Source: Candidatus Spechtbacteria bacterium (GTDB lineage Bacteria > Patescibacteriota > Minisyncoccia > Spechtbacterales > JACPHP01). From it: 64,000 bases of DNA. Every line of letters starts with the position of its first letter. Positions within the stretch are counted from its first letter, which is position 1. The notes below the pieces were generated by a model. It was given only the letters and a program-made list of their open reading frames with translations, ran no database searches and had not been told where the DNA came from. Shown piece after piece: positions 1 to 64,000 of the stretch. The translations under genes were made by a program, and so were the position numbers. The stretch is from contig JACPHP010000001.1 in the NCBI GenBank assembly GCA_016188605.1, forward strand, positions 1,327-65,326, in the 5' to 3' direction.

Positions 1-595
1 CATGCACTTGTGCTGGTCCCATTGCTTTGCGGGCAAAATCTTCGGCATACACACGTTGTTCTGGAGAAAGTGTAATATTTTTGTCTTTCAAGTATCGCGT
101 AATTGCGTGTCTTGCAAGATGCGTCATTCCTTCGCCGCGTACTGCTTGCTCGGTTATAAAATCTCCTTGCTGTGATACTGCCGGTCCTTCAACTTGTATT
201 GTTTTTCCGTCAGGCCCAATTTGCACCCGCATATTGGAATTAGCCGATGATATAGATGATACAGGCGCGCTAGAGTCTTTTTGCGACAGGCTGGCTACAA
301 GTTTTTCGGGAAAATTAGTGGAGAATGAAGGCGCGACGCGGAAAGCGATAAACGCGCCAGCCGCAATAAGAGCAATGCCGGCGATAACCATCATCACGCG
401 CGCGCGGTTTTGCTGAAACCAGATTGCAAGCTGAAAGCCCCACCCATTTGTTCGCGCCCTATCCATAATAGTGTAGAAGTCATCCATTACTAAATCATCA
501 CCTGTATTTTTTCCCGATGAAAAACGCGGCCCCTGGTGACCTTGAGAAGGTGAACCGTTTTGTTGTAGTGGAGAATCTTGAGAAAAAGTAAACAT
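1..595 (-). CDS. hypothetical membrane-anchored protein, 3' end truncated by window edge (ATG at 595-593, N-terminal TM helix, Ser-rich linker)
   Basis: Manual reverse translation of 1..595 gives a continuous ORF: MFTFSQDSPLQQNGSPSQGHQG...MVIAGIALIAAGAFIAF...RYLKDKNITLSPEQRVYAEDFARKAMGPAQVH, running off the window. It is not in the ORF track because it has no stop inside the window. The antisense track ORF 27..416 has low-complexity composition. Confidence 0.4.
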   Translation of the reverse strand, partial: MFTFSQDSPLQQNGSPSQGHQGPRFSSGKNTGDDLVMDDFYTIMDRARTNGWGFQLAIWFQQNRARVMMVIAGIALIAAGAFIAFRVAPSFSTNFPEKLVASLSQKDSSAPVSSISSANSNMRVQIGPDGKTIQVEGPAVSQQGDFITEQAVRGEGMTHLARHAITRYLKDKNITLSPEQRVYAEDFARKAMGPAQVH

Positions 596-647
596 AGAGA
601 TACGGAAATAAGGGTTAAAAAACCCTTTTTGGGTCGTCGCTCGCTAG

Positions 648-672
648 GAAGAGAAAGCTTGCTTTCTCTTCT
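648..672. repeat. perfect 10-bp stem hairpin gaagagaaag-cttg-ctttctcttc, flanked by direct repeat gctcgctag
   Basis: Seen directly in the sequence. Function unknown: possible terminator or recombination site. Confidence 0.5.
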
Positions 673-795
673 CTTGCTCGCTAGACAATAATTATAATTA
701 AAAATGAAACGGATAATATCCGTTGTTTTTATCGCTATATTAAAGCGATATGTTTGTTAATGAACAAATTCTATTTCAATAGTTATCAATATAAC

Positions 796-950
796 ATCTC
801 AAATCTCAAATGTTAAATCGCAAAACTAAAACTCAAATCTCTCAGCCAAGGGCTGATCCGCCTCCGGCGGAAAAACTTTTAATCTGACAGAGAGGAGATT
901 GTAGATTTAAGATGCAGATTTAAGATTTGCCATTTGAGATTTGAGATAAA
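796..950. repeat. palindromic heptamer array (aaatctc / gagattt arms) enclosing a REP-like twin-hairpin element
   Basis: Left arm has tandem caaatct-type 7-mers and the right arm has the reverse-complement 7-mers. The same organisation recurs at 58914..59068. Confidence 0.7.
842..875 (+). mobile_element. REP-like twin-hairpin element copy R1 (tCAGCC-aag-GGCTGa-tCCGCC-tcc-GGCGGaaaaa)
   Basis: Two adjacent GC-rich mini-hairpins in AT-rich spacer. Family has about 10 copies in the window. Confidence 0.7.
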
Positions 951-1009
951 AACAATCAAATTTATAGTCTTATTAAAATCTAAGATCTCATACTTAGAAT
1001 TAATACTAT

Positions 1010-2062
1010 TTATTTCTCATTCTGTGCCGCGGATGAAATTACGTCAAGCATTTCATCTAAATCACCATCGAGAATTGCGGTGATGTTGTGCCAATTTTCG
1101 TTAATACGATGATCCGTAACGCGATCTTGAGGAATATTGTATGTGCGAATTTTTTCACTTCGCTCGCCGCTGCCTATTTGAGAACGGCGCGCCTCTCCGC
1201 GCGCTTTTTCTTCTTTTTCACGCTGTTCTTGTAATATGCGGCTACGCAAAATTGTTAGCGCGATCTCTTTGTTTTCCGCTTGCGAGCGTCCGGCTTGCGA
1301 AGCAACGACCGTACCGGTGGGAATGTGGGTTACCCTTACAGCCGAAGATGTTTTATTTACATATTGTCCGCCAGGCCCAGACGCGCGAAAAACGTCTATC
1401 TGTAATTCGTCTTGGCGGATTTGAATATCGATCGGTTTTGCTTTTGGCAAAATTGCCACGGATGCCGTGGATGTATGCACGCGACCCGCTTTTTCTGTTT
1501 CCGGAATACGCTGTACACGATGTACGCCGCTTTCATATTCTAGGCGCGAAAAAGCGCCCTTGCCATGTATTTCACAAACCGCTTCTTTAATGCCGCCAAT
1601 TTCCGTTCTGCTTGAATCTAGAATGGTAAATTTCCAATTTTTGCGTTCGGCATATCGTGTGTACATACGCAGAAGGTTTTGCGCGAACAAGGCCGCCTCA
1701 TCACCACCGACACCAGCTCGTATTTCCATAATCAAATCGTCATATTCTTTATCAGATGTTGTGGGATTAACGAATTCTGTTAGCTGTTTCTCAATGTCAG
1801 CCATTTTTTGTTTATCTTCCCGCGCTGTTTCTGTGGCGAGTTGCGCCATCTCCGGATCGGTTTCTTTCTGAGCCATTTCCTCGTGTTCTTTTATCATTTC
1901 CTCAAGCTCATTGATTTGTTCCTGGAAGGAGACGATCTGCTCTACAAAAGAGTACCTTTTGGACGCTTCTCGCAGTTCTTGGCTAGACGAAAAAGCTCTC
2001 GGGTTGCTTAGTTTACCCGCGAGCTCATCCCGTTCTTTTTTTAGTTCGGAAGTATCATGCAT
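1010..2062 (-). CDS. prfA: peptide chain release factor 1
   Basis: 350 aa. GGQ motif (SGPGGQYVNKT) and the RF1-type tripeptide region RVQRIPETEKAGRVHTS (PxT-type, not the SPF of RF2). Confidence 0.9.
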   Translation of the reverse strand: MHDTSELKKERDELAGKLSNPRAFSSSQELREASKRYSFVEQIVSFQEQINELEEMIKEHEEMAQKETDPEMAQLATETAREDKQKMADIEKQLTEFVNPTTSDKEYDDLIMEIRAGVGGDEAALFAQNLLRMYTRYAERKNWKFTILDSSRTEIGGIKEAVCEIHGKGAFSRLEYESGVHRVQRIPETEKAGRVHTSTASVAILPKAKPIDIQIRQDELQIDVFRASGPGGQYVNKTSSAVRVTHIPTGTVVASQAGRSQAENKEIALTILRSRILQEQREKEEKARGEARRSQIGSGERSEKIRTYNIPQDRVTDHRINENWHNITAILDGDLDEMLDVISSAAQNEK

Positions 2063-2097
2063 AGCTATGATTTGAGAAGCTGGACATGAATTATATC

Positions 2098-2177
2098 ATC
2101 AACGAATAACGAATCTGTTACGAATAAACGAATTGACCAGCATTCGTAATTTAGCGCGGGATTCGCTATTCGTTGAT
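2098..2177. mobile_element. MITE family A copy 1 (TIR ATCAACGAATAACGAAT ... ATTCGCTATTCGTTGAT)
   Basis: 17-bp terminal inverted repeats seen directly, with internal cgaata 7-mer sub-repeats. Fills the prfA-rpmE spacer. Confidence 0.75.
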
Positions 2178-2191
2178 GATGCCATTGAAAA

Positions 2192-2410
2192 TTATTTCGT
2201 CTTCAGATCCTCATGTTTCTCCGCTCGTTTACGGAAACGTTCTACGCGGCTGCCTCGTAACGCGCTCTGCGCGCCGGTGTAGAAAGGATGGCAGGCGCTG
2301 CAGGTTTCTATCTCAATAGATTCTTTGGTCGCGCCAATAGTAAAAGTAACGCCGCAGGCGCAGGTTACTTTGGCATTAGGGAAATATTTAGGATGAATAT
2401 CTTTTTTCAT
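2192..2410 (-). CDS. rpmE: 50S ribosomal protein L31
   Basis: 72 aa. MKKDIHPKY N-terminus and a C-x-C...C-x-x-H zinc pattern typical of L31. Confidence 0.85.
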   Translation of the reverse strand: MKKDIHPKYFPNAKVTCACGVTFTIGATKESIEIETCSACHPFYTGAQSALRGSRVERFRKRAEKHEDLKTK

Positions 2411-2562
2411 AGGATTGAATGAATTTAGTAAGTGTTCCGATTTCTTTTATATAATAGGCGAAAACCGGTATTTTGTAAATCTGGCAGGAAAAAATAGGCA
2501 AGGCGGGAGGCTAACAAGCCCCCGCCTCGTAGGATAAGCAGCAGTCCACCTTGGGGTTATTG

Positions 2563-3087
2563 TTAACTGGCAGAGTTTTTTTGGGGAAGCGACGCGGAGA
2601 TCGTTGAAATAGCGCTGCGAAGCAATGAAATAATGTCACTGCGAAACCGCACCATCTCGTTGCCAACAAAAAACACACTAACACTCAACAGTGGATGTGG
2701 CCACACCTCATCTAGCACCTTACTTTGACCAATATGGAAAGAGGAAAATGTTAGGAGTGCTAGGAACAAGCTCCACCATGCCACAAAGAATACTTCCCCT
2801 GGCTTGCGCTTGAGGGCTCCATTGCACTTTGCCTTATAAACTTCCTTTGTGCCGAGGTATACTCCCAAGAGTATAAGGTATATCTCGTTTAGCATTGTCG
2901 GCGCTTGGGCAAACCACTGGAAGCCCGCAAAACGCAGAAGGATAATGACAAGATACAGTACAGTAATTCCCGCGCTGAAGCAGAAAAGAAAGTTTTTTAT
3001 ATTTTCCGCAATGACAACGGCATCCACCGTCGCATTGCTATTACCGTTACCATTAAGCAGCGTGTCCGGCTGGGTAGTCATAGCCAT
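2563..3087 (-). CDS. hypothetical polytopic membrane protein
   Basis: 174 aa ORF with several hydrophobic helices and an Asn/Gly-rich N-terminus. No recognisable family. Confidence 0.45.
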   Translation of the reverse strand: MAMTTQPDTLLNGNGNSNATVDAVVIAENIKNFLFCFSAGITVLYLVIILLRFAGFQWFAQAPTMLNEIYLILLGVYLGTKEVYKAKCNGALKRKPGEVFFVAWWSLFLALLTFSSFHIGQSKVLDEVWPHPLLSVSVFFVGNEMVRFRSDIISLLRSAISTISASLPQKNSAS

Positions 3088-3220
3088 CCTCCCTCACTGG
3101 TTTTGTTGAAATGTGCTGTATATGGCTTATATCACGATTATCTGCTAAACACAAGCCCCTGCAGAGGAACTGCTCACACCTCTTAAAGATGACGTTACGT
3201 TGAGATTAAACCTCGCCAGA

Positions 3221-3332
3221 TTCCATTGTTTCATTGCTCTATCGTTACATTGTTACATTGTTTCATTGTTGCATGGTTTCATGGTTACATAAACAATGAA
3301 ACAATGGAGCAATGAAGGGTCAATGGGAGCGG
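3221..3332. repeat. palindromic heptamer array (cattgtt / aacaatg arms)
   Basis: ccattgtttcattgctc...cattgttacattgtttcattgttgc ... acaatgaaacaatggagcaatgaag. Inverted arms seen directly. Confidence 0.65.
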
Positions 3333-3444
3333 TCGGTAATAACTGCTCATGCGTCTTCAAAAATGGTTTATGTAAGCCAAATCATTATTTAGGGGTGTGA
3401 GAGGGGTTCCCTCCGCAGAGATGGGGCGCGCGCGTAAGTAAGTA

Positions 3445-4413
3445 TTGCGTACTATTAAATGTTCTGCTATACTTTTTGATATGTTAGAAAAAATTCAATT
3501 TACCCCCTTAGATCCTCAAAACTCCAGCTCTCAAGTTGTAGATGAGGGATATATAAGGTCAAACAACAATCCCGTTTCCCGTATTGTTAATCTAACGGGG
3601 TTTACAGATGAAGTGGATGCATCAAACGTTTCAGCGAAGTCCAGTCTCGCCAAGCCGAGGCCTTTGGCGGAGGATGGTCTCGCGCAAGGCTACAGCGAGA
3701 CGAAGCCAGGAATAATAGAGCCTGTTTCGCAAGAAATTGCAAATTTGTTTGCTCGCGGAGCGCATTTTGGGCACCAAAAATCGTACGTGCATCCGTCTAT
3801 GATGCCATACATTGTGGGCGTTAGAAACAACGTGCACATTATTGATGTACAGCAAACATTAGACAAATTAGAGGTAGCGCGAAATTTTCTTAGCACTCAA
3901 GCAACTCAAGGGAAAATTATTCTTTTCGTGGGTACCAAATTACCTGTTCGCGGTTTGGTTAAAAAGTATGCGGAAGAAGCAGGAATGCCATATATTATCG
4001 AACGATGGGCAGGTGGCATTTTAACCAACTGGAAAACTATTTCTTTGCGCGTTGAGTATTATCGCGACCTTGAGGCAAAGACCAAATCTGAAGATTGGGA
4101 AAAGTATCCTAAAATTGAGCGTTTGCACATGGAAGAGGAACTCGGACGGCTTGCAAGAGATTGGGGAGGTATTCATGATATGAAAAAGCAACCGGATGTC
4201 GTTGTGGTTGTTGATATGCATAGCGATAGTTTGGCGGTCGCAGAAGCAAATAAGCTCGATATTCCAGTTGTCGCGATTGCAGACACCAATATTAATGTCA
4301 ATTTGGCAACTTATCCAATTCCTGCAAGCGACGATTCTCTCGCAAGCGTGGAGTTTATACTAGAGAAGTTGGCTGAGGCAATTACTAAGGGGAAGAGCAA
4401 GGTGAGTCAATAG
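3445..4413 (+). CDS. rpsB: 30S ribosomal protein S2 with a roughly 100-aa non-conserved N-terminal extension (true start uncertain; possible internal TTG near 3655)
   Basis: Conserved S2 core (GAHFGHQKSYVHPSMMPYIVG ... VVVVDMHSDSLAVAEANKLDIPVVAIADTN) begins about aa 100. The rpsB-tsf order is conserved. Confidence 0.8.
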   Translation: MRTIKCSAILFDMLEKIQFTPLDPQNSSSQVVDEGYIRSNNNPVSRIVNLTGFTDEVDASNVSAKSSLAKPRPLAEDGLAQGYSETKPGIIEPVSQEIANLFARGAHFGHQKSYVHPSMMPYIVGVRNNVHIIDVQQTLDKLEVARNFLSTQATQGKIILFVGTKLPVRGLVKKYAEEAGMPYIIERWAGGILTNWKTISLRVEYYRDLEAKTKSEDWEKYPKIERLHMEEELGRLARDWGGIHDMKKQPDVVVVVDMHSDSLAVAEANKLDIPVVAIADTNINVNLATYPIPASDDSLASVEFILEKLAEAITKGKSKVSQ

Positions 4414-4440
4414 ATCATTTGAAGAAAATAGGTAGGCGCG

Positions 4441-4498
4441 AATAGTGAAGACAGAATCATGAATCATGAATACTGCACCTCACTATTCATAATTCATC
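4441..4498. repeat. interleaved inverted repeats (aatagtga/tcactatt and gaatcatgaatcatgaata/tattcataattcat) in the rpsB-tsf spacer
   Basis: Seen directly. Heptamer gaatcat units. Confidence 0.65.
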
Positions 4499-4505
4499 TT
4501 TTTTT

Positions 4506-5093
4506 ATGTCTATTTCTGCCCAACAAGTTCAGGAACTACGCCAAGCATCGGGCGCGGGTGTTATGGATGTGAAGCAAGCTCTTGAGGAAGCTGGTGGTGA
4601 TATACAAATTGCGCGTGATATTTTGCGTAAGAAGGGAATGATTAAGGCGGCTAAAAAAATGGAACGTGAAACACACGAAGGCCGCGTTGAAGCATATATT
4701 CATGCAAATAATAAAGTCGGAGTATTGTTGAAGCTTTATTGCGAAACAGATTTTGTCGCGCAAAACGAACAGTTTGCTCAGCTTGCGCACGATCTTGTGT
4801 TGCACATCGCGGCATCAAATCCTCAATATGTTTCTCCAGCCGACGTTCCCGCGCAAATTTTGGACAACGAACGCCGTATTTATACAGAGCAATTGCAGGG
4901 ATTGCAAAAGCCGACCGATGTTTTAGCGCAAATTATTGAAGGAAAGATAGAGAAGTTTATGCAAGAAGTCGCGCTCACCAAACAGCCATTCGTTAAAGAT
5001 CTGGATAAAACCGTGGAAGATGTTATTAACGAGGCAATTGCAAAAATAGGGGAGAATATTCAGATTGGGGGATTTGTGCGTTATGAGCTCTAA
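4506..5093 (+). CDS. tsf: elongation factor Ts
   Basis: 195 aa. N-terminal UBA-like region (LRQASGAGVMDVKQALEEAGGDIQIARDILRKKG) and EF-Ts core. Confidence 0.9.
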   Translation: MSISAQQVQELRQASGAGVMDVKQALEEAGGDIQIARDILRKKGMIKAAKKMERETHEGRVEAYIHANNKVGVLLKLYCETDFVAQNEQFAQLAHDLVLHIAASNPQYVSPADVPAQILDNERRIYTEQLQGLQKPTDVLAQIIEGKIEKFMQEVALTKQPFVKDLDKTVEDVINEAIAKIGENIQIGGFVRYEL

Positions 5094-5098
5094 ATCTA

Positions 5099-5195
5099 GA
5101 ATAGTGAATCACGAATCATGAATTATGAATTATGAATCACGTCAGTTAGCATTTATGATTCACAATTCATGATCCCATATTCATTTTTTATTCAT
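5099..5195. repeat. palindromic heptamer array (gaatcat/gaattat units) related to 4441..4498
   Basis: aatagtgaatcacgaatcatgaattatgaattatgaatcac ... atttatgattcacaattcatgatcccatattcat. Confidence 0.65.
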
Positions 5196-6009
5196 GCTTT
5201 CTTTTTTCCCCCACATTCTTTTTTTACTAAGCGTAGCTGGTATCATCATCATTTTTGGTAAAAAACTCCCGACGCTTAAAAATACTACGGATGTCGAGCC
5301 ATTGAATTATGAGGCAACAACATCTTTTTTGTATGACGTGTTTCGTTCCGCGCATATTTTGTTTAGTCGTTTTTTTGGATACTCGCAACGAGAAAAGGTA
5401 TTTATCTATTTAGAAAAATTGCTTCGCAAAGTAAAGGTGCTTCTGATGCGTTGGGAAAATAAGCTGAGCAAAGCATTAGAGTATTTTTCAACTCGTTCTT
5501 CGCAGCGTATTTTGAAGGAAAGATTTGACCAAGAATCCAAACACAGAATTAGCTGGGACGACATTCGTCAAACAGAGGGAAATTTTTTCTCTGCCAAGCC
5601 GAAGTCTTCGGCGAAGGATGGTTTTAAGAAGATAGCTGATCCTATATTGGCAAGCTCAAATTCAGACGCTGATCTAAATGTTATTGTACGGCAAAAGAAG
5701 AAATCCGCCCCCATCTCGTCTAATTGGGGTTCCGGCGAGGTAGACAGAAAATCTAAAAGCAGTAAACAGGAGCAGTCAGTCCAGATTTCTCCAGTTTCAA
5801 TCGTAAGCACAAATTCCGAAGAAGAAGAATTTTGGCTAAGTGTTCTTAGGCAAAATCCACACAACCCTCATCCATATAAAAAATTAGGCGAGATATATAT
5901 GAACCGCGGTGAATATCATGAGGCGAAGGCAGCGTTTGTGTATGTTTTGAAGCGAAATCCCGATGATCAGGAAACTATGAAATGGCTTGAGAATATAAAA
6001 AGGAAGTAA
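5194..6009 (+). CDS. hypothetical protein: N-terminal TM helix, Lys/Ser-rich middle, C-terminal TPR-like helix pair
   Basis: 271 aa. C-terminus YKKLGEIYMNRGEYHEAKAAFVYVLKRNPDDQETMKWLENI resembles one TPR unit. Confidence 0.5.
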   Translation: MLSFFPHILFLLSVAGIIIIFGKKLPTLKNTTDVEPLNYEATTSFLYDVFRSAHILFSRFFGYSQREKVFIYLEKLLRKVKVLLMRWENKLSKALEYFSTRSSQRILKERFDQESKHRISWDDIRQTEGNFFSAKPKSSAKDGFKKIADPILASSNSDADLNVIVRQKKKSAPISSNWGSGEVDRKSKSSKQEQSVQISPVSIVSTNSEEEEFWLSVLRQNPHNPHPYKKLGEIYMNRGEYHEAKAAFVYVLKRNPDDQETMKWLENIKRK

Positions 6010-6048
6010 GGGCTAGTATTTAAGATTTCTTGGTTTATATTCAATTTA

Positions 6049-6121
6049 GCCAGCGTAGCTCAGTTGGTAGAGCAACACTTTTGTAAAGTGAAGGTCGTCG
6101 GTTCGAATCCGACCGCTGGCT
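6049..6121 (+). tRNA. tRNA-Thr (anticodon UGU); CCA not encoded
   Basis: Manual fold: acceptor GCCAGCG/CGCTGGC, D-arm GCTC-AGTTGGTA-GAGC, anticodon stem ACACT/AGTGA with loop TTTGTAA (U33, anticodon TGT, A37), T-arm GTCGG-TTCGAATC-CGACC, discriminator T. Confidence 0.85.
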
Positions 6122-6180
6122 CATTGGCATCTTTAATGTGGGTTGGGCGGAAGAAGTAAAATAAGTGCGGTAGAAATAGC

Positions 6181-6211
6181 AATGCCCTCAACAACAGTCG
6201 AGGGCATTTCG
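6181..6211. terminator. 9-bp stem hairpin (aatgccctc ... gagggcatt) 3' of the GC-rich minus-strand gene
   Basis: Seen directly. Lies immediately downstream of the 6213 stop on the minus strand. Confidence 0.5.
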
Positions 6212-6212
6212 T

Positions 6213-6887
6213 TTAGCGACTACCGCAAGACGCGGAACCCCAGCGGCCATCCGAGTCGCCGACCCCGTACCAGAAGAGCCTCGGCCGATCGCCGCCGTCC
6301 AGATAGACATTCGGCACCCCGTCGGCGGACTCGTAGCGGGAGCCGGTAGCCCACACATAGTGCCGCGAGAGCACATCCGTGTGAGTGGTGAGCGCCATGA
6401 CCTCGGCGGCAGTGAGCGGAGACCGCTTCTGCTGCTTGAGGATTTTCTCGGCGTTCTCCGGCGACTTGCCGCGCGTGCTGTTGCCGTCCTCGACATCGTA
6501 GATGTAGTAGGGCTCGCTGGGAGCGTCCACCACATCGGAGATCGCGGTCGGGTTGAGATAGGTGTAGCCCACCTTCCCGCCGTTCTTGACCATCGCCATG
6601 AGGTCGTAGGGGCTCCGATACGAACGGGGGATGACCGGGAGGAACGGAATGTTGCCGTCTCCGATCGCCACCTCGCTCGCCTTCTTCACCACTGCGCCCT
6701 TCTGGTTCTGGAGGATCTCCACGATCTGCTCTGGGACGCCGCGATCCTTGAGAGTCGCGATCTGAGCATCGAAGAGCTTCTCGAGGTCGTTCCGCTTGGC
6801 CTGCGCCACCGCGTCATCGAACTTCTCCGGGTCGGCCTCTCGCAAGAGGGCGACCAACCTCCCGATCAACTGAAACTGATTTACCAT
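6213..6887 (-). CDS. hypothetical protein encoded on a roughly 62 % GC island (likely horizontally acquired); family not recognised
   Basis: 224 aa with strongly GC3-biased codons, unlike all neighbours. Strong SD GGAGGAA 6 nt upstream of ATG at 6887. The island starts 19 nt after tRNA-Thr. Confidence 0.7.
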   Translation of the reverse strand: MVNQFQLIGRLVALLREADPEKFDDAVAQAKRNDLEKLFDAQIATLKDRGVPEQIVEILQNQKGAVVKKASEVAIGDGNIPFLPVIPRSYRSPYDLMAMVKNGGKVGYTYLNPTAISDVVDAPSEPYYIYDVEDGNSTRGKSPENAEKILKQQKRSPLTAAEVMALTTHTDVLSRHYVWATGSRYESADGVPNVYLDGGDRPRLFWYGVGDSDGRWGSASCGSR

Positions 6888-6908
6888 CTGTCCTTCCTCC
6901 TTCTGGAC

Positions 6909-6928
6909 TTTTCCGCCAAAGGCGGATC
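6909..6928 (-). mobile_element. partial/degenerate REP-like element copy R2 (ttttCCGCCaaaGGCGGatc)
   Basis: CCGCC-aaa-GGCGG hairpin preceded by tttt, matching one half of the twin-hairpin element. Confidence 0.5.
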
Positions 6929-6938
6929 TGTCTCTGGC

Positions 6939-8015
6939 ATGACACTTTCTGCGTTATGTATAACAAAATTCTGCCTCCTGTCAAGTACCCCGGGTAATGT
7001 GCCGCACATTACCAGCAGTTACATCAAATGCAGAGAAATATGGTATAATAACCTCGTGAATAATTTATTCGTTGACAAATTACGCGATAATTTTTCAGCC
7101 ACTCCACGCAATCAATATATAGCGTCTGCTTTTTTGATTTTTGCGACGTTTGCAATGTGGGAAGGGGTGAATGTTTTGGTTTCTGGGTCTGAAATCGCAG
7201 ATATTCATCTGATAATTGGGCTTATTGGTTTTACCCTATGGTCCGCGCTATTTGCTCTAAGCTTTCTTTTGCTTGATCCGCCGTGGCTTGCATACATTGT
7301 ATATATTATTACAAGTATCGTGCTTCTCGCATTGTTCGGCTGGCAGCAATGGCCTATCGTTGGTGTTGCTTCGTTCTTAATTTTTACGGTGTCCGCGCGC
7401 CAAAGTGTTACAAATGAGCGTGAATTACTTGCATCGTTTAGATTGAGCCGCTTTGTTAAAAAGGGATTGTCGTCATTTTTTACCGGCGTTGCCATACTGC
7501 TCGCGTTCGTTTATTATTTTTCTCCGTACGGAGCAGCAAACTTGCGGCCGGAAATTCCGCGCGCGGTAGTTGATCTCTCATTTATTCCAATAGACGTTAT
7601 TGCCGCAACAACAATCTACGGCTACGAACCAGGAGCAACTGTCGGCCAGTTCCAATCGTTGATGATCCAAAATCTTTTGCCAATATTAACTCACAGTACC
7701 GGACCGGTTCAAATTACAGAAGATGTGAAAAAAAATTTCAGCGTGATTAAAGATGAAAAAACGCTCGGAATGCCCCTGCCCCAATTTATATACGAGCAGT
7801 CAAACGCCTATCTTGCAAAATTCGTTGAGCCGTATAAAAGCTATTTGCCAATATTTTTCGTGCTTACTTCATTCTTGACTTTTAAATTATTGAGTATACC
7901 ATTTGTATGGTTTACTCAGCTTGCCGCGTGGGGTTTAATGAAGCTATTTATTGCACTCGGTATAGCAGGGTTTAATAAGGAAATAATAGAAAAAGACAGG
8001 CTGGTGTTGAAGTAA
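6939..8015 (+). CDS. hypothetical polytopic membrane protein (start chosen at first ATG outside the GC island)
   Basis: Track ORF 6360..8015 runs antisense through the GC-rich gene for its first about 190 codons. The hydrophobic multi-TM sequence begins about 6939. Confidence 0.5.
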
Positions 8016-8028
8016 AACAATTAATGAA

Positions 8029-9111
8029 ATGGAAAAAGATTATTATAAGATATTGGGCCTTGAAAAAAGAGCCTCAAAAGACGATATCAAAAAGGCCTAT
8101 CGCAAGCTTGCGCACCAATATCATCCCGATAAACAAGGCGGAGATGAAAAGAAGTTTAAAGAAATAAACGAAGCCTATCAAGTATTGTCTGATGACACTA
8201 AGCGTGCTCGGTACGATCAGTTCGGCTCCGCTTTTGAGCAACAAGGAGGATTTAGTGGTTTCGGCGGCGCTGGCTTTGGTCGGGGCGGTGGAGCATGGCA
8301 AGGCGATATAAATGATATTTTCCGTGAGTTTTTTGGCGGCGGCCACGATGGTTTTGGCGCGGGCTTTGGAGGCGGTCAAACGCCAAGACAACGCGGTAGC
8401 GATATTTCTATAGATGTCGAGCTTACGCTCGAGCAGGCATTTAGCGGAATCGATCACACTGCTCACCTAAAGAAGTTTGCAAAATGTTCACGTTGTGAAG
8501 GTAGGCGAGGAGAGCCTGGCACGTCTGTTAAAACTTGTTCAAAATGTGACGGTAAGGGAGAGATTCGCCATGTGCAAAACACTATTTTGGGTTCATTTGC
8601 CAGCATGCAAACATGTCCGCAGTGCGGCGGCATAGGTACGATAGCGGAAAAGCCATGCAAGCAGTGTCGCGGTACTGGACGGGAACAGCAGGTTGAAAAG
8701 ATTACATTCAATATTCCAGCAGGGATCTCTGACGGGGAAATGGTGCGTGTTTCAGGCAAGGGTGAGTATGATATAAATGGCGCGGGCGATTTATATGCTA
8801 GAATATATATTAAAAAACACCCCGTGTTTATAAGAAAGGAGAGCGATCTTTACAGCACAATAACAATACCAATGACAGAAGCAATTTTAGGTGGTGAAAA
8901 AAGTGTCAGGGTAATTGATGGAAACGGTAAGCTAGAAATACCAGCGGGAATTCAGTCTGGCACATTGTTGAAGTTAAGCGGCAAGGGCATGTCTAGCCCT
9001 CAGCGCGGCGGCAGAGGCAATCATTTCTTTCAAGTAATCGTGGAAACACCAAAGAAAGTTTCCAGGCGGGCAAAAGAGTTGTTACAAGGGCTACAAAAAG
9101 AAGGATTATAA
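8029..9111 (+). CDS. dnaJ: chaperone DnaJ
   Basis: J-domain with HPD (AHQYHPDKQ), G/F-rich linker, and four CxxCxGxG zinc-finger repeats (CSRCEG, CSKCDG, CPQCGG, CKQCRG). Confidence 0.9.
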
Positions 9112-9112
9112 T

Positions 9113-9646
9113 ATGAGCTTTTTAAAATCTTTTTCTTTTCCGTCAATTCACACTCCATTCCAGTTTTCTCTTGATTTGGGAATCGTTGTATTTGGTCTTA
9201 TCGCGTTATTTCTGTATTGCATGTCTATCGGGCGAAAGCGTATCACGGTTTTACTTTTGAGCGGATACATAGCTCGAGTAGTATTTCAGGTTTTGCCATT
9301 TGATGTGAGCGCGAAGGTGTATTCTTTTAATACCAATTTTTTTTCATGGATAATGGGGCTGCTGTTTTTAATCCTGGTTGCTATAATATATTTTTTGCTA
9401 GCTGGATCGGCTTTGCGCATGGCTTTGCGCCTGCCTAATAATGGCGACGCATCGTGGTGGCATATTATCTTGCTTAGCCTGATTACGTCTGGATTTTTTA
9501 TGGCAACTTTGTTACATTTAATGACGGATGGCACAGCCCTTTCATCTACCGTCAAGATGGCGTTTTTCTCGCCTTACGCGTTATTTGGCTGGACGGTAGC
9601 GCCAATTATTGCAATTGCATTGGTACGGCGAGGAGGGACGGAATAA
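9113..9646 (+). CDS. hypothetical membrane protein (start 1 nt after dnaJ stop, so translationally coupled)
   Basis: 177 aa with 4-5 hydrophobic helices. Confidence 0.5.
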   Translation: MSFLKSFSFPSIHTPFQFSLDLGIVVFGLIALFLYCMSIGRKRITVLLLSGYIARVVFQVLPFDVSAKVYSFNTNFFSWIMGLLFLILVAIIYFLLAGSALRMALRLPNNGDASWWHIILLSLITSGFFMATLLHLMTDGTALSSTVKMAFFSPYALFGWTVAPIIAIALVRRGGTE

Positions 9647-9650
9647 ATCC

Positions 9651-9893
9651 ATGTCATCTGTATACGTGTTAAAGAGTCTGCGGAATGGCAAGAGGTATAT
9701 TGGAAGTACCGAACTTAATCCTGAAGAAAGATTGAAGCGGCATAATTCCGGTACCAATCAATTTACAAAAAGAAATGGGCCATTTGTATTGGTCTATCGA
9801 GAACAGTGTACTGACAAAACAGCATCAAGAAAAAGAGAGAATTTTTTAAAATCAGGAGTTGGAAGAAAGTACCTAGATAGTATTCTTAGTTAG
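9651..9893 (+). CDS. GIY-YIG nuclease superfamily protein (YhbQ/UPF0213-like, 80 aa)
   Basis: VYVLKSLRNGKRYIGSTELNPEERLKRHNSG...PFVLVYREQ...RENFLKSGVGRK matches the GIY-YIG core. GGAGGG sits upstream of ATG 9651. The track ORF starts earlier at 9609 inside the upstream gene. Confidence 0.6.
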   Translation: MSSVYVLKSLRNGKRYIGSTELNPEERLKRHNSGTNQFTKRNGPFVLVYREQCTDKTASRKRENFLKSGVGRKYLDSILS

Positions 9894-9906
9894 TTAAGTG
9901 TTTTGT

Positions 9907-9979
9907 GCACCCATAGCTCAGCTGGTAGAGCAGCTCCCTTTTAAGGAGATGGTCGCAGGTCCGAATCCTGCTGGGTGCA
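9907..9979 (+). tRNA. tRNA-Lys (anticodon UUU); CCA not encoded
   Basis: Acceptor GCACCCA/TGGGTGC, D-arm GCTC-AGCTGGTA-GAGC, anticodon stem GCTCC/GGAGA with loop CTTTTAA (anticodon TTT), T-arm GCAGG-TCCGAAT-CCTGC, discriminator A. Confidence 0.85.
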
Positions 9980-10002
9980 CAAAACACTTAACTATGTAGA
10001 GC

Positions 10003-10037
10003 AGCTCCCTTTTTCCGCCAGAGGCGGATCAGCCTTT
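10003..10037 (-). mobile_element. REP-like element copy R3 inserted in the anticodon loop of a tRNA-Lys fragment
   Basis: ttttCCGCCagagGCGGatCAGCCtttGGCTGaaa. Confidence 0.7.
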
Positions 10038-10152
10038 GGCTGAAAGGAGATGGTCGCAGGTCCGAAGGATCAGCCTTTGGCTGAAAGGAGATGGTCGCAG
10101 GTCCGAATCCTGCTGGGTGCACAAAACACTTAACTATGTAGAGCAGCTCCCT

Positions 10153-10197
10153 TTTTCCGCCCCGAGGTGTCTGTCCGCCTCAGAAGGGGATCAGTCT
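10153..10197 (-). mobile_element. degenerate long-variant REP-like element copy R5 in the second tRNA-Lys fragment
   Basis: ttttccgccccgaggtgtctgtccgcctcagaaggggatcagtct. Compare the long variant at 21367..21418. Confidence 0.5.
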
Positions 10198-10209
10198 AAA
10201 AGAAAAAAT

Positions 10210-10782
10210 ATGACCAAAAGAGTTTTTATAGTTCACGGCTGGGGTGGGCATCCTGAAGAAGGTTGGTTCCCTTGGCTGAAGCACGAGCTAGAAGCAAATG
10301 GTTTTGAAGCTATCGTTCCTCAGTTACCAGACGCCGACAATCCGCGCATTTACAATTGGGTGCCAAAGCTTGCCGAGATAGTCGGGGTTGCCGATGAAAA
10401 TACCTATTTTGTAGGTCACAGTATGGGTTGCCAAACCATCGCTCGCTATCTTGAAACTTTGCCCGAAGGAGTAAGGGTTGGAGGAGCGGTTTTTGTCGCG
10501 GGATTCTTTAAGCGGCTAAGCGGACTTGAGAACGACACAAACGCGAGAGTAACGGAGAGGCATTGGCTTGAGACGCCCGTTGACTTTGAAAAGATAGCGT
10601 CACACCTATCAAAAAGCATAGCTATATTTTCTGATGATGATCCTTATGTGCCGTTAGATAATCAAAATGACTTTCGCGATAAACTAGGTTCTGAAATTAT
10701 CATTCAACATAAAATGAGGCATTTTAGCGACGGGTTAACACGGCTGCCAATTGTATTGCAATCTGTGTTAAAACTTGCTTAA
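10210..10782 (+). CDS. alpha/beta hydrolase, YdeN/RBBP9-like serine hydrolase
   Basis: GHSMG nucleophile elbow. Start taken at ATG 10210 (MTKRVFIVHGWGG). The track start at 10036 lies inside the tRNA fragments. Confidence 0.7.
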   Translation: MTKRVFIVHGWGGHPEEGWFPWLKHELEANGFEAIVPQLPDADNPRIYNWVPKLAEIVGVADENTYFVGHSMGCQTIARYLETLPEGVRVGGAVFVAGFFKRLSGLENDTNARVTERHWLETPVDFEKIASHLSKSIAIFSDDDPYVPLDNQNDFRDKLGSEIIIQHKMRHFSDGLTRLPIVLQSVLKLA

Positions 10783-10811
10783 CTCAAATAAAAAAATGGT
10801 ATAATTAGTTT

Positions 10812-11783
10812 ATGAATACACCAATCACAAACACACCGAAAGATGTATTTTTGCATCTTTTGCATATCAGCATGCTCTACGTGAGCGTGGTAAGTTTTAT
10901 AACTTTATTCTTTCAGTATATTAATTATATGTTTCCTGATCAGTTGAATTTTTATCTGATGGGAATATTGGATTCTATACATCTTTCCAGCGCTTCACTG
11001 GCAATCTCTTTTCCCGTGTACTTACTTAGCACGTGGATGATAGAAAAAGATTTTATGTCCTTTCCAGAAAAGCGTGAATTTGCTATTCGCAAATGGTTAG
11101 TTAACCTAACACTCTTTATTGCCTCAATTACGATTATAGTTGACCTGATCACGCTCATCTATACATATTTTAACGGTGAACTGACGATGAGGTTTTTTCT
11201 GAAAGTAGCGCTCGTTCTAGCAATTGCCGCGGTTGTCTTTGGATATTATATTTGGGACATGCGAATAAAAGACGAGATAAAAACCGTTCGCATGCAGATA
11301 AAACTTGGCGCCGTGTCGCTTCTAGTAGTGCTGGCGACAATCGCGTATGGTTTTATTTTGGTGGGCAGCCCAGAGCAGCAGCGTGCCAGGCGCTTTGACG
11401 ATCAGCGCGTGCAAGATTTACAGGGTATTCAAAATGAGATAGTGAATTATTGGCAACAAAAAGAAGTCTTGCCGCAAAGCTTAGATGCGCTTACAAATAG
11501 CATTTCTGGTTATAGCGCGCCAAAAGATCCTCGGACTAACGAGTTGTACGAATACGCAGTCTCTGGCGCGCTTACGTTTCAACTCTGCTCTAACTTTGAA
11601 GCCTCTACTGCGGGGCAGTCGGATCAGCGCATATATAAGCATGGTCCATACGGTCAAAATTGGAATCACGCAGTCGGCCGCGTCTGTTTTCCAAAAGAGA
11701 TTGATCCGGAACTTTATAAAACTGCAAAGCGAGGAGAAATGTTGCCTATAGATTATGTTCGGCCACCGGCAGTTGCGCAGTAA
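10812..11783 (+). CDS. hypothetical membrane protein (N-terminal 4-5 TM, C-terminal soluble domain)
   Basis: 323 aa ORF. No confident family. Confidence 0.5.
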   Translation: MNTPITNTPKDVFLHLLHISMLYVSVVSFITLFFQYINYMFPDQLNFYLMGILDSIHLSSASLAISFPVYLLSTWMIEKDFMSFPEKREFAIRKWLVNLTLFIASITIIVDLITLIYTYFNGELTMRFFLKVALVLAIAAVVFGYYIWDMRIKDEIKTVRMQIKLGAVSLLVVLATIAYGFILVGSPEQQRARRFDDQRVQDLQGIQNEIVNYWQQKEVLPQSLDALTNSISGYSAPKDPRTNELYEYAVSGALTFQLCSNFEASTAGQSDQRIYKHGPYGQNWNHAVGRVCFPKEIDPELYKTAKRGEMLPIDYVRPPAVAQ

Positions 11784-11787
11784 CATT

Positions 11788-12129
11788 ATGAAATTCGTTA
11801 TTCCAAACACACGCCTAAGTATCGCGAACGCGTTGCGTATGTGTGGCTATCATTTTGAGCGAGAGCACGAAAAAAGCAACGAAGTGAGCGCCGCGCGTAA
11901 TATGGGCGCTGGAGATTTTCCGCGTTTTCATGTTTATGCCACCTTGCAGAAATCATCGGAACCCGACCCATATGGTCGCAAGCAAGATTTGAATATGAAT
12001 TTGCATTTAGACCAGAAAGGAGCAAGTTATAATGGTGCAAGTGCTCACAGCGGTGAATACGAAGGTCCGCTTGTAGAGCAGGAGGCAGCGAGGATTAAAA
12101 AAGTTTTGGCAGATAGCCAAGCGCAATAA
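11788..12129 (+). CDS. hypothetical protein (113 aa from MKFVIPNTR)
   Basis: ORF continuity. The earlier in-frame start 11755 overlaps the upstream gene. Confidence 0.4.
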   Translation: MKFVIPNTRLSIANALRMCGYHFEREHEKSNEVSAARNMGAGDFPRFHVYATLQKSSEPDPYGRKQDLNMNLHLDQKGASYNGASAHSGEYEGPLVEQEAARIKKVLADSQAQ

Positions 12130-12212
12130 GTGGGATATAATCGTGGAAAGGGGTTACTATGCAGCTTCTTGTTAAAAACGGTGTTTTGTTTTATTATCTT
12201 AAATCCAAGAAT

Positions 12213-12842
12213 ATGCCGAGAAAGGAGGCCGACGTGGCTTATAAGCCGGAGATTGAGCGTAAGTTCCTAGTGCGTTCTTTTCCAATTGAAGTATTGCGAG
12301 GACGAGAATGTTACTGGATCCAGCAGGCGTATCCAAGATTTAAGCGTGGAATTAGAGTAAGGGAGAAATTGCGTAATCCCTACATACAACCCCCCGCATC
12401 TATTAGTTCTGTGCCAGATGGGCCAACTATAATAAGCGAGGAGTGGCAGGGAACTATTACTATGAAGGCGCGCGCTAATAACAATGATTGGCGTACGCAA
12501 ATTGAATGCGAAAGCCCTATTGATCTTGAATTTGTTCGGGAATTTAGCAAAGGCGCTCCGGGCGTGCGCAAGGCGCGCTATGTTATTGGGCGTTTTGAAT
12601 TGGACATTTACACCAGTCCACAATTGCGTGGGCTTGTGGTTATGGAAATAGAGCTTAAAAATGCAGCCGAGCAAGTTTATATTCCCGATGGCTTTGACGT
12701 AGTTGAGGTAACAGAGGACCAACGATTTCGCAGCGCGAGCCTCGCTAGATTAAAAACCAGGAAAGCGATGTTGGAATTATTGCGAAAATACGGAATTGCG
12801 TTGAAGGAGGATGGCCAGAATGACAGGGCAAATAACCGTTAA
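12213..12842 (+). CDS. CYTH (triphosphate tunnel metalloenzyme) domain protein
   Basis: Signature EIERKFLV (ExExK) near the N-terminus. Start taken at ATG 12213 (MPRKEADVAYKPEIERKFLV). Confidence 0.7.
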   Translation: MPRKEADVAYKPEIERKFLVRSFPIEVLRGRECYWIQQAYPRFKRGIRVREKLRNPYIQPPASISSVPDGPTIISEEWQGTITMKARANNNDWRTQIECESPIDLEFVREFSKGAPGVRKARYVIGRFELDIYTSPQLRGLVVMEIELKNAAEQVYIPDGFDVVEVTEDQRFRSASLARLKTRKAMLELLRKYGIALKEDGQNDRANNR

Positions 12843-14034
12843 CGGTTTGAATGAAGGCATTGCGCGTATAAGCCAGTCTATCGGTAATTATGCAATACAA
12901 AAAACAAATCCTCTTATTGTGGGCATTGCCGGCGCTTCGGGTTCCGGAAAAACCGTATTAAGCAAACTTTTGCAACAGGCATGGCCTGGTTCTGCCATAC
13001 TTGCAGCCGATGACTATTTCTACGGCAAAAGGTATATGCGCAAGCATAATCTAGTTAGTTTTGACGATCCAAACTGTGTCAACTTGCAACTAATAGCAGA
13101 GCATCTAGCATCTCTCAAGAGAGGAGAGGCTATACAAAAATCAATCTATTCTTTTAATACGGGTGAGCCGGAAGATGATTTGGTATCTTTTGCTTGCGCC
13201 CCGATAATTTTCGTAGAAGGTATATTTGTCCTCATGGAACCAACACGGAGCATGCTTGACTTGACGGTTTTTGTTGAAGCGGGAGTACACGGGACGTTTT
13301 GGCGGCGCATTGTGCGCGATATTGAGCGAACTCGTCAAAGTCCCCTCGATATCGCCGGTGTGTTTATTAATAACGTTTATCCTGCATATAAAAAATTTAT
13401 TCTTCCGACGCGAGAGTGTGCGCAGATAATTGTAATAAATGACATGTTTCCGGGTGAAATGCAAAAAATCTTAAGCATGCAATACCAATTAAGGGGGTGT
13501 ATAGCATCTCCCTATGATGCGGGGGAGTACAATAGGATTCTCGGTATTCTTGCCGCCGCAGGATTTAAGAGTGAGAAAAAAGTTCTTCAGCATGATAAAT
13601 GGCTGGTTCCCCCGAGCAACTACGATATATCTGACGAGGAATTGATACGCGTTCGCGCTGAGTATTTGCAGCTAGACACAGCACATCAACACCTTACTCT
13701 TACATACAAAACTCCGGCCGACTCTTCCCCAAGAGGGGTATTGGAATTTTCCATTACTTCCGAAATCATAGATGGTTTAATCGCTCTGGGATACAGAAGC
13801 GGAAGAAGAAGGCTTAAAAAAGAAAGGGTTATGTATCATAAAAAAGGTATAAATAATTATGAGATAGCGCTTGATTCTTTTATTACGAACGACGATATTG
13901 TGCATTTATGGCTTGAAGTTCGTGGTGATACAATTGACGATTTGCATCAATGCCTTAAATTGTTAAGTAATTTAGGAGTGCAACAAAGTAAATTCGTCGC
14001 TACTTCTTATAGAAGTATAATCGCGTTAATTTAA
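12811..14034 (+). CDS. uridine kinase / phosphoribulokinase-family P-loop kinase with an about 190-aa C-terminal extension
   Basis: Walker A GIAGASGSGKT and DDYFY/udk-like core. Overlaps the CYTH gene by 32 nt. Confidence 0.75.
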   Translation: MARMTGQITVNGLNEGIARISQSIGNYAIQKTNPLIVGIAGASGSGKTVLSKLLQQAWPGSAILAADDYFYGKRYMRKHNLVSFDDPNCVNLQLIAEHLASLKRGEAIQKSIYSFNTGEPEDDLVSFACAPIIFVEGIFVLMEPTRSMLDLTVFVEAGVHGTFWRRIVRDIERTRQSPLDIAGVFINNVYPAYKKFILPTRECAQIIVINDMFPGEMQKILSMQYQLRGCIASPYDAGEYNRILGILAAAGFKSEKKVLQHDKWLVPPSNYDISDEELIRVRAEYLQLDTAHQHLTLTYKTPADSSPRGVLEFSITSEIIDGLIALGYRSGRRRLKKERVMYHKKGINNYEIALDSFITNDDIVHLWLEVRGDTIDDLHQCLKLLSNLGVQQSKFVATSYRSIIALI

Positions 14035-14046
14035 TTTCTTAAAGAA

Positions 14047-14076
14047 AAAAAGCGTCCCGCAAGGCAGGACGCTTTT
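14047..14076. terminator. intrinsic terminator hairpin (gcgtcc...ggacgc) flanked by A-tract and T-tract
   Basis: aaaaaaagcgtcccgcaaggcaggacgctttta between convergent genes. Confidence 0.7.
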
Positions 14077-14103
14077 ATAGTATCTCTAACTAATCTATTC
14101 GGC

Positions 14104-14133
14104 AAAAAAGGGCTACCGGGTAGCCCCTTTTTG
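14104..14133. terminator. intrinsic bidirectional terminator (gggcta-ccgg-tagccc, A-tract/T-tract)
   Basis: aaaaaagggctaccgggtagcccctttttgcc downstream of fmt on the minus strand. Confidence 0.7.
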
Positions 14134-14176
14134 CCACTGCGAGCAGTTTACCCTGCTTGCCCCTAATAGAATGTTA

Positions 14177-15139
14177 TTACTTTAGTATTGCTCCAATTAT
14201 CTGCGAATGTCCTCGGAGGAATTCTTGCGCGCTCTGTTCTTTTTTTCCTTCGTACTGAACTAGAACAGGAATTAAAATATTAGCGCCTGCTTGTATCGCT
14301 AAAGTATTTTCAAAAGCAATAACTTTTCCCGGCTCTAAATTTTCTTGTTGTGAGTTTGCGACGCGCGCGGAATGAATAATAATTCGCTTGCCATCCCAAA
14401 GCGTAAAAGTACCGGGCCAGGGAGTATATGCGCGAACCATTCGTTCAATTTCTTCCGCGGATTTATTCCAATCAATACGCGCGTTTTCTTTGGAAACGGG
14501 TTTGCAAAATACAGCCTTTTCGTGATCCTGTTCTATCGGAGTAATTCTGCCCTCAAGCCATTCTGGGATAGTTTCAAGCAATAATTCCGCGCTAAAGTTC
14601 GCAAGCTCCATAGATAGGCTCTCTGTGGTTGCGTCGACCGCTATAGGCCATTTTTTTTGCGCAAGAACAGGTCCGTGATCCATCCGCGCGTCCATCAGTA
14701 TTATAGAGGCACCTGTTTCTTTATCTCCGGCAAGAATCGCGCTTTGAATGGGGGAGGCGCCTCGCCATCGCGGCAGAAGCGATGGATGTACGTTTAGCGT
14801 GCCATACTTAGGAATTTTTAAAATTTCTTTCGGTAAAATTTTTCCGTACGCGGCGACAATGAATAAATCAGCCCGCGCAGGAAGGACCGACCCTCCGCGG
14901 AGGGTCGGTCCTTCCTGCAACTCCTTGCGCGTTGCGGGTTGAAAAACAGGGATGCTCAATTTTTCCGCATACAACTTTACCGGCGGCGGGTTGAGTATCT
15001 GTTTTCGTCCAGCAGGCATGTCGGGTGTCGTCACAATGAAAGCAGGCTTGTATGGTGATGCATCAAGGCGCTCCAAAACAATTGCCGCGAATTCCGGTGT
15101 GCCGAAGAATACAATAGATAAATTAGTATTATTTTTCAT
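14177..15139 (-). CDS. fmt: methionyl-tRNA formyltransferase
   Basis: IVFFGTPEFA N-terminal motif and formyltransferase core. Start taken at the second Met (MKNNTNLSIVFFGTPEFAA), so the overlap with def is only 11 nt. Confidence 0.85.
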   Translation of the reverse strand: MKNNTNLSIVFFGTPEFAAIVLERLDASPYKPAFIVTTPDMPAGRKQILNPPPVKLYAEKLSIPVFQPATRKELQEGPTLRGGSVLPARADLFIVAAYGKILPKEILKIPKYGTLNVHPSLLPRWRGASPIQSAILAGDKETGASIILMDARMDHGPVLAQKKWPIAVDATTESLSMELANFSAELLLETIPEWLEGRITPIEQDHEKAVFCKPVSKENARIDWNKSAEEIERMVRAYTPWPGTFTLWDGKRIIIHSARVANSQQENLEPGKVIAFENTLAIQAGANILIPVLVQYEGKKEQSAQEFLRGHSQIIGAILK

Positions 15140-15626
15140 GTAAGCGATCAATAAACAGCGTCCCATTTAAGTGATCGGTCTCATGCTGAAATATGCGAGC
15201 TAGAAGCCCCTCCACGGTAACGCGAAACCTCTGGCCTTTTTCGTTTTGCGCTTCAATAGTCACTCGACCGGAACGCGGCAGAGGATGGAAAATGCCGCGA
15301 ACGCTAAGGCACCCCTCTTCCTCAATCTCTTTTTTAGAAGAATAGTCTGATAGTTTTGGATTAAAGAAAATAGTTGCGCGGAATGGCTTGAATAAAGATG
15401 AGGGTATGCACAGAGAACGAACCATGGGCGCTACTTCTTTTGGTATTACAAATATTGTCAAACTTTCGTTAATTTGCGGCGCGGCCAGCCCAAGGCCTTC
15501 TTGCTGGATAAGCGTATCTTCCATGTCTTTCAGCAGAACTTTTAATTTGGGATCGTTAAAATTAGACACGAGCTGTGCCTTTTGTCGTAATGTAGGATGT
15601 GGTTCCTGGATTACGGGACGGATCAT
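15129..15626 (-). CDS. def: peptide deformylase
   Basis: Motifs G-x-G-L-A-A-x-Q, EGCLS and QHETDHLNG. Confidence 0.9.
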   Translation of the reverse strand: MIRPVIQEPHPTLRQKAQLVSNFNDPKLKVLLKDMEDTLIQQEGLGLAAPQINESLTIFVIPKEVAPMVRSLCIPSSLFKPFRATIFFNPKLSDYSSKKEIEEEGCLSVRGIFHPLPRSGRVTIEAQNEKGQRFRVTVEGLLARIFQHETDHLNGTLFIDRLHEK

Positions 15627-15630
15627 AACT

Positions 15631-15795
15631 AAAATTTTGAATTTTTAATTTCGAATTTTGAATAAATTTTGAATGACTGAAATTAGAAGAATTATCATCT
15701 TTATCATCAAAAAGTTATATATTAGCGCTAGATAGCACGTGTTTCAAAATTAAATAATTCTAATTTTATTCAAAATTCAAAATTCTAAATTAAAT
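15631..15795. repeat. palindromic heptamer array (ttttgaa / ttcaaaa arms)
   Basis: aaaattttgaatttttaatttcgaattttgaataaattttgaat ... attcaaaattcaaaattctaaatt. Confidence 0.65.
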
Positions 15796-17749
15796 CTATC
15801 GGATCTACGTCAATGTCCCAACCTTTTGGCAAAATGTCAAGCAGGCGGTTGCGCGCTTCTATCTCCACAGGATCTCCAAGCCGCGCGACAGGCCATTTTA
15901 CTATAATATACCACAAGAACCAGTTATTAACTTTAGGAACGAATGCGGGCGAAGGACCTAGCAGTTGAACTGCTGGCATCACCGAAGGATAATCTTTGGC
16001 TAGATATTTAATTTGCGTCTCCAGGCGTTTTTTTGTTGTAAGCACATCTTGTTGAGCGCGATTACTATCCTTATGTTCGTACGCTAGACGTATTATTTGG
16101 GAAAAAGGAGGCCATTTTAGCATCTTGCGCAAGGGGATTTCCTGCCGCGCAAATTCATTCCATTTGTTTTGCATCGCAAGCTGTAGCACCGGCGCTTCAG
16201 GGTGGTATGTCTGCACAGCATATTCTTTTGCGCACATAGCGCGTAATTTTTGCACAATATCAAACACGCGTTCGCCCATGCGATAATCAGGAAGGCTCAA
16301 AAGAGGATCTATGGAAATAATGGCGGAATACGCAACAGGCGAATAGGCGAGCGGCTTTAGCGAGAAGTGTGTACCGATTAGCACGTCATATTTTCCCTCA
16401 TTGAAATCCTTGATAATTTCTCGCTGGGCTTCAAAGGTTTGGGCGGCGTCAGAGTCGATCCTGCACACCTTTAATTCTGGAAAAAGAATTTCTATTTCTT
16501 CTTGAACTTTTTGTGTTCCTCCGCCCATATATTTTATGCGGTCGCTTTGGCATTTGGGGCAGACTGTTGGAGGGGTATCGCGCTTGCCGCATCTGTGGCA
16601 GACAAGCCTTCGACACGGCTCAGGCCAGGGCATATGAATGTTATTAGAGCGATGATAAACCATTGGCACGGAGCATTCGGTGCAGAAAATTATATGCCCG
16701 CAGTCACGGCACAAAAGCCCCGAAGCAAATCCTTTGCGATGAATAAAAAGGGTAACCCGACCACCCTTTTTATTCGCGTCAGCGAGCCAGTTTTGAACTT
16801 GCTTGCTAAGTATTGAGAAATTCTTTTCTTTCAGCTCGTTTCTCATATCAATAAGAAGCGGCTTTGGTGAAAGTCTTGGTGTGGTCGAAGATATGTTCCA
16901 ATTTCTCACCAGAGCTGTGTGCTGTATTTCAATGGTGGGACACTCAGATCCTAAGGTTAAACTAATTCCAAAATGATCATGCAGCCATAACATAGCGCGG
17001 ACACTGTTTGTATGCGGGTTTTGATCCCACGAAGTATGAGAGGGGTCTTGAGGATTTTCTATTAGTGCTTGGGAAAGATCTGCAAAAGGCATCAAAGATG
17101 CAAGTCTAGTGCCAGCTAATTTTAATGATTCACCTCGCCGGGCGCGGAGCCATAGATCTCTTTGTTTTGTTGCTCCAAGGCCGCTGTACAATACCTCCAG
17201 TTTGTCCAACTGCTTTGCTAGCGCAGACAGAGTAACAAGATCCGGCATTAAAAAAAGAGCTTGTCCCCTCCTACCGCTAGCTAGAATTTTTTTATACTCG
17301 TTGACTCGCCCCGCGCCTAAAATCAGCATACCGTGGAGCTTGCCCTGAGTGGAATCGGAGGGTTTCTTTCTATATTTTATTTTGTTGGGCAAATCTAATG
17401 CAAGCGATGGCTTCTTCAGTATTGAGCTTGGGATCATGCGTTTTATTACCGTGCCAAGCGAGGCGTAGTAATAGTCGGATAACCAACGGGCAAATTGCAG
17501 ATATTCTTCAGGCAAAATGTGTTGAGAAACAATCGAAAAAATTGATTTTAGCGGAAAGGGAGAGTTTTTTATCTCCATGCGCGCGTCTTGTACATCGCGG
17601 CAGGCAAATACGATGCCGAGCGTTTTGCGTCTATTTAGCGGCACTTCAACAAGCTGACCAACGGAGACGGAGTTGCGCGAAAAATAGTCCAGAATCTGGC
17701 TCGCGGGACGAGGTATTGAATTAAGTGGAGCAATTGAAACGATAAACAT
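15785..17749 (-). CDS. priA: primosomal protein N' (PriA) with degenerate helicase motifs I and II
   Basis: N-terminal 3'-DNA-binding-like region. C-terminal CxxC x4 zinc-binding region (CRDCGH..CTEC..CHRCG..CPKC) and helicase C domain. Walker A position reads LILGAGRVNEY instead of G-x-G-K-T-E-V-Y. Confidence 0.8.
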   Translation of the reverse strand: MFIVSIAPLNSIPRPASQILDYFSRNSVSVGQLVEVPLNRRKTLGIVFACRDVQDARMEIKNSPFPLKSIFSIVSQHILPEEYLQFARWLSDYYYASLGTVIKRMIPSSILKKPSLALDLPNKIKYRKKPSDSTQGKLHGMLILGAGRVNEYKKILASGRRGQALFLMPDLVTLSALAKQLDKLEVLYSGLGATKQRDLWLRARRGESLKLAGTRLASLMPFADLSQALIENPQDPSHTSWDQNPHTNSVRAMLWLHDHFGISLTLGSECPTIEIQHTALVRNWNISSTTPRLSPKPLLIDMRNELKEKNFSILSKQVQNWLADANKKGGRVTLFIHRKGFASGLLCRDCGHIIFCTECSVPMVYHRSNNIHMPWPEPCRRLVCHRCGKRDTPPTVCPKCQSDRIKYMGGGTQKVQEEIEILFPELKVCRIDSDAAQTFEAQREIIKDFNEGKYDVLIGTHFSLKPLAYSPVAYSAIISIDPLLSLPDYRMGERVFDIVQKLRAMCAKEYAVQTYHPEAPVLQLAMQNKWNEFARQEIPLRKMLKWPPFSQIIRLAYEHKDSNRAQQDVLTTKKRLETQIKYLAKDYPSVMPAVQLLGPSPAFVPKVNNWFLWYIIVKWPVARLGDPVEIEARNRLLDILPKGWDIDVDPIDLI

Positions 17750-17767
17750 GGTATAATGAATATAATG

Positions 17768-17890
17768 ACAAATTTCAAATACTAAATATCAAATCAATGT
17801 CAAAAACTTAATGCCAAAAACTATATTGTAGTTTTAAGTTTTTGTCCTTCGGCATTCATTTAACATTTGAAATTTGGATTTTGAAATTTA
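17768..17890. repeat. palindromic heptamer array (caaat / atttg units)
   Basis: aaatttcaaatactaaatatcaaatcaatgtcaaaaac ... catttaacatttgaaatttggattttgaaattt. Confidence 0.6.
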
Positions 17891-17895
17891 TTTTT

Positions 17896-18606
17896 ATGTC
17901 TAGCAAAGCAGTCAATATTTTAGGCGTGCGCGTAGACAATCTCTCCCTTAGCGAGGCTCTCTTACGCGCTGAGGATTTGCTTGAAAGTGGTGGCGCTCAT
18001 TACATTGTAACACCCAACCCGGAAATTGTTCTGCGGGCTTATCGCGACTCTAGACTACGCGAAATTCTCAACAATGCTTCAATGTCGCTGTGCGATGGAA
18101 TGGGTGTTTTTCTTGCGGGAATGTTAAATGGCAAAAGATTTACGCAGCGTATTACGGGAGTGGATTTTATGGACGCGCTTTGCCACAGGGCGGCGGAAAA
18201 AAAGTGGCGAGTTGCATTTGTCGGCGCTTCTAGCGATGTGAGAGAAAACCTTTGCGCGCATTATCAACAAATGCACCCCGCTAGTTTTTTTCAATCACTC
18301 GCAGATGAGATGATGAACAAACCAGTTGATGCCGATATCATATTTGTAGCGCTTGGCGCGCCGAAACAAGAAGAATGGATGGTGGTCAGACAGAAATCTT
18401 TTGATGCGCGTGGAGTAATGGTAGGTGTCGGCGGCGCATTTGATATATTAGCAGGTTCACTGCCAAGAGCGCCACAGAGCATGCGTTCGCTCGGACTCGA
18501 ATGGTTGTGGCGGATTTTCCTTCAGCCTTGGCGCATTAAGCGCGTAGTAAATGCGGTTATTGTTTTTCCGATTGTGTACAGTATAAATATTTTGAAAAAT
18601 CTGTGA
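17896..18606 (+). CDS. WecB/TagA/CpsF-family glycosyltransferase
   Basis: Family-typical NILGVRVD...YIVTPNPE...DGMGV N-terminus. Start taken at ATG 17896 (MSSKAVNILGV). Confidence 0.8.
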   Translation: MSSKAVNILGVRVDNLSLSEALLRAEDLLESGGAHYIVTPNPEIVLRAYRDSRLREILNNASMSLCDGMGVFLAGMLNGKRFTQRITGVDFMDALCHRAAEKKWRVAFVGASSDVRENLCAHYQQMHPASFFQSLADEMMNKPVDADIIFVALGAPKQEEWMVVRQKSFDARGVMVGVGGAFDILAGSLPRAPQSMRSLGLEWLWRIFLQPWRIKRVVNAVIVFPIVYSINILKNL

Positions 18607-18683
18607 TATAATGAAAGGGTATTTTAAAATTTATTACCCGCTAATATTCGAAGTCGTCGAATGAACGCGGGACGACAAACAAT

Positions 18684-18926
18684 ATGACACTATTTGTTGT
18701 ACTATTGGTGATCTTAATCGCCGCAGGCGCCGCGTATTACTATTTTTTTATGAAGAGAGAGGAGGGTGGCGGCGACAACATGGGTGGAGGAACAATGCCC
18801 CCAGGCCAGATGGAATCTCATGAGACGGGACATGATATGAGCAATATGGGCGGAATGGCGCACGACGACAAGGTGGAAGATAAAATGGAGGATGAGAACA
18901 CGCGGGACGGAGGAATGAATTCGTAA
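18684..18926 (+). CDS. small membrane protein with Gly/Met/His-rich acidic tail
   Basis: 80 aa: one N-terminal TM helix, then MGGGTMPPGQMESHETGHDMSNMGGMAHDD. Confidence 0.4.
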   Translation: MTLFVVLLVILIAAGAAYYYFFMKREEGGGDNMGGGTMPPGQMESHETGHDMSNMGGMAHDDKVEDKMEDENTRDGGMNS

Positions 18927-19023
18927 TTAGTAATGAAAAATCACCATGCTATGGTGATTTTTCATTTGAAAAAACAAGGTTTGTATGCTATAAAAAGGAT
19001 ATTATCTCTATAGAGATAATAAA

Positions 19024-20010
19024 ATGCCTATGGAAAAACCTTGGGTCGGGATTGTTACTATTAACTGGAACAACCCTCAAGAAACGCTCGAATGCCTCAA
19101 ATCTCTATCTGGCGTTTCCTATGACAGGAAACGCATTTTTGTTGTAGACAACGGCTCTTCTGACGATTCGGTCGAGGTTTTGTCAGCGCAACAGCAAGCC
19201 CTTAATTTTACGTTCGTTGAAAGTAAGGAGAACACTGGTTTTAGTGGCGGTTGCAATATTGGCATGCGCAAGGCGTTGGAAGACAACGACATCTCGTATA
19301 TACTTTTTTTAAATAATGATACGACAGTCGCGCCGGATTTTTTGGATAAAATGATTGAGGTTGCGGAGGGCGACAAAGCGGGCGGCATGTGGGCGCCCGT
19401 TATTTACTACTCTGCTCGTCCCGACGAAATTTGGTTTGCCGGAGGGAAGCTGCGCTGGATGCGTGTAAGCCAGATAGGCGAGCACGTGATTAGATTTGCC
19501 ACACGCAGCAGCGTGTTCGCAAAGCAATCATTTCGCCCTACGCGGGGCGAAATACCTTTTATTTATAACGCAAATAAATCAGACTATTTTGAAACAGAGT
19601 TTATAACTGGATGCGCGATGCTTGCGCGCAGGAAAGTTGCGCAGCGAGTGGGCGAGTGGGACGAGCGATTTTTTCTATATTTTGAGGATGTTGATTATAG
19701 CTTGCGAGCAAAGGATCTGGGATGGAAATTGCACATTATTCCCAGCGCCAAAATTTGGCACAAGGTATCCGCAACAGCACTAGGCAAAGTTGGCAGCCCA
19801 AAGATTTTGTATTATCACCATCGCAATGGCATGCTCATTACGAAATTACACGGACCATTCTGGGCAAATGTTTATAAACATTACTGGGCGGCGGCAAAAG
19901 TTAAATTGCAATTATTGAAAATTTTGCTCGGTATAAACAGAGAGCAGTCTAGGGCGATTATTCGCGGAATTACTGATTATTATAAAGGTAATTGGGGAAA
20001 AATTGATTAG
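19024..20010 (+). CDS. glycosyltransferase family 2
   Basis: VVDNGSSDDS and DxD-containing GT2 core. Confidence 0.8.
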   Translation: MPMEKPWVGIVTINWNNPQETLECLKSLSGVSYDRKRIFVVDNGSSDDSVEVLSAQQQALNFTFVESKENTGFSGGCNIGMRKALEDNDISYILFLNNDTTVAPDFLDKMIEVAEGDKAGGMWAPVIYYSARPDEIWFAGGKLRWMRVSQIGEHVIRFATRSSVFAKQSFRPTRGEIPFIYNANKSDYFETEFITGCAMLARRKVAQRVGEWDERFFLYFEDVDYSLRAKDLGWKLHIIPSAKIWHKVSATALGKVGSPKILYYHHRNGMLITKLHGPFWANVYKHYWAAAKVKLQLLKILLGINREQSRAIIRGITDYYKGNWGKID

Positions 20011-20037
20011 TCTTATTATGATAAATGAAAAAGTGTT

Positions 20038-20098
20038 GTCATCTCGAGCGAGCACGCGAGAGATCTCTCGTCCCGTCGTTGCAGGACTTCGAGATGAC
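20038..20098. mobile_element. MITE family C copy 1 (TIR GTCATCTCGA ... TCGAGATGAC; internal palindrome GAGAGATCTCTC plus gtcccg..ggac hairpin)
   Basis: Seen directly. Second copy at 49849..49906, with the internal modules in inverted order. Confidence 0.7.
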
Positions 20099-20107
20099 AA
20101 ACTAAAA

Positions 20108-21253
20108 ATGATTCAAATTGGCATCGACGCACATAATTTGGAACTAAACCGCGCGGGTGTTGCTCGGTATCTTGAAAATCTTTTGCGCGAGTGGGCAAAA
20201 GATCCGAAAATGCGCGGCAATTTCCATTTTACCCTTTATTTCAAGGGCCGAGTTCCTGACGACGATTTTTTGGAAGATTCAATTTTTACTTGCCGCTCCC
20301 TGCAGATATTGCCGCGCCCAAGCTTTTTTTTGTATTTTCTTTTTTCTTTGCCGCTACGGGCTATGCGCGATAAAATAGATATTATGTTTTTCCCGTCATA
20401 TATGGCATCGCCATTATGGCGCGGTAAATCAGTAATAGTTTTGCACGATATTTCCTTTGAACGTTTCCCGGAGCTTTTCCCAATTCGTTATCGTCTGCCC
20501 TATCGTATCCTGGGAAGATTTGGCGCAAATCATAGCCAAGCCGTAATTACCGTTTCAGAATTTTGCAAGAGGGAAATTAAAGAGATATATAAAGTTCCAG
20601 CAGAAAAAATTTTTGTAACTTATCTTGGCGTGAATGAAAGGATTAAGCGAGCTAGCGATGAGGAGATACGGCGCGTAAAGCAGAAGTTGGATATAACGGG
20701 TGAGTACATACTTTGGGTGGGGCAGATATTTAATCGAAGGCATGTTCTAGAATCTCTGCGCGCTTTTGAAATTATTGCGGATAAATTTCCCTGCGCGCAA
20801 TTTGTTGTATCTGGAAGGAACGGCACTAGCCCCCACCAGCCAATCGATGAGATATGTGGGGATATCAATAGAAAATTAGATCGGGAAGCAGTGATACGCG
20901 TTCAGTACGCGGAAGAAAAAGATCTGCCCGCGCTTTTATCTGGAGCTAGGGTAGGTGTTTATATATCAAATTACGAGGGCTTTGGTTTGCCGCCGCTTGA
21001 ATTTTTAGCATGTGGTACTCCGGTACTTGCGCCTAACACCACTTCATTAAAAGAAGCTTTGCGAGGCGAGCAAATTATAGTAGAAGACGCCTCAAGTGTA
21101 AAAGAAATAGCTGAGAAACTAACTTTTGCCTTTACTAATCAAGAAGTTATAGATCGCGCGCGTTTAAATGGCCCAAAGCACGCGGCGCAATTTAGCTGGA
21201 AACGATGCGCGGGGCAGACGATCAGCGTGTTTAATGGGGTGCAGAAGAATTAA
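20108..21253 (+). CDS. glycosyltransferase family 4 (GT-B)
   Basis: E-x7-E region EGFGLPPLEFLACGTPVLA. Start taken at ATG 20108 because the first 35 codons of the track ORF are the MITE. Confidence 0.8.
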   Translation: MIQIGIDAHNLELNRAGVARYLENLLREWAKDPKMRGNFHFTLYFKGRVPDDDFLEDSIFTCRSLQILPRPSFFLYFLFSLPLRAMRDKIDIMFFPSYMASPLWRGKSVIVLHDISFERFPELFPIRYRLPYRILGRFGANHSQAVITVSEFCKREIKEIYKVPAEKIFVTYLGVNERIKRASDEEIRRVKQKLDITGEYILWVGQIFNRRHVLESLRAFEIIADKFPCAQFVVSGRNGTSPHQPIDEICGDINRKLDREAVIRVQYAEEKDLPALLSGARVGVYISNYEGFGLPPLEFLACGTPVLAPNTTSLKEALRGEQIIVEDASSVKEIAEKLTFAFTNQEVIDRARLNGPKHAAQFSWKRCAGQTISVFNGVQKN

Positions 21254-21279
21254 AAAGTCTATTCATAAACTATAAGCAA

Positions 21280-21458
21280 AATTTCAAAATCCAAATGTCA
21301 AATTACAAATCAATTTCAAATACTAAATGTCAAATGCTAAAATTTTAGGTTTTGAATATTTGAGACTTTTCCGCCTGAGGCGCCTGTCCGCCTCTGGCGG
21401 GGATCAGCCTATGGCCGAGACATTGATTTGACATTTGTAATTTGGACTTTGTAATTTA
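21280..21458. repeat. palindromic heptamer array (caaatgt/acatttg units) enclosing a long-variant REP-like element
   Basis: aaatgtcaaattacaaatcaatttcaaatactaaatgtcaaatg ... cattgatttgacatttgtaatttggactttgtaattt. Confidence 0.65.
21367..21418 (-). mobile_element. REP-like element, long variant (R6) with two CCGCC hairpins plus CAGCC/GGCC hairpin
   Basis: ttttccgcctgaggcgcctgtccgcctctggcggggatcagcctatggccgaga. Its reverse complement matches the 45196..45246 copy. Confidence 0.65.
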
Positions 21459-21464
21459 CTAGCT

Positions 21465-23027
21465 ATGTCCTCTCGCATTTTCTCCCCTCTAAACATAATC
21501 TATATCCTCTCGCTGGTAACTCTGTTCGCGGCTGTCTTTGGCGTTGTGCCTCGGGAGTTTATTTTTATTCCAGCAGTCCTTATTCTGGGATATATGCTTG
21601 TCGCGCCGCATCAAAACGGCTTACTTTTGTTTGTTAGATTTATTCCATTTTTCTTTGCCCTGCCGCTCACGCAAGGATTTGATAATTTTAATCTCTGGCG
21701 TATTGCCATAATTTTGCTTTTCGCGAAATGGATTTTAAGCGGCAGAAATCTCGATGAAATTGTAGCTTCATTGCAATGGAATAATTTGCGCAATCTGTGG
21801 AACAGCGCGCGGGCAGAAGTTCTTGGCAGCGCATTGTTTGCGCTAGCTTTCATCTCGTTGTTTGTTGCGCAGGATATATCCACTGGTGTTAAAAGGATTA
21901 TTTATTTTGCTAACCTAACTCTTTTGTTTGTAATAGTGCGCGGTTTGGTGCGGCGCGAAAATGGATACGTGCAAAAACTGACGAATAATTTTGTAGTATC
22001 AGGGATGGTGGCTGTGGTTGTTGGATTTGGCCAGTGGATAAGCACATATTTTTTACCCGTCTGGATTTTTCATTATTGGTGGGGGCAGATCGTGTCTTTG
22101 AATATGTATGGACAACAATGGGCGAATATAGTAACAAATTTTGGCAACACGTGGTTTAGTTATTCGGGCGGTGGGCTGCGCCTGCGTATGTTTTCTTTAT
22201 TTCCCGACTCGCATACATTTCCGTTATACTTGCTCATGGTTTTGCCGTTTTTGTTTTTGTTCATATACGATGCAAAACGAACGCTCACAAAATGGGAACG
22301 CCGGCTGGCATGGTTTGGATTTTTGGCATTGCACCTCGCGCTTATTTTAAGTGGTACCAGAGGAATATGGGCGGGTATTATTTTTCCGGCAGTGGCACTT
22401 GGTACAGCGTGGTTTTTCATGCCGTATACGCGCGTATACGGAAAAAAAGTTGCTTTATCTATAGGGGCATTTATTTTGATGTTCCCTTTCGCGTGGGCGA
22501 TATTGATGCTGCCGCAATTTCAAGACGACAATGTGCCGTCGCATAATGTTTTCTTTACTAGGATTGGTTCTTTGATAGATACTTCTGAAACTTCAAACCA
22601 AGGCCGCATCGCTATTTGGAGAAGCACGCTGAAATCAATAGCGCATAATCCAGCGCTTGGTATAGGCATAGGGAATTATCCCGTGGTTTTAGATCAAAAT
22701 ATATCGGCAACAAGAATGGGCGCATCCGCGCATAATCTATATTTACAGGTTGCCTCGGAAATGGGCATTCCAGCTGCTATAATATTTATATGGTTCTTGT
22801 GGGAGGTGTTTGCTCGCGCGTGGCGGTTTGCTCAAAAACCGTCGTATAATACGTTAACGGGCCTTTTTGCTTTCGCAATCATTTTTTCATTTATTTGGAT
22901 TTTGGGTTACAGCCTAACTGATGCGGCGCTGTTTGACGAGCGGGCATTTTTGGGTTTCTTGGTGTTTATAGGCGTGTTACTTGGGATAACGAGGCAAAAT
23001 GAAATAAAAAATCCCAAACCCCAATGA
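21465..23027 (+). CDS. O-antigen ligase / Wzy-like polytopic membrane protein
   Basis: 520 aa, more than 10 TM helices with a large periplasmic-type loop. Its last codons and TGA stop lie inside the heptamer array at 23009..23130. Confidence 0.55.
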   Translation: MSSRIFSPLNIIYILSLVTLFAAVFGVVPREFIFIPAVLILGYMLVAPHQNGLLLFVRFIPFFFALPLTQGFDNFNLWRIAIILLFAKWILSGRNLDEIVASLQWNNLRNLWNSARAEVLGSALFALAFISLFVAQDISTGVKRIIYFANLTLLFVIVRGLVRRENGYVQKLTNNFVVSGMVAVVVGFGQWISTYFLPVWIFHYWWGQIVSLNMYGQQWANIVTNFGNTWFSYSGGGLRLRMFSLFPDSHTFPLYLLMVLPFLFLFIYDAKRTLTKWERRLAWFGFLALHLALILSGTRGIWAGIIFPAVALGTAWFFMPYTRVYGKKVALSIGAFILMFPFAWAILMLPQFQDDNVPSHNVFFTRIGSLIDTSETSNQGRIAIWRSTLKSIAHNPALGIGIGNYPVVLDQNISATRMGASAHNLYLQVASEMGIPAAIIFIWFLWEVFARAWRFAQKPSYNTLTGLFAFAIIFSFIWILGYSLTDAALFDERAFLGFLVFIGVLLGITRQNEIKNPKPQ

Positions 23028-23130
23028 CCAATGACCAATCAAATCCCAATGCCTAAAATCCCAAGACCTAACTTTAATCATTTGGATTTGGGGCTTGATT
23101 GGTCATTTGGATTTGGTCATTGGGATTTTT
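23009..23130. repeat. palindromic heptamer array (aatccca/tgggatt arms)
   Basis: aaaatcccaaaccccaatgaccaatgaccaatcaaatcccaatgcctaaaatcccaag ... tggatttggggcttgattggtcatttggatttggtcattgggatttt. Confidence 0.7.
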
Positions 23131-23136
23131 AAAGTT

Positions 23137-24165
23137 ATGCAATCTCCTCTAGTCTCAATCCACCTAATCGTAAAAGACGGCGAAAAATATATTCGCCAGT
23201 GTCTTGAACACGTGCAAAAGCAGACTTATCCTAACATTGAGTTTAGGGTGTTTGACAATGCTTCCACCGACAGGACTCGCGAAATTGTAAAGGAGATAAT
23301 GCCGAGCGCGGAAATCATTAGATTCCCTAAAAACTATATCCTTGGTGGTGGGTTTAATCGCAGTTTGTCTTGGAGTAGGGCGCCCTATGTGGTGGGTTTG
23401 TGCGTGGACGTGATGATGGCGCCTGACTTTATTGAAAGGGCGGTGGCGGTCGCGGAAGCGCACCCAACGGCAGGGGTGGTGCAAGCCAAGGTTTTGCGGT
23501 ATGATTATGAGCATGCAAAAGTGACATCTATAATAGATACCACTGGTATGCAGATCTTCCGCTCGCGCCGTATTATCAATCGCGGGCATGGAGAGGAAGA
23601 CACCGGGCAGTACAATAAGGCAGAGGAAATATTCTGCTATGAAGGCGCGGTGCCATTTTTCCGCCGCGAGGCGCTGGAAGCAATAAAGATGCCAAAATCA
23701 AAACCAGACGCAGAGTTTCCGTACGAGTATCTGGACGAGGATTTTGTTTGGTATGCTGACGAGCTTGATTTGGGATGGCGGCTTCATCATGCCGGCTGGA
23801 TGAATTGGTATGACCCAACCGTGCTTGCGGCGCACGATCGCCAGACCACAAAAAAATTGAGTAAGGGGTATAGAGGTTTTATAGAACTTCGCAAAACAAT
23901 TCCTGCGTTTAAACGCGTGCTTGATTGGCGCAACCAAAGATTGGCATTCTTGAAAAATGACTATCTTTCATCTGTGCTTAAGGATGTATTCTTCTGGCTT
24001 CCGCGAGAAATGATGATGTTTGGGTATTTTATCATTTTTGAAAGAACAAGTTTGTGGGCGTATATTGGTATGTTGCGCATGGCGCCCCTAATGCTGCGCA
24101 AACGACGAGCGATATTGAAGAATGATAAGACAAACGCAGGCGATATAAGAAAGTGGTTTTTGTAA
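23137..24165 (+). CDS. glycosyltransferase family 2
   Basis: VSIHLIVKDGEKYIRQCLEHVQKQTYPNIEFRVFDNASTDRT is GT2-typical. Start taken at the second Met (23137) after the array. Confidence 0.75.
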   Translation: MQSPLVSIHLIVKDGEKYIRQCLEHVQKQTYPNIEFRVFDNASTDRTREIVKEIMPSAEIIRFPKNYILGGGFNRSLSWSRAPYVVGLCVDVMMAPDFIERAVAVAEAHPTAGVVQAKVLRYDYEHAKVTSIIDTTGMQIFRSRRIINRGHGEEDTGQYNKAEEIFCYEGAVPFFRREALEAIKMPKSKPDAEFPYEYLDEDFVWYADELDLGWRLHHAGWMNWYDPTVLAAHDRQTTKKLSKGYRGFIELRKTIPAFKRVLDWRNQRLAFLKNDYLSSVLKDVFFWLPREMMMFGYFIIFERTSLWAYIGMLRMAPLMLRKRRAILKNDKTNAGDIRKWFL

Positions 24166-24177
24166 TAAATGAATGTC

Positions 24178-24250
24178 ATCAACGAATAACGTACGAATAT
24201 ATGAATCGGCCGTAGTGGAGTATTCGTATATTCGTACGTTATTCGTTGAT
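24178..24250. mobile_element. MITE family A copy 2
   Basis: atcaacgaataacg ... cgttattcgttgat. Fills the spacer between the GT2 stop (24165) and the LCP start (24259). Confidence 0.75.
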
Positions 24251-24258
24251 TATTCCAT

Positions 24259-25356
24259 ATGGATTTTCAACAAGACGAACAACCTCAACCTTTAATTCCA
24301 CAGCATCAATTGGAGTATGGGTCAGAAAAAAAATATTTAAGGCTGGGCGTTGCGCTTGGCGTTTTTGTGCTTGTTGCGGCAGGCATATTCTTTTTTTGGC
24401 AAGGCGCGCGCACTCTTACCGTGATTCAAGCGGGTGACGCAAATGTGGACGCGGGCTCGCTGTATCCTGACTTCAGGGTGAAGGAAGAGCCAAACCGCAT
24501 AGATGTATTATTGATGGCGATACGCGGGTCCGATGATCCAAATGGCGGTTTGCTTACAGACTCAATGATATTGATAAGCTTTGATACTGAAACAAAAAAA
24601 GCGGCAATGATTTCCATTCCTCGCGATCTTTACGTATTTATACCGCCAGCGGGCAAGATGATGAAGATTAATGCCGTGTATGAAACCGGTGAAAAAAATG
24701 AGCGTGGTGGCGGTTTGATTCTGACAAAACAAGCTGTGTCTTATATTACCGGCGTCTACGTTGATTATGCCGCGGTGGTTGATTTTGACACCTTTTCAAA
24801 GACAGTGGATGCGGTTGGCGGAGTCACCGTGAAGCGTACAACGACCCTAATAGAGGATAAACAATGGACCCAAGAAGGAAGGGAAGACGACCAGTTTTGG
24901 CATATTGAAACTAGCGGTGATGGTTCTCAGGCATGGGTATTCGAGGTTCCGATTGGCACATCCACGCTCGATAGTTTTGATGCCCTGTATTACGCGCGAT
25001 CTCGATATACGACTTCTGACTTTGACAGAATGAAGCGACAGCAGGAAATAATCAATCAAGTTGCAAAAAAAATGCTTTCACTAGGAGTCCTTTCAAACCC
25101 ATTTAAAGTTTCTGAGTTGATGGATATTATTGGAAAATCGGTGAAAACTGATATAAGTTCCCGACAGATATTAAACTATTTGCCTATATTACAGGAAAAC
25201 GCATCGGCGGGTAATGTAGCGGAATATGTGCTTGATACTTCAACCAATAGTTTTCTTATGGATGGACGAGAAGATAATCAATATGTATTACTTCCTCGTT
25301 CGGGAAATTTTGATCAGTTAAGGGTATTTATTCAGAGTTTAATTAGCGCAAAATAA
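24259..25356 (+). CDS. LytR-CpsA-Psr (LCP) family protein
   Basis: N-terminal TM, then SMILISFDTETKKAAMISIPRDLYV...INAVYETGE, the LCP core. Confidence 0.8.
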   Translation: MDFQQDEQPQPLIPQHQLEYGSEKKYLRLGVALGVFVLVAAGIFFFWQGARTLTVIQAGDANVDAGSLYPDFRVKEEPNRIDVLLMAIRGSDDPNGGLLTDSMILISFDTETKKAAMISIPRDLYVFIPPAGKMMKINAVYETGEKNERGGGLILTKQAVSYITGVYVDYAAVVDFDTFSKTVDAVGGVTVKRTTTLIEDKQWTQEGREDDQFWHIETSGDGSQAWVFEVPIGTSTLDSFDALYYARSRYTTSDFDRMKRQQEIINQVAKKMLSLGVLSNPFKVSELMDIIGKSVKTDISSRQILNYLPILQENASAGNVAEYVLDTSTNSFLMDGREDNQYVLLPRSGNFDQLRVFIQSLISAK

Positions 25357-25377
25357 AAATTTTTGCTAGACTTATAG

Positions 25378-26631
25378 ATGATGCAAGACGAATCCCAGCA
25401 ACAATCAAGCAAAGCTCGCGCGTTTTTCGCGCGAGTTGTTCTTGTAATTATGCTTGTTGGCATAAGTTTTGGCGCTGGGCTGATTGTTGGCCAGTTAAAG
25501 CAAACTCCTTTGCCGACAAGCATACTTCCGTTTAATTCCATCAATCTTTCGGGGCAAACAGTGCCGTCATCGTTTTCGTTGATTGAAGATGTATGGAAGC
25601 GCATCCATACGCAATATGTTTACAATGACAAATTGGATGACTCCCAACTTATTTACGGAGCAATTAGGGGTATGCTCGGAGCTGTAGGCGATCCTTATAG
25701 CGTATTTTTTAATCCACAAGAATCAAAAGATTTTTTGGAAACAGTGAATGGTCAGTTTGATGGTATTGGAGCTGAAGTGGGCATGCGCGACAGTCAACTT
25801 ACTATTATTGCTCCACTTAAAGATTCTCCAGCAGAACGCTCCGGACTAAAAGCGGCCGATCAAATTACAACCATTGACTCAGTAAGCACGAAAGGCATGA
25901 CCCTTGAGGAAGCGGTTAGTAAAATTCGCGGTCTTCGCGGCACAAATGTTGTGCTGGGCATTGCTCGCCAAAATGGTGAACAAAAAATATTTTCAATCAC
26001 CATCACTCGCGAAACAATAAAGGTCCCAAGCATGAAATGGGAAATGAAAGACGGCAATATTGCCGCAATATCTTTCTTTCAATTTAGCGAGAGGTCACCT
26101 CAGGATTTTCAAAAAATTGTAGAAGAAATTCAACGGGCAGATACGCGAGGCATTATTCTTGATTTGCGCAATAATCCGGGCGGCTACCTTTCGGCGGCAG
26201 TAGATATTGCCGGTTGGTTTTTGCCAAAAAACCAAATTGTGGTTACAGAGGATTTTGGCAGAGAGAATACTGAAGAGCACACAACCAAAGGTCCCGCAAC
26301 TTTACAGAATATGCCCCTAGTCGTATTGATAAATAAAGGATCGGCATCAGCGTCAGAGATATTGGCTGGCGCGCTTCTAGATAATAGGCAAGTGCCATTG
26401 ATTGGAGAAAAAAGTTTTGGGAAAGGCTCTGTACAACAGCTCGACTCGCTTTCCGGCGGATCTAGTCTAAAAATTACCGTGGCAAGATGGCTTACTCCAT
26501 CAGGCCGCTCTATACAAGAGCAGGGGATTGACCCGACTATTACGGTTAAGCAAAACGAGAGTTCGAAAGAAGATGACCAGCTTAATAAGGCATTGGATAC
26601 CATTATGGAATTGATAAGAAATCAAGATTAA
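25378..26631 (+). CDS. ctpA: carboxyl-terminal processing protease (S41), PDZ-containing
   Basis: PDZ (GIGAEVG...GLKAADQI) and catalytic Ser motif GSASASEILAGAL. Also DLRNNPGG. Confidence 0.85.
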   Translation: MMQDESQQQSSKARAFFARVVLVIMLVGISFGAGLIVGQLKQTPLPTSILPFNSINLSGQTVPSSFSLIEDVWKRIHTQYVYNDKLDDSQLIYGAIRGMLGAVGDPYSVFFNPQESKDFLETVNGQFDGIGAEVGMRDSQLTIIAPLKDSPAERSGLKAADQITTIDSVSTKGMTLEEAVSKIRGLRGTNVVLGIARQNGEQKIFSITITRETIKVPSMKWEMKDGNIAAISFFQFSERSPQDFQKIVEEIQRADTRGIILDLRNNPGGYLSAAVDIAGWFLPKNQIVVTEDFGRENTEEHTTKGPATLQNMPLVVLINKGSASASEILAGALLDNRQVPLIGEKSFGKGSVQQLDSLSGGSSLKITVARWLTPSGRSIQEQGIDPTITVKQNESSKEDDQLNKALDTIMELIRNQD

Positions 26632-26680
26632 GTCTAATGATAATTTATCTTGGATTTTAACATTTAGATAGATGTAAGCT

Positions 26681-27127
26681 ATGAAAGTCATCTTTCTTCA
26701 ACATGTACAAAACATTGCGCAAAAAGGAGACGTAAAGAATGTCTCTGAAGGATACGCGCGCAATTTTCTCTTCCCTAAAAAATTAGCTGATATTGCAACT
26801 ACTGAGCGTTTGGCACTAGCAAATTCACAGAAACAACAACAGGCGATTCATCACGACGCAGAGAACTTTCGTTTTCAGGAAATCGCATCAAAATTAAAAA
26901 ATGAAATTATTAAAATAAATGCCAAAGCGCACGACGACGGCGGTTTGTTTGGTTCCGTAGGCGCGCAGGAAATAAGCTCTGCTATGCGCAAACAAGGGTT
27001 TGATGTTGCGCCCAGTCACGTTCAGCTCCCAAAGCCTTTGAAGAAACTGGGAGAGTATGTCGTTGTTTTGAAGTTCAATCAAGAGATTAAGGGAGAGGTG
27101 AGGGTTAATATTGAGGCAGAAAAATAA
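26681..27127 (+). CDS. rplI: 50S ribosomal protein L9
   Basis: MKVIFLQHVQNIAQKGDVKNVSEGYARNFLFPKKLA N-domain. Confidence 0.85.
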   Translation: MKVIFLQHVQNIAQKGDVKNVSEGYARNFLFPKKLADIATTERLALANSQKQQQAIHHDAENFRFQEIASKLKNEIIKINAKAHDDGGLFGSVGAQEISSAMRKQGFDVAPSHVQLPKPLKKLGEYVVVLKFNQEIKGEVRVNIEAEK

Positions 27128-27160
27128 ATTCTATACATTAATTTTCAAGCACCAATTTTC

Positions 27161-27192
27161 TCAGCCAAAGGCTGATCCGCCTTCGGCGGAAA
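27161..27192 (+). mobile_element. REP-like element copy R7
   Basis: tCAGCCaaaGGCTGatCCGCCttcGGCGGaaattt. Confidence 0.7.
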
Positions 27193-27265
27193 TTTATCTC
27201 GCTTCGCGAGATCTAGCATAGCCAGACAATGAATTTACAATGACTCAATTACTAATCGTGTGTTT

Positions 27266-27300
27266 TCAGCCATAGGCTGATCCGCCTCAGGCGGAGAAAA
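27266..27300 (+). mobile_element. REP-like element copy R8
   Basis: tCAGCCataGGCTGatCCGCCtcaGGCGGagaaaa. Confidence 0.7.
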
Positions 27301-27459
27301 TTAGGGCATTGAGTTATTGCGTAAAGCAACGTGGGGCGTAAAACCCTCCGTGGAGGGCCACGCCCTCTTTACGGAGTTGCCACGCAACTCTACGTTGATT
27401 GAAAATTGTAAATTGATCATTGAAAATTCTTTCGGCATTTTTGATTTTAATTATATTAT

Positions 27460-29193
27460 ATGCCTCGTTTCATATTCGTAGTTGGAGGAGTAATGTCAGG
27501 GGTTGGTAAGGGCGTCGCGACTTCGTCAATTGGAACAATCCTGCAGGCGCGGGGTTTTCGCGTTACTGCGGTAAAAATTGATCCCTACTTAAACGTAGAT
27601 GCCGGCACCATGAACCCGGTTGAGCATGGCGAGGTTTTTGTGACCAGTGACGGCATGGAATGCGACCAGGATATTGGCAACTACGAGCGATTTTTAAATA
27701 AAGATATTCCCGCCATTAATTATATGACTAGCGGAAGTGTTTATTACACGGTAATTCAGCGTGAGAGAAACTTGGGTTACGGAGGACGTTGCGTTGAAGT
27801 GGTGCCAGATATCCCGGAGGAAGTAATTGGCCGTTTGCAGCGTGTTGCCAAAGTCTCAAAGGCAGATTTTGTGTTGGTAGAAATAGGTGGCACTGTGGGC
27901 GAATATCAGAATCTTCTTTTTTTGGAAGCGGCGCGTATGATGCGTTTGCGCACTCCAAAGCAAGTAATTTTTGCTTTGGTTAGCTATTTGCCAGTACCTA
28001 AAATGGTTGGCGAGATGAAAACTAAGCCAACGCAGTATGCCGTGCGATCTCTAAACTCTGCCGGCATTCAGCCGGATCTTATCATTGCGCGTTCAGAATG
28101 CCCTATAGATGAACCGCGCAAAAAAAAGCTTTCCGTGTTTTGCAATGTCGGACCGGAAGATATTATCTCTGCGCCAGATATTCAGTCAAGCATTTACGAG
28201 ATACCTGTTAATTTTGAAAATGATGGTCTTGGCAAGCGTATAGTGGTAAAGTTTGGCATGCGTGACAAAGCCGTGGAATTAAAGCAATGGAAGAGCGTTG
28301 TTTCCAAGATTCAGGCGCAAAATCCGGAGGTAAAAATCGGAGTCGTGGGAAAATACTTCGAATCAGGGAACTTTGTATTATCTGACTCTTATCTTTCGGT
28401 GCTAGAGGCAGTAAAGCATGCCGCGTGGTACCAGAATCGTATTCCTATCATCCAATGGCTTAATGCTGGCGACTACGATCCTTCGGCGAATTCGACCCTT
28501 TCGACAAGCTCAGGGCAAGGAATAAAAAAGCAATTGGCGCAACTTAGAGAATTTGATGGCATTATTGTACCCGGAGGATTTGGCAGCAGGGGGGTGGAGG
28601 GTAAGATTAATGTTATCCGTTATTGCCGCGAAAATAATATTCCATATTTTGGACTGTGCTATGGCATGCAGCTTGCAACAATTGAATTTGCGCGAAACGT
28701 TTGCGGCATGGAAGGTGCCAATACCACTGAGATTGATGGCAAGACACCTTACCCGGTGATAGATATAATGACCGAACAAAAAGCTAAGCTAGCAAAAGGG
28801 GACTACGGCGCTTCCATGCGACTTGGTGCATACGGATGCGCCCTGAAAGAAGGAACTTATGCGTATCAAGCATATGCACAGGAGGGTCGTACCCTTCGCG
28901 GAGGGTCCGACCCTCCTATCTTGTCGATGGGTAAAAAAAATGGCGAACTGCTTATTTCAGAACGCCATCGCCATAGATATGAATTAAATAATGCTTACCG
29001 AGAACAGTTTACCGCAAACGGCTTGGTTTTTTCTGGTGTGAACCCAGAGCGCGATCTTGTAGAGATTATTGAGTTGCCAAAACACAAATTTTTCATGGGT
29101 ACGCAATTTCATCCAGAGCTTCAATCGCGCCCCTTGAGGCCACATCCATTGTTTGTTGCGTTCATTGGGGCGGCAGTGAATATCAACGAATAA
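27460..29193 (+). CDS. pyrG: CTP synthase
   Basis: N-terminal synthetase domain (GGVMSGVGKG) and C-terminal GATase (GLCYGMQ). The last four codons and TAA (...N-I-N-E-stop) are supplied by the left TIR of MITE-A copy 3. Confidence 0.9.
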   Translation: MPRFIFVVGGVMSGVGKGVATSSIGTILQARGFRVTAVKIDPYLNVDAGTMNPVEHGEVFVTSDGMECDQDIGNYERFLNKDIPAINYMTSGSVYYTVIQRERNLGYGGRCVEVVPDIPEEVIGRLQRVAKVSKADFVLVEIGGTVGEYQNLLFLEAARMMRLRTPKQVIFALVSYLPVPKMVGEMKTKPTQYAVRSLNSAGIQPDLIIARSECPIDEPRKKKLSVFCNVGPEDIISAPDIQSSIYEIPVNFENDGLGKRIVVKFGMRDKAVELKQWKSVVSKIQAQNPEVKIGVVGKYFESGNFVLSDSYLSVLEAVKHAAWYQNRIPIIQWLNAGDYDPSANSTLSTSSGQGIKKQLAQLREFDGIIVPGGFGSRGVEGKINVIRYCRENNIPYFGLCYGMQLATIEFARNVCGMEGANTTEIDGKTPYPVIDIMTEQKAKLAKGDYGASMRLGAYGCALKEGTYAYQAYAQEGRTLRGGSDPPILSMGKKNGELLISERHRHRYELNNAYREQFTANGLVFSGVNPERDLVEIIELPKHKFFMGTQFHPELQSRPLRPHPLFVAFIGAAVNINE

Positions 29194-29272
29194 CGAATCC
29201 ATTACGAATTTACGAATATCCTACTATCTATAGCTGATTCGTTTATTCGGATAGGATTCGTTATTCGTTGAT
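29182..29272. mobile_element. MITE family A copy 3
   Basis: atcaacgaataacgaat...attcgttattcgttgat. Overlaps the pyrG stop and abuts the rpmA stop. Confidence 0.8.
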
Positions 29273-29544
29273 TATAGTACATGCACAACCTTCGCAACAC
29301 GTTGCTGTCCATTAAATCGTCGTTTTCGCACGGTAGTAAATGATATCTTGCCATTTCGCGCGGCGTAAAGCGTGTCATCCTTGCCGGAGCGTACATTGTC
29401 TCCCGCGATAAAATGCGAGCCACGCTGGCGCACGATTATATTTCCCGCTTTCACGTCTTGGCCCGCAAAGAGTTTTACTCCGAGGCGTTGTGAGTGCGAG
29501 TCTCGCCCGAGACGGGTTGTTCCTGCTGCTTTTGTTTTTGACAT
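29272..29544 (-). CDS. rpmA: 50S ribosomal protein L27
   Basis: [29 protein letters not shown]...[10 protein letters not shown] is the L27 signature. Confidence 0.85.
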
Positions 29545-29624
29545 AGTGTTAGATTAAATCAAATAATAAATTTTAGATTAGCCGAATCATTCAACATATA
29601 AATGACTATTTTGAAATTTTATTA

Positions 29625-29740
29625 TCTCAAAACGCAAATGTCAAAACTCAAATCTACATCGCAAATCTTAAATCTCCAGCAGTAGTTTCTTAGATTTGAT
29701 TTTCAGTTTTGCGATTTGAGCTTTAAGATTTGAGATGAAT
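29625..29740. repeat. palindromic heptamer array (caaatct / agatttg arms), same family as 796..950
   Basis: aaaacgcaaatgtcaaaactcaaatctacatcgcaaatcttaaatc ... gatttgattttcagttttgcgatttgagctttaagatttgagat. Confidence 0.7.
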
Positions 29741-29767
29741 ATGTAAATAAATAATTATTCAGATATT

Positions 29768-30154
29768 ATGGATAAAAAATTAATAGTTTCTCTAATAGCT
29801 TTCTCTATAGTAATTGCCTACGGGATCTTTGTGGCAGGATATGCCTCGCGATCTTTTTTGGAGATACGGAGACAGCCGATTACCGTAGAAAAAGAGTCGG
29901 AAAATACTGATAGTAATACTACCGCAAAAACCGCATCCTTGCAAGATGGCATAAGCCAGAATGCCCAAGATGCCCTGACGGCAGAAAAAGTCACCTTCTT
30001 TGCTAGCAAGAATGGCAAGGTCTACTATCTCCCCTGGTGTCTTAAACAAGGCCAAATAAGCGACAAAAATAAAGTGGAATTTGCCACGCGCAAGGAGGCG
30101 GAGGCTGCTGGGCTAAAGCCCGCGGCAAGCTGTCCGGAGATAAGTCTGTTTTAA
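29768..30154 (+). CDS. membrane-anchored protein with C-terminal Cys-containing YxxxC...EAxAAGxxPxxxC metal-binding-like motif
   Basis: N-terminal TM. C-terminus KVYYLPWCLKQGQISDKNKVEFATRKEAEAAGLKPAASCP resembles a small Zn-binding module seen at the ends of secreted nucleases. Confidence 0.45.
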   Translation: MDKKLIVSLIAFSIVIAYGIFVAGYASRSFLEIRRQPITVEKESENTDSNTTAKTASLQDGISQNAQDALTAEKVTFFASKNGKVYYLPWCLKQGQISDKNKVEFATRKEAEAAGLKPAASCPEISLF

Positions 30155-30160
30155 GATAAT

Positions 30161-30188
30161 TTGACAAATTATATGAGTTTGTTATAAT
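30161..30188 (+). promoter_or_regulatory. consensus sigma70-type promoter TTGACA-16 nt-TATAAT
   Basis: ttgaca at 30161-30166 and tataat at 30183-30188, read directly. Lies upstream of the 30217 and 30290 ORFs. Confidence 0.6.
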
Positions 30189-30216
30189 ATTTGAAATTAA
30201 AGAAAAGGGGTGCTTT

Positions 30217-30318
30217 ATGAAAAAGCAAGCCTGGTTCTGTCTGGATTGTGGGCATTACGGAATAGCTAGTTTAGCAAGGAGGCAAAGTCGTGAGTCAGAT
30301 TTCTCTACAAGGTCTTAA
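30217..30318 (+). CDS. possible 33-aa leader/upstream ORF with CxxC (MKKQAWFCLDCGHYGIASLARRQSRESDFSTRS), overlapping the GTG start of the next gene in another frame
   Basis: SD-like aaaggggtg 6 nt upstream. Not in the track because it is under 60 aa. Confidence 0.3.
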   Translation: MKKQAWFCLDCGHYGIASLARRQSRESDFSTRS

Positions 30319-30769
30319 TAAGGGAAATGTTTTGGCGGCGCTTTATAACGCTTCCAGGCCTCAAGGCATGGGGTTTTTGCAGTATGACCCCAAGCCAATG
30401 ACCCTCGAGGAGGCGGAGTATTTGCTTCAAAGAATGACCGACTTTGATTATATCAAAGGTCGAGTCATGAAGGTAGATCTGTCCGGCGATGTGCTGGACA
30501 CGTGGGGGTACGACCGCGGCAACGGTGATGGCGCTGCGGAGCAAGCTATCTCGGAGCTTCGCAGTACGGGAGACGTAAACTCGGTCGTCGCTCAAGCGAC
30601 TCACCATATGAGTACATTGGAAGCGGCCGAGGATGTGAAGGCCGATCTCAATAAAGAGACCACGGTGGCGAATAGTGAAGGAATTGTGATCTTGAGCCTA
30701 GGTCTTGCGGACGTCGCCGACGTGCTTGGTCCCGCCGTGGACCGGGCGATTGAGAAGCGCCGAGCGTAA
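30290..30769 (+). CDS. hypothetical acidic protein, GTG start with strong SD AGGAGG, elevated GC (about 53 %)
   Basis: 159 aa. aggaggcaaagtcGTG. Followed by an intrinsic terminator. No recognisable family. Confidence 0.55.
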   Translation: MSQISLQGLNKGNVLAALYNASRPQGMGFLQYDPKPMTLEEAEYLLQRMTDFDYIKGRVMKVDLSGDVLDTWGYDRGNGDGAAEQAISELRSTGDVNSVVAQATHHMSTLEAAEDVKADLNKETTVANSEGIVILSLGLADVADVLGPAVDRAIEKRRA

Positions 30770-30782
30770 TTCGGCATCAAGA

Positions 30783-30816
30783 GGCGCGTATGAGGAAACT
30801 CTGCGCGCCTTTTTTA
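30783..30816 (+). terminator. intrinsic terminator (ggcgcg ... cgcgcc + tttttta)
   Basis: aggcgcgtatgaggaaactctgcgcgccttttttatt. Confidence 0.65.
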
Positions 30817-30848
30817 TTACTAACTTTCGTGTTATGGTATAAAAGAAA

Positions 30849-30970
30849 AACACAAAACACAAATTACAAAAGCCAAACAAATTTCAATTTACAAAGTACA
30901 AACTACTGCGAATTTGGAATTTGTATCCTGTGTTTTGTTTGGACTTTGTGCTTTGAGTTTTGTGTTTTTC
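30849..30970. repeat. palindromic heptamer array (acaaa / tttgt units)
   Basis: cacaaaacacaaattacaaaagccaaacaaatttcaatttacaaagtacaaac ... tttgtatcctgtgttttgtttggactttgtgctttgagttttgtgtttt. Confidence 0.6.
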
Positions 30971-30976
30971 TAAACC

Positions 30977-32821
30977 ATGAAGCCACTTACAAAACAAACA
31001 TATCTTCTATACTGGCAGCACGCTCGAAAGTATTCTTTCTGGCTTTTTGTGACTGTCGCGGGGGTTGTGATCGCAAGTGTTTTGGAAGTTATTATACCTC
31101 TTTACTTCAAAGAGTTCTTCGAAGCGCTCGTACGAGGCGCGCAAGGCCGCGACTTGTATGCCAACGTGCTTCTGCAAATTCTATTTATAATAATTGCTTT
31201 GCGCGTTATTTCGTGGGCTTTTTGGCGCGTTTCTACTTTTGTTATAGCGCATTTACAAAGCAGGGTGATGTCCGATCTTCTCAACACTGCTTTTGAGAAC
31301 CTACAAAATCATTCATATTATTTCTTTGCTAACCGTTTCGTAGGTACGCTAGTGCGGCGCGCTGGCCGTCTTTCTGATTCTTTTGAAGGGATTGCGGATC
31401 GCGTATATTATGATTTCCTGCCGCTTATTGTAAAGATAATCGCTATTGTTTTTGTTTTATTCTTAAGTAGCAAGTTAGTTGCCTTTATCACGATAGCGTG
31501 GACTATTATGTATTTGGCTATAAATTATTTTTTTATAATTTATAGCATTAAATACGACGAAAAAAGCTCGGCAATGGATTCAATTGTATCTGGGCAGCTT
31601 GCTGATACGCTTACTAACAATACTAACGTTAAGCTTTTTACTGGCATTAAGTACGAAATAAGCCAATTTGTAAAACTTACAGAAGAGCAGTTCCGTTTGA
31701 GGCGTTTTGCTTGGTGGCTGGCGGAATCTTCCGAGGCGGTTCGCGCGGGCCTCATGGTCATTTTGGAGTTCGTTATATTCTATTTTGCTATTTCTTTGTG
31801 GCAATCCGGCCAGATTGGGGTAGGGGACTTCGTGCTCATTCAATCTTATTTAATAGATCTATTCGGCCGATTGTGGGGCTTTGCTCGCGCAATGCGCAAT
31901 ATGTTCCGTTATCTCGCCAATGCCGAGGAAATGGTGGAGATTATCAATACACCGCACGGAATTATTGATAAGTCTCGCGCAAAGAAATTAAAAGTTACCA
32001 ACGGCGAGGTTGAGTTTCGCGACGTGACATTCGCGTACAATCAGACTAGAGATGTAATAAATCATCTAAATCTTAAGATTAAGCCGGGCGAAAAAGTCGG
32101 TGTTGTAGGGTTATCCGGTTCAGGTAAGACAACCATCGCTTCGTTAATTTTACGCCTGTTTGATATTCAAGATGGCGCGATTCTTATTGATGGTCAAAAT
32201 ATTGCAGATGTTACGCAGGATTCACTCCATTCAAGCATAAGTTTTGTGCCACAAGACCCAATTCTTTTTCATCGTACTCTTTGGGAGAATATTCGCTACG
32301 GGAAAAGGGACGCAAAAGATAAGGAAGTTATACAAGCGGCGCGCGACGCGTATTGCGATGAGTTTGTAGAAACTTTGCCGGAGAAATATCAAACGTATGT
32401 AGGGGAGAGAGGCATCAAGCTTTCAGGCGGACAGCGCCAGCGTATAGCCATAGCGCGCGCATTTTTAAAGAACGCCTCTGTTTTGATTTTGGATGAGGCA
32501 ACCAGCAGCCTAGACTCTCATTCTGAGCAAATCATTCAGCAAGCGCTCGAACGGCTTATGCAAGGCCAGCCTTCGCAAAATGCTTCCGCCGGCACTAAAG
32601 TTCTGGCGGACGAGACGGCGGGGCAAGGCCGTACAACAATAGTGATAGCACACCGTTTATCAACGATAAGTAAAATGGATCGCATAGTTGTTCTTGATAA
32701 CGGAAAAGTAGTTGAGCAGGGGACGCATGCAGAACTTATAGCTAACCCCGACAGTATTTATACTAAACTATGGAATTTACAGGTCGGTGGATTTATTTCG
32801 GCCGGAGAAACGGAAGAATAA
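30977..32821 (+). CDS. ABC transporter permease/ATP-binding protein (MsbA-like exporter) with a 21-aa insertion between D-loop and H-loop
   Basis: Six TM helices. Walker A GLSGSGKTT, signature LSGGQRQRIAIARAF, Walker B ILDEATSSLD. The insert is QPSQNASAGTKVLADETAGQG, before RTTIVIAHRLSTI. Confidence 0.85.
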   Translation: MKPLTKQTYLLYWQHARKYSFWLFVTVAGVVIASVLEVIIPLYFKEFFEALVRGAQGRDLYANVLLQILFIIIALRVISWAFWRVSTFVIAHLQSRVMSDLLNTAFENLQNHSYYFFANRFVGTLVRRAGRLSDSFEGIADRVYYDFLPLIVKIIAIVFVLFLSSKLVAFITIAWTIMYLAINYFFIIYSIKYDEKSSAMDSIVSGQLADTLTNNTNVKLFTGIKYEISQFVKLTEEQFRLRRFAWWLAESSEAVRAGLMVILEFVIFYFAISLWQSGQIGVGDFVLIQSYLIDLFGRLWGFARAMRNMFRYLANAEEMVEIINTPHGIIDKSRAKKLKVTNGEVEFRDVTFAYNQTRDVINHLNLKIKPGEKVGVVGLSGSGKTTIASLILRLFDIQDGAILIDGQNIADVTQDSLHSSISFVPQDPILFHRTLWENIRYGKRDAKDKEVIQAARDAYCDEFVETLPEKYQTYVGERGIKLSGGQRQRIAIARAFLKNASVLILDEATSSLDSHSEQIIQQALERLMQGQPSQNASAGTKVLADETAGQGRTTIVIAHRLSTISKMDRIVVLDNGKVVEQGTHAELIANPDSIYTKLWNLQVGGFISAGETEE

Positions 32822-32849
32822 AAAAAGGGCCTCCGGGAGGCCCTTTTTC
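32821..32849 (+). terminator. intrinsic terminator (gggcctc-cgg-gaggccc + ttttt)
   Basis: aaaaaagggcctccgggaggccctttttca. Confidence 0.7.
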
Positions 32850-32945
32850 ATCGGCGATATAGAATAGAGGGGAGTATAAGAAGAAGCTTCTTTGGCCGTT
32901 ATTTATATAGTCGTATAATGTACCTTATGCGACATACAATATAAA

Positions 32946-33018
32946 ATCAACGAATAACGAATCCCTACGAATAAACGAATTAAAAATAAGAAGTAGATAG
33001 TATTCGTTATTCGTTGAT
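32946..33018. mobile_element. MITE family A copy 4
   Basis: atcaacgaataacgaat...attcgttattcgttgat. Confidence 0.75.
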
Positions 33019-33022
33019 ACAT

Positions 33023-33337
33023 CTATCGCGACGGTGTTGGTATCACCCTATCAACACCTTTATCAATTTGTTGGCTAACCCGTTGCTTGAGATTGTCTTT
33101 TAAATAGTTTTTGACATCATTAACGGCCTCAACAGCGCTTATTTTAGATTGTTGAAAAAGTTGTTTTATAAAATCTTCGTCCTTAATGCTATCAATCAAT
33201 CCCTTTGTCTTATTAACAATACTTACAACAAAATTTTTTATGTCTGATCCGTAAGGAATTTTTTGCACTAGATTATCGGGCACCACATATGCAAATATTA
33301 GCAATAAAATTATTGTAAATATAAGGAATTTCGCCAT
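33023..33337 (-). CDS. small hypothetical protein with N-terminal TM helix
   Basis: 104 aa ORF. Confidence 0.45.
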   Translation of the reverse strand: MAKFLIFTIILLLIFAYVVPDNLVQKIPYGSDIKNFVVSIVNKTKGLIDSIKDEDFIKQLFQQSKISAVEAVNDVKNYLKDNLKQRVSQQIDKGVDRVIPTPSR

Positions 33338-33369
33338 ATGTCGTATAATAATTATTAGTGTAAAATAGA

Positions 33370-34629
33370 TTATTTCGGCAAATAATCCATTGGATTCAAT
33401 GACGCGCCGATTGGCAATGTGCCAGCCAGTTTGCTGGCTTTAGTGGTGTATGTATTGGGCGCATACACCGTAAAATGCACATGGGAGCCCGTAGAATAGC
33501 CCGTAGACCCCATATATCCTATTATATCCCCTCTTTTTACGGTTTGGCCAACTTTTGCGGTCTGCACAGACATATGTCCATAAAGGGTTACGAGACCATT
33601 GTCGTGCTCTATAGTTATCCATTTTCCATATGCGTAAGGCGCGCTAGCCACTCCTATTACAACACCTTCGCGCGCAGCGCGAAGTGGCGTGCCTATAGGC
33701 CCCGCGATATCAATGCCATTATGAAAGCACGTGGGATATGCTTTGGACTTTTTAGCAAATGCCGTGCATCCGTATCCTTGTGAAAGCCTACCGCTAGCCG
33801 GCCATTCAAGAACGCCATGACCAGTAGTTGGTATAATGCTGGGATCGAGTGTTTCCCGTAATCGATCTTCTAATTCAAAAATTTGGCGCTGAACTTCATC
33901 TTGTTTACTTGTGACATCTTTGAGCAGATTCTGATATTGCGCTTCTTGATTGCGAGTCTGCTTTAGAACATCCTGCTGGTCGGCCCTTTGCGATTCAACA
34001 ATTGCCTGTTGAGCAGTAAGGTCGTCCTTTGCGTTGTTAAGATCGTCTTGCCGCTGGTTAAGTTCCAATTTCGCATTTTCAAGCCCGGCTTTTTCAGATT
34101 TTAAATTTTTTAGATTTTCATAAAGATTACTATTTAAGCTATCCTGATTCTGAACCTGATCGTAGAAATTGGATAAATTTTCATATTTTAGCACAAGTTC
34201 GAGGATTGACTCGCTATCACTCGCGTATATTTCGCGCACCAAAGCGGCAGTCTGCTCTTTATTTCTTTCAATAGATCGTTCAAGAGCGTGAATCTGCAAT
34301 TCGGTTTGCGTTATCTTATCAGACAACAATGTTATTGCCTGCCGATCTTTGTTTATTTGTTTTTCAAGCGATTGAATTGACCTGTTATAGTTAGCAATTA
34401 GATTTTTTAAAGTATTGGCCTGCTGTTGCGTTGTATCAATATTTTCTTTATAAGATTGCGCTTGTTCTTGCAATTCTCTTATTTGCTGTTGTTTTTCGTC
34501 AAGCTGTTTTTGAATATCGTCTGCTGTTGTGGCAGAGGCGTAGTTGGCAAAACCTGACAATACTAAAAGTAACTGCAATAATAGGCAGATTGATCGCAAA
34601 AAGTATTTTGATACATGAAACATTGGCAT
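33370..34629 (-). CDS. M23 family peptidase with long N-terminal coiled coil (EnvC-like murein hydrolase/activator)
   Basis: Coiled-coil Q/E/L-rich 250 aa, then the LytM domain (GIDIAGPIGTPLRAAREGVV ... GSTGYSTGSHVHFTVY). Confidence 0.8.
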   Translation of the reverse strand: MPMFHVSKYFLRSICLLLQLLLVLSGFANYASATTADDIQKQLDEKQQQIRELQEQAQSYKENIDTTQQQANTLKNLIANYNRSIQSLEKQINKDRQAITLLSDKITQTELQIHALERSIERNKEQTAALVREIYASDSESILELVLKYENLSNFYDQVQNQDSLNSNLYENLKNLKSEKAGLENAKLELNQRQDDLNNAKDDLTAQQAIVESQRADQQDVLKQTRNQEAQYQNLLKDVTSKQDEVQRQIFELEDRLRETLDPSIIPTTGHGVLEWPASGRLSQGYGCTAFAKKSKAYPTCFHNGIDIAGPIGTPLRAAREGVVIGVASAPYAYGKWITIEHDNGLVTLYGHMSVQTAKVGQTVKRGDIIGYMGSTGYSTGSHVHFTVYAPNTYTTKASKLAGTLPIGASLNPMDYLPK

Positions 34630-34667
34630 GAAAGGAGCTCACTATGAAACTTTTATACTTACCGATT

Positions 34668-36245
34668 TCAGAGGAGGCTTTTTGCATACGCTAATCGAGC
34701 AAGCGTTTTTTCTTTACCCAGAATACTAGCTACTTCAAACGGGCCAGGTGATGCTTTTTGACCAGTTAAGGCAACGCGCAAAGGCCATAATATAGTGCCT
34801 TTATCCCCCTTTGCCGAAGCATAAGGCATTAAAACGTCTTCCAGAGATTTTGCGGTCTGAAATATTTTATTATCTAACGACATGATAAAGTTTTCTAATT
34901 CAGACAGCGTTTTGGTAATAGTTATTTTGTCGGTATTTTTCCAAACAAGCAGGGATTCATCGTAAGAGGGACTATCTGTAAAGAAAAATCCTGCTCTCTC
35001 CCCTATTTCCGCGAGGCGCTTTAACCGTTCTTGCTCCAGAGCAATAATTTTTTTTAGCCATTCAAAATTAACTATCTCGCCGGTTTTAATAATTTTGAAT
35101 TTCAAACCGTCATTTTGCTTGTCTCGCGAAGCATAGGCGGAGTGAGGAGATTTGCGATTTGCGATTTGCGATTCCTCGATGTATCCCGCATAAACCAAAA
35201 ATGGTACACAACGCTGGGTTAATTCGCCTATCTCCATGTTACGTATGTACATGCCATTCATCCAATCCAATTTTTCGAGATTAAAAATAGCTCCGCTCTG
35301 CTGAATATTGTCGCCGTCAAATCGTTCGATAAGCTCCTTCATTGTCATTATTTCTTTATCATCATTGGCGTTCCAGCCAAGGATAGCAAGAAAGTTTATA
35401 AATGCTTCGGGCAGATATCCCATTTTTTCATATTCAAGAACAGAAACCGCGCCGTGGCGCTTGCTAAGCTTTGATCGATCTGTACCGAGTAGCAACGGCA
35501 AGTGAGCGTACTTAGGCGATTGCAATTTAAGCGCGCGTTGGATCAGAATTTGTTTCGGGGTATTTGAGATATGATCTTCGCCGCGAATAACATGCGTAAT
35601 TTCCATGTCGCTGTCGTCAATTACAGCCGCAAAATTATATAACGGCAAATCAAGCGACTTTGCGAGTGAAAAATCTCCCAGCAAATCAGCATTAAATTCT
35701 ATCTCTCCTCGTACATGATCATAAAATTTTACGCTGCCTCCAGGATTCTGAAAACGTATGATAGATTTTTCTTTATTAGTATCAGTAACATCGATTGCAG
35801 CAAATTTGCGATAATCACATATATGCATTGGCGGTTGCTTTTGCGCCTCTTGTTGCGCGCGTTCTTTTTCAAGCTCTGCTTGTGTATGCCAGCAATAAAA
35901 AGCATCGCCTTGTTCTAATAATTGATTTAAATACTGTTTATGAATTTTTAGGCGTTCGCTTTGACGATATGGGCCATGGAGGCCGCCAACATCGGGCCCT
36001 TCGTCCCAATCCATGCCTAGCAATTTAAGCCCCTTGAGGATATTTTCTTCATATTCTTTTTTGGAACGTTCGGTATCAGTATCCTCAATGCGTACTATAA
36101 ATACTCCCCCATGGTGACGAGCAAAAAGGTAGTTAAATAATGCGGTGCGAGCCGTGCCGACGTGCAGCATTCCCGTTGGGCTTGGAGCTATGCGGACGCG
36201 AACGGTTTGGTCAGGGGTTACGAATTGTTCTTTAGTGGTATTCAT
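34668..36245 (-). CDS. gltX: glutamyl-tRNA synthetase
   Basis: HIGH-type motif SPTGMLHVGTAR and KMSKS-type KLSKRHG. Confidence 0.85.
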   Translation of the reverse strand: MNTTKEQFVTPDQTVRVRIAPSPTGMLHVGTARTALFNYLFARHHGGVFIVRIEDTDTERSKKEYEENILKGLKLLGMDWDEGPDVGGLHGPYRQSERLKIHKQYLNQLLEQGDAFYCWHTQAELEKERAQQEAQKQPPMHICDYRKFAAIDVTDTNKEKSIIRFQNPGGSVKFYDHVRGEIEFNADLLGDFSLAKSLDLPLYNFAAVIDDSDMEITHVIRGEDHISNTPKQILIQRALKLQSPKYAHLPLLLGTDRSKLSKRHGAVSVLEYEKMGYLPEAFINFLAILGWNANDDKEIMTMKELIERFDGDNIQQSGAIFNLEKLDWMNGMYIRNMEIGELTQRCVPFLVYAGYIEESQIANRKSPHSAYASRDKQNDGLKFKIIKTGEIVNFEWLKKIIALEQERLKRLAEIGERAGFFFTDSPSYDESLLVWKNTDKITITKTLSELENFIMSLDNKIFQTAKSLEDVLMPYASAKGDKGTILWPLRVALTGQKASPGPFEVASILGKEKTLARLAYAKSLL

Positions 36246-36252
36246 AAAATAT

Positions 36253-36339
36253 ATTAGCGAATAACGAATGGCATAAGAATATACGAATACTCCACTACAG
36301 CCAATTCGTTTATTCGTAAAAAATTCGTTATTCGTTGAT
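36253..36339. mobile_element. MITE family A copy 5
   Basis: attagcgaataacgaat ... attcgttattcgttgat. The right TIR supplies the last codons of murG (...L-I-N-E-stop). Confidence 0.8.
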
Positions 36340-37491
36340 TAAGTCCAATATCATTCCTGCAATCTCATCCGCAGCCCTTGGCCGTGCAAACTCCGCGGCG
36401 CGTTGTGACATAAATCGCCGTTTTTGTTCATCATTAATAACAAAATTAATTGTTTCAAAAAATAAATTGGGTGTAAGGTTTTGCTCCTCAAGCACCGTAC
36501 TGGCGCCAAAATCAGCATAAAGATAAGCATTTTTTTTCTGGTGATCATCCGCCGCGCTTGGCAGTGGAATAAGGATACTTGGTTTTTGTATAGCGGCAAT
36601 TTCAAAAATACTTCCCGACCCCGCCCTGCTTACCACAAGCGAGCATAAAGCGTAGGCGTGCGCGAGGCCTGCTTCATCCATAAATGCATGCGGGTGGTAA
36701 GATGAGTACAATTCTAGCGGAGTCCTTGCAAGCGCAATTTCTTTCACGGCAACAAAATGCTTTTCTCCGATTTGATGTATCACTTCAAAGTTAGCAAGAA
36801 GTTTTGGCAATGATTCCAAAACAAGTTCGTTAATTTTTTGCGCGCCCTGGCTTCCTCCCTGTATTAAAATAATCGGCTTCTGCGAATCTATTTGAAAAAT
36901 TTTCCTCCCCTCATCAGTAGAACCGTTCATAAGATTAGGGCGAATCGGGTTTCCTAGAACCGTGTACAACTCTGGTAGGTGCTCGCGTTTAGCCCCTCGA
37001 ACAAACTCGGGGTAAACAACCGGAAATGAAAGTATAACTTTGTCAGCAAATCGTGCCAGTAAGCGATTTGCGAGCCCCATAACGCTATCTGACTCATGAA
37101 TTACTATCGGTATGCGATAAAGCCAACCAACTAAGACAGGGAAAGCGCTGCCGTAACCTCCTTTTGCGAATATCACATCAGGCATGAGCCAGTATAAATA
37201 CGCGAGAGATTGTATAAGAGTTATGGGCGGCTTTAATATATCTAAAATAGTTGTGAGCGAAAAATATCTGCGCAATTTGCCGGCAACAAGATTCCATACA
37301 GTAATGCCTTCTTGCGCGAATATTTCTTGTGCCATTTTTCCAGGTCCAAGGAATATAACTTCTGGCTCTGCGAATCCCTCTTCTTGCGTGCGAAAAACAA
37401 AACTGCGCGCAACAGCAATAAGCGGAAATAAGTGTCCGCCAGTGCCACCGCCGGTAAGCAGGATATGTAATTTTTCTTTTTCGTTTGACAT
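36328..37491 (-). CDS. murG: undecaprenyldiphospho-muramoylpentapeptide beta-N-acetylglucosaminyltransferase
   Basis: G-loop LLTGGGTGGHLFP and GT28 core. Confidence 0.85.
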   Translation of the reverse strand: MSNEKEKLHILLTGGGTGGHLFPLIAVARSFVFRTQEEGFAEPEVIFLGPGKMAQEIFAQEGITVWNLVAGKLRRYFSLTTILDILKPPITLIQSLAYLYWLMPDVIFAKGGYGSAFPVLVGWLYRIPIVIHESDSVMGLANRLLARFADKVILSFPVVYPEFVRGAKREHLPELYTVLGNPIRPNLMNGSTDEGRKIFQIDSQKPIILIQGGSQGAQKINELVLESLPKLLANFEVIHQIGEKHFVAVKEIALARTPLELYSSYHPHAFMDEAGLAHAYALCSLVVSRAGSGSIFEIAAIQKPSILIPLPSAADDHQKKNAYLYADFGASTVLEEQNLTPNLFFETINFVINDEQKRRFMSQRAAEFARPRAADEIAGMILDLINE

Positions 37492-37497
37492 TGCAGT

Positions 37498-37584
37498 AAT
37501 CAGCGAATAACGAATAGTGTACGAATATACGAATACTCTACCAAATCGATTCGTTTATTCGTGTTGGATTCGTTATTCGTTGAT
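37498..37584. mobile_element. MITE family A copy 6
   Basis: aatcagcgaataacgaat ... attcgttattcgttgat. Confidence 0.75.
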
Positions 37585-37588
37585 TATA

Positions 37589-38701
37589 TCAGTTATGCCG
37601 AGAAATCTGAAGTAGTAATCCGGAAGCCGCCAGTGTTGACACCATAGCCGAACCGCCATAACTAATAAATGGCAAAGGTATTCCCATCAAGGGCAAAACG
37701 CCTGTTATAGATCCGATGTTGATAAATGCCTGGATGCCAATCCAGGAAGTGATGCCGAGCGCTAACATGGAAGAAAATCTATCATTTGAGTCTCGCGCGA
37801 TTTTTAGTCCCCGCCAAATAAAAATTAAAAAAAGTAGTATGAGTGAAATAGCGCCAACAAATCCCGTCTCTTCGCTCCACACCGCAAAGATAGAGTCTCC
37901 CATTGGTTCTGGAAGAAAATTATGAGATTGCTGGCCTTGGGCTATTCCAACCCCCCAAAGTCCTCCCGAACCTTCCGCGAGCAACGCTTGATTAAGATGA
38001 TAGCTAATACCCATAGGATCGGTTTGAGGGTTAAGAAACGTAGATATTCTTTCTAGTCTGTACGGCGCAATTTGAATAAGAATAAATAATCCTATAACGC
38101 CCAGGACGCCCAGAAAAGCAAAATGCTGTATTTTTCCCCCAGCTACAATATACATAAATCCCGCGGTAAGACCAATTAAAATTAAAGTGCTAATATCGGG
38201 TTGAAGAAAGAGGAAAAAAGCCAACATGCCAACCAGGATCGTAAAGGGTACTAAACCAGTTCCAATATTTTGCACTTCATTTTTTTTTGATGCAAACCAT
38301 GCGGCAAGATATATTACAAATGTAAGTTTGGTAATTTCCGAGGGTTGCATTAGAAAAGACCCAATATGAATCCATCGCTGCGCGCCACCGGCTGCGTATG
38401 CAAACCCCGGAACAAAAATAAGTATAAGCAGAAATAGCGAGGTTAGATAGAATGGAAGCGCTAAACTATGCAATATTTTGTACGGTAAAAAATAAAATAT
38501 AAACCCGCCAATCAGTCCCAACCCCACTCCGTAAATCAATTGATGTTGCAAATATCCATATATGTTGCCAAAAACATACTGACTTTCGCCTCCTGACGCG
38601 GATGATAAAATAACAAGCCCGACACTAAACAGGGCTGCTATGGACATAAGCAAAATGAAATCTGGTTTTTTGAGCAGCAAATGTTTGTTCATGTGGAACA
38701 A
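37589..38701 (-). CDS. ftsW: SEDS family protein FtsW/RodA (TTG start)
   Basis: 10 TM. Conserved SEDS periplasmic loop (QRWIHIGSFLMQPSEITKL). Confidence 0.8.
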   Translation of the reverse strand: MFHMNKHLLLKKPDFILLMSIAALFSVGLVILSSASGGESQYVFGNIYGYLQHQLIYGVGLGLIGGFIFYFLPYKILHSLALPFYLTSLFLLILIFVPGFAYAAGGAQRWIHIGSFLMQPSEITKLTFVIYLAAWFASKKNEVQNIGTGLVPFTILVGMLAFFLFLQPDISTLILIGLTAGFMYIVAGGKIQHFAFLGVLGVIGLFILIQIAPYRLERISTFLNPQTDPMGISYHLNQALLAEGSGGLWGVGIAQGQQSHNFLPEPMGDSIFAVWSEETGFVGAISLILLFLIFIWRGLKIARDSNDRFSSMLALGITSWIGIQAFINIGSITGVLPLMGIPLPFISYGGSAMVSTLAASGLLLQISRHN

Positions 38702-38780
38702 TCAGCGAATAACGAATGGCGTACGAATATACGAATACTCCACTACCGCTAATTCGTTTATTCGTAAAAAATTCGTTGAT
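38700..38780. mobile_element. MITE family A copy 7 (right TIR shortened)
   Basis: aatcagcgaataacgaat ... aattcgttgat. Confidence 0.7.
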
Positions 38781-38781
38781 G

Positions 38782-40347
38782 TTATTCTCTTCTTAGTATC
38801 TCTCCCGCTCGATTCGTCGTCGTCTTTCCATCTCGCACCGCTACTTCGCCATTGACGATAACCCAATTTATACCAGATGGGTATTGATAAGGATTTTGAA
38901 AAGTCGCGTTATCTTTTATTTTCTTTGGATTAAATATCACTATGTCAGCATAAGCGCCTTTTTCAATTTTTCCGCGATTCTTTAAACCTATTTTTTGCGC
39001 AGGGCCGTATGTCGCCTTGTAGATGGCTTGTTCCCATGTCAGCAGATTGTTTTCTTGAATATATCGCGAAAAATATCTTGGAAATGCTCCAAATGATCGC
39101 GGATGAACGAGTTTCCCTGACTTGCCGTCAGAATGTAGATATCCGATACCATCGGACGATGTAAAAGAATAAGGATTCTGTACTGCTTGCATAATATTTG
39201 CCTCCGAAAGTGTGGTCGTAAATACTGATACGCGTCCTTCCGACGCCGAAAGCATATTGAGTACCGCATCTTCAATGGAGGTTTCCTGATTTTTGGCAAT
39301 CTCTTTTATGGTTCGGCCAATAAACGTAGGGTCAAGGTTAGCAGATGCGATAACCATTCTATCGTACTGATGCGGATCTTGCCGCATTTCCTGCACAAGG
39401 CGTTTGCGTATCACAGAATCTTGAATACGCTCAAGCATTTTTTTCTTTCCGCCTTCAGCAACCCAATCGGGAAGAAATATATAGAGTACAGATAAAGTCG
39501 TTGTATACGGATAAAGGTCAAAATTTACAAACACTCCCTGCGACCGAGCTTCTGTTATCATATCAATTGCTTTTGAAAAATTTGACCAGAATGTTTCTCC
39601 CATCGCTTTGAAATGGGATATTTCAAGATGTACTGTGTTGCGGCTGGCTGAATCAAGCGCTTCTTCCACCGCCGGAATTAAATGTTCTCCTTCGTCGCGT
39701 AGGTGCGCGCTATAAAGGCCATCATATTTTTTTACCACATCGAGCAACGCGTCAATTTCTGACGCTGACGCAATTTTGGCATGCGAATAAGCAAAACCGG
39801 TTGAAAGACCAAACGCGCCTTCGTTCATAGCATTATCCAGCAGGAATTGCATTTGTTTTATTTCATGACTATTAGCTTCGCGAAAACTATCACCAAGAAT
39901 ACCGCGACGGAGCGTTGAGTGACCAACAAGAGTGCCGACATTGATACGCAGATGATGATGATCTAATTCCGCAAGATACTCACCCATCGACATCCAGTTG
40001 ACATTTAACAGTGACGGATCAGCCCATTTTTGTACCATCATAATAACACCGGGGTTCGTTAACGGCGCGAGTGACGTGCCGCAATTGCCCATCAGGATGG
40101 TTGTTATACCCTGTTGAACAAGACTATTCTGGCCAGCGTTGGAAAATAACGTTAAATAGACGTCGGAATGATTAAGAATATCTACGAATCCGGGGACGAC
40201 GAAATTATTTTGCGCGTTAATGACACGTTCATTGTTATGCTCGTGAAGATTTCCAATTTCATGGATAAGATTTTTCTCAATTCTAATATCAGCTTCGTAT
40301 CGAGGCTGTTGCATGCCATCTATAATTATGCAATTTTTGATGAGCAT
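38782..40347 (-). CDS. amidohydrolase-superfamily protein, N-acyl-D-amino-acid deacylase (D-aminoacylase)-like; occupies the usual murD slot between mraY and ftsW
   Basis: 521 aa. N-terminal VVPGFVDILNHSD metal-binding segment. Overall D-aminoacylase-like architecture. Confidence 0.65.
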   Translation of the reverse strand: MLIKNCIIIDGMQQPRYEADIRIEKNLIHEIGNLHEHNNERVINAQNNFVVPGFVDILNHSDVYLTLFSNAGQNSLVQQGITTILMGNCGTSLAPLTNPGVIMMVQKWADPSLLNVNWMSMGEYLAELDHHHLRINVGTLVGHSTLRRGILGDSFREANSHEIKQMQFLLDNAMNEGAFGLSTGFAYSHAKIASASEIDALLDVVKKYDGLYSAHLRDEGEHLIPAVEEALDSASRNTVHLEISHFKAMGETFWSNFSKAIDMITEARSQGVFVNFDLYPYTTTLSVLYIFLPDWVAEGGKKKMLERIQDSVIRKRLVQEMRQDPHQYDRMVIASANLDPTFIGRTIKEIAKNQETSIEDAVLNMLSASEGRVSVFTTTLSEANIMQAVQNPYSFTSSDGIGYLHSDGKSGKLVHPRSFGAFPRYFSRYIQENNLLTWEQAIYKATYGPAQKIGLKNRGKIEKGAYADIVIFNPKKIKDNATFQNPYQYPSGINWVIVNGEVAVRDGKTTTNRAGEILRRE

Positions 40348-40354
40348 AAATTTA

Positions 40355-40468
40355 ATCTAAAATCTCAAATGGCAAATCTTAAATCTACATCGCAAATCTT
40401 AAAGCTTCAGTCGTAATTTTTAGATTTAAGTTTTAGTTTTGCGATTTGCGATTGGAGTTTTGACATTT
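40355..40468. repeat. palindromic heptamer array (caaatct / agatttg arms)
   Basis: aaaatctcaaatggcaaatcttaaatctacatcgcaaatcttaaag ... tagatttaagttttagttttgcgatttgcgattggagttttgacattt. Confidence 0.7.
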
Positions 40469-40470
40469 AT

Positions 40471-41619
40471 TTAATGGAAGCTAAGCCAAATTGCTGTCAT
40501 TGAAAAAAGCGAAGCTACAGCCCATGCGTACATCACTATAGTCGCCTCGCTCCAACCTGTAATTTCAAGGTGATGATGTAACGGGGCCATTGCAAGCAAT
40601 CTATGTCCGAATAATACACGCCACGCGACTTGAATGAGAACTGATACGATTTCAATAACGAATATTCCTCCTATGATTGGCAAAAGCACTACCCTGTCTA
40701 ACGCAAACGCAATCGCGGTAAGCATTACCCCCATTCCAAGCGATGCCACGTCTCCCATTTGATATCGTGCGGGTTTGATATTAAATAGTAAATAGCCAAG
40801 CAGTGCGCCTATCGTTACCGCAATCAGGAAAATGAAATCTGTGTTTCTATGTTGGAGCGCTACGATAAAAAACGCGCTGTAGGATAGCAGTAATGTCCCA
40901 GCAGATAGCCCGTCAATGCCGTCGGTAATGTTTACAGCATTAGACATAAACATAACCAGGAAAATAATTAAAGGAACAATCATCCAGCCCAGATCATATG
41001 AACCATGCCATGGAATCCAGATTGACGTCCAGCTAAGCTTAAATGAAAGCCACCAGGCAATAATGCATCCTATAATGAATTGTACCAAAATTTTCTCATG
41101 AGCCTGAATGCCACTGCCGGGATGCGATCCCAGAAGATAGAAAAATCTTTTATACGCGTACCACGGCAATAACAGTACATACCATACGCGAGCTAAAATA
41201 TTTTTGTGGACGCGTATAAGCGTCCAAACTTTTCCAAGCGTACGCACGGGGCGGGTTTTTGTATAAAAGATATTCAGCAGGTCGTCCAAACCACCCAAAG
41301 CAGCTGACAACAGTAGCACTCCTATTGGTACATATGTCGTCTCACGATGCCAATTAAACATCGTTGTGAGCACCGCGATAACGCTAACAATTATAATGCC
41401 TCCCATGATTGGTGTACCTATTTTTGCCTCGCGCCCGGCAATTAACGATGAAAAATCGTGTTCATCTCGTCGAGTTATGTGTAATTTTTTAAGAAGCGCG
41501 ATAAGCGGAATTGAGCCTATGACGGTTAAAGCGAATGCCGTGAAAAAAAATGCAAAAATAGAATCCGGAAATGAAGTAAAAATCATACTTACAAGTACAG
41601 CGGACGATATAGACCACAT
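40471..41619 (-). CDS. mraY: phospho-N-acetylmuramoyl-pentapeptide transferase
   Basis: Motifs GTPIMGG and NAVNITDGIDGLSAG. Confidence 0.85.
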   Translation of the reverse strand: MWSISSAVLVSMIFTSFPDSIFAFFFTAFALTVIGSIPLIALLKKLHITRRDEHDFSSLIAGREAKIGTPIMGGIIIVSVIAVLTTMFNWHRETTYVPIGVLLLSAALGGLDDLLNIFYTKTRPVRTLGKVWTLIRVHKNILARVWYVLLLPWYAYKRFFYLLGSHPGSGIQAHEKILVQFIIGCIIAWWLSFKLSWTSIWIPWHGSYDLGWMIVPLIIFLVMFMSNAVNITDGIDGLSAGTLLLSYSAFFIVALQHRNTDFIFLIAVTIGALLGYLLFNIKPARYQMGDVASLGMGVMLTAIAFALDRVVLLPIIGGIFVIEIVSVLIQVAWRVLFGHRLLAMAPLHHHLEITGWSEATIVMYAWAVASLFSMTAIWLSFH

Positions 41620-42359
41620 GCTACCTCCTGGCCCGATATAAACCCGCGTTGCTGGTTAATTGTGCGTGATGTGTTGGGCCACTCTTCCCAATGCTGTTCA
41701 ACCAAAGGCAACGATTCATTCGTGATAGTTATTTTTCCTTCTTTTATTCCCTCGCCAGTTTCTTCACGTACCGATTGAGCGTATTCCACGGAAATCAACT
41801 TATCGTTATTATCTCGTTCAGTTTTTATAACAAGTATGGCATGGTCAACTTCAGCGACAAATCTAATCAAGTCGCCGGGCTGCAATTCTTGCCAATTCTT
41901 TAATTCCCTAGCATTTTGTAGATCGGTAAGCGTTGCAACACCGATGTGCGTGAATGGGCGTAAATAAATTGCGATTTTTGCAAATAAGCCAGACTGCGGG
42001 AATTGCAAAACTTCATATACGCGCTTGCTCTTACTTTGACGCGTCCAAGCATCAAATATATGGGCGATAAAACCGGAGCATTCCACGCCGAGCCGCCTCT
42101 TTCTCATTATATCACGAACTTCATCTTCTTCCATTGAGGAAAAGTTTTTATGCTCAAGGCGCTCAATTATTTTGAGTTCGTCTTCAATCTCTTGAGGAGA
42201 CCCTTTGCCGGAAAAAGCGTTCAAGCCCCAGCGCTCCTTACCACTGCGAGGATTGCGATAATAAGGGCAACGGACTGCCCTGTTGTCACCTATGTTGAGA
42301 TGTTTATAGCGCTCTATAACGTCTAGAGCTGGTTGAGGGATACTTACAATTGTATTCAT
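41589..42359 (-). CDS. hypothetical protein, possible Cys/His hydrolase (ECSGFIAHIF ... EVDHAILV)
   Basis: 256 aa. Candidate catalytic Cys and His in a papain-like spacing. Family not confidently assigned. Confidence 0.45.
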   Translation of the reverse strand: MNTIVSIPQPALDVIERYKHLNIGDNRAVRCPYYRNPRSGKERWGLNAFSGKGSPQEIEDELKIIERLEHKNFSSMEEDEVRDIMRKRRLGVECSGFIAHIFDAWTRQSKSKRVYEVLQFPQSGLFAKIAIYLRPFTHIGVATLTDLQNARELKNWQELQPGDLIRFVAEVDHAILVIKTERDNNDKLISVEYAQSVREETGEGIKEGKITITNESLPLVEQHWEEWPNTSRTINQQRGFISGQEVACGLYRPLYL

Positions 42360-42368
42360 ATGTTTACT

Positions 42369-42455
42369 ATCAACGAATAACGAATCCTTTACGAATAAAC
42401 GAATTGGCTGTAGCGGAGTATTCGTATATTCGTACGCTATTCGTTATTCGTTGAT
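42369..42455. mobile_element. MITE family A copy 8
   Basis: atcaacgaataacgaat ... attcgttattcgttgat. The right TIR supplies ...I-I-N-E-stop of the ATP-grasp gene. Confidence 0.8.
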
Positions 42456-43673
42456 GATATATTCTTGCACCCTATATAGCTCCTCATTCACCCCTACCAC
42501 TTTCATACGCGAAGTAACAATTCCTTCACCTAAGGGCAGCTGAATTTCCGAAACCAGCACTTCATTCTGTAGTTTATTGCGATACAGCACTTGCCGTACC
42601 TTACCACGCAAGACAAGCGGCGGTAAGTCCCCGTTCGACAAGCTCAGGGCAAGCTCCTTTTTCGGCTCGAATCCTGGCTCCAGCATGTCGTTAATAAACA
42701 ATAGAATTAGAGGGGTTTTATTTATGGCTCGATGCAGTTTTGCTTCAAATGAAATGCTAGCTGGCTGATGCGTGTTTACTTCAATAAAGTATACTTTACC
42801 AGTGCTTTTTTCTGCCACAGCGTCAATGCCAAAAAGGCCATTGTAGCCCTTAGCATGCATCGCGGTTCCTACGTTTCTCGCCATCACGCCGATAGCTTCT
42901 ATTTGACTTTGCGAAAGTTCTTCGGACACGATGCCGAAATCGTTTCCCACGGTTGATGACGGATTGTTTGTTGCTTCAGGTAGTCCGGTAAGCTGTTTGC
43001 TGATAGAGCCCGTATAGACCGTGCCATTTTTTGCTGCAAACGCATTAAGAGTGTAAGTATTTCCCGTGATGAATTGCGCGATCCTTACTTCCCTATTCGG
43101 GAATTTTTCCGCGTGCGGAGTAAGATCTTCGATTGACTGCAAAATAAACGTCCCTCCTCCGCTGTGGCCGATATTATACTGGGCAACTAACGGTAACGGC
43201 ATTTTTGCAATAACTTTGGTTGCTTGCGACAATGTTGTAATAATAGTTGGCGGAAACTCAATGCTATCTTTAAGATGTTGATATTGGGTTATTTTATCTT
43301 CAAAAAGAGTTGCTAAATCCGCGCGCGGCGCCATAAGTTGCCAGCTGTTCTTTTGGCATTCTTGCTCGATAGGCTCGGAGGTTTTTAGTACAAGAATGTT
43401 TGATTGCTGTCCGGCCGACAAATCATCAATATATTTTATAACGCAGGTTAACTTCGCCACGCCATAAGTGCCAGCGCGCAGATTATCTTCCCAATTTTTG
43501 TCAACACAATCGCGTTCCAGAATAAACATTTTTGTGCCCCTTGCCTCCAAGTCATCTGTAAAAGCGCTTTTATATGGACAAATAATAGCGTAGTTAGCCA
43601 AATCATCCTCAACGCCGGTTGCGCGTTCAGGGTCAAGGGCGAGATAGAAAATTTTGTTATTCCCTATTGACAT
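42444..43673 (-). CDS. ATP-grasp domain protein (peptide/amino-acid ligase-like)
   Basis: ATP-grasp C-terminal motifs GLFGIDAV and YFIEVNTHQPASISFEA. Start taken at Met29 (43673), because the first 28 track codons lie in a tataat-rich spacer. Confidence 0.65.
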   Translation of the reverse strand: MSIGNNKIFYLALDPERATGVEDDLANYAIICPYKSAFTDDLEARGTKMFILERDCVDKNWEDNLRAGTYGVAKLTCVIKYIDDLSAGQQSNILVLKTSEPIEQECQKNSWQLMAPRADLATLFEDKITQYQHLKDSIEFPPTIITTLSQATKVIAKMPLPLVAQYNIGHSGGGTFILQSIEDLTPHAEKFPNREVRIAQFITGNTYTLNAFAAKNGTVYTGSISKQLTGLPEATNNPSSTVGNDFGIVSEELSQSQIEAIGVMARNVGTAMHAKGYNGLFGIDAVAEKSTGKVYFIEVNTHQPASISFEAKLHRAINKTPLILLFINDMLEPGFEPKKELALSLSNGDLPPLVLRGKVRQVLYRNKLQNEVLVSEIQLPLGEGIVTSRMKVVGVNEELYRVQEYIINE

Positions 43674-43746
43674 ATAATTATAATATATGGTATATAAAAA
43701 AAATAATCGGGAGTATCGCAATATATTCCTTAAAGGAGGAATAAGA

Positions 43747-43941
43747 GTGGTTGACATCGGTGAAGTAATCTATCTTGCTATTGCGGTATTTATTGGTTGT
43801 GCGTTCGGAAACTTTGTGGAAAGCTCTTCTAGAACGGGAAGCTCTTCTAGAAGTCGTGCGTTCGAGCGCAGTCTCTTTCAATTTGTAGCATTATTTTGTT
43901 TTGTCTTGTCCATCGTACTTGTCTACCTCATCCGTGTATAA
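43747..43941 (+). CDS. small two-TM protein (GTG start, strong SD AAGGAGG) containing a tandem 17-bp repeat
   Basis: aaaggaggaataagaGTG. Encodes VVDIGEVIYLAIAVFIGCAFGNFVESSSRTGSSSRSRAFERSLFQFVALFCFVLSIVLVYLIRV. Tandem agctcttctagaa x2 inside. Confidence 0.4.
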   Translation: MVDIGEVIYLAIAVFIGCAFGNFVESSSRTGSSSRSRAFERSLFQFVALFCFVLSIVLVYLIRV

Positions 43942-44793
43942 TAAATCCGTCATTAGACACACCGACTGCCCAGCTTCACCAAGAGGCTGGGCTTTTTCTT
44001 TCCATTTTAGAAATCCCGCGAATGCCAAAACGCTTTGCCAACCTGGCTTAAACTCACAGCCCTCAAAGTACTTCGCGGCATTTTCCAGTTCTTGATTGAA
44101 AATAACATAGCCATTGCCACCGGTTGCGCGGACAATATTCGCAACTGTTTTTTTGCGAGGTGCTACGCGGTCTACGATTGCCGTGGCCAAACTTTCTTTT
44201 TCTTCTATAAAATCTTTGCTAAATTCTTGCGCTATCGTGTGCACCTTGCTTGTTTGTACTATATGAAGTTCCGGAACCTCACATCCAAGGACTTTATATC
44301 CATTGTATATTCCCTGCAAGGTTGCGCCTGAGCTAGTAGGTATAAAAATGCGTTTCGTATCGGGCAACTGATCGCGTAGCTCAAACGAGATTGTTTTATA
44401 TCCCTCAATCCCCTCCTCATGCTTTGACGCGAGCAGATTAGGAATATTGTTCTTTTGGCTGAATTGTACGGATTCCTTGCGCGGAAGCGCGCTCTGGTAT
44501 ATCTGGATGTTGTCAAAAGATTGAAGGCGTGCTAGTTTTTCTTTGGCAAGCTTGGTGCTAATAAAAACATGCAGGCGGATATTTGCTAGCTTGCAATATG
44601 CCGCCGCGGAAATAGCGGAATTTCCGGACGAGGCAATAGCGAGCTCTTTTACGCCATTCATACGACAAAGCGAAATCCAATACGCGAAAGATCGATCTTT
44701 GTGCGTACCAGTGGGGTTGCGAAATTCAAGTTTTCCCCACACCGAAATATCCCCAATTGACTGCGTTTTTTGCAGACTATATACTGGGGTCAT
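43891..44793 (-). CDS. threonine synthase-like PLP-dependent enzyme (fold type II)
   Basis: GEGMTPVYSL...GKLEFRNPTGTHKDRS...ASSGNSAISAAAYC aligns with the ThrC N-terminus and PLP-Lys motif. Start taken at the internal Met (44793) so the gene does not overlap the divergent Zn-ribbon gene. Confidence 0.65.
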   Translation of the reverse strand: MTPVYSLQKTQSIGDISVWGKLEFRNPTGTHKDRSFAYWISLCRMNGVKELAIASSGNSAISAAAYCKLANIRLHVFISTKLAKEKLARLQSFDNIQIYQSALPRKESVQFSQKNNIPNLLASKHEEGIEGYKTISFELRDQLPDTKRIFIPTSSGATLQGIYNGYKVLGCEVPELHIVQTSKVHTIAQEFSKDFIEEKESLATAIVDRVAPRKKTVANIVRATGGNGYVIFNQELENAAKYFEGCEFKPGWQSVLAFAGFLKWKEKAQPLGEAGQSVCLMTDLLYTDEVDKYDGQDKTK

Positions 44794-44868
44794 TCCCTCT
44801 CCCAAGGAGGATTTACAACCATCCGGGATGGGCGGAGAAAACAAATCATTAAAGTCCCAAAATATCAT

Positions 44869-45031
44869 GAAAGTAAAATGCCAAGAATGTAAAAATGAAA
44901 AAGCGTTAGACGACTTTGACGCGCAAGCAGGCAACTGGTTTGAGTGCGACTATTGTGGCACTACCTACGAGATTGTCGATATTGACGAAGACGGTGAGCC
45001 GCAGCTGCAAATGATTGAGGAGGAAAAATAA
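44869..45031 (+). CDS. LysW-like zinc-ribbon protein (54 aa, CxxC-x17-CxxC followed by acidic tail)
   Basis: MKVKCQECKNEKALDDFDAQAGNWFECDYCGTTYEIVDIDEDGEPQLQMIEEEK. Has the G-x-x-Y-E-[IV]-V motif after the second CxxC, like amino-group carrier protein LysW, but the C-terminus is EEEK rather than EDWGE. Confidence 0.5.
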
Positions 45032-45099
45032 GTATCTAGTCTTACCGGGGCATCTCAATATGAGGTGCCTTTTGTTTTATAATCAGGTGTTATCTGGTT

Positions 45100-45295
45100 T
45101 CAAAATTTTCAATGGTTATGTTTTCAGCCATAGCAAGAAATACAAAAAAATGTATTTCTACGTTTAACAAAAATTACAACAAAATGTAATTTTACGCTAA
45201 GGCTGATCCCCGCCAGAGGCGGGCAGGCGTCTCAGGCGGAGAAAATTTAGTAATTGTAAATTTATTGAAAATTGTTAAATTGAAAATTGATCATT
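45100..45295. repeat. spacer filled with heptamer repeats (ttgaaaattg units) and a long-variant REP-like element
   Basis: ttcaaaattttcaatgg...gtaattgtaaatttattgaaaattgttaaattgaaaattgatcat. The same ttgaaaattg motif follows R8 at 27400..27455. Confidence 0.6.
45196..45246 (+). mobile_element. REP-like element long variant copy R9
   Basis: gctaaggctgatccccgccagaggcgggcaggcgtctcaggcggagaaaattt, the reverse complement of the 21367 copy. Confidence 0.65.
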
Positions 45296-46630
45296 TTTCT
45301 GTTTTATAGTTCTTATTGTCTCCTCTATCATCCCCCTAAACCCTTTTTGGCTCATGAAAACAACACAGCCAAAGATATCCCGTTTCCTCCAACCAACTAC
45401 AATTTTTTTAATTTGCGAAATTACCTCCTCGTCTTCCGTTATAAATTGTACGCGCTTGTAATCTTTTTGAATTTTCCGCGCAAGCTTTTTATTAAACTCT
45501 TGTGATTCAGCCGAAGTGCCGCTCAAGCGAGGCAGTAAGACATAATCCGCCTTCGCAAAACATTTGTGGTATTCTTTTTGCTTCAGCGCCAAATCGCTTC
45601 TATTTCCCGGTTCGTATATTGCGATTATAGATTTGCAAGGAAATTGCGCGCGGATTGCTTCAAGCGCCCCCTCAACTTTTTCCGGAGAATGGGCGTTGTC
45701 GTCTATCACTACTATGTTTTTGTCCTGGTAGCGCACTTCCTGGCGGCGTTTAATGCCCTTAAAAGTTCGCAGCGCTCTCTTTATTTGTTTATCTTCTATT
45801 CCTATCTGTTTGGCTAGCGCCACGACCGAACCAATATTCTCTTTCCATGCCGCGCCCAAAAAGGGAGGGGTAAAGCCTTCGGCGCTATTTTCATCGTACC
45901 AGCAAATTTGTGCTTTTGCACCATTTAGAACCTCTTGGGCATTCTCTCCCCTTCTATTGGCAATAATCACGCCATTTTTAGGCATTTTTAGGGCAAGCTT
46001 ATGGAATGTATTTATATAAGAACTCTTGGTCGGAAACATATCCATGTGGTCCCAGGTGGCACCCGTGAGAATAAGATATTTGGGGTGATAAGCCAAAAAT
46101 CGCGATGTTTTCTTCCAATTTGCGATGGGATATTCATCACCCTCAAGAACCGACCACTTGCTATCCGTGCTGCGGATGCCGTCGGTGAAGTTTTTGGCAA
46201 TGCCGCCTATCATAAAACTGGGATTGAATTTGGCGACTTCGAGCAGCCACGCAACGAGTGACGTTACAGAAGTTTTGCCGCACGATCCTGCCACAACAAT
46301 AGAATTTTCTTTTTCTATTAGTTCTGGTAAAACTTCGCCATATGTCTTGTAGGGAATCTTATTTTTTATAGCATAGGCAAGTTCGGGATTCTTTTTGCTA
46401 ATGAACGCCATAACTAGCACAAGATCGGGCCTTTGGCTAAGATGTTTTTCTTTGTAGCCAGGCATAATTGCAATGCCATTTTTCTTCAAATAGGTACTCA
46501 TGGGCGGGAAAAACGCGCGATCGGAACCAGTCACTTTCCAGCCAAGTTTTTTATACAAAACAGCCAGAGGTGCCATTGTCACCCCAGAAATGCCTATAAA
46601 ATGAATGTGTTTTTGAGTTTCTTTGGTCAT
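45275..46630 (-). CDS. Mur ligase of the MurC/Mpl subfamily (UDP-MurNAc--L-Ala ligase or UDP-MurNAc:tripeptide ligase)
   Basis: IHFIGISGVTMAPLAV...VTGSDRAFFPPMSTYLKKNGIAIMPGY...VAGSCGKTS...LEGDEY...TWDHMDMF. The GSD-x-x-x-PPMST and EGDEY...DH motifs resemble Mpl more than canonical MurC. Confidence 0.75.
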   Translation of the reverse strand: MTKETQKHIHFIGISGVTMAPLAVLYKKLGWKVTGSDRAFFPPMSTYLKKNGIAIMPGYKEKHLSQRPDLVLVMAFISKKNPELAYAIKNKIPYKTYGEVLPELIEKENSIVVAGSCGKTSVTSLVAWLLEVAKFNPSFMIGGIAKNFTDGIRSTDSKWSVLEGDEYPIANWKKTSRFLAYHPKYLILTGATWDHMDMFPTKSSYINTFHKLALKMPKNGVIIANRRGENAQEVLNGAKAQICWYDENSAEGFTPPFLGAAWKENIGSVVALAKQIGIEDKQIKRALRTFKGIKRRQEVRYQDKNIVVIDDNAHSPEKVEGALEAIRAQFPCKSIIAIYEPGNRSDLALKQKEYHKCFAKADYVLLPRLSGTSAESQEFNKKLARKIQKDYKRVQFITEDEEVISQIKKIVVGWRKRDIFGCVVFMSQKGFRGMIEETIRTIKQKNDQFSI

Positions 46631-46676
46631 CTTTATCGGGTAGTCTATAGAAGCACGGCTTCTATACTCGCGCTTA

Positions 46677-47810
46677 TCATATAATTTTCGCTAATACTTT
46701 CTCCGCGTAATCTTTATCGCGTACCACATCCCCTACAGGCAGACCAGTTTCATTCTCCGCTTCTTGTGTCGCGCGTCGCGTGTCTTCTTCAGACATGCCG
46801 GATGTATTCAAAGCCACCGCTGCAACTTTTGTGTCGCGGTATGTCGGTAAAATACTAGATTCGTAGTGCTTAATCGCTTCTTTCAGCGAAGGAAGAGCCA
46901 CAAGCTTGGAGCCAATGGAGTGTTTTCGCGCGGGCCTGTGGACTAACACCATATGCGTTGGCACCGCGCCGTGAATTAGGGAGATGCAGGTATTCGAGAA
47001 TGCGGGATGAAATAAACTCCCCTGCCCTTCCACAAAAAAAATATCGTAATCATTTTGTTTTTCAATCAGCATTTTCTCCACCGCGCCAGCCATAAAATCC
47101 GCTGGCAGGGCGTCTATGGAAATCCCCCAGCCCTCAATCATAATGCTCGTTTGTCCCGTAGGGATTACGCAGGCACGCATGCCCCGCTTTTGCGCAGCTC
47201 GCGCGAGTTCATAGCTTGTTGTCATCTTTCCAATAGCGGCATCGGTACCTACCGTTAAAACTATAGGTTTTGTAATGTGATAAGATTGCGAGGAACACAC
47301 GGGAATACTTTGCAAATCAACATCAGAGCGCACGTCCCAAATTATTGAGCCACTGGTTTTAGCGGCCTCGCTAAACTGCGCATTATTTTTTAGCGGATAA
47401 TGCATTCCCGAAACTACATGCATGCCTTGTTGCAAAGCCGTTAGAATATCATTTTCCCACTCGCGTGGCAACCCTCCGCCCTCTGGGGCGGCGCCTAGTA
47501 AAAGAACAGATGCTTTGGTAATATCACGCGCTTCAGCGAGCGACGAAAAAATTGGCGTATCGACATTTTTTGAATCATCGAGATATCCGCCAAGCACATC
47601 ATATACTCTTATGTGGGGTATCCGATACCCCACATAAGATGTGGAGTCCACGATGCCCGCTATCGGATATTCCGCGTATCGCAAAATCCCATCCGCGGTT
47701 TTTGCCCGCATGGGGAATTTTTTGCGTGCATTAAGGCCAAAAACCCCCTCGGCGTAGATGAGAGATACGTGCTCTGCTAGGTTAATCGGCGCATTTATTG
47801 GGCTAGCCAT
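46677..47810 (-). CDS. DUF1611-family P-loop protein (same family as MurL, the UDP-MurNAc-L-Ala-L-Glu epimerase described in Xanthomonas)
   Basis: N-terminal LIYAEGVFG...AKTADGILRY...GIVDS and P-loop TVGTDAAIGKMTT match the DUF1611 pattern from memory. Confidence 0.55.
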   Translation of the reverse strand: MASPINAPINLAEHVSLIYAEGVFGLNARKKFPMRAKTADGILRYAEYPIAGIVDSTSYVGYRIPHIRVYDVLGGYLDDSKNVDTPIFSSLAEARDITKASVLLLGAAPEGGGLPREWENDILTALQQGMHVVSGMHYPLKNNAQFSEAAKTSGSIIWDVRSDVDLQSIPVCSSQSYHITKPIVLTVGTDAAIGKMTTSYELARAAQKRGMRACVIPTGQTSIMIEGWGISIDALPADFMAGAVEKMLIEKQNDYDIFFVEGQGSLFHPAFSNTCISLIHGAVPTHMVLVHRPARKHSIGSKLVALPSLKEAIKHYESSILPTYRDTKVAAVALNTSGMSEEDTRRATQEAENETGLPVGDVVRDKDYAEKVLAKII

Positions 47811-47908
47811 AAGAAGTTATAATAGCACACAATCTAAATATATTCTAGCATAAGAAAATGAAAAAGCCCGTGCGAACACGAGCTTTGTTTGTTTGTAGAA
47901 CTTATACT

Positions 47909-48448
47909 TTATGCCATTGCCGGGTGCCTGGCTGGCATAAATAAATTGCCTATACTTTTCACCGCTTCCTTTAAGCGGCTTTTCCCCCCGCTATTAGAGC
48001 ATACTGCAACATAAAAATGTAATAGGAAACATATGCTCGAAATAGCTTGTAGAGACGCTGGCATCATAATAATATATGAAATTAGAAAAATACTTCTAAA
48101 CAGAATTGTTAATGGCGCATAATACATGCTCATTTCCATCGGAGCAATATCGCTTGCGGACTTCATCTTAATTTTTTCAAGCATTGCGTAGAATAGCCCG
48201 TATAACGAAAGGGCTACTACGGTATCGAAGCCGAATAATATACTAGCTGGCATCGATTGATCAGCCAGTACAAAAAAGACTACCCTGATTAAACGAAAAA
48301 ATATTGCTATGAGCAATAATATTTTTGCCAATGCGATGTTGGTTTCGCCCGTCCATTCTGACCAAAAATCAACCGCGCGCCTCACGACACGCAGTATAAA
48401 ATTGTCAAAAGAACTTATGACATCCATTATAACGCTCCCCACAGACAC
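47909..48448 (-). CDS. hypothetical membrane protein
   Basis: 179 aa with several TM helices. Confidence 0.45.
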   Translation of the reverse strand: MSVGSVIMDVISSFDNFILRVVRRAVDFWSEWTGETNIALAKILLLIAIFFRLIRVVFFVLADQSMPASILFGFDTVVALSLYGLFYAMLEKIKMKSASDIAPMEMSMYYAPLTILFRSIFLISYIIMMPASLQAISSICFLLHFYVAVCSNSGGKSRLKEAVKSIGNLFMPARHPAMA

Positions 48449-48579
48449 CTCCTTCGGTAGTATTCAATACCCCAGCAGCCATTTTTCGTATTTTATAGAT
48501 TACATGATAATAACATCTTTGTCAATATTAAACACAATGCACTAACGCATTGTGTTTAATATATTAACTACTAGCTGGC

Positions 48580-49821
48580 TCATTGCCAATAATAGGCATC
48601 CTTAACCCACGTGATAAGGTTAGTCATCGCTTGAATGCGATTGGTGGAACCCAACACAACAGTGACGACAGATTTGTCGTTTGTAATCTTTGTCACAATA
48701 GTCATGCACTCTCCTGCCTCGTCGGTATAGCCGGTTTTGCCCGCTACAACGCCAGAAATTGCCCCGAGAAGCGAATTTGTGCTAACCCAACGATGAGAAA
48801 TTCCATCTTTGCTTTTAGTTTCGTATATTGGCAATGCGAGAATGCCGCGAAGGGTTTCGTTCTTGTATGCTTCAAAAATAAGCGTTGCCACATCAGACGC
48901 GCTCGCCACATTATTTTGCGATAACCCACTTGAATCTTCAAAAAAAGCGGAAGCTAGTCCAAGTTCGTGCGCTTTTTGATTCATAGTGCCTAAAAATGTA
49001 ATTCCCTCTCCTGAATTATTTCTATCATATTGTTCTTGCAGTGCCACCGCGGCATCGTTGCTTGATTCCAAAAGCAACGCGTACAAAAGCTGGTTTACAG
49101 AAAAAATTTCATTTACTACTAGATCCCCTTCTGTTCCCGTTGTATTTATTGCATTTTGGCTTATGACCACTTTTTCATCGAGTGCCATAGAATCAACAAC
49201 GACGAGAGCATTCATTAATTTTGAAATGCTGGCGATTGGCCGCGCGGTGAGGGAATCTTTCTCGTACAAGATTTTGTTATCAGGAAGCTCTACCGCAAGC
49301 ACGGACAAGCCATCTATATCCATAAGAGGCACTTGCCAATTGCGAATTGGGAAAAGATCGGGCGATCGCACTCCGTGCAAGAACAGAGAATTAGACGACA
49401 TCATTACTGATGAAACTGGTAGATTCGCGGGCGCGGAATTGTATTTAGATAGAAAGTCTTTCCAGTCTTGAATTAGTGGTGTTTGCGGTGATGGCTCTTT
49501 ATCTACTGAAGTTGGTTGAGTTTCGGTGGGGGTGTCATCTGCATTATCTTCTTTTATCGTTTCATCTTGGCTTGCAGATTGAGCTTCCTTCAATCCTTGT
49601 CCTTGCTGAATTTCAGGACTTTCAGCAGGTTGCGTTGGCGTATCGCTTACCGCTTCATTAACTGAAGCTTCAAAAGAAGAAATTGCCGGTGGCTGACCTT
49701 GCCTCGCCGTAGCCTCGTGCGAAGGAGGGTTCTGTACATTTCCAGCAAAAATACCCGCCAGCGCAAACACTGGTAGAAAAATTGCAAATCCAACTGAAAT
49801 AAGAATATGTCTTGTGTCCAT
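48580..49821 (-). CDS. D-alanyl-D-alanine carboxypeptidase (S11, PBP5-like) with low-complexity N-terminal region
   Basis: SxxK (ASISKLM), SxN (LESSNDAA) and KTG (AGKTGYT) motifs. Confidence 0.75.
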   Translation of the reverse strand: MDTRHILISVGFAIFLPVFALAGIFAGNVQNPPSHEATARQGQPPAISSFEASVNEAVSDTPTQPAESPEIQQGQGLKEAQSASQDETIKEDNADDTPTETQPTSVDKEPSPQTPLIQDWKDFLSKYNSAPANLPVSSVMMSSNSLFLHGVRSPDLFPIRNWQVPLMDIDGLSVLAVELPDNKILYEKDSLTARPIASISKLMNALVVVDSMALDEKVVISQNAINTTGTEGDLVVNEIFSVNQLLYALLLESSNDAAVALQEQYDRNNSGEGITFLGTMNQKAHELGLASAFFEDSSGLSQNNVASASDVATLIFEAYKNETLRGILALPIYETKSKDGISHRWVSTNSLLGAISGVVAGKTGYTDEAGECMTIVTKITNDKSVVTVVLGSTNRIQAMTNLITWVKDAYYWQ

Positions 49822-49848
49822 TTAAGGTTTTAACTCTTTGAAAGATTT

Positions 49849-49906
49849 GTCATCTCGAAGTCCCGTAGCGGCGGGACGAGAGATCTCTCACTATGTTCGA
49901 GATGAC
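49849..49906. mobile_element. MITE family C copy 2 (inverted relative to copy 1)
   Basis: gtcatctcgaa-gtcccgtagcggcgggac-gagagatctctc-actatgt-tcgagatgac. Confidence 0.7.
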
Positions 49907-49927
49907 AGCTGCTACTAACGATCAGTT

Positions 49928-51328
49928 CTATTCTTTTTCTTTTACAGGAATAATCTTGAGATGTAATTCATTAAGTTGCGCTTCGTCAACCGTGCTTGGC
50001 GCTTCCATTACGGAAGTCCTGCCATTTCCGGTTGTTGGAAACGGAATTACTTCGCGAATACTCTGCTCTCCTAATAATACCAGAAGCCAGCGGTCAAAGC
50101 CAGCAATGCCTCCATGAGGAGGAACGCCGAAAGAAAAAGCTTCAAGAAGATGTCCGAAACGATCTTCAATTTCTTCTTTGCTATGCCCTAGCGCTTGAAA
50201 AACCTTTGTAAGAACATTGGGGTCTGTGGTCCTGATACTGCCTCCGAAGACTTCAGCGCCATTTAGCACCAAGTCGTATTGCTTTGCGCGAATTTGGCCG
50301 TACGCGGAAGGATCGTCTAATTTTATTATGTCATCATCTACAATTGCTGTAAACGGATGGTGAGCTGCTCCCCAACTTCCATCGTCTTTTTTTTCAAACA
50401 TTGGAAAATCTACAACCCATGTATAGGCCATTACATTTTTATCTTCTTTATTCTTGCGCACATCAGGGTTATCGCGGCCATAATCTTTCATAGCATCGGC
50501 GTATGACATACGCGGGAATGGCTTTTCCTGTATTGTTTTGCCCAGCACGTTCTCCGTGACATATACCACGAGCTCCTCAAGCAGAGAAATAATATCTTCT
50601 TGCTCTACAAATGACATTTCTATGTCTAACTGATCAAACTCAAAGAGGCGGTCGTTGCGCAAATCTTCATCGCGGAAACAACGCGCGAATTGAAAATACC
50701 GATCCATGCCGCCAACCATCAATAATTGCTTGTATTGCTGTGGTGATTGCGGGAGTGCGTAAAATTTTCCCGGATAATGACGAGATGGTACAAGGAAGTC
50801 GCGCGCGCCTTCCGGTGTGCTTTTGGTAAGGATTGGCGTGTCGATTTCGGTAAATCCTTTTTCCGTCAGCATATTGCGCAAGGTCTGCTTCACTTTGTGG
50901 CGCGCTTGCAATATCTCTCGCACGCGAGCGCGGCGAATATCAAGGTAACGATACTTCCAGCGAAGTTCTTCGCTGATATCGTATCCATCACCATCAATAG
51001 AAAACGGCAGTGTTTTTGCCACGCTTAAAACTTCAATCGTTTGCGCCAGCATTTCAAAATCACCCGTTATCATATTTGGGTTTTTCATGTTTTCAGGGCG
51101 GCGCTGGACTGTGCCTGTAATTTTCAAAACCCATTCTGAACGCGCGTCTTTTGCCTTTTCGTAGAATTCACCCGCAGAAGGCAATATCACGACCTGCAAA
51201 AGCCCGGATACATCGCGCATGTCCAGGAAAATAATCTTGCCATGGTCGCGGCGAACATGCACCCATCCGGCGATGGTTACCGATTCGTTTTCGTGTTGAA
51301 CTATGTCTTTTATAAGAATTCTGTTCAT
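49928..51328 (-). CDS. aspS: aspartyl-tRNA synthetase, short (archaeal/eukaryal-like, no GAD insertion) form
   Basis: N-terminal OB fold, motif 2 FRDEDLRNDRLFEFDQLDIEMSF, motif 3 GGSIR..PPHGGIAGFDRW. 466 aa. Confidence 0.75.
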   Translation of the reverse strand: MNRILIKDIVQHENESVTIAGWVHVRRDHGKIIFLDMRDVSGLLQVVILPSAGEFYEKAKDARSEWVLKITGTVQRRPENMKNPNMITGDFEMLAQTIEVLSVAKTLPFSIDGDGYDISEELRWKYRYLDIRRARVREILQARHKVKQTLRNMLTEKGFTEIDTPILTKSTPEGARDFLVPSRHYPGKFYALPQSPQQYKQLLMVGGMDRYFQFARCFRDEDLRNDRLFEFDQLDIEMSFVEQEDIISLLEELVVYVTENVLGKTIQEKPFPRMSYADAMKDYGRDNPDVRKNKEDKNVMAYTWVVDFPMFEKKDDGSWGAAHHPFTAIVDDDIIKLDDPSAYGQIRAKQYDLVLNGAEVFGGSIRTTDPNVLTKVFQALGHSKEEIEDRFGHLLEAFSFGVPPHGGIAGFDRWLLVLLGEQSIREVIPFPTTGNGRTSVMEAPSTVDEAQLNELHLKIIPVKEKE

Positions 51329-51341
51329 AGTTATAGTTATA

Positions 51342-52910
51342 TTATTCGTTTCTATAAAACGGCAGTGACACTATAAAGGTTGACCCTTTCCCTTCCCCCT
51401 CTGACTCAACCCACGCCGTACCGCCGTGATCTTCTACAATACGCTTGACTATAAATAAGCCAAGTCCGGTGCCATTAACGTCAATTTTTTTACCTCCCTC
51501 CCCACGGGAAAAACGCTGGAACAACTTTTCTTTATCCGCTTCGGTAATGCCAATGCCCGTATCTTTCACGGAGATGCGCATGCGCAATGGGTTATTGTAT
51601 AATTGAGTAACGCTTACCTCCACAGACCCTCGCGGCGTATATTTTATCGCATTGTCGATAAGGTTCAATATCACCTGGCGCAATTTGCTATCATCTGCTT
51701 TGACGCAAAACCGCACGGCATTTTCTGGATGGTGCCAAATAAGCTTTAGGCCTTTTGATTCAGCAGAGATTTTTTGCTCGTCTACAATACTGTCTATCAT
51801 ATCGGGAATGCAGATTTTTTGGAAGACATAATGAAATTCGCCTCGTTCAATGCGAGACACGTCTAGCAAATCTTTCACAAGTCCTATGAGCACCTCGTTG
51901 CTTGAATAAACCTTTTTTAACGCGTCATTTGCGTTGATGTCTATTTTTCCGTAGTCGCCATCAATAACCATAGAAAGATAGCCCTTGATGGCCGTGAGAG
52001 GCGTGCGTAGCTGATGCGAGGCGATGGAGATAAACTCTGATTTGAGGTCGGAAATTTTTTGCAGTTCTCTGATTTCACGAAGCGTGCCGCGAATAAGAGA
52101 GATGCCAAATATAGTTACAAATATAAATAGAATACTATTGACTGAGAATTCTCGCGGTGTCGGCGATGTTAGTACATTTATGAGGAAAATAAGAATAACT
52201 AGAAAAGTAAATGTTTCTGTGGCAATAACGCGAATATTGAATAGCTGATGTCTAAATATGGCATATGCCGTGAGTATTAGAAACGGCAACGTAAAAATAG
52301 GCCCGAATTTTATGAAGAATGTAATGTGTAGCAATGCCGTCGCGACAAATTGAGTTAGTATAAGTAGCGCAAACATTAAGAAATAGCCAGTAGCAACGTA
52401 AACCATCTGCGCCCGCCTAAGTCCAGTAGCTATTTTTAATTTAAGTATCAACTGCCTACCTCCCAATATAAAGAGTAGGAGGATCGTGATGCCAAATAGT
52501 GGAATAAGTGACCCGGGTATTGGCGCTCCATTGGCATCAATGTACTTAAAAACAAATGGCGTTTGAGTGGCTATGATCGTGACGATCGAAAGTATCCATA
52601 TTCCTGCATGGGCGAACTTCGGCATTTTCAATTCCTCGTCCGGGAAGACTTGAACCAAAAAGAAAAACATCAGCTGCAGGAAAACCGCAACCATCAAAAC
52701 TATCCTTGCCCATATCAGCATGTATGGCGATGGCTGCAATGAAAAATAATTTGCAATAGTCCACAGAACAAGGGCTATTGTGGATAAGACAAAGAATCGT
52801 CTGCTGGGGCCCGAATCGCCCTTAAAATAAATAAGCGCGCCAAGAAATATACTTGCCGCGACAGCAATAAAAGCCGAGATAAATGTGACATCACCAAAAA
52901 GTGATGGCAT
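51342..52910 (-). CDS. sensor histidine kinase with about 7 N-terminal TM helices; no cognate response regulator in the window
   Basis: H-box SHQLRTPLTAIKGY. HATPase N/G boxes (DNAIKYTP, DTGIGI, GTGLGLFIVK). Confidence 0.8.
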   Translation of the reverse strand: MPSLFGDVTFISAFIAVAASIFLGALIYFKGDSGPSRRFFVLSTIALVLWTIANYFSLQPSPYMLIWARIVLMVAVFLQLMFFFLVQVFPDEELKMPKFAHAGIWILSIVTIIATQTPFVFKYIDANGAPIPGSLIPLFGITILLLFILGGRQLILKLKIATGLRRAQMVYVATGYFLMFALLILTQFVATALLHITFFIKFGPIFTLPFLILTAYAIFRHQLFNIRVIATETFTFLVILIFLINVLTSPTPREFSVNSILFIFVTIFGISLIRGTLREIRELQKISDLKSEFISIASHQLRTPLTAIKGYLSMVIDGDYGKIDINANDALKKVYSSNEVLIGLVKDLLDVSRIERGEFHYVFQKICIPDMIDSIVDEQKISAESKGLKLIWHHPENAVRFCVKADDSKLRQVILNLIDNAIKYTPRGSVEVSVTQLYNNPLRMRISVKDTGIGITEADKEKLFQRFSRGEGGKKIDVNGTGLGLFIVKRIVEDHGGTAWVESEGEGKGSTFIVSLPFYRNE

Positions 52911-52920
52911 AAGAAAAAAG

Positions 52921-53955
52921 TTACTTTATTGTCTGATTGCTATTATCAAGATAAACGATATACCTGCCTGATTTTAAATCTTGTTTTGTAGTAATTTTTC
53001 GAACTGCATAAGCTACTGCCGATCCCGCGATTGTCGCGGTGGTTCCAAGCTGAGGCACTGCCGCAATCGTTTTGCCGATTTCAGAAAGAGACTCCCGCAT
53101 TCTTTGCGTGAGGTTAGCGGGATCAACTATTCTTGTCGCAACCTTTACCCATTCAGAATACGCCAGTCCAGCTATCTTGTCGGGATCAACTCCTTCAACC
53201 AGACCGTGTAGAATAGGTCTTTCTGGTTCTTCATCAAATCTCTCAACATCAAGTATAACATTATCTCCGTTATCTGTAGCCATAACCACCGGAATGCGAT
53301 GTTCGCGGCACACTATGCGTGAAAGAAGCTTTAATTCCAAGCTATCCATTTCATCAATGAAAACGTCTAATTTTGGCTCAAGAATAAATTTTTCAAGCGT
53401 TTGGCGATTTACACCATCAGTCCATAAATCCAATTCTGAAAAAGGGTCTAGCTCCCAAACCTGTTGTGCCGCAAAGTCAGTTTTATTCATTCCTATGGCA
53501 AATACTGGCGCGCGAAGGCGGTTGAGATTAGTAATCTCAATGACATCATAGTCGGCTATTTTTAAATTTTTCGGACCACCGCTGAAAACCAGCGCGTTTA
53601 TTACATTAGAACCAACGGAAAGACCTATAATTCCTACTCTCGCCGCTCTATATGTTTCCTGTTCTTCCTTGGTAATAATATTTTTGTTGCGCGCAGTGCG
53701 CAACTCAAGATAAATCTCCTCGCTAGGCACGCGCGCCACGATATTTCGCCAAGGATAATATACATACACTGCGGGCAAACCTTCGTTATTTTTGATAAAA
53801 ATATCGCACTTTTCCGCCCTCTCTGTTGGCGGAGCGGATTTTAGCGCGGGGTTGCGGATAACGCAGAGTTCTTTCAGCGCTGTGGGGATTGTGTCAACAA
53901 AAATCGCGCCGGCGGGTAACAATTGTTTATCTTTTTCTATACGAATTGATTGCAT
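52921..53955 (-). CDS. ThiF/MoeB/E1-like adenylyltransferase-fold protein with about 110-aa N-terminal extension
   Basis: Rossmann GIIGLSVGSNVINALVFSGGPKNLKIADYDVIEITNLNR, typical of the E1-like superfamily. Confidence 0.65.
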   Translation of the reverse strand: MQSIRIEKDKQLLPAGAIFVDTIPTALKELCVIRNPALKSAPPTERAEKCDIFIKNNEGLPAVYVYYPWRNIVARVPSEEIYLELRTARNKNIITKEEQETYRAARVGIIGLSVGSNVINALVFSGGPKNLKIADYDVIEITNLNRLRAPVFAIGMNKTDFAAQQVWELDPFSELDLWTDGVNRQTLEKFILEPKLDVFIDEMDSLELKLLSRIVCREHRIPVVMATDNGDNVILDVERFDEEPERPILHGLVEGVDPDKIAGLAYSEWVKVATRIVDPANLTQRMRESLSEIGKTIAAVPQLGTTATIAGSAVAYAVRKITTKQDLKSGRYIVYLDNSNQTIK

Positions 53956-53966
53956 AGATATGCATA

Positions 53967-55532
53967 TTACGTCTTTTTAGTCCACCTTTGTTTAATAGAT
54001 TTTACATTGAAGTATTTTTCATCTCCCTTGGCTGCAAAACGAATTGACGGAATAGCTCTTTCTCCAATAGCATCATAGAGCCGATTGTATTCAAGGTTTC
54101 TTTTGCGAAGCGCCGCGACGATGTAATCGCTTACGATTTTTCGGGCGAGCGCGCTTTCCTTTACGCCTTCGCGCAATTCAACAGTAATTTCCCAGTATTG
54201 GTCCTGGTTGCTTTTACTTTTTTGCTGCATCACAAATTTACCCGTCGCAAATGGCACAACTTCTTCGTTCTCCAATCCCTCCTTGATGTTTTCTGGATAA
54301 ATCTTTAGCCCGTAAAAAGAGATGGTAAAATCGCTTTTTCCAAATACTGCTAAAAATGGAAACGTCCATTTAGGTTGTTTTTGTACCGACTGATCGCTAG
54401 CAAGGCTTGAAATTTTCATCACTTCGTCAAAAGGAATAATTTTTCCGGCATCGTGGACGTTATACCTTACAAGCGGCACTCCACCCCTTGCCGTAAAAAG
54501 AAGCTCCCCTTCCTGTTCTTCGAAGAATTTAAAGATGGGATGATATTGCACAAATGTCGGGGTAAACGTTTCATCTCCCCACAATTCCGATGCTGTGTCT
54601 TTATCCTCTGATGCCGCGCGGCGTATGGCAACCGAAAGAGGTGTTTCGTGTCCCAGAATCCCCGAATCGGCAGAGCCATATATATTAATTGATGTAGATT
54701 CGGCGCTAGTCGCGTTGGTTTTACTTAGTATGTAGTCGCGAAATGCTTCGCTGAAATTTTCTGTAGCAAAAAGAAATTTTATCTTTTGATTTTCCCACGA
54801 TATCCCCCTTTTCTCTCCGGCGTCAATAATATCTTTAACAAACGGCGGGTACCCGGCGAGAACAATCTGGTTATATTTTGGGCCCAGTTCCTTTATAGCA
54901 CGCAGTACGTCATTAAGCTCAACTCCCGGAGCAATAATACTGATAGGCAACCCCATTTGCGATGTATGTAAAATAGAATCAAGTGTAATAATTCCGGCAA
55001 TATAAATACCCATTGAGAAACTTATTACTACAAGCGTGGGCGTGCTGCCGGCATCAAAAAATTCTTTTAATATAAGAGCGTGGATAAGAGACGTTTCTAT
55101 TTCAAGATTGTCACCCCTAGGCCAAAAATATGGCGTACCTGAAGAGCCAGAGCTGACAGAAAAGATAGTATTTTCTTCAACCTTGCCATCCCACGACAGC
55201 TCTTCGGACGAATATGCCTTGATATAGTTTTCTTTATCAGTAAAAGGTACATTCTTAAAATCATCTATAGTTTTAATTTCGGTGTGCTTGATATTGTTCT
55301 TTCTTAGAAAATCTTTATACGCGGGCACGCTTTCTGCCGCTTCGTGAAATAGAGAAAGAGCCATCTCTTGTCCGTGAGTTTCCCAAAAATCGGCGCTTTT
55401 TGAGCAAAGCAAGGAATTTGCTTCGTCAAGATTTATTTTATACAAATTGAGGATTCCGTCATATTTAAATCCACGCCTGTCAAAAAGGCGTAAGAAAAGT
55501 TTATAAAAAGGATTTAACGTGTCGTGTTTCAT
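53967..55532 (-). CDS. adenylate-forming enzyme of the PaaK/CapK/F390-synthetase (ANL-like) family
   Basis: ATP-binding motif FSVSSGSSGTPYFWPRG and overall architecture. Confidence 0.6.
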   Translation of the reverse strand: MKHDTLNPFYKLFLRLFDRRGFKYDGILNLYKINLDEANSLLCSKSADFWETHGQEMALSLFHEAAESVPAYKDFLRKNNIKHTEIKTIDDFKNVPFTDKENYIKAYSSEELSWDGKVEENTIFSVSSGSSGTPYFWPRGDNLEIETSLIHALILKEFFDAGSTPTLVVISFSMGIYIAGIITLDSILHTSQMGLPISIIAPGVELNDVLRAIKELGPKYNQIVLAGYPPFVKDIIDAGEKRGISWENQKIKFLFATENFSEAFRDYILSKTNATSAESTSINIYGSADSGILGHETPLSVAIRRAASEDKDTASELWGDETFTPTFVQYHPIFKFFEEQEGELLFTARGGVPLVRYNVHDAGKIIPFDEVMKISSLASDQSVQKQPKWTFPFLAVFGKSDFTISFYGLKIYPENIKEGLENEEVVPFATGKFVMQQKSKSNQDQYWEITVELREGVKESALARKIVSDYIVAALRKRNLEYNRLYDAIGERAIPSIRFAAKGDEKYFNVKSIKQRWTKKT

Positions 55533-55576
55533 ATTTTTATACGTGACGCAAACTTCAATAATATCTCATGAATATC

Positions 55577-56626
55577 TCATGTTAGCACTTCTTCAACTCC
55601 TCTTCGCGGGCTATGTGGCGCAACTTTTGTAGGATATCCTAGTCCAAAAAACATTTGCGGAGAGAGGGTCTGGTTAGTTTTTTCAAAAATAAAAGTCGAG
55701 AGTTTTTTTCTGGACTCGCCACTTTCAATTGCAGCAACCATAATGGACGCGGCCATGCCTTTGCTTTGTAATGTCAGAAGTACGCTTTCAAGAAGCTCTC
55801 CGGTATGCAGCCACGCCGCCGCATTATCATCTTTGGTGCTTATTATACCAACAGCTCCGAAATTTAGCACGCGCTTAATCGCTTTTTTCTCCTCTACTGG
55901 CGATACATCTATTAAGCGTAACGCCCAAGGTGCCGCAAGTGATTTAAGCATAGACATTTCGTGTCCAGATCCCGGCATGCCATCTCGGCTCATCGTCCAA
56001 TTATTGCGAATCCATGTCGCAAGTTCTTTGCGGAAATCAAGCTGCGACATTTTTTCTTTCATGCCTTCCCCCGCTATCGAAGCCAATAGTTTTTTATCGG
56101 TGAAATTATTGGTAATAGTTAGATTGATGCCGCTTTCGCTAACTAGATTCTGAAGATCATCAATAATTTCCGCTGGCACTTCTTTGTTCTGATACTCTGC
56201 TCTGTATGAAACGCGCTGCGTAATTGCTGAAAATAAGGCATCATCATGGCTAACAAGGCCTTTATCGTCGCATGTTAGCGTTACGGCGTGCTCGGCGTTA
56301 GCGTTTGAAAGCTGTTCGTTATAATGAACAGCGCATTCAAAACCGTAATGTTTTGCCGCAATAATCATATTTTCTGCGGCGCAACCAAGGGCGATATAAG
56401 TCATGCGGCCTGTCGGATCGCCAAATTGCGGGCGGCGTGAAAAATCAGCAATTATTTCAATGCTGTTATTATCTACATGAAATTTCCATGGTTGTGTGTT
56501 GTGGCTGGATGGCGCGAGGATGCCAAAACAAACTAAAAATTTTAGTTTGTCGGTTTTGGTGGGCTGGTCATAGAAACCCCTTGGGTCTATACTCCACGCT
56601 TCGTAGTTTGATGGTTTACGGCACAT
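55577..56626 (-). CDS. nitroreductase-family flavoprotein (two-lobed, about 350 aa; SagB/Acg-like size class)
   Basis: SSHNTQPWKF motif and a second degenerate lobe. Confidence 0.65.
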   Translation of the reverse strand: MCRKPSNYEAWSIDPRGFYDQPTKTDKLKFLVCFGILAPSSHNTQPWKFHVDNNSIEIIADFSRRPQFGDPTGRMTYIALGCAAENMIIAAKHYGFECAVHYNEQLSNANAEHAVTLTCDDKGLVSHDDALFSAITQRVSYRAEYQNKEVPAEIIDDLQNLVSESGINLTITNNFTDKKLLASIAGEGMKEKMSQLDFRKELATWIRNNWTMSRDGMPGSGHEMSMLKSLAAPWALRLIDVSPVEEKKAIKRVLNFGAVGIISTKDDNAAAWLHTGELLESVLLTLQSKGMAASIMVAAIESGESRKKLSTFIFEKTNQTLSPQMFFGLGYPTKVAPHSPRRGVEEVLT

Positions 56627-56641
56627 ATAATGATCAAGTGA

Positions 56642-57718
56642 CTAAAGTTGTAACACTGTTTGATGAATAGCCTCCTGTACTTTTTTCATATCTTGTTCTG
56701 AAGGCACTGCCATGCGCACCGCGTTTGCTAGATACGGTAGATTGGCTGGATGGTGTGATAGGTCATTTATCAATATTCCGTGATCGCGCATAGCTTCTAA
56801 GAAATTGGCTGAATTTTCGGTTTTGAAAAGGAAAAAGTTGGCCTTCGAAGGATAGACGCTAATCCCTTCTTTGCGCAGAAATTTTTCCATCGCCGCCTTC
56901 CTTTCGGCAAACTTTTTCCATTGTTCTTCAAAATAATGGAGGTTTTTAAGCGCAGTTGTTGCCGCGTAAGTGCTGAAATGGCTTAATTCCCAAGGGCCGC
57001 GCAGTTTTATTATTTCCCCAACAATAGATTCGTCAGCCAACATATATCCGATTCTTAGTCCCGCCATGCCAAAAAATTTGGAAAAAGTGCGTAAAACTAT
57101 AAGATTTTTGTGTTTCAAGATGTCTTGTACGTGGCTATGAGGGTAAAATCCAAAATATGCCTCGTCAAGGATGACAGGTATGCCTTGGTCGTCGCATGTA
57201 GCAATAAGCTCATTTAGCTGGCTCTCGTCCATTGCCGCTCCAAGAGGATTGTTAGGGTTGCACAGCAAAAGCGCTTTTGCACCTGGAAGGGCTTGTTTTG
57301 TTTCTTCAAAAGGAAATTCAAAGGATGTTTCGTTGTCGCGGTAAGGAATTTCTACAAGCTGGATTGGAGAAAATTGCGCTCGGTAGTTATAAAAAGCAAA
57401 GTTTGGCGATGGCATGATAACCTTGTCACCCTCGCGAAATAAAAGTTTAAAAAGTAGGTCAATTGCCCTGTCGGACCCGCCGGTAAGAAATATATTTTTA
57501 GTAGAAACGCCCGTGTAATTGGCTAGCAAGTCTAGTAGTTCCTCGTATTCCGGGTAACATCCGACAGTAAAAACGCTGAAATCCTTCAGCTTTGCCAAAA
57601 AATCGTCGTTTATAAGCCCGTAGCTCTCATTCAAATCTAGTCGGATAAATTGCTCTCTTTTAGAGGGCATTTTGTAGCGCTTTTGTGGCAACGAGTATTT
57701 CTCTGTAGAGAAAGTCAT
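56642..57718 (-). CDS. class I/II PLP aminotransferase, histidinol-phosphate aminotransferase (HisC/CobD)-like
   Basis: LNESY...GSDRAIDLL...NPNNPLG...RTFSKFFGMAGLRIGY (PLP-Lys). Confidence 0.75.
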   Translation of the reverse strand: MTFSTEKYSLPQKRYKMPSKREQFIRLDLNESYGLINDDFLAKLKDFSVFTVGCYPEYEELLDLLANYTGVSTKNIFLTGGSDRAIDLLFKLLFREGDKVIMPSPNFAFYNYRAQFSPIQLVEIPYRDNETSFEFPFEETKQALPGAKALLLCNPNNPLGAAMDESQLNELIATCDDQGIPVILDEAYFGFYPHSHVQDILKHKNLIVLRTFSKFFGMAGLRIGYMLADESIVGEIIKLRGPWELSHFSTYAATTALKNLHYFEEQWKKFAERKAAMEKFLRKEGISVYPSKANFFLFKTENSANFLEAMRDHGILINDLSHHPANLPYLANAVRMAVPSEQDMKKVQEAIHQTVLQL

Positions 57719-57777
57719 ATAGCTTATATTATAATATCACAAAATACCTTTTAAGTAAATAGATAGGGTTTGCGGCT

Positions 57778-58908
57778 CTATAACCCTCGTTTTATACGGC
57801 GCAAGCTTTCCAGTGCCCAGTTTGGCCAATAACGCCAGGAAATCGGTAAATCTTGCGCGTGGAGATAATCTGTTTGGTAGCCTCCGAATCCTTTTTTGAA
57901 CAACGTTAAGCCAGCCCATGGGTGCTTAGGATTTTCGCTGGTTGTGATGCCCCAAAAGTTATATAGCTTCTTGTTTCTTCTCTTTGCTTCTTTAATTGCC
58001 GCCCACTGCACTGCGTAGGCAGTCGGGATATTTGAATACCTAAGCGATGACGCGCCGTGGTGGTAGAAAGCGCTGTTTCCGTAAAAAATAATCACCGCGC
58101 TTGCTTGAGGTTCACCCTGAGCATTGCCGAAGGGCTCGCCCTTATACCAAGCGGAGATCACCTCCGCTTGTCCTTCCGTAGTCCTTCCGTAGCATTGTAG
58201 CGTAGGAGGGCGAAGGAGGACACTTTCATTTTTCGAGAACGCATCAACCTCGCATTGAATATATTCTCGTGAAAATGGAATAAAGTCGTGCTTAGCAACT
58301 GTTTCTTTGTGTAATTTATAAAAATGGTCAATATCTTCCTTGCTGGCGCCGATTGTAATCTCTACGCCTTCTCTTTCCGCGCGGCGGATGAGGTTTCGCG
58401 TGGTTTTGCGCATGCCCTTTAGCAATTCTTCCTCGCTAGGCGATAAATCAAGTGTCCAAGTAGTTTCCGCGTGCATGTGAATTGGCGCGGGGCGAAAACC
58501 CAAATCAGCAAAAAGCTGGCGATTTTCTTCAGTAGCTATCATTGGCGGGCTGACGCGAATAAAATACGCTTTTTCTTGTTGTGCAATCTTTTTTAACTCC
58601 GATGTAAGGGTTTTTAAGATTTCAAATTTTGAATTTTCATTTTGAGATTTGAGATTTGAGATTTGAGATTGAAATATCGGCCCGTGTGGTATAAAAAGAA
58701 ACCTTCCGCGTCTCGCCTCTACCAAAATTACAAGTATCACTGATACGAGTTCTCCATTTTCCTCAACACCAAAACGCCACATCTTATCCCCCATTCGCAC
58801 GTTAAACTCGCCCCACTGCCATGAATGCAGGAAAGTATGGTCGGGCTGGGAAGTGACGAAACTATCCCATTTTTCCTTGTCTGTTATTTGGATGATTTGT
58901 GGAGACAT
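57778..58908 (-). CDS. FemAB/FemX-family aminoacyl-tRNA-dependent peptidyltransferase-like protein
   Basis: HSWQWGEF N-terminal motif and tandem GNAT-like halves, about 376 aa. Confidence 0.65.
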   Translation of the reverse strand: MSPQIIQITDKEKWDSFVTSQPDHTFLHSWQWGEFNVRMGDKMWRFGVEENGELVSVILVILVEARRGRFLFIPHGPIFQSQISNLKSQNENSKFEILKTLTSELKKIAQQEKAYFIRVSPPMIATEENRQLFADLGFRPAPIHMHAETTWTLDLSPSEEELLKGMRKTTRNLIRRAEREGVEITIGASKEDIDHFYKLHKETVAKHDFIPFSREYIQCEVDAFSKNESVLLRPPTLQCYGRTTEGQAEVISAWYKGEPFGNAQGEPQASAVIIFYGNSAFYHHGASSLRYSNIPTAYAVQWAAIKEAKRRNKKLYNFWGITTSENPKHPWAGLTLFKKGFGGYQTDYLHAQDLPISWRYWPNWALESLRRIKRGL

Positions 58909-58913
58909 AATGT

Positions 58914-59068
58914 TATCTCAAAACGCAAATCTCAAATGTCAAAACTGAAACTTAAATCTCAAAACTACTACGGAGATACTTTTAATTTTTCCGCCAGAGG
59001 CGGATCAGCCTCAGGCTGAAGATTTAAGATTTTGATTTGAGTTTTACGATTTGAAATTTGAGATAAAA
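58914..59068. repeat. palindromic heptamer array (caaatct / agatttg arms) enclosing REP-like element R10
   Basis: Same organisation as 796..950. Confidence 0.7.
58987..59020 (-). mobile_element. REP-like element copy R10
   Basis: ttttCCGCCagagGCGGatCAGCCtcaGGCTGaa. Confidence 0.7.
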
Positions 59069-59082
59069 ATAGTTTACTACTG

Positions 59083-60318
59083 CTATAAGATATTTTTTAA
59101 AAAATTAATCACATTTCTTGCATCCTGTTTTGATATATTTACGTGCGTCGGCAAGTTAAAAACTTCGCGCGCGGCTTTCTCGGCATTGGGGCATGAGCCT
59201 TCCGCATAATTCATTATGTCGAAATCTGTACCTCGCGGCGCAATGACACTATCATACCAATCCCCTAGCAAAATGCGCGCATTCTTTGCTTTTTGCAAGA
59301 TACTGTCTCTGTTTTGATTGCGCATTGGATAGCGCAAGAATACATATTTGGCTCCGCGAGACATATTAAGCCATGAATTTTTTGCCGGTGTTGGGTCAAG
59401 CGCTTTTTTATACATATCCGCAACCGCGTTCCTATGAGCACTGAACAATTCGATTTTTTCAAGCTGGTGGAGAGCGAGTATAGCCAAAGCGCCAGGTAGT
59501 CGCGCGGGAAAATATTCTGGCTTCCTGCCGTATCTTTCACCTTGCGTTACGGCTTTTGAAAGCAAATGCAAGCGTTGCGCCGCTCTTAGCGCGTACCTGC
59601 CAACAGTCCAGTATGTTGCGATAATAGGAGCCATGAATAAAGGATGCAGTAATTGCTGGCTAGTCCACAAATACGATGGACAAGGAAGCGTTGTCCATTC
59701 CTGTAGCGCGCGCCGCGACACTATTTTTTTATTTACTATTAGCGCTCCTCCATAAACCGAAGAAATAACTTTGTCTCTGCCGAAGCTAAAGAACGTGGCG
59801 TCACCAATGGTGCCAACCCTTTTTCCACCCCACTCCGCGCCAAGCGCGTGAGCGCAGTCTTCTATTACAAACAACTTATGATTTTTTGCTACCCGCAAGA
59901 GCGCGTCCATGTTAGCCGGTATGCCAAATGTATGCTGAACTACCACAGCTTTACAGCGTGGTGTAATTTTGTGTTCTAAATCCATTGGATCCATGTTGTA
60001 GCCATCCTTTTCTATATCTACAAATACTGGCTTTGCGCCCCACCATAATACTGGATTTGGCACTGCGTTGCAGGTAAATGCTTGTACAAGTATTTCGTCC
60101 CCAGGCTGAATACGCAACGCTTTAAGCAGTGTCAAAAAAGCCGAACGACCGCTGTTAAATAGCAAGACTTCCGCAGTGGTGCCGAGGTATTGCGCAAGGG
60201 CTTTTTGTAATTTTTTATTAGCCCCCTCGTTTCTCCAATTCCACGGACGTATCAAAACAGACCAAGCGAGGCGCCTGTCATCATTTTGAGTATTGGGAGA
60301 AAGTGAAGTATAGATCAT
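59083..60318 (-). CDS. DegT/DnrJ/EryC1/StrS-family PLP-dependent sugar aminotransferase
   Basis: FTCNAVPNPVLWWGAKPVFVDI...EDCAHALGAEW...FSFGRDKVISS (PLP-Lys). Confidence 0.85.
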   Translation of the reverse strand: MIYTSLSPNTQNDDRRLAWSVLIRPWNWRNEGANKKLQKALAQYLGTTAEVLLFNSGRSAFLTLLKALRIQPGDEILVQAFTCNAVPNPVLWWGAKPVFVDIEKDGYNMDPMDLEHKITPRCKAVVVQHTFGIPANMDALLRVAKNHKLFVIEDCAHALGAEWGGKRVGTIGDATFFSFGRDKVISSVYGGALIVNKKIVSRRALQEWTTLPCPSYLWTSQQLLHPLFMAPIIATYWTVGRYALRAAQRLHLLSKAVTQGERYGRKPEYFPARLPGALAILALHQLEKIELFSAHRNAVADMYKKALDPTPAKNSWLNMSRGAKYVFLRYPMRNQNRDSILQKAKNARILLGDWYDSVIAPRGTDFDIMNYAEGSCPNAEKAAREVFNLPTHVNISKQDARNVINFLKNIL

Positions 60319-60373
60319 CTATTTTTCTTTAGTGTATTTTAAGAGTTGGTTCTATGAAAGATCTGATGTTTTT

Positions 60374-60439
60374 GAATACAGAATACAGAATTGAGAATAC
60401 AGGTCCTGTATTCCGTATTCTTGATTCTGTATTCTGTTT
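60374..60439. repeat. perfect-ish palindrome of gaataca heptamers
   Basis: ttgaatacagaatacagaattgagaatacaggtcctgtattccgtattcttgattctgtattctgtt. Confidence 0.7.
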
Positions 60440-60441
60440 AG

Positions 60442-62073
60442 TTAGTCATCTATAATCAAATTTCTCACAATCGTTTCCGGTACGCGATTCTCTAACAATA
60501 TAACGTCTCCTTCGTCGCATAATTCTTGGGCTTTGCGCATTGCTATATATGGATCTGGTATGCACCACAAGGCATTTTTACTCATGCCGGCTTTAATAGC
60601 TTCGTCTTTTATGTATTCGTAGAAATCTGGCGCCGTAACAATGCACTGATCGCAGGTCTCCGCGATTTTTGCTCCTATCGCGCGATGCGCGTCTTCCGCA
60701 GCACGACCAAGTTCAATCAAGGGATATATTATGCATATTTTTTTGCGGCCCTCTGATTCTTTTAGAATATCGAGCGCCGCAAACACTCCATCTGTGTTAG
60801 CTGAATAACTATCATCAATTATTGTAGTATGCTTGATACCTCGACGGAAATGAATTGCGTGCGGAGGCGTTTCAAGTGTTTTGCAGGCCTCGGCAATCTC
60901 TTTGTAGCTCATGCCAAGTCCGTGCGCTGCGCAAATAGCGCCGACAACATTCGTACCGTTATGCGCGCCGCTTAATGGCACCTCAATGGCGATTTTCTTT
61001 TTCTTGTCCCGTATTTCCACTGTCATCCTATCTTTGCCTTGGTGAATTTTCTGCGCAAAAATTGCAGCAGATGCGAGGCCTTCAGGTAAATTGGTCGCGT
61101 ACAGACGTTTTGGTTTTTTGCAATTATCGTAGAGAGCGCGCGTGTACTGGTTGTCGCCGTTAAATATCGCGAGCCCTTTTTCTGGCAGTGATTCAATTAG
61201 TTCGTATTTTGCGCGCTGAATATTACGAAACGAACCAAAGAGCGACAAGTGCTGTTGGTTGATGCCGGTTAAAATACCGATTTGCGGCTTCACCATCGCG
61301 CAAATGTCGCGTATTTCTCCTCGCTTGTAAGCTCCCATCTCAACGATGAATATTTCATGCTCTTGCCTAAGATTTTTTATAATATGGCTTGCGATGCCAA
61401 TCTCTGTATTGGTATTTTCCGGCGTTTTTAATACATTAAAATTATTTTCCAAAATATGCGAAAGAAATTCTTTCATGCTGGTCTTGCCGAAGCTTCCCGT
61501 AATGCCAATGACGAGCAAGTCTGGAGTAGATGCTAACTTTGTCTTGGCCCGAGCAACTATTTTTCGCTTCATGTAAAGCGATAATGGCCGAGCAGTACCC
61601 ACAAAAGCTGTTGCAATAGCTGGAACCATTAAATCTGTAAAAAACAGAAGCGATAACGCGCTTGGAAGCGGCGACAACAGCCCAGCGATAACCATTACGA
61701 GCGCCGAGCTAAAAGTTAGACCAAGCAGAGACACGGCCTTTTTGGTAAATGTAGGCATACGAAGGCGATGGTCTTGATATGCTTCATACATGCGGTATGC
61801 CTGAAAACCATATAAGCCAATCCCGGCTAAAAGCATTACATAAGAGAAGAAAGATGCTAGCAATCCAAGCGCGGAAAACAAGAACAGCACTCCCACTGCC
61901 AGGGTTTTATAACTTAACAAAAGTTTTTTCGCGCTTGGTAGCTCGAAGTGAGCGCGCATGCGATCAAGCCGATATTCTTTTAATTGCCAAAGATATATCC
62001 AAAACAGCGCGTCTTTTACCACGCTTGTGATCCAAAGTATTCCGAAAATAAATAATAGGATTATTTCTACCAT
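60442..62073 (-). CDS. murF: Mur ligase (MurF-like, UDP-MurNAc-pentapeptide synthetase) fused to an N-terminal about 190-aa polytopic membrane domain
   Basis: 4-5 TM helices, then LLVIGITGSFGKTS...IVEMGAYKRGEI...GAHNGTNVVGA. A cytoplasmic Mur ligase fused to TM helices is unusual. Confidence 0.7.
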   Translation of the reverse strand: MVEIILLFIFGILWITSVVKDALFWIYLWQLKEYRLDRMRAHFELPSAKKLLLSYKTLAVGVLFLFSALGLLASFFSYVMLLAGIGLYGFQAYRMYEAYQDHRLRMPTFTKKAVSLLGLTFSSALVMVIAGLLSPLPSALSLLFFTDLMVPAIATAFVGTARPLSLYMKRKIVARAKTKLASTPDLLVIGITGSFGKTSMKEFLSHILENNFNVLKTPENTNTEIGIASHIIKNLRQEHEIFIVEMGAYKRGEIRDICAMVKPQIGILTGINQQHLSLFGSFRNIQRAKYELIESLPEKGLAIFNGDNQYTRALYDNCKKPKRLYATNLPEGLASAAIFAQKIHQGKDRMTVEIRDKKKKIAIEVPLSGAHNGTNVVGAICAAHGLGMSYKEIAEACKTLETPPHAIHFRRGIKHTTIIDDSYSANTDGVFAALDILKESEGRKKICIIYPLIELGRAAEDAHRAIGAKIAETCDQCIVTAPDFYEYIKDEAIKAGMSKNALWCIPDPYIAMRKAQELCDEGDVILLENRVPETIVRNLIIDD

Positions 62074-62089
62074 ATTAAATATAAATACT

Positions 62090-62212
62090 AATCAAAACAA
62101 TCTCAAATCGCAAAACTCAAATCGCAAATCTGCAACTCAAATCTTAAATCTACTGCGAAGATTTTAGATTTGAGATTCAGTTTTGAGATTTGCCATTTGA
62201 GATTTGAGATTA
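62090..62212. repeat. palindromic heptamer array (caaatc / gatttg arms); encodes the C-terminal about 18 aa (NNNLKSQMANLKTESQI) of the downstream hydrolase
   Basis: aatcaaaacaatctcaaatcgcaaaactcaaatcgcaaatctgcaactcaaatcttaaatc ... agatttgagattcagttttgagatttgccatttgagatttgagatt. Confidence 0.7.
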
Positions 62213-62991
62213 TTATTTTTATGTTGTGCTATAAACTCCGCCATTGTTTGAGCCATTTCATGTGGCACCTCCAGGTTTATCGCGTGCCCTCTCTCGGGAA
62301 ATACGTGCAGGCGTGAATCTGCAACTTCTTTTTGAATGATATACGCGTCGGCAAGCGGTGTTGCTCTATCGTTTTCTCCCCATAAAATTAGCGTAGGTAA
62401 GGTAATATGCCTCACGTATTTGCGCAAATTTTCGTTAATAACTTTTTTAAATGTTTCGCGCATGACGCCGTCTGTCTTGTAGTAATCTCGTTCCAGGGTA
62501 AATTTGTACCAGAGATTACGAACTATGGGTTTTAGGAAATGAAGCGGCGGCACGGCAAAAATAACATTGCCGATTTTTGTTGTTATCAGAAACATGCGCG
62601 TACGTACCGTGTGTCGACGCACTACTCCTGCCGCATCGCATAAAATGAGGGTGGAAACATTTTCTCCGTGCTTTGCGCCATAGATTATGGCAATTCTTCC
62701 GCCAAACGAATGTCCTACAAGAGTGAAATCTTGCAGGCCAAGCGACTGGATGAACTCGTATACAAACTCCGTGTATTGATAAATATCCCAAGGTTCTGAC
62801 GGTGGAGGCGTTTCGCCAAATCCAGGCATATCAGGAACTATCGCTCTGAAGCCGCGTTCTGCTAAATCATTTTGCACGGCGCGCCAGTTGTTAGCGCGAG
62901 ATCCCCATCCGTGAAGAATAACAATTACGGCTCCCGTGCCCAGGTCGCGGTAGAAGACGGGAATACCTTGAATGGTGATGTTTTTATCCAT
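62164..62991 (-). CDS. alpha/beta hydrolase fold protein; its C-terminal tail is encoded by the heptamer array
   Basis: GHSFGG nucleophile elbow and HGWGS oxyanion region. The last about 18 codons lie inside 62164..62212. Confidence 0.75.
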   Translation of the reverse strand: MDKNITIQGIPVFYRDLGTGAVIVILHGWGSRANNWRAVQNDLAERGFRAIVPDMPGFGETPPPSEPWDIYQYTEFVYEFIQSLGLQDFTLVGHSFGGRIAIIYGAKHGENVSTLILCDAAGVVRRHTVRTRMFLITTKIGNVIFAVPPLHFLKPIVRNLWYKFTLERDYYKTDGVMRETFKKVINENLRKYVRHITLPTLILWGENDRATPLADAYIIQKEVADSRLHVFPERGHAINLEVPHEMAQTMAEFIAQHKNNNLKSQMANLKTESQI

Positions 62992-63010
62992 TACTTTCAG
63001 TTTATCATAT

Positions 63011-64000
<990 letters not shown>

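Follow-up and report, generated by a model that had tools for sequence, protein, structure and literature searches.

A conserved LysW-fold protein that ends in an invariant lysine, encoded among the cell-wall genes of Patescibacteria, suggests an undescribed carrier step tied to cell-wall precursor synthesis. The protein belongs to a sister family of LysW that comprises about 770 members, all of whose named sources are Patescibacteria, and that is fixed in the cell-wall cluster of this mostly uncultured phylum. To our knowledge, LysW-type carriers occur only in lysine and arginine biosynthesis and in the production of a few metabolites of Streptomyces and Serratia, and these carriers all end in Glu; we also know of no organism in which a step of peptidoglycan precursor synthesis depends on a carrier protein. 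Our literature search returned no description of the family or of its gene module. Genes kept in genomes as minimal as those of Patescibacteria probably matter. If the small protein is a carrier, it would extend the carrier-protein concept to a new handle chemistry, point to an unrecognized lineage-specific step in peptidoglycan precursor supply, and bear on how episymbionts build walls without amino-acid biosynthesis.

A small acidic protein of the LysW fold

The gene lies in a window of 64,000 nucleotides (64 kb), the whole stretch of DNA that was analyzed. The features at and around it are as follows:

44867 to 45031, plus strand: the small gene, an open reading frame for a 54-aa acidic zinc-ribbon protein of predicted LysW fold, laid out as C5xxC8...C27xxC30 with the tail E51-E52-E53-K54 at the extreme C-terminus
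45047 to 45081, plus strand: terminator-like hairpin and T-run, with an 11 bp stem and a 3-nt loop, 16 nt past the small-gene stop
44757 to 44785, plus strand: promoter-like TTGACT-17-TATACT, a 10/12 consensus match only

The open reading frame is present with exactly the sequence quoted in the preliminary description of this DNA, and its product is entered at NCBI as hypothetical protein MBI2462666.1. That description also gave the cysteine spacing as CxxC-x17-CxxC; the actual arrangement is C5-x2-C8-x18-C27-x2-C30, two residues longer than the x16 gap of Thermus LysW as read from alignments. The G-x-x-Y-E-I-V motif (G31-T-T-Y-E-I-V37) and the acidic character are as claimed: the protein has 16 D/E and 5 K/R residues, a net charge of -11 (versus a family mean of -7.5) and a pI of 4.05.

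The small open reading frame is a real, constrained gene. Conservation in relatives, which the preliminary description had proposed as a check, is found: all 13 orthologues are 54 aa long, homologues keep a constant length of 54-55 codons, and dN/dS ranges from 0.06 to 0.26 among the 13 orthologues (mean pN 0.24), while synonymous sites are almost saturated (mean pS 0.81). All other frames over the gene are interrupted by stops. The hairpin is the only such site in 44500 to 45350, with a modest fold z-score of -1.9, and the promoter-like sequence lies about 80 nt upstream of the small-gene ATG, within the coding region of the neighboring PLP enzyme.

The relationship to LysW emerged by profile and fold, not by single-sequence search of the PDB, in which the small protein alone matches LysW at only E 0.3-0.4. 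The Pfam model Zn_ribbon_LysW (PF21344) scores 26.4 bits for this protein against a cut-off of 27, that is, 0.6 below. Among 98 relatives, 93 match the model at E<=1e-4, the best of them at 1e-12. An AF2 model of the protein has a pLDDT of 89.7, and its top four Foldseek matches in the PDB are all LysW chains (5eio_C, 3wwn_B, 3wwl and 3vpb_E), with TM scores of 0.72-0.85 and rmsd values of 1.6-2.4 Å. Profile and predicted fold agree that the small protein and the globular domain of LysW are homologous. The preliminary description had proposed a LysW-like carrier, to be doubted if no LysW HMM match and no conservation were seen; both are seen. The homologous globular domain thus stands, whereas identity with LysW/ArgW as defined does not: the tail ends in Lys, and the LysW equivalog models fail (TIGR01206, 16.9 vs 53.2; NF041070, 33 vs 75). 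Some relatives are named 'lysine biosynthesis protein LysW' by JGI and UniRef. The present analysis corrects the database names carried by the family, which include 'LysW lysine biosynthesis', 'sulfonate ABC transporter' and 'RpoP'.

Most conspicuous is the C-terminal tail, EEEK, with Lys54 as the strictly last residue. Across 98 aligned relatives, C5, C8, N10, E26, C27, C30 and K54 are invariant and E52 is present in at least 90%, and of 70 unique metagenomic copies of the protein, 69 stop exactly at DEGK, EEEK or EEGK. In the AF2 model, the tail consists of four residues past a beta-strand. The 3' end of the small gene overlaps the MurC-like gene in some loci, and we considered whether this overlap preserves EEEK; since the ending is kept with or without it, the overlap is ruled out as the cause. 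This pattern of sequence conservation suggests that the C-terminus behaves like a chemical handle.

A conserved enzyme set in a cell-wall cluster

The small gene is flanked by the following genes, all on the opposite strand:

43891 to 44868, minus strand: ThrC-like fold-type II PLP enzyme, 325 aa from an ATG at 44868 (Pfam PALP, E=1e-37)
42444 to 43757, minus strand: divergent ATP-grasp ligase (PF02655, PRK06524)
41589 to 42359, minus strand: Cys/His protein of 256 aa, with invariant Cys94 (in G-V-E-C-S-G-F) and His173
45275 to 46630, minus strand: MurC/Mpl-like ligase with three Mur ligase domains, convergent with the small gene

A ThrC-like PLP enzyme gene adjoins the small gene divergently in 46 of 48 loci, and the MurC/Mpl-like ligase is convergent with it in 44 of 48. 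Among the 20 large loci, defined as those with at least 7 kb on both sides of the small gene, 15 carry both the divergent ATP-grasp gene and the Cys/His gene, usually beside MraY, and the other five have neither nearby, so the constant partner is the PLP enzyme and not the ligase. The module lies in or beside a cell-wall cluster that comprises the MurC/Mpl-like ligase, MraY, FtsW and MurG. This neighborhood is kept over deep divergence, the enzymes being only 33-40% identical, and the small gene also occurs with the PLP, ATP-grasp and Cys/His genes as a stand-alone module in three lineages, L029 (Dojkabacteria), L030 and L100; in the last of these, the three enzyme genes overlap by 4-11 nt. 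The link of the small gene with a ThrC-like enzyme and an ATP-grasp protein, proposed from this one locus, is therefore borne out in distant relatives, and the ATP-grasp gene does lie two genes from the small gene, as the next gene downstream of the PLP gene. Without exception, the small gene and its supposed partner enzymes are encoded on opposite strands, a placement unusual for subunits of one pathway. Homologues of LysX, LysZ, LysY, LysJ and LysK were found neither among the Pfam- and NCBIfam-scanned open reading frames of the window nor in the conserved neighborhood of the small gene.

The PLP enzyme carries its predicted PLP lysine in NPTGTHKDR and its carboxylate loop in SSGNSA, both of which are invariant. 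Among curated models, archaeal 'threonine synthase' entries match it best, though none comes near its cut-off, and it matches ThrC structures in the PDB at 1e-14. The level of a ThrC equivalog is not reached: TIGR00260 gives 55.8 vs 167, and all PRK ThrC models fall far below their cut-offs. When the enzyme is aligned to 1uim, Ala stands opposite N154 and Gly opposite R160; these two residues (Thermus ThrC numbering) presumably bind the substrate phosphate, which makes the comparison tentative.

The ATP-grasp gene has a conserved part that begins at M29 (coordinate 43673). Its product matches PF02655 in seven of eight orthologues (best 1.6e-13), NCBIfam PRK06524 in all eight (best 1.4e-39, below its cut-off) and the Ddl_archaea model in seven, and rimK_fam in only one of the eight. 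By these profiles, the protein is not of the RimK/LysX type and is nearer to Ddl and the pseudomurein ligases; the LysX-type partner originally envisaged for the small protein does not hold up. Sequence and profile searches of the PDB with the ATP-grasp protein gave nothing significant (PGM1, E=0.21; ITPK1, 0.02 over 36 residues).

The Cys/His gene always follows the ATP-grasp gene, and in this locus its 3' end and the start of MraY share 31 nt. Cys94 (within ECSGF) and His173 are invariant in eight orthologues. The protein has weak Pfam matches to NlpC/P60 (E 0.006-0.09); against the PDB, the single sequence gives none, and a profile gives a weak match to the C40 peptidase 6bim (E 0.03) in a doubtful register. 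Its single-sequence AF2 model has a pLDDT of 36. Taken together, these matches and motifs indicate that it is probably an NlpC/P60-like hydrolase or transferase of the papain fold. The MurC/Mpl-like ligase scores 253 bits with murC (cut-off 335) and 238 with mpl (cut-off 389) and is very basic, with a net charge of +24.

A possible carrier in peptidoglycan precursor synthesis

The reading that we favor, at a little short of an even chance, is that the small protein is a carrier or protein substrate of a Patescibacteria-specific PLP, ATP-grasp and Cys/His set linked to peptidoglycan precursors. ATP-grasp enzymes are known to modify small acidic proteins at their last residue, as LysX/ArgX do with LysW, RimK with S6 and TTL with tubulin. 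Similarly, CysM, a fold-type II PLP enzyme, uses the C-terminus of CysO as a reactant, and the protease Mec+ releases the product. Covalent loading, the order of the steps, the substrate and the link to peptidoglycan are what we infer for the small protein.

The zinc-ribbon body would dock onto the enzymes, and the four-residue tail would present Lys54 at its very end, while Glu52 would serve for recognition. The ATP-grasp protein would then form an amide between the C-terminus of the small protein and an amino-acid substrate. Either the epsilon-amine of Lys54 might attack a substrate carboxylate activated by the enzyme, or the alpha-carboxylate of Lys54 might itself be converted to an acyl phosphate, the mode of activation used by RimK and TTL. 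The PLP enzyme may make or transform the tethered amino acid, and the Cys/His enzyme may release or transfer the product into stem-peptide synthesis. Such a scheme would follow the logic of LysW, except that an amine-bearing residue (Lys) would replace a carboxylate (Glu) as the handle. The PLP enzyme needs a free alpha-amine, which excludes the simplest LysW-style tethering through the alpha-amino group of the substrate. A more specific version, in which the amino acid is tethered through its carboxyl to the Lys handle, leaving the alpha-amine free for the PLP enzyme, and is released by the Cys hydrolase into the MurC/Mpl-like step, is rather unlikely. Some observations count against a carrier: the ATP-grasp protein could simply make a free dipeptide, the tail of four residues is far shorter than the LysW arm, and the NlpC/P60 assignment rests on weak matches and a Cys/His motif.

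Similarities to known systems

The small protein resembles LysW/ArgW of Thermus, Sulfolobus and Thermococcus and the AmCP of Streptomyces in its length of 54 aa, its zinc-ribbon fold, its Pfam domain and its strong acidity. Both kinds of protein also keep a conserved residue at the very C-terminus and go together with an ATP-grasp ligase as well as a hydrolase. The LysW/ArgW proteins, however, end in EDWGE, where the gamma-carboxylate of the terminal Glu carries the substrate, whereas the small protein ends in DEGK or EEEK, with Lys. The flexible tail measures about 15 residues in LysW and about four here. In addition, the LysW/ArgW set includes a kinase, a reductase, an aminotransferase and an M20 hydrolase, none of which is present in the small-protein module, and a RimK/LysX-type ligase, which the ATP-grasp partner here is not by its profile matches. 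Instead, the small protein is accompanied by a ThrC-like PLP enzyme together with an NlpC/P60-like protein, within a patescibacterial cell-wall context.

The tightest pairing in the module, that of small protein and PLP enzyme, is matched in the CysO-CysM-Mec+ system of Mycobacterium and in related sulfur-carrier/PLP enzyme pairs, where a fold-type II PLP enzyme takes the C-terminus of a small protein as reactant and a dedicated protease sets the product free. The differences are that CysO is ubiquitin-like with a Gly-Gly thiocarboxylate handle, is activated by an E1-like adenylase and works with a CysK/M-type PLP enzyme, whereas the protein described here is a zinc ribbon ending in Lys that accompanies an ATP-grasp protein and a ThrC-type enzyme. 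RimK-S6 and tubulin tyrosine ligase also resemble the proposed chemistry in that an ATP-grasp enzyme lengthens an acidic protein tail at the alpha-carboxylate of its final residue, but their targets end in Glu, their products are modified proteins, and no PLP enzyme is involved.

The canonical pairing of a PLP enzyme with an ATP-grasp enzyme in peptidoglycan precursor synthesis is that of Alr with Ddl, or of a racemase with D-aspartate ligase, and ddl normally adjoins murC. The ATP-grasp protein here matches Ddl and the pseudomurein 'Ddl_archaea' model weakly, and its scores do not come near the Ddl cut-offs. In contrast to Alr, the PLP enzyme is fold-type II and ThrC-like, and the canonical systems have neither a carrier protein nor a Cys hydrolase. 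Another relevant case is MurD2/MurL, an alternative route to D-Glu in Xanthomonas (PMC8788868). These set a precedent for lineage-specific ATP-driven alternatives to early peptidoglycan steps encoded beside Mur ligases, although the proteins are unrelated, involve no carrier protein and, in the case of MurL, have no recognized domains. A DUF1611 protein suspected to be MurL was rejected, MurL being without a recognized domain.

Alternative functions

A somewhat unlikely alternative is that the small protein is a non-covalent accessory or regulatory subunit that binds the ThrC-like enzyme, the basic MurC/Mpl-like ligase or both and is never itself modified. It might activate or inhibit its partner, or it might mimic a substrate, in which case its E-x-K-COOH end would imitate the gamma-D-Glu-L-Lys terminus of a stem peptide. 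Such a role would suit the tightest neighbors, which are the PLP enzyme (46/48) and the MurC-like ligase (44/48) and not the ATP-grasp protein, as well as the opposite charges of ligase and small protein (+24 vs -11), the short tail, and a divergent opposite-strand position typical of regulator-target pairs. A mere docking tail, however, would tolerate extension or substitution, yet the Lys is invariant and always last. All characterized proteins of the LysW fold, judging from the fold matches and established knowledge, are covalent carriers, and the stand-alone modules lack a MurC-like neighbor.

Less compatible with the data is a scaffold or precursor peptide whose C-terminal Lys, or E-x-K, is itself converted to a small molecule or cross-link, as in pearlins, mycofactocin and PQQ, or as a graspetide-type Lys-Glu lactam released by the Cys/His peptidase. 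An invariant terminal residue, an ATP-grasp protein and a peptidase-like gene do occur here in one conserved set, and the best PDB sequence match of the ATP-grasp protein, albeit weak and not significant, is PGM1, a ribosomal-peptide ligase. We nevertheless regard this as improbable: the small protein is predicted to be a folded LysW-type domain and not a leader-core peptide, a phylum-wide set among housekeeping cell-wall genes in very small genomes is unlike secondary metabolism, and one protein consumed per product cannot supply a bulk wall component.

The fold, the Pfam domain and some automatic annotations (JGI, UniRef) might also recommend a canonical LysW/ArgW, which would carry amino groups in arginine biosynthesis or in the alpha-aminoadipate pathway to lysine. 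This is very improbable, as an invariant Lys stands where the substrate-carrying terminal Glu would be, the scores fall well short of the equivalog cut-offs, and no LysX/Z/Y/J/K homologue is found among the scanned open reading frames of the window or in the conserved neighborhood. The host lineage, moreover, belongs to the Patescibacteria, which are known for missing amino-acid biosynthesis.

Lastly, there is a negligible probability that this stretch between two cell-wall genes is a chance open reading frame, or gives a regulatory antisense transcript, and makes no functional protein. The gene is short, lies opposite in strand to the surrounding operon, overlaps its neighbors at both ends in some relatives and was missed by gene callers in L014 and L016, but its codon-level conservation (the dN/dS range given above) refutes this explanation, and its constant length, invariant zinc ligands, confident fold prediction and roughly 770 homologues argue in the same direction. 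An additional antisense role is possible.

Start of the PLP enzyme

The longest open reading frame of the ThrC-like enzyme spans 43891 to 44934 on the minus strand, and NCBI annotates a 300-aa protein from 44793, at the internal Met of MTPVY. The preliminary description chose the same Met, and its 75-bp divergent promoter region is a product of that choice. The 25 residues upstream of MTPVY (MIFWDFNDLFSPPIP..SLGEG) are conserved at the protein level in the closest homologues (P0006-P0009, P0042, P0057 and P0074), which makes the ATG at 44868 the most likely start; the internal Met is probably not the start. What looks like a Shine-Dalgarno sequence ahead of MTPVY is accounted for by the codons of the conserved LGEG. 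The palindromic CATG noted at the starts of the two genes is real (44866 to 44869), with the plus-strand ATG at 44867 and the minus-strand ATG at 44868. As a general feature this start overlap was rejected; it is present in only 6 of 66 unique loci, all from a Spechtbacteria-like clade.

Gene organization

We identified a small open reading frame that lies divergently beside the gene for a fold-type II PLP enzyme, within a row of cell-wall genes.

Genes at the locus
44867..45031, plus strand: small gene, encoding MKVKCQECKNEKALDDFDAQAGNWFECDYCGTTYEIVDIDEDGEPQLQMIEEEK
44934 (TTG) to 43891, minus strand: PLP enzyme ORF (Pfam PALP, 1e-37)
42444..43757, minus strand: ATP-grasp protein, downstream of the PLP enzyme
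41589..42359, minus strand: 256-aa protein, downstream of the ATP-grasp protein
45275..46630, minus strand: MurC/Mpl-like ligase, upstream of the PLP enzyme

After the 256-aa protein the minus strand continues with MraY, an Amidohydro_3 protein, FtsW and MurG, while further upstream it encodes a DUF1611/DgcN-like protein and an S11 D-Ala-D-Ala carboxypeptidase. The exact proteins of the locus are recorded for a MAG of Candidatus Spechtbacteria, where the small protein is annotated as "hypothetical protein" (MBI2462666.1). A promoter-like TTGACT-17-TATACT precedes the small gene by about 80 nt, within the PLP coding region, and a terminator-like hairpin with a T-run is found 3' of its stop codon.

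In the PLP ORF, ATG codons occur in frame at 44868 (MIFWDF...) and 44793 (MTPVY...). The preliminary description placed the start at the second, internal Met. The nearest homologues retain the 25 residues from 44868 to MTPVY, which include the ThrC-type L-x-E-G-x-T-P motif, so the predicted start is most likely 44868; the Shine-Dalgarno-like GGGAGAGGGA ahead of MTPVY corresponds to the codons of LGEG. The two start codons would therefore overlap, and the palindromic CATG reported earlier is indeed present (44866..44869), common to the ATGs at 44867 (plus) and 44868 (minus). The enzyme is ThrC-like, with PDB ThrC matches at 1e-14. As it falls far under every ThrC equivalog cut-off and has Ala and Gly aligned with Thermus ThrC positions N154 and R160, which we take to bind the substrate phosphate, we did not adopt the name threonine synthase.

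The substitution pattern marks the small ORF as a real gene. Protein searches and the genomic surroundings of PLP-enzyme homologues yielded close relatives (46-72% identity), some of them in loci where gene callers had overlooked the ORF; all 13 orthologues have exactly 54 codons. In the annotated frame, mean pS is 0.81 (synonymous sites near saturation) and mean pN 0.24, with a dN/dS of 0.06-0.26 for the closest pairs. Each of the other five frames contains stops (6 to 80 across the 13 sequences), and pN/pS exceeds 1 in four of them.

A LysW-like family ending in lysine

Exhaustive profile and word-indexed searches returned a family with about 770 members, 53-65 aa long, whose named organism sources are all Patescibacteria. 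Pfam Zn_ribbon_LysW scores 26.4 bits on the small protein against a gathering score of 27, and PF21344 matches 93 of 98 family members at E<=1e-4 (best 1e-12). An AF2 model from the 98-sequence alignment (pLDDT 89.7) has as its top PDB matches LysW chains from Thermus, Sulfolobus and Thermococcus (TM 0.72-0.85, rmsd 1.6-2.4 A). Given these profile and predicted-fold matches, we regard homology to the LysW globular domain as established.

LysW carries its substrate on the gamma-carboxylate of the C-terminal Glu in an EDWGE tail, whereas the small protein ends in EEEK. Across the 98 relatives the four Cys, N10, E26 and C-terminal K54 are invariant, and E52 is kept in at least 90%. The 70 unique metagenomic copies end in DEGK (53), EEEK (12) or EEGK (4), always with a final Lys apart from one outlier; this copy (L090, 696..917) has a frameshifted, longer tail (...HHYL) in place of DEGK, probably through a sequencing error or pseudogene. 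Since residues 45-50 form a beta-strand in the model, about four tail residues would be free. The LysW equivalog models are not reached (16.9 versus 53.2; 33 versus 75), and the scanned ORFs of the 64-kb window include no LysX/Z/Y/J/K-type genes. For these reasons (terminal Lys for Glu, short tail, equivalog scores and missing partner genes) we rejected a canonical LysW identity. For the LysW-like carrier originally proposed, the domain homology and fold are supported, and the terminal residue and equivalog scores depart from LysW. The cysteine spacing is x18, not x17 as first described.

Database names in the family include 'sulfonate ABC transporter', 'DNA-directed RNA polymerase subunit RpoP', 'ribosomal protein S27E' and 'lysine biosynthesis protein LysW', but gene context supports none of these. 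Some members have already been labelled LysW by automatic pipelines. Protein P0171 has two LysW-like ribbons in tandem and ends in IEEEK, and P0160 and P0161 are LysW-like with an LDP/LEP motif and the ends TTYK and SLDK. An apparent fusion of the PLP-enzyme N-terminus with the small protein's C-terminus (P0145) is probably an assembly artefact.

Conserved neighborhood and partners

The strongest evidence on function is the gene neighborhood, which we scored with profile HMMs built for this analysis in 80 loci from metagenomes, representing 70 unique small proteins. The pairing with an adjacent, divergent PLP enzyme was borne out in 46 of the 48 loci that had sufficient upstream sequence, and 44 of 48 have a convergent MurC-like gene no more than 1.5 kb away. 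Both the ATP-grasp and 256-aa proteins occur in 15/20 loci with at least 7 kb on either side, usually adjoined by MraY. The Spechtbacteria-like order (DUF1611, MurC-like, small gene on the opposite strand, PLP enzyme, ATP-grasp, 256-aa protein, MraY, amidohydrolase, FtsW, MurG) is conserved. Stand-alone sets of the small gene and the PLP-ATP-grasp-256-aa genes, apart from MurC, occur in L029 (Dojkabacteria), L030 and L100, the last with 4-11 nt overlaps among its three enzyme genes.

In every locus the small gene runs opposite to the co-directional cell-wall genes on either side. In 10 unique loci its stop and that of the convergent MurC-like gene overlap by exactly 20 nt.

Examples of the 20-nt 3' overlap, among others
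L014: 4837..4856
L023, L024 and L027: 10146..10165
L032: 8146..8165

The CATG start overlap occurs in 6 of 66 unique loci, a Spechtbacteria-like subclade outside which the divergent gap is about 40-200 bp. Such overlaps leave no intergenic space at either end of the small gene, and its transcription could possibly interfere with read-through from the MurC-like to the PLP gene.

The ATP-grasp protein, judged from its profile matches, belongs to a divergent family: PF02655 matches at best at 1.6e-13, PRK06524 matches 8/8 orthologues, and there are weak matches to Ddl and pseudomurein Ddl_archaea. The ATP-grasp gene noted earlier near the small gene is there, as the second gene away; rimK_fam matches one of eight orthologues. 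The 256-aa protein has an invariant Cys in G-V-E-C-S-G-F, an invariant His and weak NlpC/P60 similarity. The MurC/Mpl-like ligase scores under both curated cut-offs (murC 253 versus 335; mpl 238 versus 389), and its substrate may be non-canonical.

Possible function

An invariant, strictly last residue is a signature of chemically used C-termini, as in LysW, ThiS/MoaD/CysO, Pup, S6/RimK and tubulin/TTL, and in three of these systems the ligase is an ATP-grasp enzyme. In CysO-CysM, a fold-type II PLP enzyme acts on the carrier's C-terminus and a protease releases the product. By analogy with these precedents, we favor, at somewhat below even odds, a role as carrier or protein substrate with Lys54 as the handle. 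Confidence is held back by the opposite strand of the small gene, the shortness of the tail, the loci in which no ATP-grasp gene lies nearby and the PLP enzyme's requirement for a free alpha-amine. Speculatively, a substrate joined by its carboxyl group to the epsilon-amine of the Lys would keep its alpha-amine free and so meet that requirement. From gene position only, we infer a link to peptidoglycan.

In the main rival reading, which we consider less likely, the small protein would act non-covalently, as an accessory or regulator of the PLP enzyme or of the MurC-like ligase; the latter is very basic (net +24, pI 9.6), opposite in charge to the small protein (net -11). Searches of the literature outside subscription journals turned up no account of the Lys-terminated family, of its partners or of the cell-wall setting.

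Other clusters in the window

At 52921..56626 (minus strand), consecutive genes encode a ThiF-family protein, a 521-aa protein without a Pfam match and a nitroreductase/TM1586-type protein, which may form a small peptide-modification or cofactor module. A second cell-wall-related cluster at 56642..62073 (minus strand) comprises a class I/II aminotransferase, FemAB, a DegT-type aminotransferase and a 543-aa Mur ligase, in which only the middle and C-terminal domains are recognized. The Amidohydro_3 (D-aminoacylase-like) gene at 38782..40347 (minus strand) lies between MraY and FtsW, the place usually occupied by murD, and the DUF1611/DgcN-like gene at 46677..47810 (minus strand) comes before that for the MurC-like ligase. 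The conservation of these two genes in the Spechtbacteria-like clade is a hint of unusual D-amino-acid handling.

Follow-up and report, generated by a model that had tools for sequence, protein, structure and literature searches.

The closest described counterparts of the locus analyzed here are three oxazolone systems: OxzAB of Pseudoalteromonas rubra, TyzACB of Mycobacterium tuberculosis, and TrzAS of M. tuberculosis, M. smegmatis and Rhodococcus. OxzB is a fused ThiF-nitroreductase oxazolone synthetase that depends on the N-acyltransferase OxzA; the ThiF-like TyzB and the flavoprotein (FDO) TyzC are split polypeptides encoded in one cluster with the acyltransferase TyzA, which uses lauroyl-CoA; and TrzS (Rv1355c) is a fused ThiF-FDO tryptazolone synthase paired with the N-acyltransferase TrzA. 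OxzB, TyzBC and TrzS have an established biochemistry (PMC10404671, PMC12856293, bioRxiv 10.1101/2020.06.11.147165), and in the known systems the N-acyl amino acid comes from an acyl-CoA-dependent N-acyltransferase. In the literature on characterized oxazolone systems we found no mention of a linked sensor kinase (none is mentioned for OxzAB or reported at the tyz locus). A two-domain ThiF-nitroreductase enzyme genetically coupled to a sensory regulator, comparable by domain type only, is encoded by ORF1 (SCAB79581) of S. scabies, which is co-transcribed with the gene for CfaR and raises CfaR output about 10-fold (PMC4380410); CfaR, however, is a cytoplasmic PAS-LuxR transcription factor and not a membrane histidine kinase.

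The window analyzed here, a 64-kb stretch of DNA from a Candidatus Spechtbacteria genome (Patescibacteria/CPR), contains seven consecutive minus-strand genes, all recovered with the boundaries that the original prediction had given them. The computed gaps between them are 59, 15, 44, 11, 10 and 13 nt, so that the tight spacing stands although the exact range predicted, 11-60 nt, does not (10-59 nt). The median gap is 14 nt compared to 97 nt for the 17 other gaps in the 24-gene co-directional block that contains them (Mann-Whitney p = 0.003), that is, the packing is unusually tight for the block. Nevertheless, because the genome is compact and the run is embedded in a 30-kb co-directional block of the kind typical of CPR, co-linearity alone is weak evidence of shared function. 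Indeed, the seven genes are not one functional system but a composite of three units. The reading that we favor, with a probability of roughly 0.58, is that four of the seven genes form a module whose product is an oxazolone-type small molecule, made along a route not described so far, and that the genes for the FemAB-family transferase and the aspartyl-tRNA synthetase belong to separate units. The original prediction is thus supported in part; its view of the E1-like, nitroreductase-like and adenylating enzymes as a small-molecule tailoring module was right in spirit.

The ThiF/E1-like protein (52921..53955, 344 aa) is assigned to the oxazolone-synthetase clade of ATP-dependent cyclases on the basis of its NF005901 match, full-length identity, motifs and fold. 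It matches NF005901 (the Rv1355c family) with 315 bits (8e-94) over model positions 38-337 of 722, a score that does not reach the cut-off for the full length, as one would expect of half a protein, and it aligns over its full length, including the N-terminal extension, with the N-terminal (cyclase) halves of fused ThiF-FDO oxazolone synthetases at 38-42% identity (41-42% for the actinobacterial fused homologues). Residues G108xxG111xSxG115, D135, R146, K158 and D201-E-x-D204 are invariant, and the adenylation motif is the same as in TrzS. The structures nearest to the AF2 model (pLDDT 89.6) are 9egb (AclA), ThiF and MoeB; by profile, the nearest solved relative is TcdA. The protein had been predicted to be E1-like with a 110-aa N-terminal extension, and both the class and the extension were found, but the Pfam ThiF match begins at residue 91, leaving about 90 aa. 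Assignment to the MccB type or the MoeB/ThiF type was rejected in view of the full-length match to the cyclase half of the oxazolone synthetases. In public databases, members of this family are annotated as 'molybdopterin/thiamine biosynthesis adenylyltransferase' or 'tRNA threonylcarbamoyladenosine dehydratase'.

The nitroreductase-superfamily flavoprotein (FDO; 55577..56626) exceeds the cut-off of the Acg-family FMN oxidoreductase model NF047509 (225 bits against 199) and hits the Rv1355c/TrzS model in the C-terminal half (5e-25), so that the two proteins of the window correspond to the two halves of that model. Its closest solved structure is Acg (2YMV), the same fold reference as for the FDO portion of TrzS, and the motif APSxxNxQPW is common to the FDO and the fused ThiF-FDO proteins. 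Profile classification thus gave neither an ordinary MoeB/ThiF enzyme nor a generic NfsA-type nitroreductase, the outcome that would have counted against the original prediction, but a third option: the two proteins are homologues of the two oxazolone-synthetase activities (OxzB; TyzB and TyzC; TrzS). The ThiF-like enzyme would adenylate the carboxylate of an N-acyl amino acid with ATP and cyclize it to an oxazolone (azlactone), and the FDO is predicted to be the desaturase of the pathway, catalyzing flavin-dependent alpha,beta-desaturation. The predicted chemistry is that of OxzAB, from an N-acyl aromatic amino acid to an unsaturated oxazolone, and the splitting of cyclase and desaturase into separate polypeptides resembles TyzACB; in contrast to TrzAS, the two genes are separate, with an adenylating enzyme gene between them. 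The oxazolone reading is weakened by the fact that characterized FDOs use O2, whereas an anaerobic life is presumed for many CPR bacteria.

This intervening gene (53967..55532, 521 aa) encodes an ANL adenylating enzyme of the PaaK clade, identified by weak matches to PaaK and FlxY HMMs and by its modelled fold (AF2, pLDDT 88). The protein has no Pfam match and fails every PaaK equivalog cut-off (53 bits against 646). The PaaK-family ligases give the best superposition (Foldseek E 1e-22 to 1e-16), with the aryl-acetate CoA ligases PaaK1/2 and BT_0428 at about 1e-22 followed by NatL2, AjiA1 and ClxA, which form esters or amides independently of CoA in benzoxazole pathways; the identity is only 14-17%, and the ANL enzyme is about 90 residues longer. 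The P-loop (SSGSSGxP), the A5/A7/A8 motifs (E296-T297, R356-Y357-D361) and the C-terminal catalytic lysine (K514) are kept. An OxzA/TrzA-like acyltransferase gene is present in 57 of 62 loci that lack the ANL gene and in none of 18 loci that possess it. The ANL enzyme and the N-acyltransferase never occur in the same locus, and the N-acyl amino acid is therefore probably a product of the ANL enzyme itself. We predict that it activates an aromatic-amino-acid-derived acid and forms the N-acyl amino acid, replacing OxzA, TyzA or TrzA. The carboxylic acid would be converted to an acyl-adenylate and then coupled to an amino acid, either directly, as by the PaaK relatives of the ClxA and NatL2 type, or via CoA; CoA-independent amide- or ester-forming PaaK relatives are documented (PMC12519233, PMC9400959, PMC7204872). 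The enzyme could also act at another step of the pathway.

The remaining biosynthetic gene (56642..57718, 358 aa) encodes a HisC/CobD-like PLP aminotransferase of class I/II (PF00155, 2.4e-49) that scores below both the HisC (TIGR01141, 228 bits against 276) and the CobD equivalog cut-offs. It is separated from the FDO gene by 15 nt, and Kaiserbacteria L015 likewise has a HisC-like gene immediately upstream of the module. In other loci this accessory slot is occupied by a FlxA-like tyrosine ammonia-lyase (L006, L008, L010 and L013) or by a ScyB-like ELFV dehydrogenase of the aromatic amino-acid type (L016, L067 and L086); altogether, an amino-acid-converting enzyme was found in this slot in only 9 of 19 CPR loci. 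Grouping the HisC-like gene with the module, as originally proposed, is plausible given this variable-slot pattern, and the gene is a probable accessory member that turns an amino acid into a building block, probably one derived from an aromatic amino acid. Because the window contains the ANL gene and such an accessory enzyme but no acyltransferase, the acyl group is probably aromatic-amino-acid-derived, unlike the fatty acid used by TyzA. The HisC-like and ELFV enzymes would be expected to yield a 2-oxo acid, and we found no precedent for a PaaK-type enzyme that activates such an acid; alternatively, what these accessory enzymes provide might be the amino-acid half.

No partner accompanies the module more constantly than the gene that had been treated as a bystander. 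The seven-TM sensor histidine kinase (51342..52910, 522 aa; PF16927 HisKA_7TM, PF00512 HisKA and PF02518 HATPase_c), located 10 nt from the ThiF gene, adjoins the module, invariably on the 3' side, in each of the 19 CPR loci. The kinase had been called an orphan, and no receiver-domain ORF or second kinase was found in the 64-kb window. Outside CPR, 47 of 65 loci have a 7TMR-DISM kinase gene after the ThiF(-FDO) gene, and all 55 kinase-core matches in 1.23 Mb of these loci lie on the strand of the ThiF gene, 2.7-6 kb downstream of it. Locus counts throughout are inflated by kinship (many Algoriphagus, Pedobacter and Mucilaginibacter genomes), and the p-values carry no correction for phylogeny. 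In Bacteroidota, the cassette consists of RR, ThiF-FDO, a 233-aa OxzA/TrzA-like candidate, 7TMR-DISM HK, RR-HK and RR, and looks like an OxzAB pair set in a phosphorelay. Adjacency is no proof of a ligand, but most likely the kinase detects either the product or a membrane-soluble cue related to it, or else couples production to a phosphorelay. The constant pairing hints that the enigmatic oxazolone-type molecules are signals.

Kinases commonly control neighboring biosynthetic genes, which fits the alternative that survives best. It accepts the ThiF-like enzyme and the FDO as a true oxazolone synthetase but considers the ANL enzyme an aryl/acyl-CoA ligase serving an N-acyltransferase encoded elsewhere, and the kinase a transcriptional controller of the operon rather than a product receptor. 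The nearest structures of the ANL enzyme are indeed true CoA ligases (PaaK1/2, BT_0428 and HCL), and FlxA/FlxY is a precedent for a TAL and CoA ligase pair. We regard this alternative as unlikely: ANL and acyltransferase-like genes are fully mutually exclusive within loci, no k0- or TrzA-like gene was found within the 64-kb window or in any CPR locus, and most CPR loci lack a DNA-binding response regulator beside the module, with only single-domain receivers in 6 of 15. Furthermore, CPR bacteria are generally not known to encode the biosynthesis of CoA and fatty acids.

The ThiF, ANL, FDO and kinase genes occur together in all 15 CPR loci of the 80-locus reference set (15 CPR and 65 non-CPR), in at least six orders or strand arrangements, and in four additional close relatives (19 of 19 CPR loci examined). 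The core module (51342-57718) is therefore a biosynthesis and sensing unit conserved across Patescibacteria. In the window and in L009, L013, L015, L086 and L088, it lies amid murC/murF-like, mraY, ftsW, murG, DD-carboxypeptidase and FemAB genes, which would fit a module that belongs to this dcw-like block and modifies peptidoglycan precursors, the ThiF-like enzyme and the FDO cyclizing or desaturating the C-terminus of the stem peptide, chemically an N-acyl amino acid, and the ANL enzyme adding a substituent. This possibility appears remote, however, because the four genes have no cell-wall genes near them in Saccharibacteria, Nomurabacteria, Berkelbacteria, Yanofskybacteria and L090, where their neighbors are dnaK/dnaJ/grpE or unrelated genes, the homologous cassettes of Bacteroidota and Actinomycetota have no peptidoglycan context, and the characterized homologues use free N-acyl amino acids (PMC12856293).

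The two outermost genes were central to the original prediction, in which an aminoacyl-tRNA-dependent or microcin C/RiPP-like pathway was envisaged. In the form considered here, a peptide-clamp E1 resembling MccB, a dehydrogenase of the SagB kind and the adenylating enzyme would tailor a peptide, aminoacyl-nucleotide or cross-bridge, with FemAB using Asp-tRNA from AspRS, or AspRS conferring self-resistance to an aspartyl-adenylate mimic. Apart from the close spacing of all seven genes, this is favored by the adjacency of FemAB to the module in three related lineages. The FemAB-family transferase gene (57778..58908, 376 aa; PF02388, 5.6e-35), however, is preceded upstream by a DegT gene (59083-60318) and a MurF-like gene (60442-62073), an order repeated in L086 and L088/L089; it occurs in none of the 80 reference loci, is missing from the close relative L090, and is found near the module only in close relatives, always after the MurF-like and DegT genes. 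FemAB is therefore part of the adjacent MurF-like, DegT, FemAB cell-wall block and outside the module. Similarly, the bacterial-type aspartyl-tRNA synthetase gene (aspS, 49928..51328, 466 aa; NF001750, 623 bits in two stretches) follows the kinase gene only in those Parcubacteria that also retain the S11 and MraY synteny, and not in L086 or L088. Compared to T. thermophilus AspRS (1efw, 450 bits), the protein lacks residues about 316-417, the GAD insertion, which is likewise missing in other CPR, and motifs 2 and 3 are intact. By its motifs it looks like a catalytically intact housekeeping enzyme, apparently the sole and normal one of the CPR type, with no part in a pathway or immunity.

The resemblance to MccB and other RiPP E1-like enzymes is confined to an E1-like Rossmann core after an N-terminal domain of about 90 residues: the Foldseek alignment with MccB takes in this domain (328-339 of 344 residues), but the superposition rmsd is about 11 A, MccB is absent from the family profile search at E <= 1e-3, and the same extension, once read as a peptide clamp, is common to small-molecule cyclases of the TrzS/OxzB type. 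No precursor-peptide-sized ORF was found in the gaps or on the coding strand upstream of FemAB, in agreement with what had been noted before. The neighborhood analysis largely refutes this pathway, which we consider very improbable. Ordinary sulfur-carrier or cofactor chemistry by a MoeB/ThiF/TcdA-type E1 and a generic nitroreductase, linked by genome compaction alone, is still harder to credit despite the public annotations and the profile proximity of TcdA, as the E1-like protein reaches 33-58 bits with the ThiF, MoeB and TcdA equivalogs, whose cut-offs are 150-380, the neighbors scanned include no ThiS- or MoaD-like gene, and compaction alone cannot explain a four-gene set that survives heavy reshuffling across CPR classes.

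Beginning 13 nt past the kinase gene, aspS is probably co-transcribed with the module here, only because the genome is compact. Directly 3' of its stop codon, a stable branched hairpin (49848..49907, minus strand; MFE -31.8 kcal/mol, z = -3.1 against 200 shuffles) may mark where the closely spaced transcription unit ends; because no T-tract follows it, we only infer a terminator role. At the opposite end of the module, a promoter-like site (consensus match only) is located within the 59-nt gap between the FemAB and HisC-like genes.

The seven minus-strand genes singled out by the original prediction were recovered at exactly the coordinates it gave, and its family assignments hold throughout: FemAB (57778-58908), a HisC/CobD-like aminotransferase (56642-57718), a nitroreductase-like flavoprotein (FDO; 55577-56626), an ANL-type adenylating enzyme that escapes Pfam (53967-55532), an E1-like protein whose Pfam ThiF match begins at residue 91 (52921-53955), a histidine kinase of the HisKA_7TM type (51342-52910) and a bacterial-type AspRS (49928-51328). 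The run lies within a block of 24 co-directional genes (33370-64000). The six intergenic gaps along the run (59, 15, 44, 11, 10 and 13 nt; median 14 nt) are significantly shorter than the other 17 gaps of the block (median 97 nt; p = 0.003), so the tight run is real, and an identical gene order is found on metagenome contigs of the SRR121133xx-121134xx series. Scans with promoter and terminator consensus sequences were uninformative, save for one promoter-like site ahead of the HisC-like gene. Directly 3' of the aspS stop codon lies a stable, branched hairpin (49848-49907, minus strand; a 12-bp outer stem around two small hairpins, -31.8 kcal/mol, z = -3.1) that has no T-tract and matched no Rfam family, the Rfam scan of the window returning two tRNAs and nothing more.

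The genes that belong together were delineated by comparing 80 loci, fetched from GTDB species representatives with a ThiF-family profile, with all 24 proteins of the minus-strand block and building gene maps; the sample leaves out the proteobacterial OxzB clade, and the locus counts are not independent. At least 536 loci of the ThiF-FDO clade exist among the GTDB species representatives. The 15 reference loci from the Candidate Phyla Radiation (CPR) all combine ThiF and ANL with FDO and a histidine kinase; they represent Saccharibacteria, Nomura-, Nealson-, Wildermuth-, Kaiser-, Berkel- and Yanofskybacteria, Paceibacterota and unclassified Patescibacteria. The genes of the CPR module are arranged in at least six orders, with one gene inverted in some loci, and the kinase is 3'-terminal in all of them. 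The boundaries of the module are confirmed by three closer relatives with 61-65% identical ThiF proteins, namely locus L086 (MurF-like ligase, DegT, FemAB, QueC, CYTH, FDO, ELFV dehydrogenase, ANL, ThiF, kinase, then an inversion), L088/L089 (MurF-like ligase, DegT, FemAB, FDO, ANL, ThiF, kinase, then a recombinase) and L090/L091 (DnaK, GH15, one unassigned gene, FDO, ANL, ThiF, kinase, NUDIX, AspRS, S11). The four-gene module has withstood repeated reshuffling of its order across nine or more candidate phyla or classes and so appears to have an important function. A gene for a XerC/D-like tyrosine recombinase (L086, 13931-14881; L088, 7986-8930; L090, 16722-17675) is located at or near the break of synteny 3' of the kinase in the three relatives and may mark a rearrangement hotspot, which would explain why AspRS adjoins the module in some genomes only.

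Both ThiF and FDO match the model of the Rv1355c family (NF005901), ThiF at positions 38-337 (8e-94, 315 bits) and FDO in the C-terminal half, at positions 370-649 (5e-25). The oxazolone synthetases are defined by TrzS (Rv1355c), OxzB from Pseudoalteromonas rubra and the split pair TyzB/TyzC from Mycobacterium tuberculosis; their ThiF-like domain activates an N-acyl aromatic amino acid by adenylation and cyclises it. ThiF residues 18-338, including the N-terminal extension, are 38-42% identical to five fused ThiF-FDO proteins (from Rhodococcus, Mycobacterium, Algoriphagus, Sorangium and a deltaproteobacterium); the N-terminal domain, whether or not it has a clamp-like topology, is a feature common to small-molecule cyclases. 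Invariant across 20 homologues are the Gly-rich loop G108-G115, D135, R146, K158 and D201-E-x-D204, the last of which (D201-E-M-D204 in the window) aligns with the DECD motif of the fused proteins. The D217A mutation of TrzS abolishes cyclisation, and the conserved Asp of ThiF is presumably the counterpart of this residue of the M. smegmatis enzyme. The FDO gene is located one gene from ThiF, is present in the module in 19/19 CPR loci (the 15 reference loci and four closer relatives) and encodes a protein that exceeds the cut-off for Acg-family FMN oxidoreductases (NF047509, 225 bits against 199). Its closest solved structure is Acg (2YMV), which is also the reference chosen by the TrzS authors for the TrzS FDO domain.

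By sequence profile, the solved structures nearest to ThiF are those of TcdA, which is the other ThiF-like enzyme to form an oxazolone, and of 9egb; MccB was not retrieved by the family profile at E <= 1e-3. The AF2 model of ThiF (pLDDT 89.6) superimposes best on 9egb, ThiF and MoeB; the Foldseek alignments with MccB (3h9j, 3h9g) extend over 328-339 columns, more than those of the best matches, at an rmsd of about 11 A and a TM score of about 0.5. [quoted passage not shown]

The original prediction described a tailoring module, which is supported by these results, and tied it to FemAB, AspRS, aminoacyl-tRNA and RiPP or microcin C chemistry, ties that the results do not support. Given the pairing of an E1-like enzyme with AspRS, a pathway like that of microcin C, in which the product would be an aspartyl-adenylate mimic and AspRS would confer immunity, was considered seriously; it was rejected on the variable neighborhood, the missing precursor and the clade of the E1-like enzyme. 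No small coding-strand ORF that could encode a precursor peptide was found upstream of FemAB, and the gaps within the run measure just 10-59 nt. AspRS falls inside the flanks of just 6 of the 80 loci and follows the kinase only where the synteny with S11 and MraY persists, being missing from this position in L086 and L088. It has intact motifs 2 and 3, scores 450 bits against T. thermophilus AspRS1 and lacks the whole GAD insertion (~100 residues, about 316-417 of 1efw). Other CPR loci encode AspRS enzymes that are just as short (462-497 aa; at L006:264, L009:12604, L013:15095, L015:14628 and L090:12121). A bacterial AspRS devoid of GAD seems typical of these lineages, and we take the enzyme of the window to be the housekeeping synthetase.

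FemAB is absent from all 80 reference loci and from L090, which argues against a link to the E1, ANL and FDO genes, and in close relatives it occurs only alongside genes for a MurF-like ligase and DegT. Based on this distribution, FemAB travels with these two genes: the order MurF-like ligase, DegT/PseC-like aminotransferase, FemAB (57778-62073 in the window, minus strand) recurs across three related CPR lineages (L086, 392-5127; L088, 3-2758; L089, 3549-7363). The MurF-like ligase (543 aa) matched no Mur N-terminal domain and has ~180 unassigned N-terminal residues. The three genes may form a separate unit involved in a modified cell-wall precursor or cross-bridge. The combination of E1, AspRS and FemAB invites misreading as a microcin C or aminoacyl-tRNA system, an error of the sort that compact genomes encourage.

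Modification of peptidoglycan by the module itself was likewise rejected because the cell-wall context seen in the window is missing in most CPR and in all non-CPR loci. An ordinary MoeB or ThiF with a cognate MoaD or ThiS, the outcome that the original prediction had set against itself, was not encountered, with scores of just 33-58 bits to the ThiF, MoeB and TcdA equivalogs (cut-offs 152-377) and no ThiS/MoaD-type gene among the neighbors scanned. Homology of ThiF and FDO to the oxazolone synthetases, rather than to MccB, MoeB or generic enzymes, appears very likely.

The ANL protein represents a family with 2,684 matches, mainly from CPR. Its AF2 model (pLDDT 88) adopts the fold of the PaaK clade; the best Foldseek matches are PaaK1/2 (E = 4.5e-23 for PaaK1) and BT_0428 (E about 1e-22), followed by NatL2, AjiA1 and ClxA, with target-normalised TM scores of 0.6-0.7 to PaaK and 14-17% identity to the matched structures. 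The invariant motifs include the P-loop SSGSSGxP, E296-T297, R356-Y357-D361 and the C-terminal K514, and the protein does not reach the PaaK equivalogs (53 bits against 646 for TIGR02155 and 53 against 700 for NF041878). ClxA is reported to be an amide ligase and NatL2 makes an ester through an adenylate (PMC12519233, PMC9400959, PMC7204872), so CoA-independent coupling has a precedent in the PaaK clade.

The known synthetases are served by N-acyltransferases (OxzA, TyzA, TrzA), and neither a profile of the Bacteroidota 233-aa family described below nor a Rhodococcus TrzA-like query detected a gene of this type in the window or in any CPR locus. An OxzA/TrzA-like gene is present in none of the 18 loci with ANL and in 57 of the 62 loci that lack it, counts that ignore phylogeny. 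Such exclusivity is the pattern that would be expected of non-orthologous displacement, and given that ANL and the acyltransferase exclude each other, we infer that ANL forms the N-acyl amino acid. The prediction amounts to a new ANL family that forms amides, has more than 2,600 members and goes unrecognised by Pfam; no link between oxazolone synthetases and either PaaK-type ligases or Patescibacteria was found in the literature.

In 9 of the 19 CPR loci, a single enzyme acting on the alpha-amino group of an amino acid is encoded next to or inside the module: a FlxA-like tyrosine ammonia-lyase (TAL; 618 bits) in L006, L008, L010 and L013, a ScyB-like (tryptophan-dehydrogenase-like) ELFV dehydrogenase in L016, L067 and L086, and a HisC-like aminotransferase in the window and L015. 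A weakly methyltransferase-like gene is added in three loci. The ANL protein also weakly matches FlxY, the ligase that acts alongside FlxA in making flexirubin. Taken together, the FlxY match, the PaaK fold and the enzymes of this slot suggest that the building blocks come from aromatic amino acids; given this evidence and the slot pattern, the HisC-like gene probably belongs to the module.

Under the most plausible scenario, the HisC-like aminotransferase (TAL or the dehydrogenase elsewhere) would convert an aromatic amino acid to a carboxylic-acid building block, and the PaaK-clade ANL would adenylate an acid to yield an N-acyl amino acid. The ThiF-like enzyme would then adenylate the carboxylate of this intermediate and close the oxazolone ring, and FDO would introduce the alpha,beta double bond, both reactions being those demonstrated for the homologues. 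The product, which would be hydrophobic and prone to hydrolysis, or a cue related to it, would be sensed by the seven-TM kinase. We assign the ANL-dependent oxazolone pathway as a whole a probability of roughly 0.55-0.6. If ANL has taken the place of the acyltransferase and is fed by a TAL, a dehydrogenase or an aminotransferase, oxazolones of new chemotypes are to be expected, aryl-acylated rather than fatty-acylated. The enzymes are of the same kind as those of the known oxazolone synthetase systems, but the CPR module differs in its split architecture, in the presence of ANL in place of an acyltransferase, in the variable amino-acid-converting feeder and in the obligate linkage to a membrane sensor kinase. 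CPR bacteria have minimal genomes and scant known secondary metabolism, and to our knowledge no such chemistry has been described in this lineage. Outside CPR, two Streptomyces loci (L026 and L029) and a Saprospiraceae MAG (L027) encode ANL, ThiF and FDO, with neither the acyltransferase nor the kinase; an ANL-dependent route should lend itself to study in Streptomyces, a tractable host.

The kinase (PF00512, 1.3e-14; PF02518, 7e-31; HisKA_7TM, 1.6e-8) is not a bystander. It adjoins the module in 19/19 CPR loci, and among the 65 non-CPR loci 47 encode a kinase core just 3' of ThiF(-FDO). Of the 80 reference loci, which come from several phyla, 62 have a sensor kinase gene beside those of the synthetase; the actinobacterial TrzAS-type loci lack it. 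All 55 kinase matches in 1.23 Mb of non-CPR sequence are located 2.7-6 kb 3' of the ThiF gene on the same strand, with none elsewhere. Both the CPR kinases (HisKA_7TM) and those of Bacteroidota (7TMR-DISM) have a seven-TM sensor region. Across the 64-kb window, no response regulator, receiver-domain ORF or second kinase was detected; single-domain receivers are encoded near the module in 6 of the 15 CPR reference loci.

In Bacteroidota, the genes form a rigid cassette, present in ~48 loci among L018-L084 (e.g., L023, 9216-16057), that consists of a response regulator on the opposite strand, ThiF-FDO or ThiF alone, a 233-aa protein, a 7TMR-DISM kinase (~710 aa), a hybrid of response regulator and kinase (~360 aa) and a small response regulator. 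Judging from this gene order, the oxazolone-synthetase-like gene appears to be embedded in a multi-component phosphorelay. The 233-aa protein has no match in Pfam, NCBIfam or PDB; its profile-profile comparison with TrzA-like proteins (hhalign; 47% probability, E = 2e-4, 194 columns) is suggestive of a candidate OxzA/TrzA-like acyltransferase. In ~22 Bacteroidota loci (L018, L020, L044, L046, L054, L058, L077, L080 and others), ThiF is unfused and FDO is undetectable within 10 kb on either side, with the 233-aa gene and the kinase retained. The desaturase thus seems to be dispensable, and the constant triad seems to consist of ThiF, an acyl-forming enzyme and a seven-TM kinase. The locus L042 is labelled Limnohabitans, and its cassette and flanking gene clusters (k10-k13) match those of the Algoriphagus genomes L023 and L044; this contig was probably binned wrongly and derives from Bacteroidota, which casts doubt on the occurrence in proteobacteria.

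The physiological role of bacterial oxazolones is regarded by their discoverers as a major unresolved question for which signaling has only been speculated, the TrzS study noting only a resemblance to acyl-homoserine lactones (PMC12856293). In S. scabies, a ThiF-nitroreductase protein is co-transcribed with the PAS-LuxR regulator CfaR and raises CfaR-dependent production ~10-fold (PMC4380410). Histidine kinases are mentioned in none of the oxazolone-synthetase studies consulted, and no paper linking the two was found. That the window kinase is the receptor of the predicted product can be proposed only tentatively. Equally speculative is the broader notion that oxazolones or their N-acyl amino-acid precursors are dedicated signals perceived by the co-encoded seven-TM kinases (HisKA_7TM in CPR, 7TMR-DISM in Bacteroidota). 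If true, these genes would represent an unrecognised family of autoinducers and receptors spanning at least Patescibacteria and Bacteroidota, the CPR version of which would rest on an acyl-CoA-independent ANL route in genome-reduced, largely episymbiotic bacteria, and the signal could mediate communication among symbionts or between symbiont and host. The kinase linkage makes this hypothesis directly testable in cultivable Bacteroidota such as Algoriphagus, Pedobacter and Dyadobacter.

Elsewhere in the window, a 551-aa ORF devoid of Pfam matches (6360-8015) encodes a membrane protein, and its 5' extension is spurious and antisense. The block that contains the run resembles a dcw cell-wall region mixed with housekeeping genes: at lower coordinates than the run are encoded an M23 peptidase, GluRS, MurG, FtsW, an amidohydrolase, MraY, an ATP-grasp enzyme, a PALP enzyme, a MurC/Mpl-like ligase, a DgcN-like protein and an S11 carboxypeptidase, and at higher coordinates DegT, the MurF-like ligase, a hydrolase and TGT. 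Several unusual members are interspersed among ftsW, mraY and murC on the minus strand (38782-47810), namely the amidohydrolase (38782-40347), a 256-aa protein assigned to no family (41589-42359), the ATP-grasp enzyme, which weakly resembles pseudomurein Ddl (42444-43757), the threonine-synthase-like PALP enzyme (43891-44934), the MurC/Mpl-like ligase, which scores under the cut-off (45275-46630), and the DUF1611/DgcN-like protein (46677-47810). This complement suggests a non-canonical stem-peptide chemistry.

What the first reader, a model, noticed from the sequence alone, without database searches (positions are those of the whole stretch)
60442..62073. MurF-type Mur ligase fused to an N-terminal polytopic membrane domain
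The first about 190 aa of the 543-aa protein form 4-5 hydrophobic helices before the ligase motifs (GITGSFGKTS, EMGAYKRGEI). Mur ligases are normally soluble cytoplasmic enzymes. A membrane-tethered MurF would place the last cytoplasmic step next to MraY, a possible adaptation of a minimal cell.
Basis: seen in the sequence. Interest (0 to 1): 0.55.

Follow-up and report, generated by a model that had tools for sequence, protein, structure and literature searches.

The report
Membrane-embedded MurF ligase of CPR bacteria
This gene encodes the cell-wall enzyme MurF in an unusual form: its normal front domain is replaced by a five-helix membrane domain. The form is conserved across hundreds of ultra-small (CPR/Patescibacteria) bacterial species and appears undescribed.

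Summary
Window 60442-62073 (-) is one intact 543-aa ORF. Residues 1-160 form five membrane helices, residues 161-185 a basic linker helix, and a MurF-type Mur-ligase core follows (P-loop at 190-199).

It is not a frameshift artefact. The same architecture occurs full-length in more than 100 protein clusters. The N-domain profile finds 1024 clusters at 50% identity. All 80 best GTDB species loci carry it, including the cultured Minisyncoccus archaeiphilus.

The membrane domain is not added to MurF; it replaces the canonical UDP-binding domain 1. It also carries an invariant cytoplasm-facing motif (LWQLKEYRxDRxxAHF), so it is probably more than an anchor. It has no Pfam match and no structural match in the PDB.

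The gene is the only MurF-like gene in 88 sampled loci. In several it sits directly upstream of mraY inside complete mur/fts clusters. Most often it is translationally coupled to an alpha/beta-hydrolase, a DegT-like aminotransferase and a FemX-like transferase.

The best reading is that it is the lineage's housekeeping MurF, built into the membrane next to MraY. Whether a soluble MurF also exists elsewhere in these genomes, and whether the substrate is UDP- or lipid-linked, is untested. I rate it a new variant of a known kind, of moderate to high interest.

The parts
60442..62073 (-). Complete ORF of the membrane-embedded MurF-type ligase (543 aa)
   Evidence: One search lists the ORF. One search finds a 100% identical NCBI protein (HYV65_00305, Candidatus Spechtbacteria, annotated 'hypothetical protein') and more than 100 full-length homologue clusters at 38-52% identity.
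61594..62073 (-). N-terminal membrane domain, residues 1-160: five TM helices, N-terminus outside
   Evidence: Hydropathy. AF2 helices (pLDDT 94.4 for the domain alone). Positive-inside counts. No Pfam family and no PDB fold match (best E=2.5).
61945..62004 (-). Conserved cytoplasmic-face motif FWIYLWQLKEYRLDRMRAHF (residues 24-43), directly after TM1
   Evidence: In 40 homologues W29, Q30, K32 and Y34 are invariant, and F24, W25, E33, R38, H42 and F43 are at least 90% conserved. WQ[LIVT]K[ED]Y is present in 70 of 88 locus ORFs, and the core Q-x-K-x-Y-[RH] is kept in the 15 motif-less ORFs printed out of 18, Minisyncoccus included.
61738..61767 (-). Second conserved cytoplasmic loop, RLRMPTFTKK (residues 103-112; consensus LKxPxFTxKA)
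   Evidence: P107 and T110 are at least 90% conserved in the 40-sequence alignment; P107 is invariant in the 21-sequence N-domain alignment. The loop is rich in K and R.
61594..61665 (-). TM5 (residues 137-160) with conserved intramembrane D147 and P151
   Evidence: D147 and P151 are at least 90% conserved. The helix continues without a break into the linker helix.
61519..61593 (-). Basic cytoplasmic linker helix (residues 161-185), equivalent to the canonical domain1-domain2 linker
   Evidence: The TIGR01143 match starts here (residue 176 = profile position 65). Mean K+R is 7.5. A176 is invariant and K179 at least 90% conserved.
60925..61503 (-). Central ATP-binding Mur-ligase domain (residues 191-383). 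The P-loop GITGSFGKTS is at 61477-61506 and EMGAYKRGEI at 61312-61341
   Evidence: Pfam PF08245, E=1.9e-38. G190, G193, S194, K197, E245, H275 and N305 are invariant, and K289 (aligned with E. coli MurF K202) is at least 90% conserved.
60493..60843 (-). C-terminal Mur-ligase domain (residues 411-527), with DDSYSAN at 60796-60816
   Evidence: Pfam PF02875, E=2.4e-13. Y423, N426, E454, G456 and H463 are invariant; D420 is at least 90% conserved.
62164..62991 (-). Upstream alpha/beta-hydrolase (275 aa), a conserved operon partner
   Evidence: Pfam Abhydrolase_1. It lies immediately upstream of the ligase in 75 of 88 loci; 70 of 74 gaps are 20 nt or less, median 0.5 nt.
59083..60318 (-). Downstream DegT/DnrJ/EryC1-like PLP aminotransferase (411 aa), a conserved operon partner
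   Evidence: Pfam PF01041, E=3.3e-67. The closest solved relatives are nucleotide-sugar aminotransferases. It lies immediately downstream in 65 of 88 loci.
57778..58908 (-). FemAB/FemX-like aminoacyl-transferase (376 aa), a conserved operon partner
   Evidence: Pfam PF02388. The best solved relative is S. aureus FemX, Lipid II:glycine glycyltransferase, E=6.6e-14. A FemAB-like ORF accompanies the ligase in most loci.
40471..41619 (-). MraY (382 aa), the enzyme that uses the MurF product; about 19 kb away in this window
   Evidence: Used as the MraY reference in the phmmer survey; MraY-labelled ORFs lie next to the TM-ligase in L041, L052, L073 and L081. The Pfam MraY hit on record is for the L001 homologue.

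Best explanation
This is the housekeeping MurF (the enzyme that adds D-Ala-D-Ala to the UDP-MurNAc-tripeptide) of a large part of the CPR/Patescibacteria. In these bacteria the canonical soluble domain 1 has been replaced by a dedicated five-helix membrane domain. The ATP-dependent ligase core (central plus C-terminal domain) stays in the cytoplasm, held rigidly at the inner membrane face by a continuous TM5-linker helix. The conserved basic and aromatic motif after TM1 and the second conserved loop face the cytoplasm beside the ligase. They probably take over part of domain 1's role, either positioning the diphosphate-sugar end of the substrate or docking to MraY or the operon partners. The product would then be made at the membrane surface where MraY uses it. 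Shown here: the architecture, the topology signal, the intact catalytic residues, the MurF affinity of the core, the conservation, and the position in mur/dcw clusters. Inferred: the D-Ala-D-Ala specificity, the role of the motif, and any interaction with MraY.
For: The core is MurF-like: TIGR01143 scores 237.7 bits against at most 89 bits for MurC/D/E models. E. coli MurF 1GG4 is the best solved sequence relative (E=3e-32, against 2.4e-9 for the best MurE). Foldseek's top 10 are all MurF structures, with TM-score to the target up to 0.75. All catalytic residues are conserved. The architecture is conserved full-length in more than 100 clusters, in 1024 N-domain clusters at 50% identity, 639 of them at E<=1e-10, and in all 80 best species-genome loci, including cultured Minisyncoccus archaeiphilus and a closed 655-kb chromosome. 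There is exactly one MurF-like ORF in each of 88 loci, and none of them best-matches the canonical E. coli or P. aeruginosa MurF fragments. Positional orthology: in L041, L052, L073 and L081 the order is glmS, TM-ligase, mraY, ftsW, murG (then ftsA, ftsZ). In L006, L035, L061 and L063 the order is murE, murC, murB, murA, (hydrolase), TM-ligase, (DegT, FemAB), mraY, with (murD), ftsW and murG following in L035, L061 and L063; L006 ends at mraY. The confident single-chain model (pTM 0.85) shows a continuous TM5-linker helix. The positive-inside rule places the ligase and both conserved motifs in the cytoplasm. MurE in the same clusters is soluble yet also lacks domain 1, so loss of domain 1 does not by itself imply a non-UDP substrate. 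A membrane-associated MurF-MraY-MurG channelling complex has been proposed for ordinary bacteria (PMC4929429).
Against: The score is below the TIGR01143 trusted cut-off (237.7 against 288.6). The domain that binds the UDP moiety in canonical MurF is absent. The C-domain motif is DDSYSAN instead of the DDSYNAN seen in E. coli and P. aeruginosa MurF. I could not scan any complete genome, so a second, canonical murF elsewhere is not excluded. The tight coupling to a hydrolase, a DegT-like aminotransferase and a FemX-like enzyme in about 75% of loci hints at chemistry beyond the textbook step. There are no biochemical data.
Confidence: 0.6

Rival explanations
1. The MurF step has moved onto the membrane carrier. 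The enzyme would add D-Ala-D-Ala to a lipid-linked tripeptide intermediate (undecaprenyl-PP-MurNAc-tripeptide, with or without GlcNAc). The membrane domain and its basic interfacial motif would recognise the lipid-pyrophosphate head group in place of UDP, so MraY would act before MurF.
For: The UDP-binding domain 1 is missing and is replaced by a membrane domain with invariant Q, K, Y, R and H residues exactly at the cytoplasmic membrane interface, plus a conserved intramembrane Asp. There are precedents for cytoplasmic-face enzymes acting on Lipid II: MurT/GatD (my own knowledge) and FemX (one search shows that a FemX-like gene is an operon partner). The gene is adjacent to mraY in several genomes.
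Against: Soluble MurE in the same clusters has also lost domain 1, so that loss is not specific to a membrane substrate. The ligase core shows no affinity to MurT (30.7 bits). There is no direct evidence on the substrate. MraY would have to accept a tripeptide precursor.
Confidence: 0.15
2. It is a specialised paralogue and not the housekeeping MurF. It would be a membrane-bound amide ligase that, together with the hydrolase, the DegT-like aminotransferase and the FemX-like transferase, adds a different amino acid or peptide to a peptidoglycan precursor or to another membrane-bound glycopolymer. A canonical MurF would be encoded elsewhere.
For: It forms a translationally coupled four-gene module, usually preceded by AspRS, in about 75% of loci. 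It scores below the MurF trusted cut-off and has a variant C-domain motif. Complete genomes could not be checked.
Against: In four loci it occurs without those partners, directly between glmS and mraY in an otherwise complete mur/fts cluster. No second MurF-like ORF exists in about 1.4 Mb of sampled neighbourhoods, many of which contain murA, B, C, D, E, G and mraY. The genomes are small (for example a closed 655-kb chromosome), which makes paralogue redundancy unlikely.
Confidence: 0.12
3. It is an assembly or frameshift artefact that joins a small membrane-protein gene to a truncated Mur-ligase gene.
For: None beyond the unusual architecture. Raw reads were not available.
Against: The same continuous ORF occurs in hundreds of independent assemblies from NCBI, JGI, ENA and Logan. 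The junction is one uninterrupted helix with pLDDT above 90. GC and GC3 are uniform across the junction. The short N-domain-only hits are contig-end fragments that run into the P-loop. No stand-alone version of either half was found.
Confidence: 0.01

Closest known systems
MurF, UDP-N-acetylmuramoyl-tripeptide--D-alanyl-D-alanine ligase (EC 6.3.2.10; TIGR01143; e.g. PDB 1GG4, 4CVK, 4QF5, 3ZL8)
   Same: The central and C-terminal domains match in sequence and in fold, with about 378 aligned columns and TM-score to the target of 0.68-0.75 for the A. baumannii (4QF5, 4QDI, 4ZIY) and T. maritima (3ZL8) structures (lower, 0.48-0.62, for P. aeruginosa, E. coli and S. pneumoniae MurF). It has the P-loop, the Mg-binding Glu and His, the carbamylated-Lys equivalent and a DDxYxAN motif. 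It occupies the murF slot upstream of mraY in several genomes.
   Different: It has no alpha/beta domain 1. In its place are 160 residues of five TM helices with their own invariant motif, making it an integral membrane protein. It scores below the family's trusted cut-off. It has DDSYSAN where E. coli and P. aeruginosa MurF have DDSYNAN. It is usually in an operon with hydrolase, DegT-like and FemX-like genes.
MurT (Lipid II isoglutaminyl synthase subunit, with GatD)
   Same: MurT is a Mur-ligase-family enzyme without a UDP-binding domain 1 that works at the membrane face on a lipid-linked precursor, so it is a functional analogy for the lipid-substrate rival.
   Different: MurT is soluble, has a Cys4 zinc ribbon and a DUF1727 C-terminal domain, and needs GatD. 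Here the match to the MurT model is only 30.7 bits against a cut-off of 800, the C-domain is the ordinary Mur_ligase_C, and no GatD-like neighbour was seen.
MurE-MurF and MurG-MurC fusion proteins, and the proposed MurF-MraY-MurG channelling complex (PMC4929429; PDB 8F5D)
   Same: The idea is the same: late cytoplasmic steps are physically coupled to one another and to the membrane steps in order to channel intermediates.
   Different: Those are fusions between soluble enzymes, or non-covalent complexes. Here the coupling to the membrane is built into the polypeptide, at the cost of domain 1.
CapB/PgsB poly-gamma-glutamate synthetase (a membrane-associated Mur-ligase-family amide ligase; from my own knowledge)
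   Same: It is a Mur-ligase-fold ATP-dependent amide ligase that is attached to the membrane.
   Different: It has a different subfamily and substrate and, as I recall, a single anchor helix. No PgsB/CapB model appears among the 25 NCBIfam hits.

Membership tests
MurF (TIGR01143 / EC 6.3.2.10) | Central ATP-binding domain with the P-loop GxxGK(T/S) and the Mg2+/carbamate residues (Glu, His, Lys) | tested here: met
   PF08245, E=1.9e-38. G190, G193, S194, K197, E245 and H275 are invariant, and K289 aligns with E. coli MurF K202.
MurF (TIGR01143 / EC 6.3.2.10) | C-terminal Mur_ligase_C domain with the DDxYNAN-type motif | tested here: met
   PF02875, E=2.4e-13. The motif is DDSYSAN, with Y423 and N426 invariant and D420 at least 90% conserved. 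The first Asn of the canonical motif is Ser, Thr or Ala in most members.
MurF (TIGR01143 / EC 6.3.2.10) | Closer to MurF than to MurC, MurD, MurE, Mpl, MurT, CphA or FolC | tested here: met
   murF scores 237.7 bits against at most 88.7 bits for any MurC/D/E/Mpl model, the best being a MurE model. PDB phmmer gives MurF E=3e-32 against MurE 2.4e-9. Foldseek's top 10 are all MurF.
MurF (TIGR01143 / EC 6.3.2.10) | Whole-protein score above the curated family cut-off | tested here: not met
   237.7 bits against a cut-off of 288.6. The match covers profile positions 65-374 of 418 only.
MurF (TIGR01143 / EC 6.3.2.10) | N-terminal alpha/beta domain 1 that binds the UDP moiety (three-domain architecture) | tested here: not met
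   There is no profile match before position 65. Residues 1-186 are entirely helical and hydrophobic. PF01225 is not detected.
MurF (TIGR01143 / EC 6.3.2.10) | Soluble cytoplasmic protein | tested here: not met
   Five predicted TM helices, GRAVY +0.94 over residues 1-160, and a positive-inside pattern. This is prediction only.
MurF (TIGR01143 / EC 6.3.2.10) | Gene in the dcw/mur cluster next to mraY, and the sole murF of the genome | tested here: inconclusive
   It is adjacent to mraY in L041, L052, L073 and L081, within mur clusters in L006, L035, L061 and L063, and there is one MurF-like ORF per locus in 88 loci. Whole genomes could not be scanned.
MurF (TIGR01143 / EC 6.3.2.10) | Catalyses ATP-dependent addition of D-Ala-D-Ala to UDP-MurNAc-tripeptide | not testable with these tools
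   This needs an enzyme assay or a complementation test.
MurT (lipid II isoglutaminyl synthase) | Cys4 zinc ribbon, a DUF1727 C-terminal domain and a GatD partner | tested here: not met
   NF052464 scores 30.7 bits against a cut-off of 800. The C-domain is PF02875 and not DUF1727. No glutaminase neighbour appears in the contexts examined.
CapB/PgsB poly-gamma-glutamate synthetase | A match to PgsB/CapB family models | tested here: not met
   None is among the 25 NCBIfam families with E<=0.01.

The most novel reading that the evidence does not exclude
The membrane domain is a substrate-recognition or hand-over module. Either the enzyme ligates D-Ala-D-Ala onto a lipid-linked tripeptide precursor, which would re-order the textbook pathway so that MraY acts before MurF. 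Or it forms an obligatory intramembrane complex with MraY that channels the nucleotide precursor. In both cases the invariant QxKxY(R/H)...R...H motif and the intramembrane Asp147 would bind the pyrophosphate head group. Together with the domain-1-less MurE, this would mean that a large fraction of bacterial diversity builds its stem peptide with structurally reduced, membrane-organised Mur ligases.
Probability: 0.15. Interest if true: 0.85.

Novelty: new variant of a known kind. Interest (0 to 1): 0.6.

Why it matters
Mur ligases are textbook soluble cytoplasmic enzymes and antibiotic targets. A metabolon linking MurF, MraY and MurG at the membrane has long been proposed but never firmly shown (PMC4929429).

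This protein is a natural case in which MurF is itself an integral membrane protein. It has lost the domain thought to hold the UDP end of the substrate. It is conserved across a very large bacterial radiation that includes a cultivable species (Minisyncoccus archaeiphilus).

That provides a tractable system for three questions: how much of domain 1 is needed for catalysis, whether the last nucleotide step is physically coupled to MraY, and whether the order of the steps can differ.

It also matters for annotation and metabolic reconstruction of CPR genomes. Databases label these genes inconsistently as 'hypothetical protein', 'Mur ligase family protein' or 'MurF'.

Tried and rejected
1. Frameshift or fusion artefact. 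Rejected: the full-length architecture is conserved in independent assemblies, the junction is a continuous confident helix, and composition is uniform across it.

2. Stand-alone N-domain proteins. All the short hits I inspected from the N-domain profile search (13 of them) are fragments that run into the ligase P-loop or stop at contig ends.

3. A conserved internal start giving a soluble isoform. M168 is not conserved in the alignment.

5. Other Mur ligases in the window. Only the 451-aa MurC/Mpl-like gene at 45275-46630 was found.

6. Literature. Nine full-text searches combining MurF or Mur ligase with transmembrane, CPR, Patescibacteria, Parcubacteria, membrane-anchored or Minisyncoccus found no description of this architecture. 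Papers opened gave context only.

7. The Minisyncoccus annotation supplement. I searched it for mur genes, but the stored file is truncated and lacks those rows.

8. A whole-genome census for a canonical murF.

9. The geometry of the conserved motif relative to the active site. Model coordinates are not exposed, so this was not analysed.
Full report
**Observation.** The ORF at window 60442-62073 on the minus strand is real: ATG start, 543 aa, no internal stop. Pfam places Mur_ligase_M at residues 191-383 and Mur_ligase_C at 411-527, and finds nothing on residues 1-190.

Hydropathy shows hydrophobic stretches at about 1-26, 51-90, 112-137 and 138-160. GRAVY is +0.94 for residues 1-160 and -0.19 for the rest. 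GC and GC3 are the same on both sides of the junction.

**What the ligase part is.** NCBIfam ranks the MurF subfamily model TIGR01143 first, at 237.7 bits, far above the MurE, MurD and MurC models at 75-89 bits. The match covers only profile positions 65-374 and stays below the curated cut-off of 288.6. Among solved structures the best sequence relatives are MurF enzymes (E. coli 1GG4 at E=3e-32, then P. aeruginosa, A. baumannii and T. maritima); the best MurE is at 2.4e-9.

An AlphaFold2 model built on 40 homologues is very confident (mean pLDDT 91.4, pTM 0.85). Foldseek against the PDB returns only MurF structures in the top ten, with about 378 aligned columns, which corresponds to the central and C-terminal domains plus the linker.

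The catalytic inventory is strictly conserved in the 40-sequence alignment. It comprises the P-loop (G190, G193, S194, K197), E245, H275, K289 (aligned with the carbamylated K202 of E. coli MurF), N305, the DDSYSAN motif (Y423 and N426 invariant, D420 in at least 90%) and E454/G456/H463. The core is therefore a functional-looking MurF-type ligase.

**What the N-terminal part is.** Everything before residue 187 is helical: 2-31, 36-42, 46-52, 55-69, 74-100, 111-132 and 136/150-181. There is no room for, and no trace of, the alpha/beta domain 1 that binds the UDP moiety in canonical MurE and MurF (domain role from PMC10117817). The membrane domain thus replaces domain 1 and is not added to a complete enzyme. 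TM5 runs without interruption into a basic helix (161-185) that aligns with the canonical linker between domains 1 and 2.

Counts of K+R across 40 homologues are 5.5 for loop 29-54, 4.7 for loop 97-112 and 7.5 for the linker. They are 0-0.4 for the N-tail and the two short turns. This is the pattern expected for five TM helices with the N-terminus outside and the ligase in the cytoplasm.

The domain is not merely greasy. W14, W29, Q30, K32 and Y34 are invariant. F24, W25, E33, R38, H42, F43, Y88, P107, T110, D147 and P151 are at least 90% conserved. This gives an interfacial motif LFWxYLWQLKEYRxDRMxAHF immediately after TM1, a second cytoplasmic loop LKxPxFTxKA, and an intramembrane Asp/Pro pair in TM5. 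In more distant members the core Q-x-K-x-Y-[RH] persists (WQLKNYH in Minisyncoccus). The domain has no Pfam family even at E<=1. Modelled alone (pLDDT 94.4), it has no significant fold match in the PDB (best E=2.5).

**Is it real and how widespread is it.** The protein is 100% identical to an NCBI entry from a Candidatus Spechtbacteria MAG annotated 'hypothetical protein'. More than 100 further clusters align over 95-100% of its length at 38-52% identity.

A profile of the N-domain alone, searched against 1.84 billion cluster representatives, finds 1024 proteins (639 at E<=1e-10). The match is always at the N-terminus, and nearly all complete members are 505-585 aa. The short hits are fragments that run into the P-loop or end at contig edges.

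The 80 best all cover the query from about residue 1-27 to about 540. Their deposited labels include Spechtbacterales and Nealson-, Wildermuth-, Staskawicz-, Colwell-, Yanofsky-, Wolfe-, Kerfeld- and Magasanikbacteria. Some are labelled Microgenomates or Peregrinibacteria. The set also includes a closed 655-kb chromosome and the cultured Minisyncoccus archaeiphilus PMX.108. Labels are as deposited, and several automated ones ('Saccharibacteria', 'Gammaproteobacteria') are probably wrong. A frameshift artefact is therefore excluded for all practical purposes.

**Genomic context.** I compared reference proteins against all ORFs of 87 loci plus the window and counted neighbours. Each locus has exactly one MurF-like ORF, and none best-matches the canonical E. 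coli or P. aeruginosa MurF fragments.
- An alpha/beta-hydrolase lies immediately upstream in 75 of 88 loci; the median gap is 0.5 nt, and 70 of 74 gaps are 20 nt or less.
- A DegT/DnrJ/EryC1-like aminotransferase lies immediately downstream in 65 of 88 loci; 47 of 64 gaps are 20 nt or less.
- A FemAB-like gene follows, and AspRS usually precedes the hydrolase.
- The FemAB-like protein's best solved relative is S. aureus FemX, a Lipid II glycyltransferase. The DegT-like protein resembles nucleotide-sugar aminotransferases. The hydrolase is generic.

In L006, L035, L061 and L063 the module is embedded in murE-murC-murB-murA ... mraY, followed by (murD)-ftsW-murG in L035, L061 and L063. In L041, L052, L073 and L081 the partners are absent and the order is murA-(GlmU-like)-(GNAT)-?-glmS-TM-ligase-mraY-ftsW-murG-?-ftsA-ftsZ. 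That is the classical murF position. In the window itself the operon (hydrolase 62164-62991, ligase, DegT-like 59083-60318, FemAB-like 57778-58908) lies about 19 kb from mraY-ftsW-murG.

**Interpretation.** The simplest reading is that this is the MurF of these organisms, anchored in the membrane, with the ligase core at the cytoplasmic face. The same clusters encode a soluble MurE that also lacks domain 1: its P-loop is only 25-50 residues from the start, and the murE profile matches from position 72. Loss of domain 1 is therefore a lineage trend and does not by itself indicate a non-nucleotide substrate.

The invariant polar motif at the membrane interface, the confident inter-domain packing implied by pTM 0.85, and the conserved intramembrane Asp argue that the domain does more than tether. 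It may position the diphosphate end of the substrate, dock to MraY, or organise the operon partners. A MurF-MraY-MurG channelling complex has been proposed for ordinary bacteria on the basis of interaction data and gene fusions (PMC4929429). This protein would be a covalently built-in version of that idea.

I give this explanation 0.6. The more radical alternative is that the enzyme acts on a lipid-linked tripeptide, so that MraY precedes MurF. It is compatible with the architecture and with the MurT and FemX precedents but has no direct support (0.15). A specialised paralogue working with the DegT-like and FemX-like partners, with a canonical MurF elsewhere, cannot be excluded without whole-genome scans. 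It is disfavoured by the partner-free arrangement next to mraY and by the small genomes (0.12).

**Novelty.** Nine full-text searches and five opened papers gave no description of a Mur ligase with a polytopic membrane domain, or of this CPR variant. Databases name members inconsistently as hypothetical protein, Mur ligase family protein or MurF. I classify it as a new variant of a known kind: a MurF-core ligase with a novel, family-specific membrane domain in place of domain 1.

Noticed in passing
window ~795-948, 29644-29737, 40354-40453, 58928-59058, 62099-62211 (intergenic); 35149-35173 and 58646-58670 (inside ORFs): A dispersed palindromic element is built from a 7-nt unit (GATTTGA / TCAAATC), with minus-strand copies followed by plus-strand copies at gene ends. 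GATTTGAGATT with up to 1 mismatch occurs 36 times against 2.4 expected. The copy just upstream of the ligase gene folds at -24.5 kcal/mol, z=-2.8. Copies run into coding sequence and encode '..NLKSQ..' tails or insertions, for example the hydrolase C-terminus and an in-frame triple repeat in the FemAB-like ORF. They may be terminators or a REP/MITE-like element.
   Followed up: partly
L006:3563-4849, L035:931-2070, L052:1298-2629, L061:519-1775, L063:790-1977, L069:1383-2639, L073:391-1635: MurE in these CPR clusters is only 379-443 aa. Its P-loop lies 25-50 residues from the start. The murE profile matches from position 72, and PF01225 is not on record. MurE therefore also lacks domain 1 but stays soluble. 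This looks like a lineage-wide reduction of MurE/MurF architecture that I did not find described in the literature I searched.
   Followed up: partly
window 41589-47810 (-): Five genes are inserted between the S11 D-Ala-D-Ala carboxypeptidase and mraY: a DUF1611/DgcN-like protein (46677-47810), a Mur ligase ambiguous between MurC and Mpl (45275-46630; murC 253 bits, mpl 238 bits, both below cut-off), a PALP-family PLP enzyme (43891-44934), an ATP-grasp-like protein with no Pfam hit (42444-43757) and an unknown 256-aa protein (41589-42359). No murD or murE is present in the window, whereas the related L001 has murD between the amidohydrolase and ftsW. This may be an alternative or salvage route for the stem peptide.
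   Followed up: partly
most loci L001-L087; window 49928-51328 (AspRS): AspRS lies immediately upstream of the hydrolase, TM-ligase, DegT-like, FemAB-like module in the majority of loci. Because FemX-type enzymes use aminoacyl-tRNA, a link between Asp-tRNA and a peptidoglycan side-chain or cross-bridge is conceivable. It is untested.
   Followed up: no
window 38782-40347 (-); L001:18479-20038: A 520-aa Amidohydro_3-family protein is conserved directly downstream of mraY, before murD/ftsW, in both the window and L001. This is an unusual member of a dcw cluster, and its function is unknown.
   Followed up: no
window 51342-56626 (-); L003:8350-13986: A module is conserved downstream of the FemAB-like gene: a nitroreductase/TM1586-like protein, a 520-aa protein with no Pfam hit, a ThiF/E1-like protein, and a 7TM histidine kinase. 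It is present in the window and in L003. Its function was not examined.
   Followed up: no
L073:391-1635 and other CPR MurE N-termini, compared with window 61945-62004: The extreme N-termini of the short MurE proteins read MWQDLKNVYH... or WQKAKNTYH.... This superficially resembles the WQLK(E/N)Y(R/H) motif of the TM-ligase, though with different spacing. The stretch is too short to test and may be coincidence.
   Followed up: no
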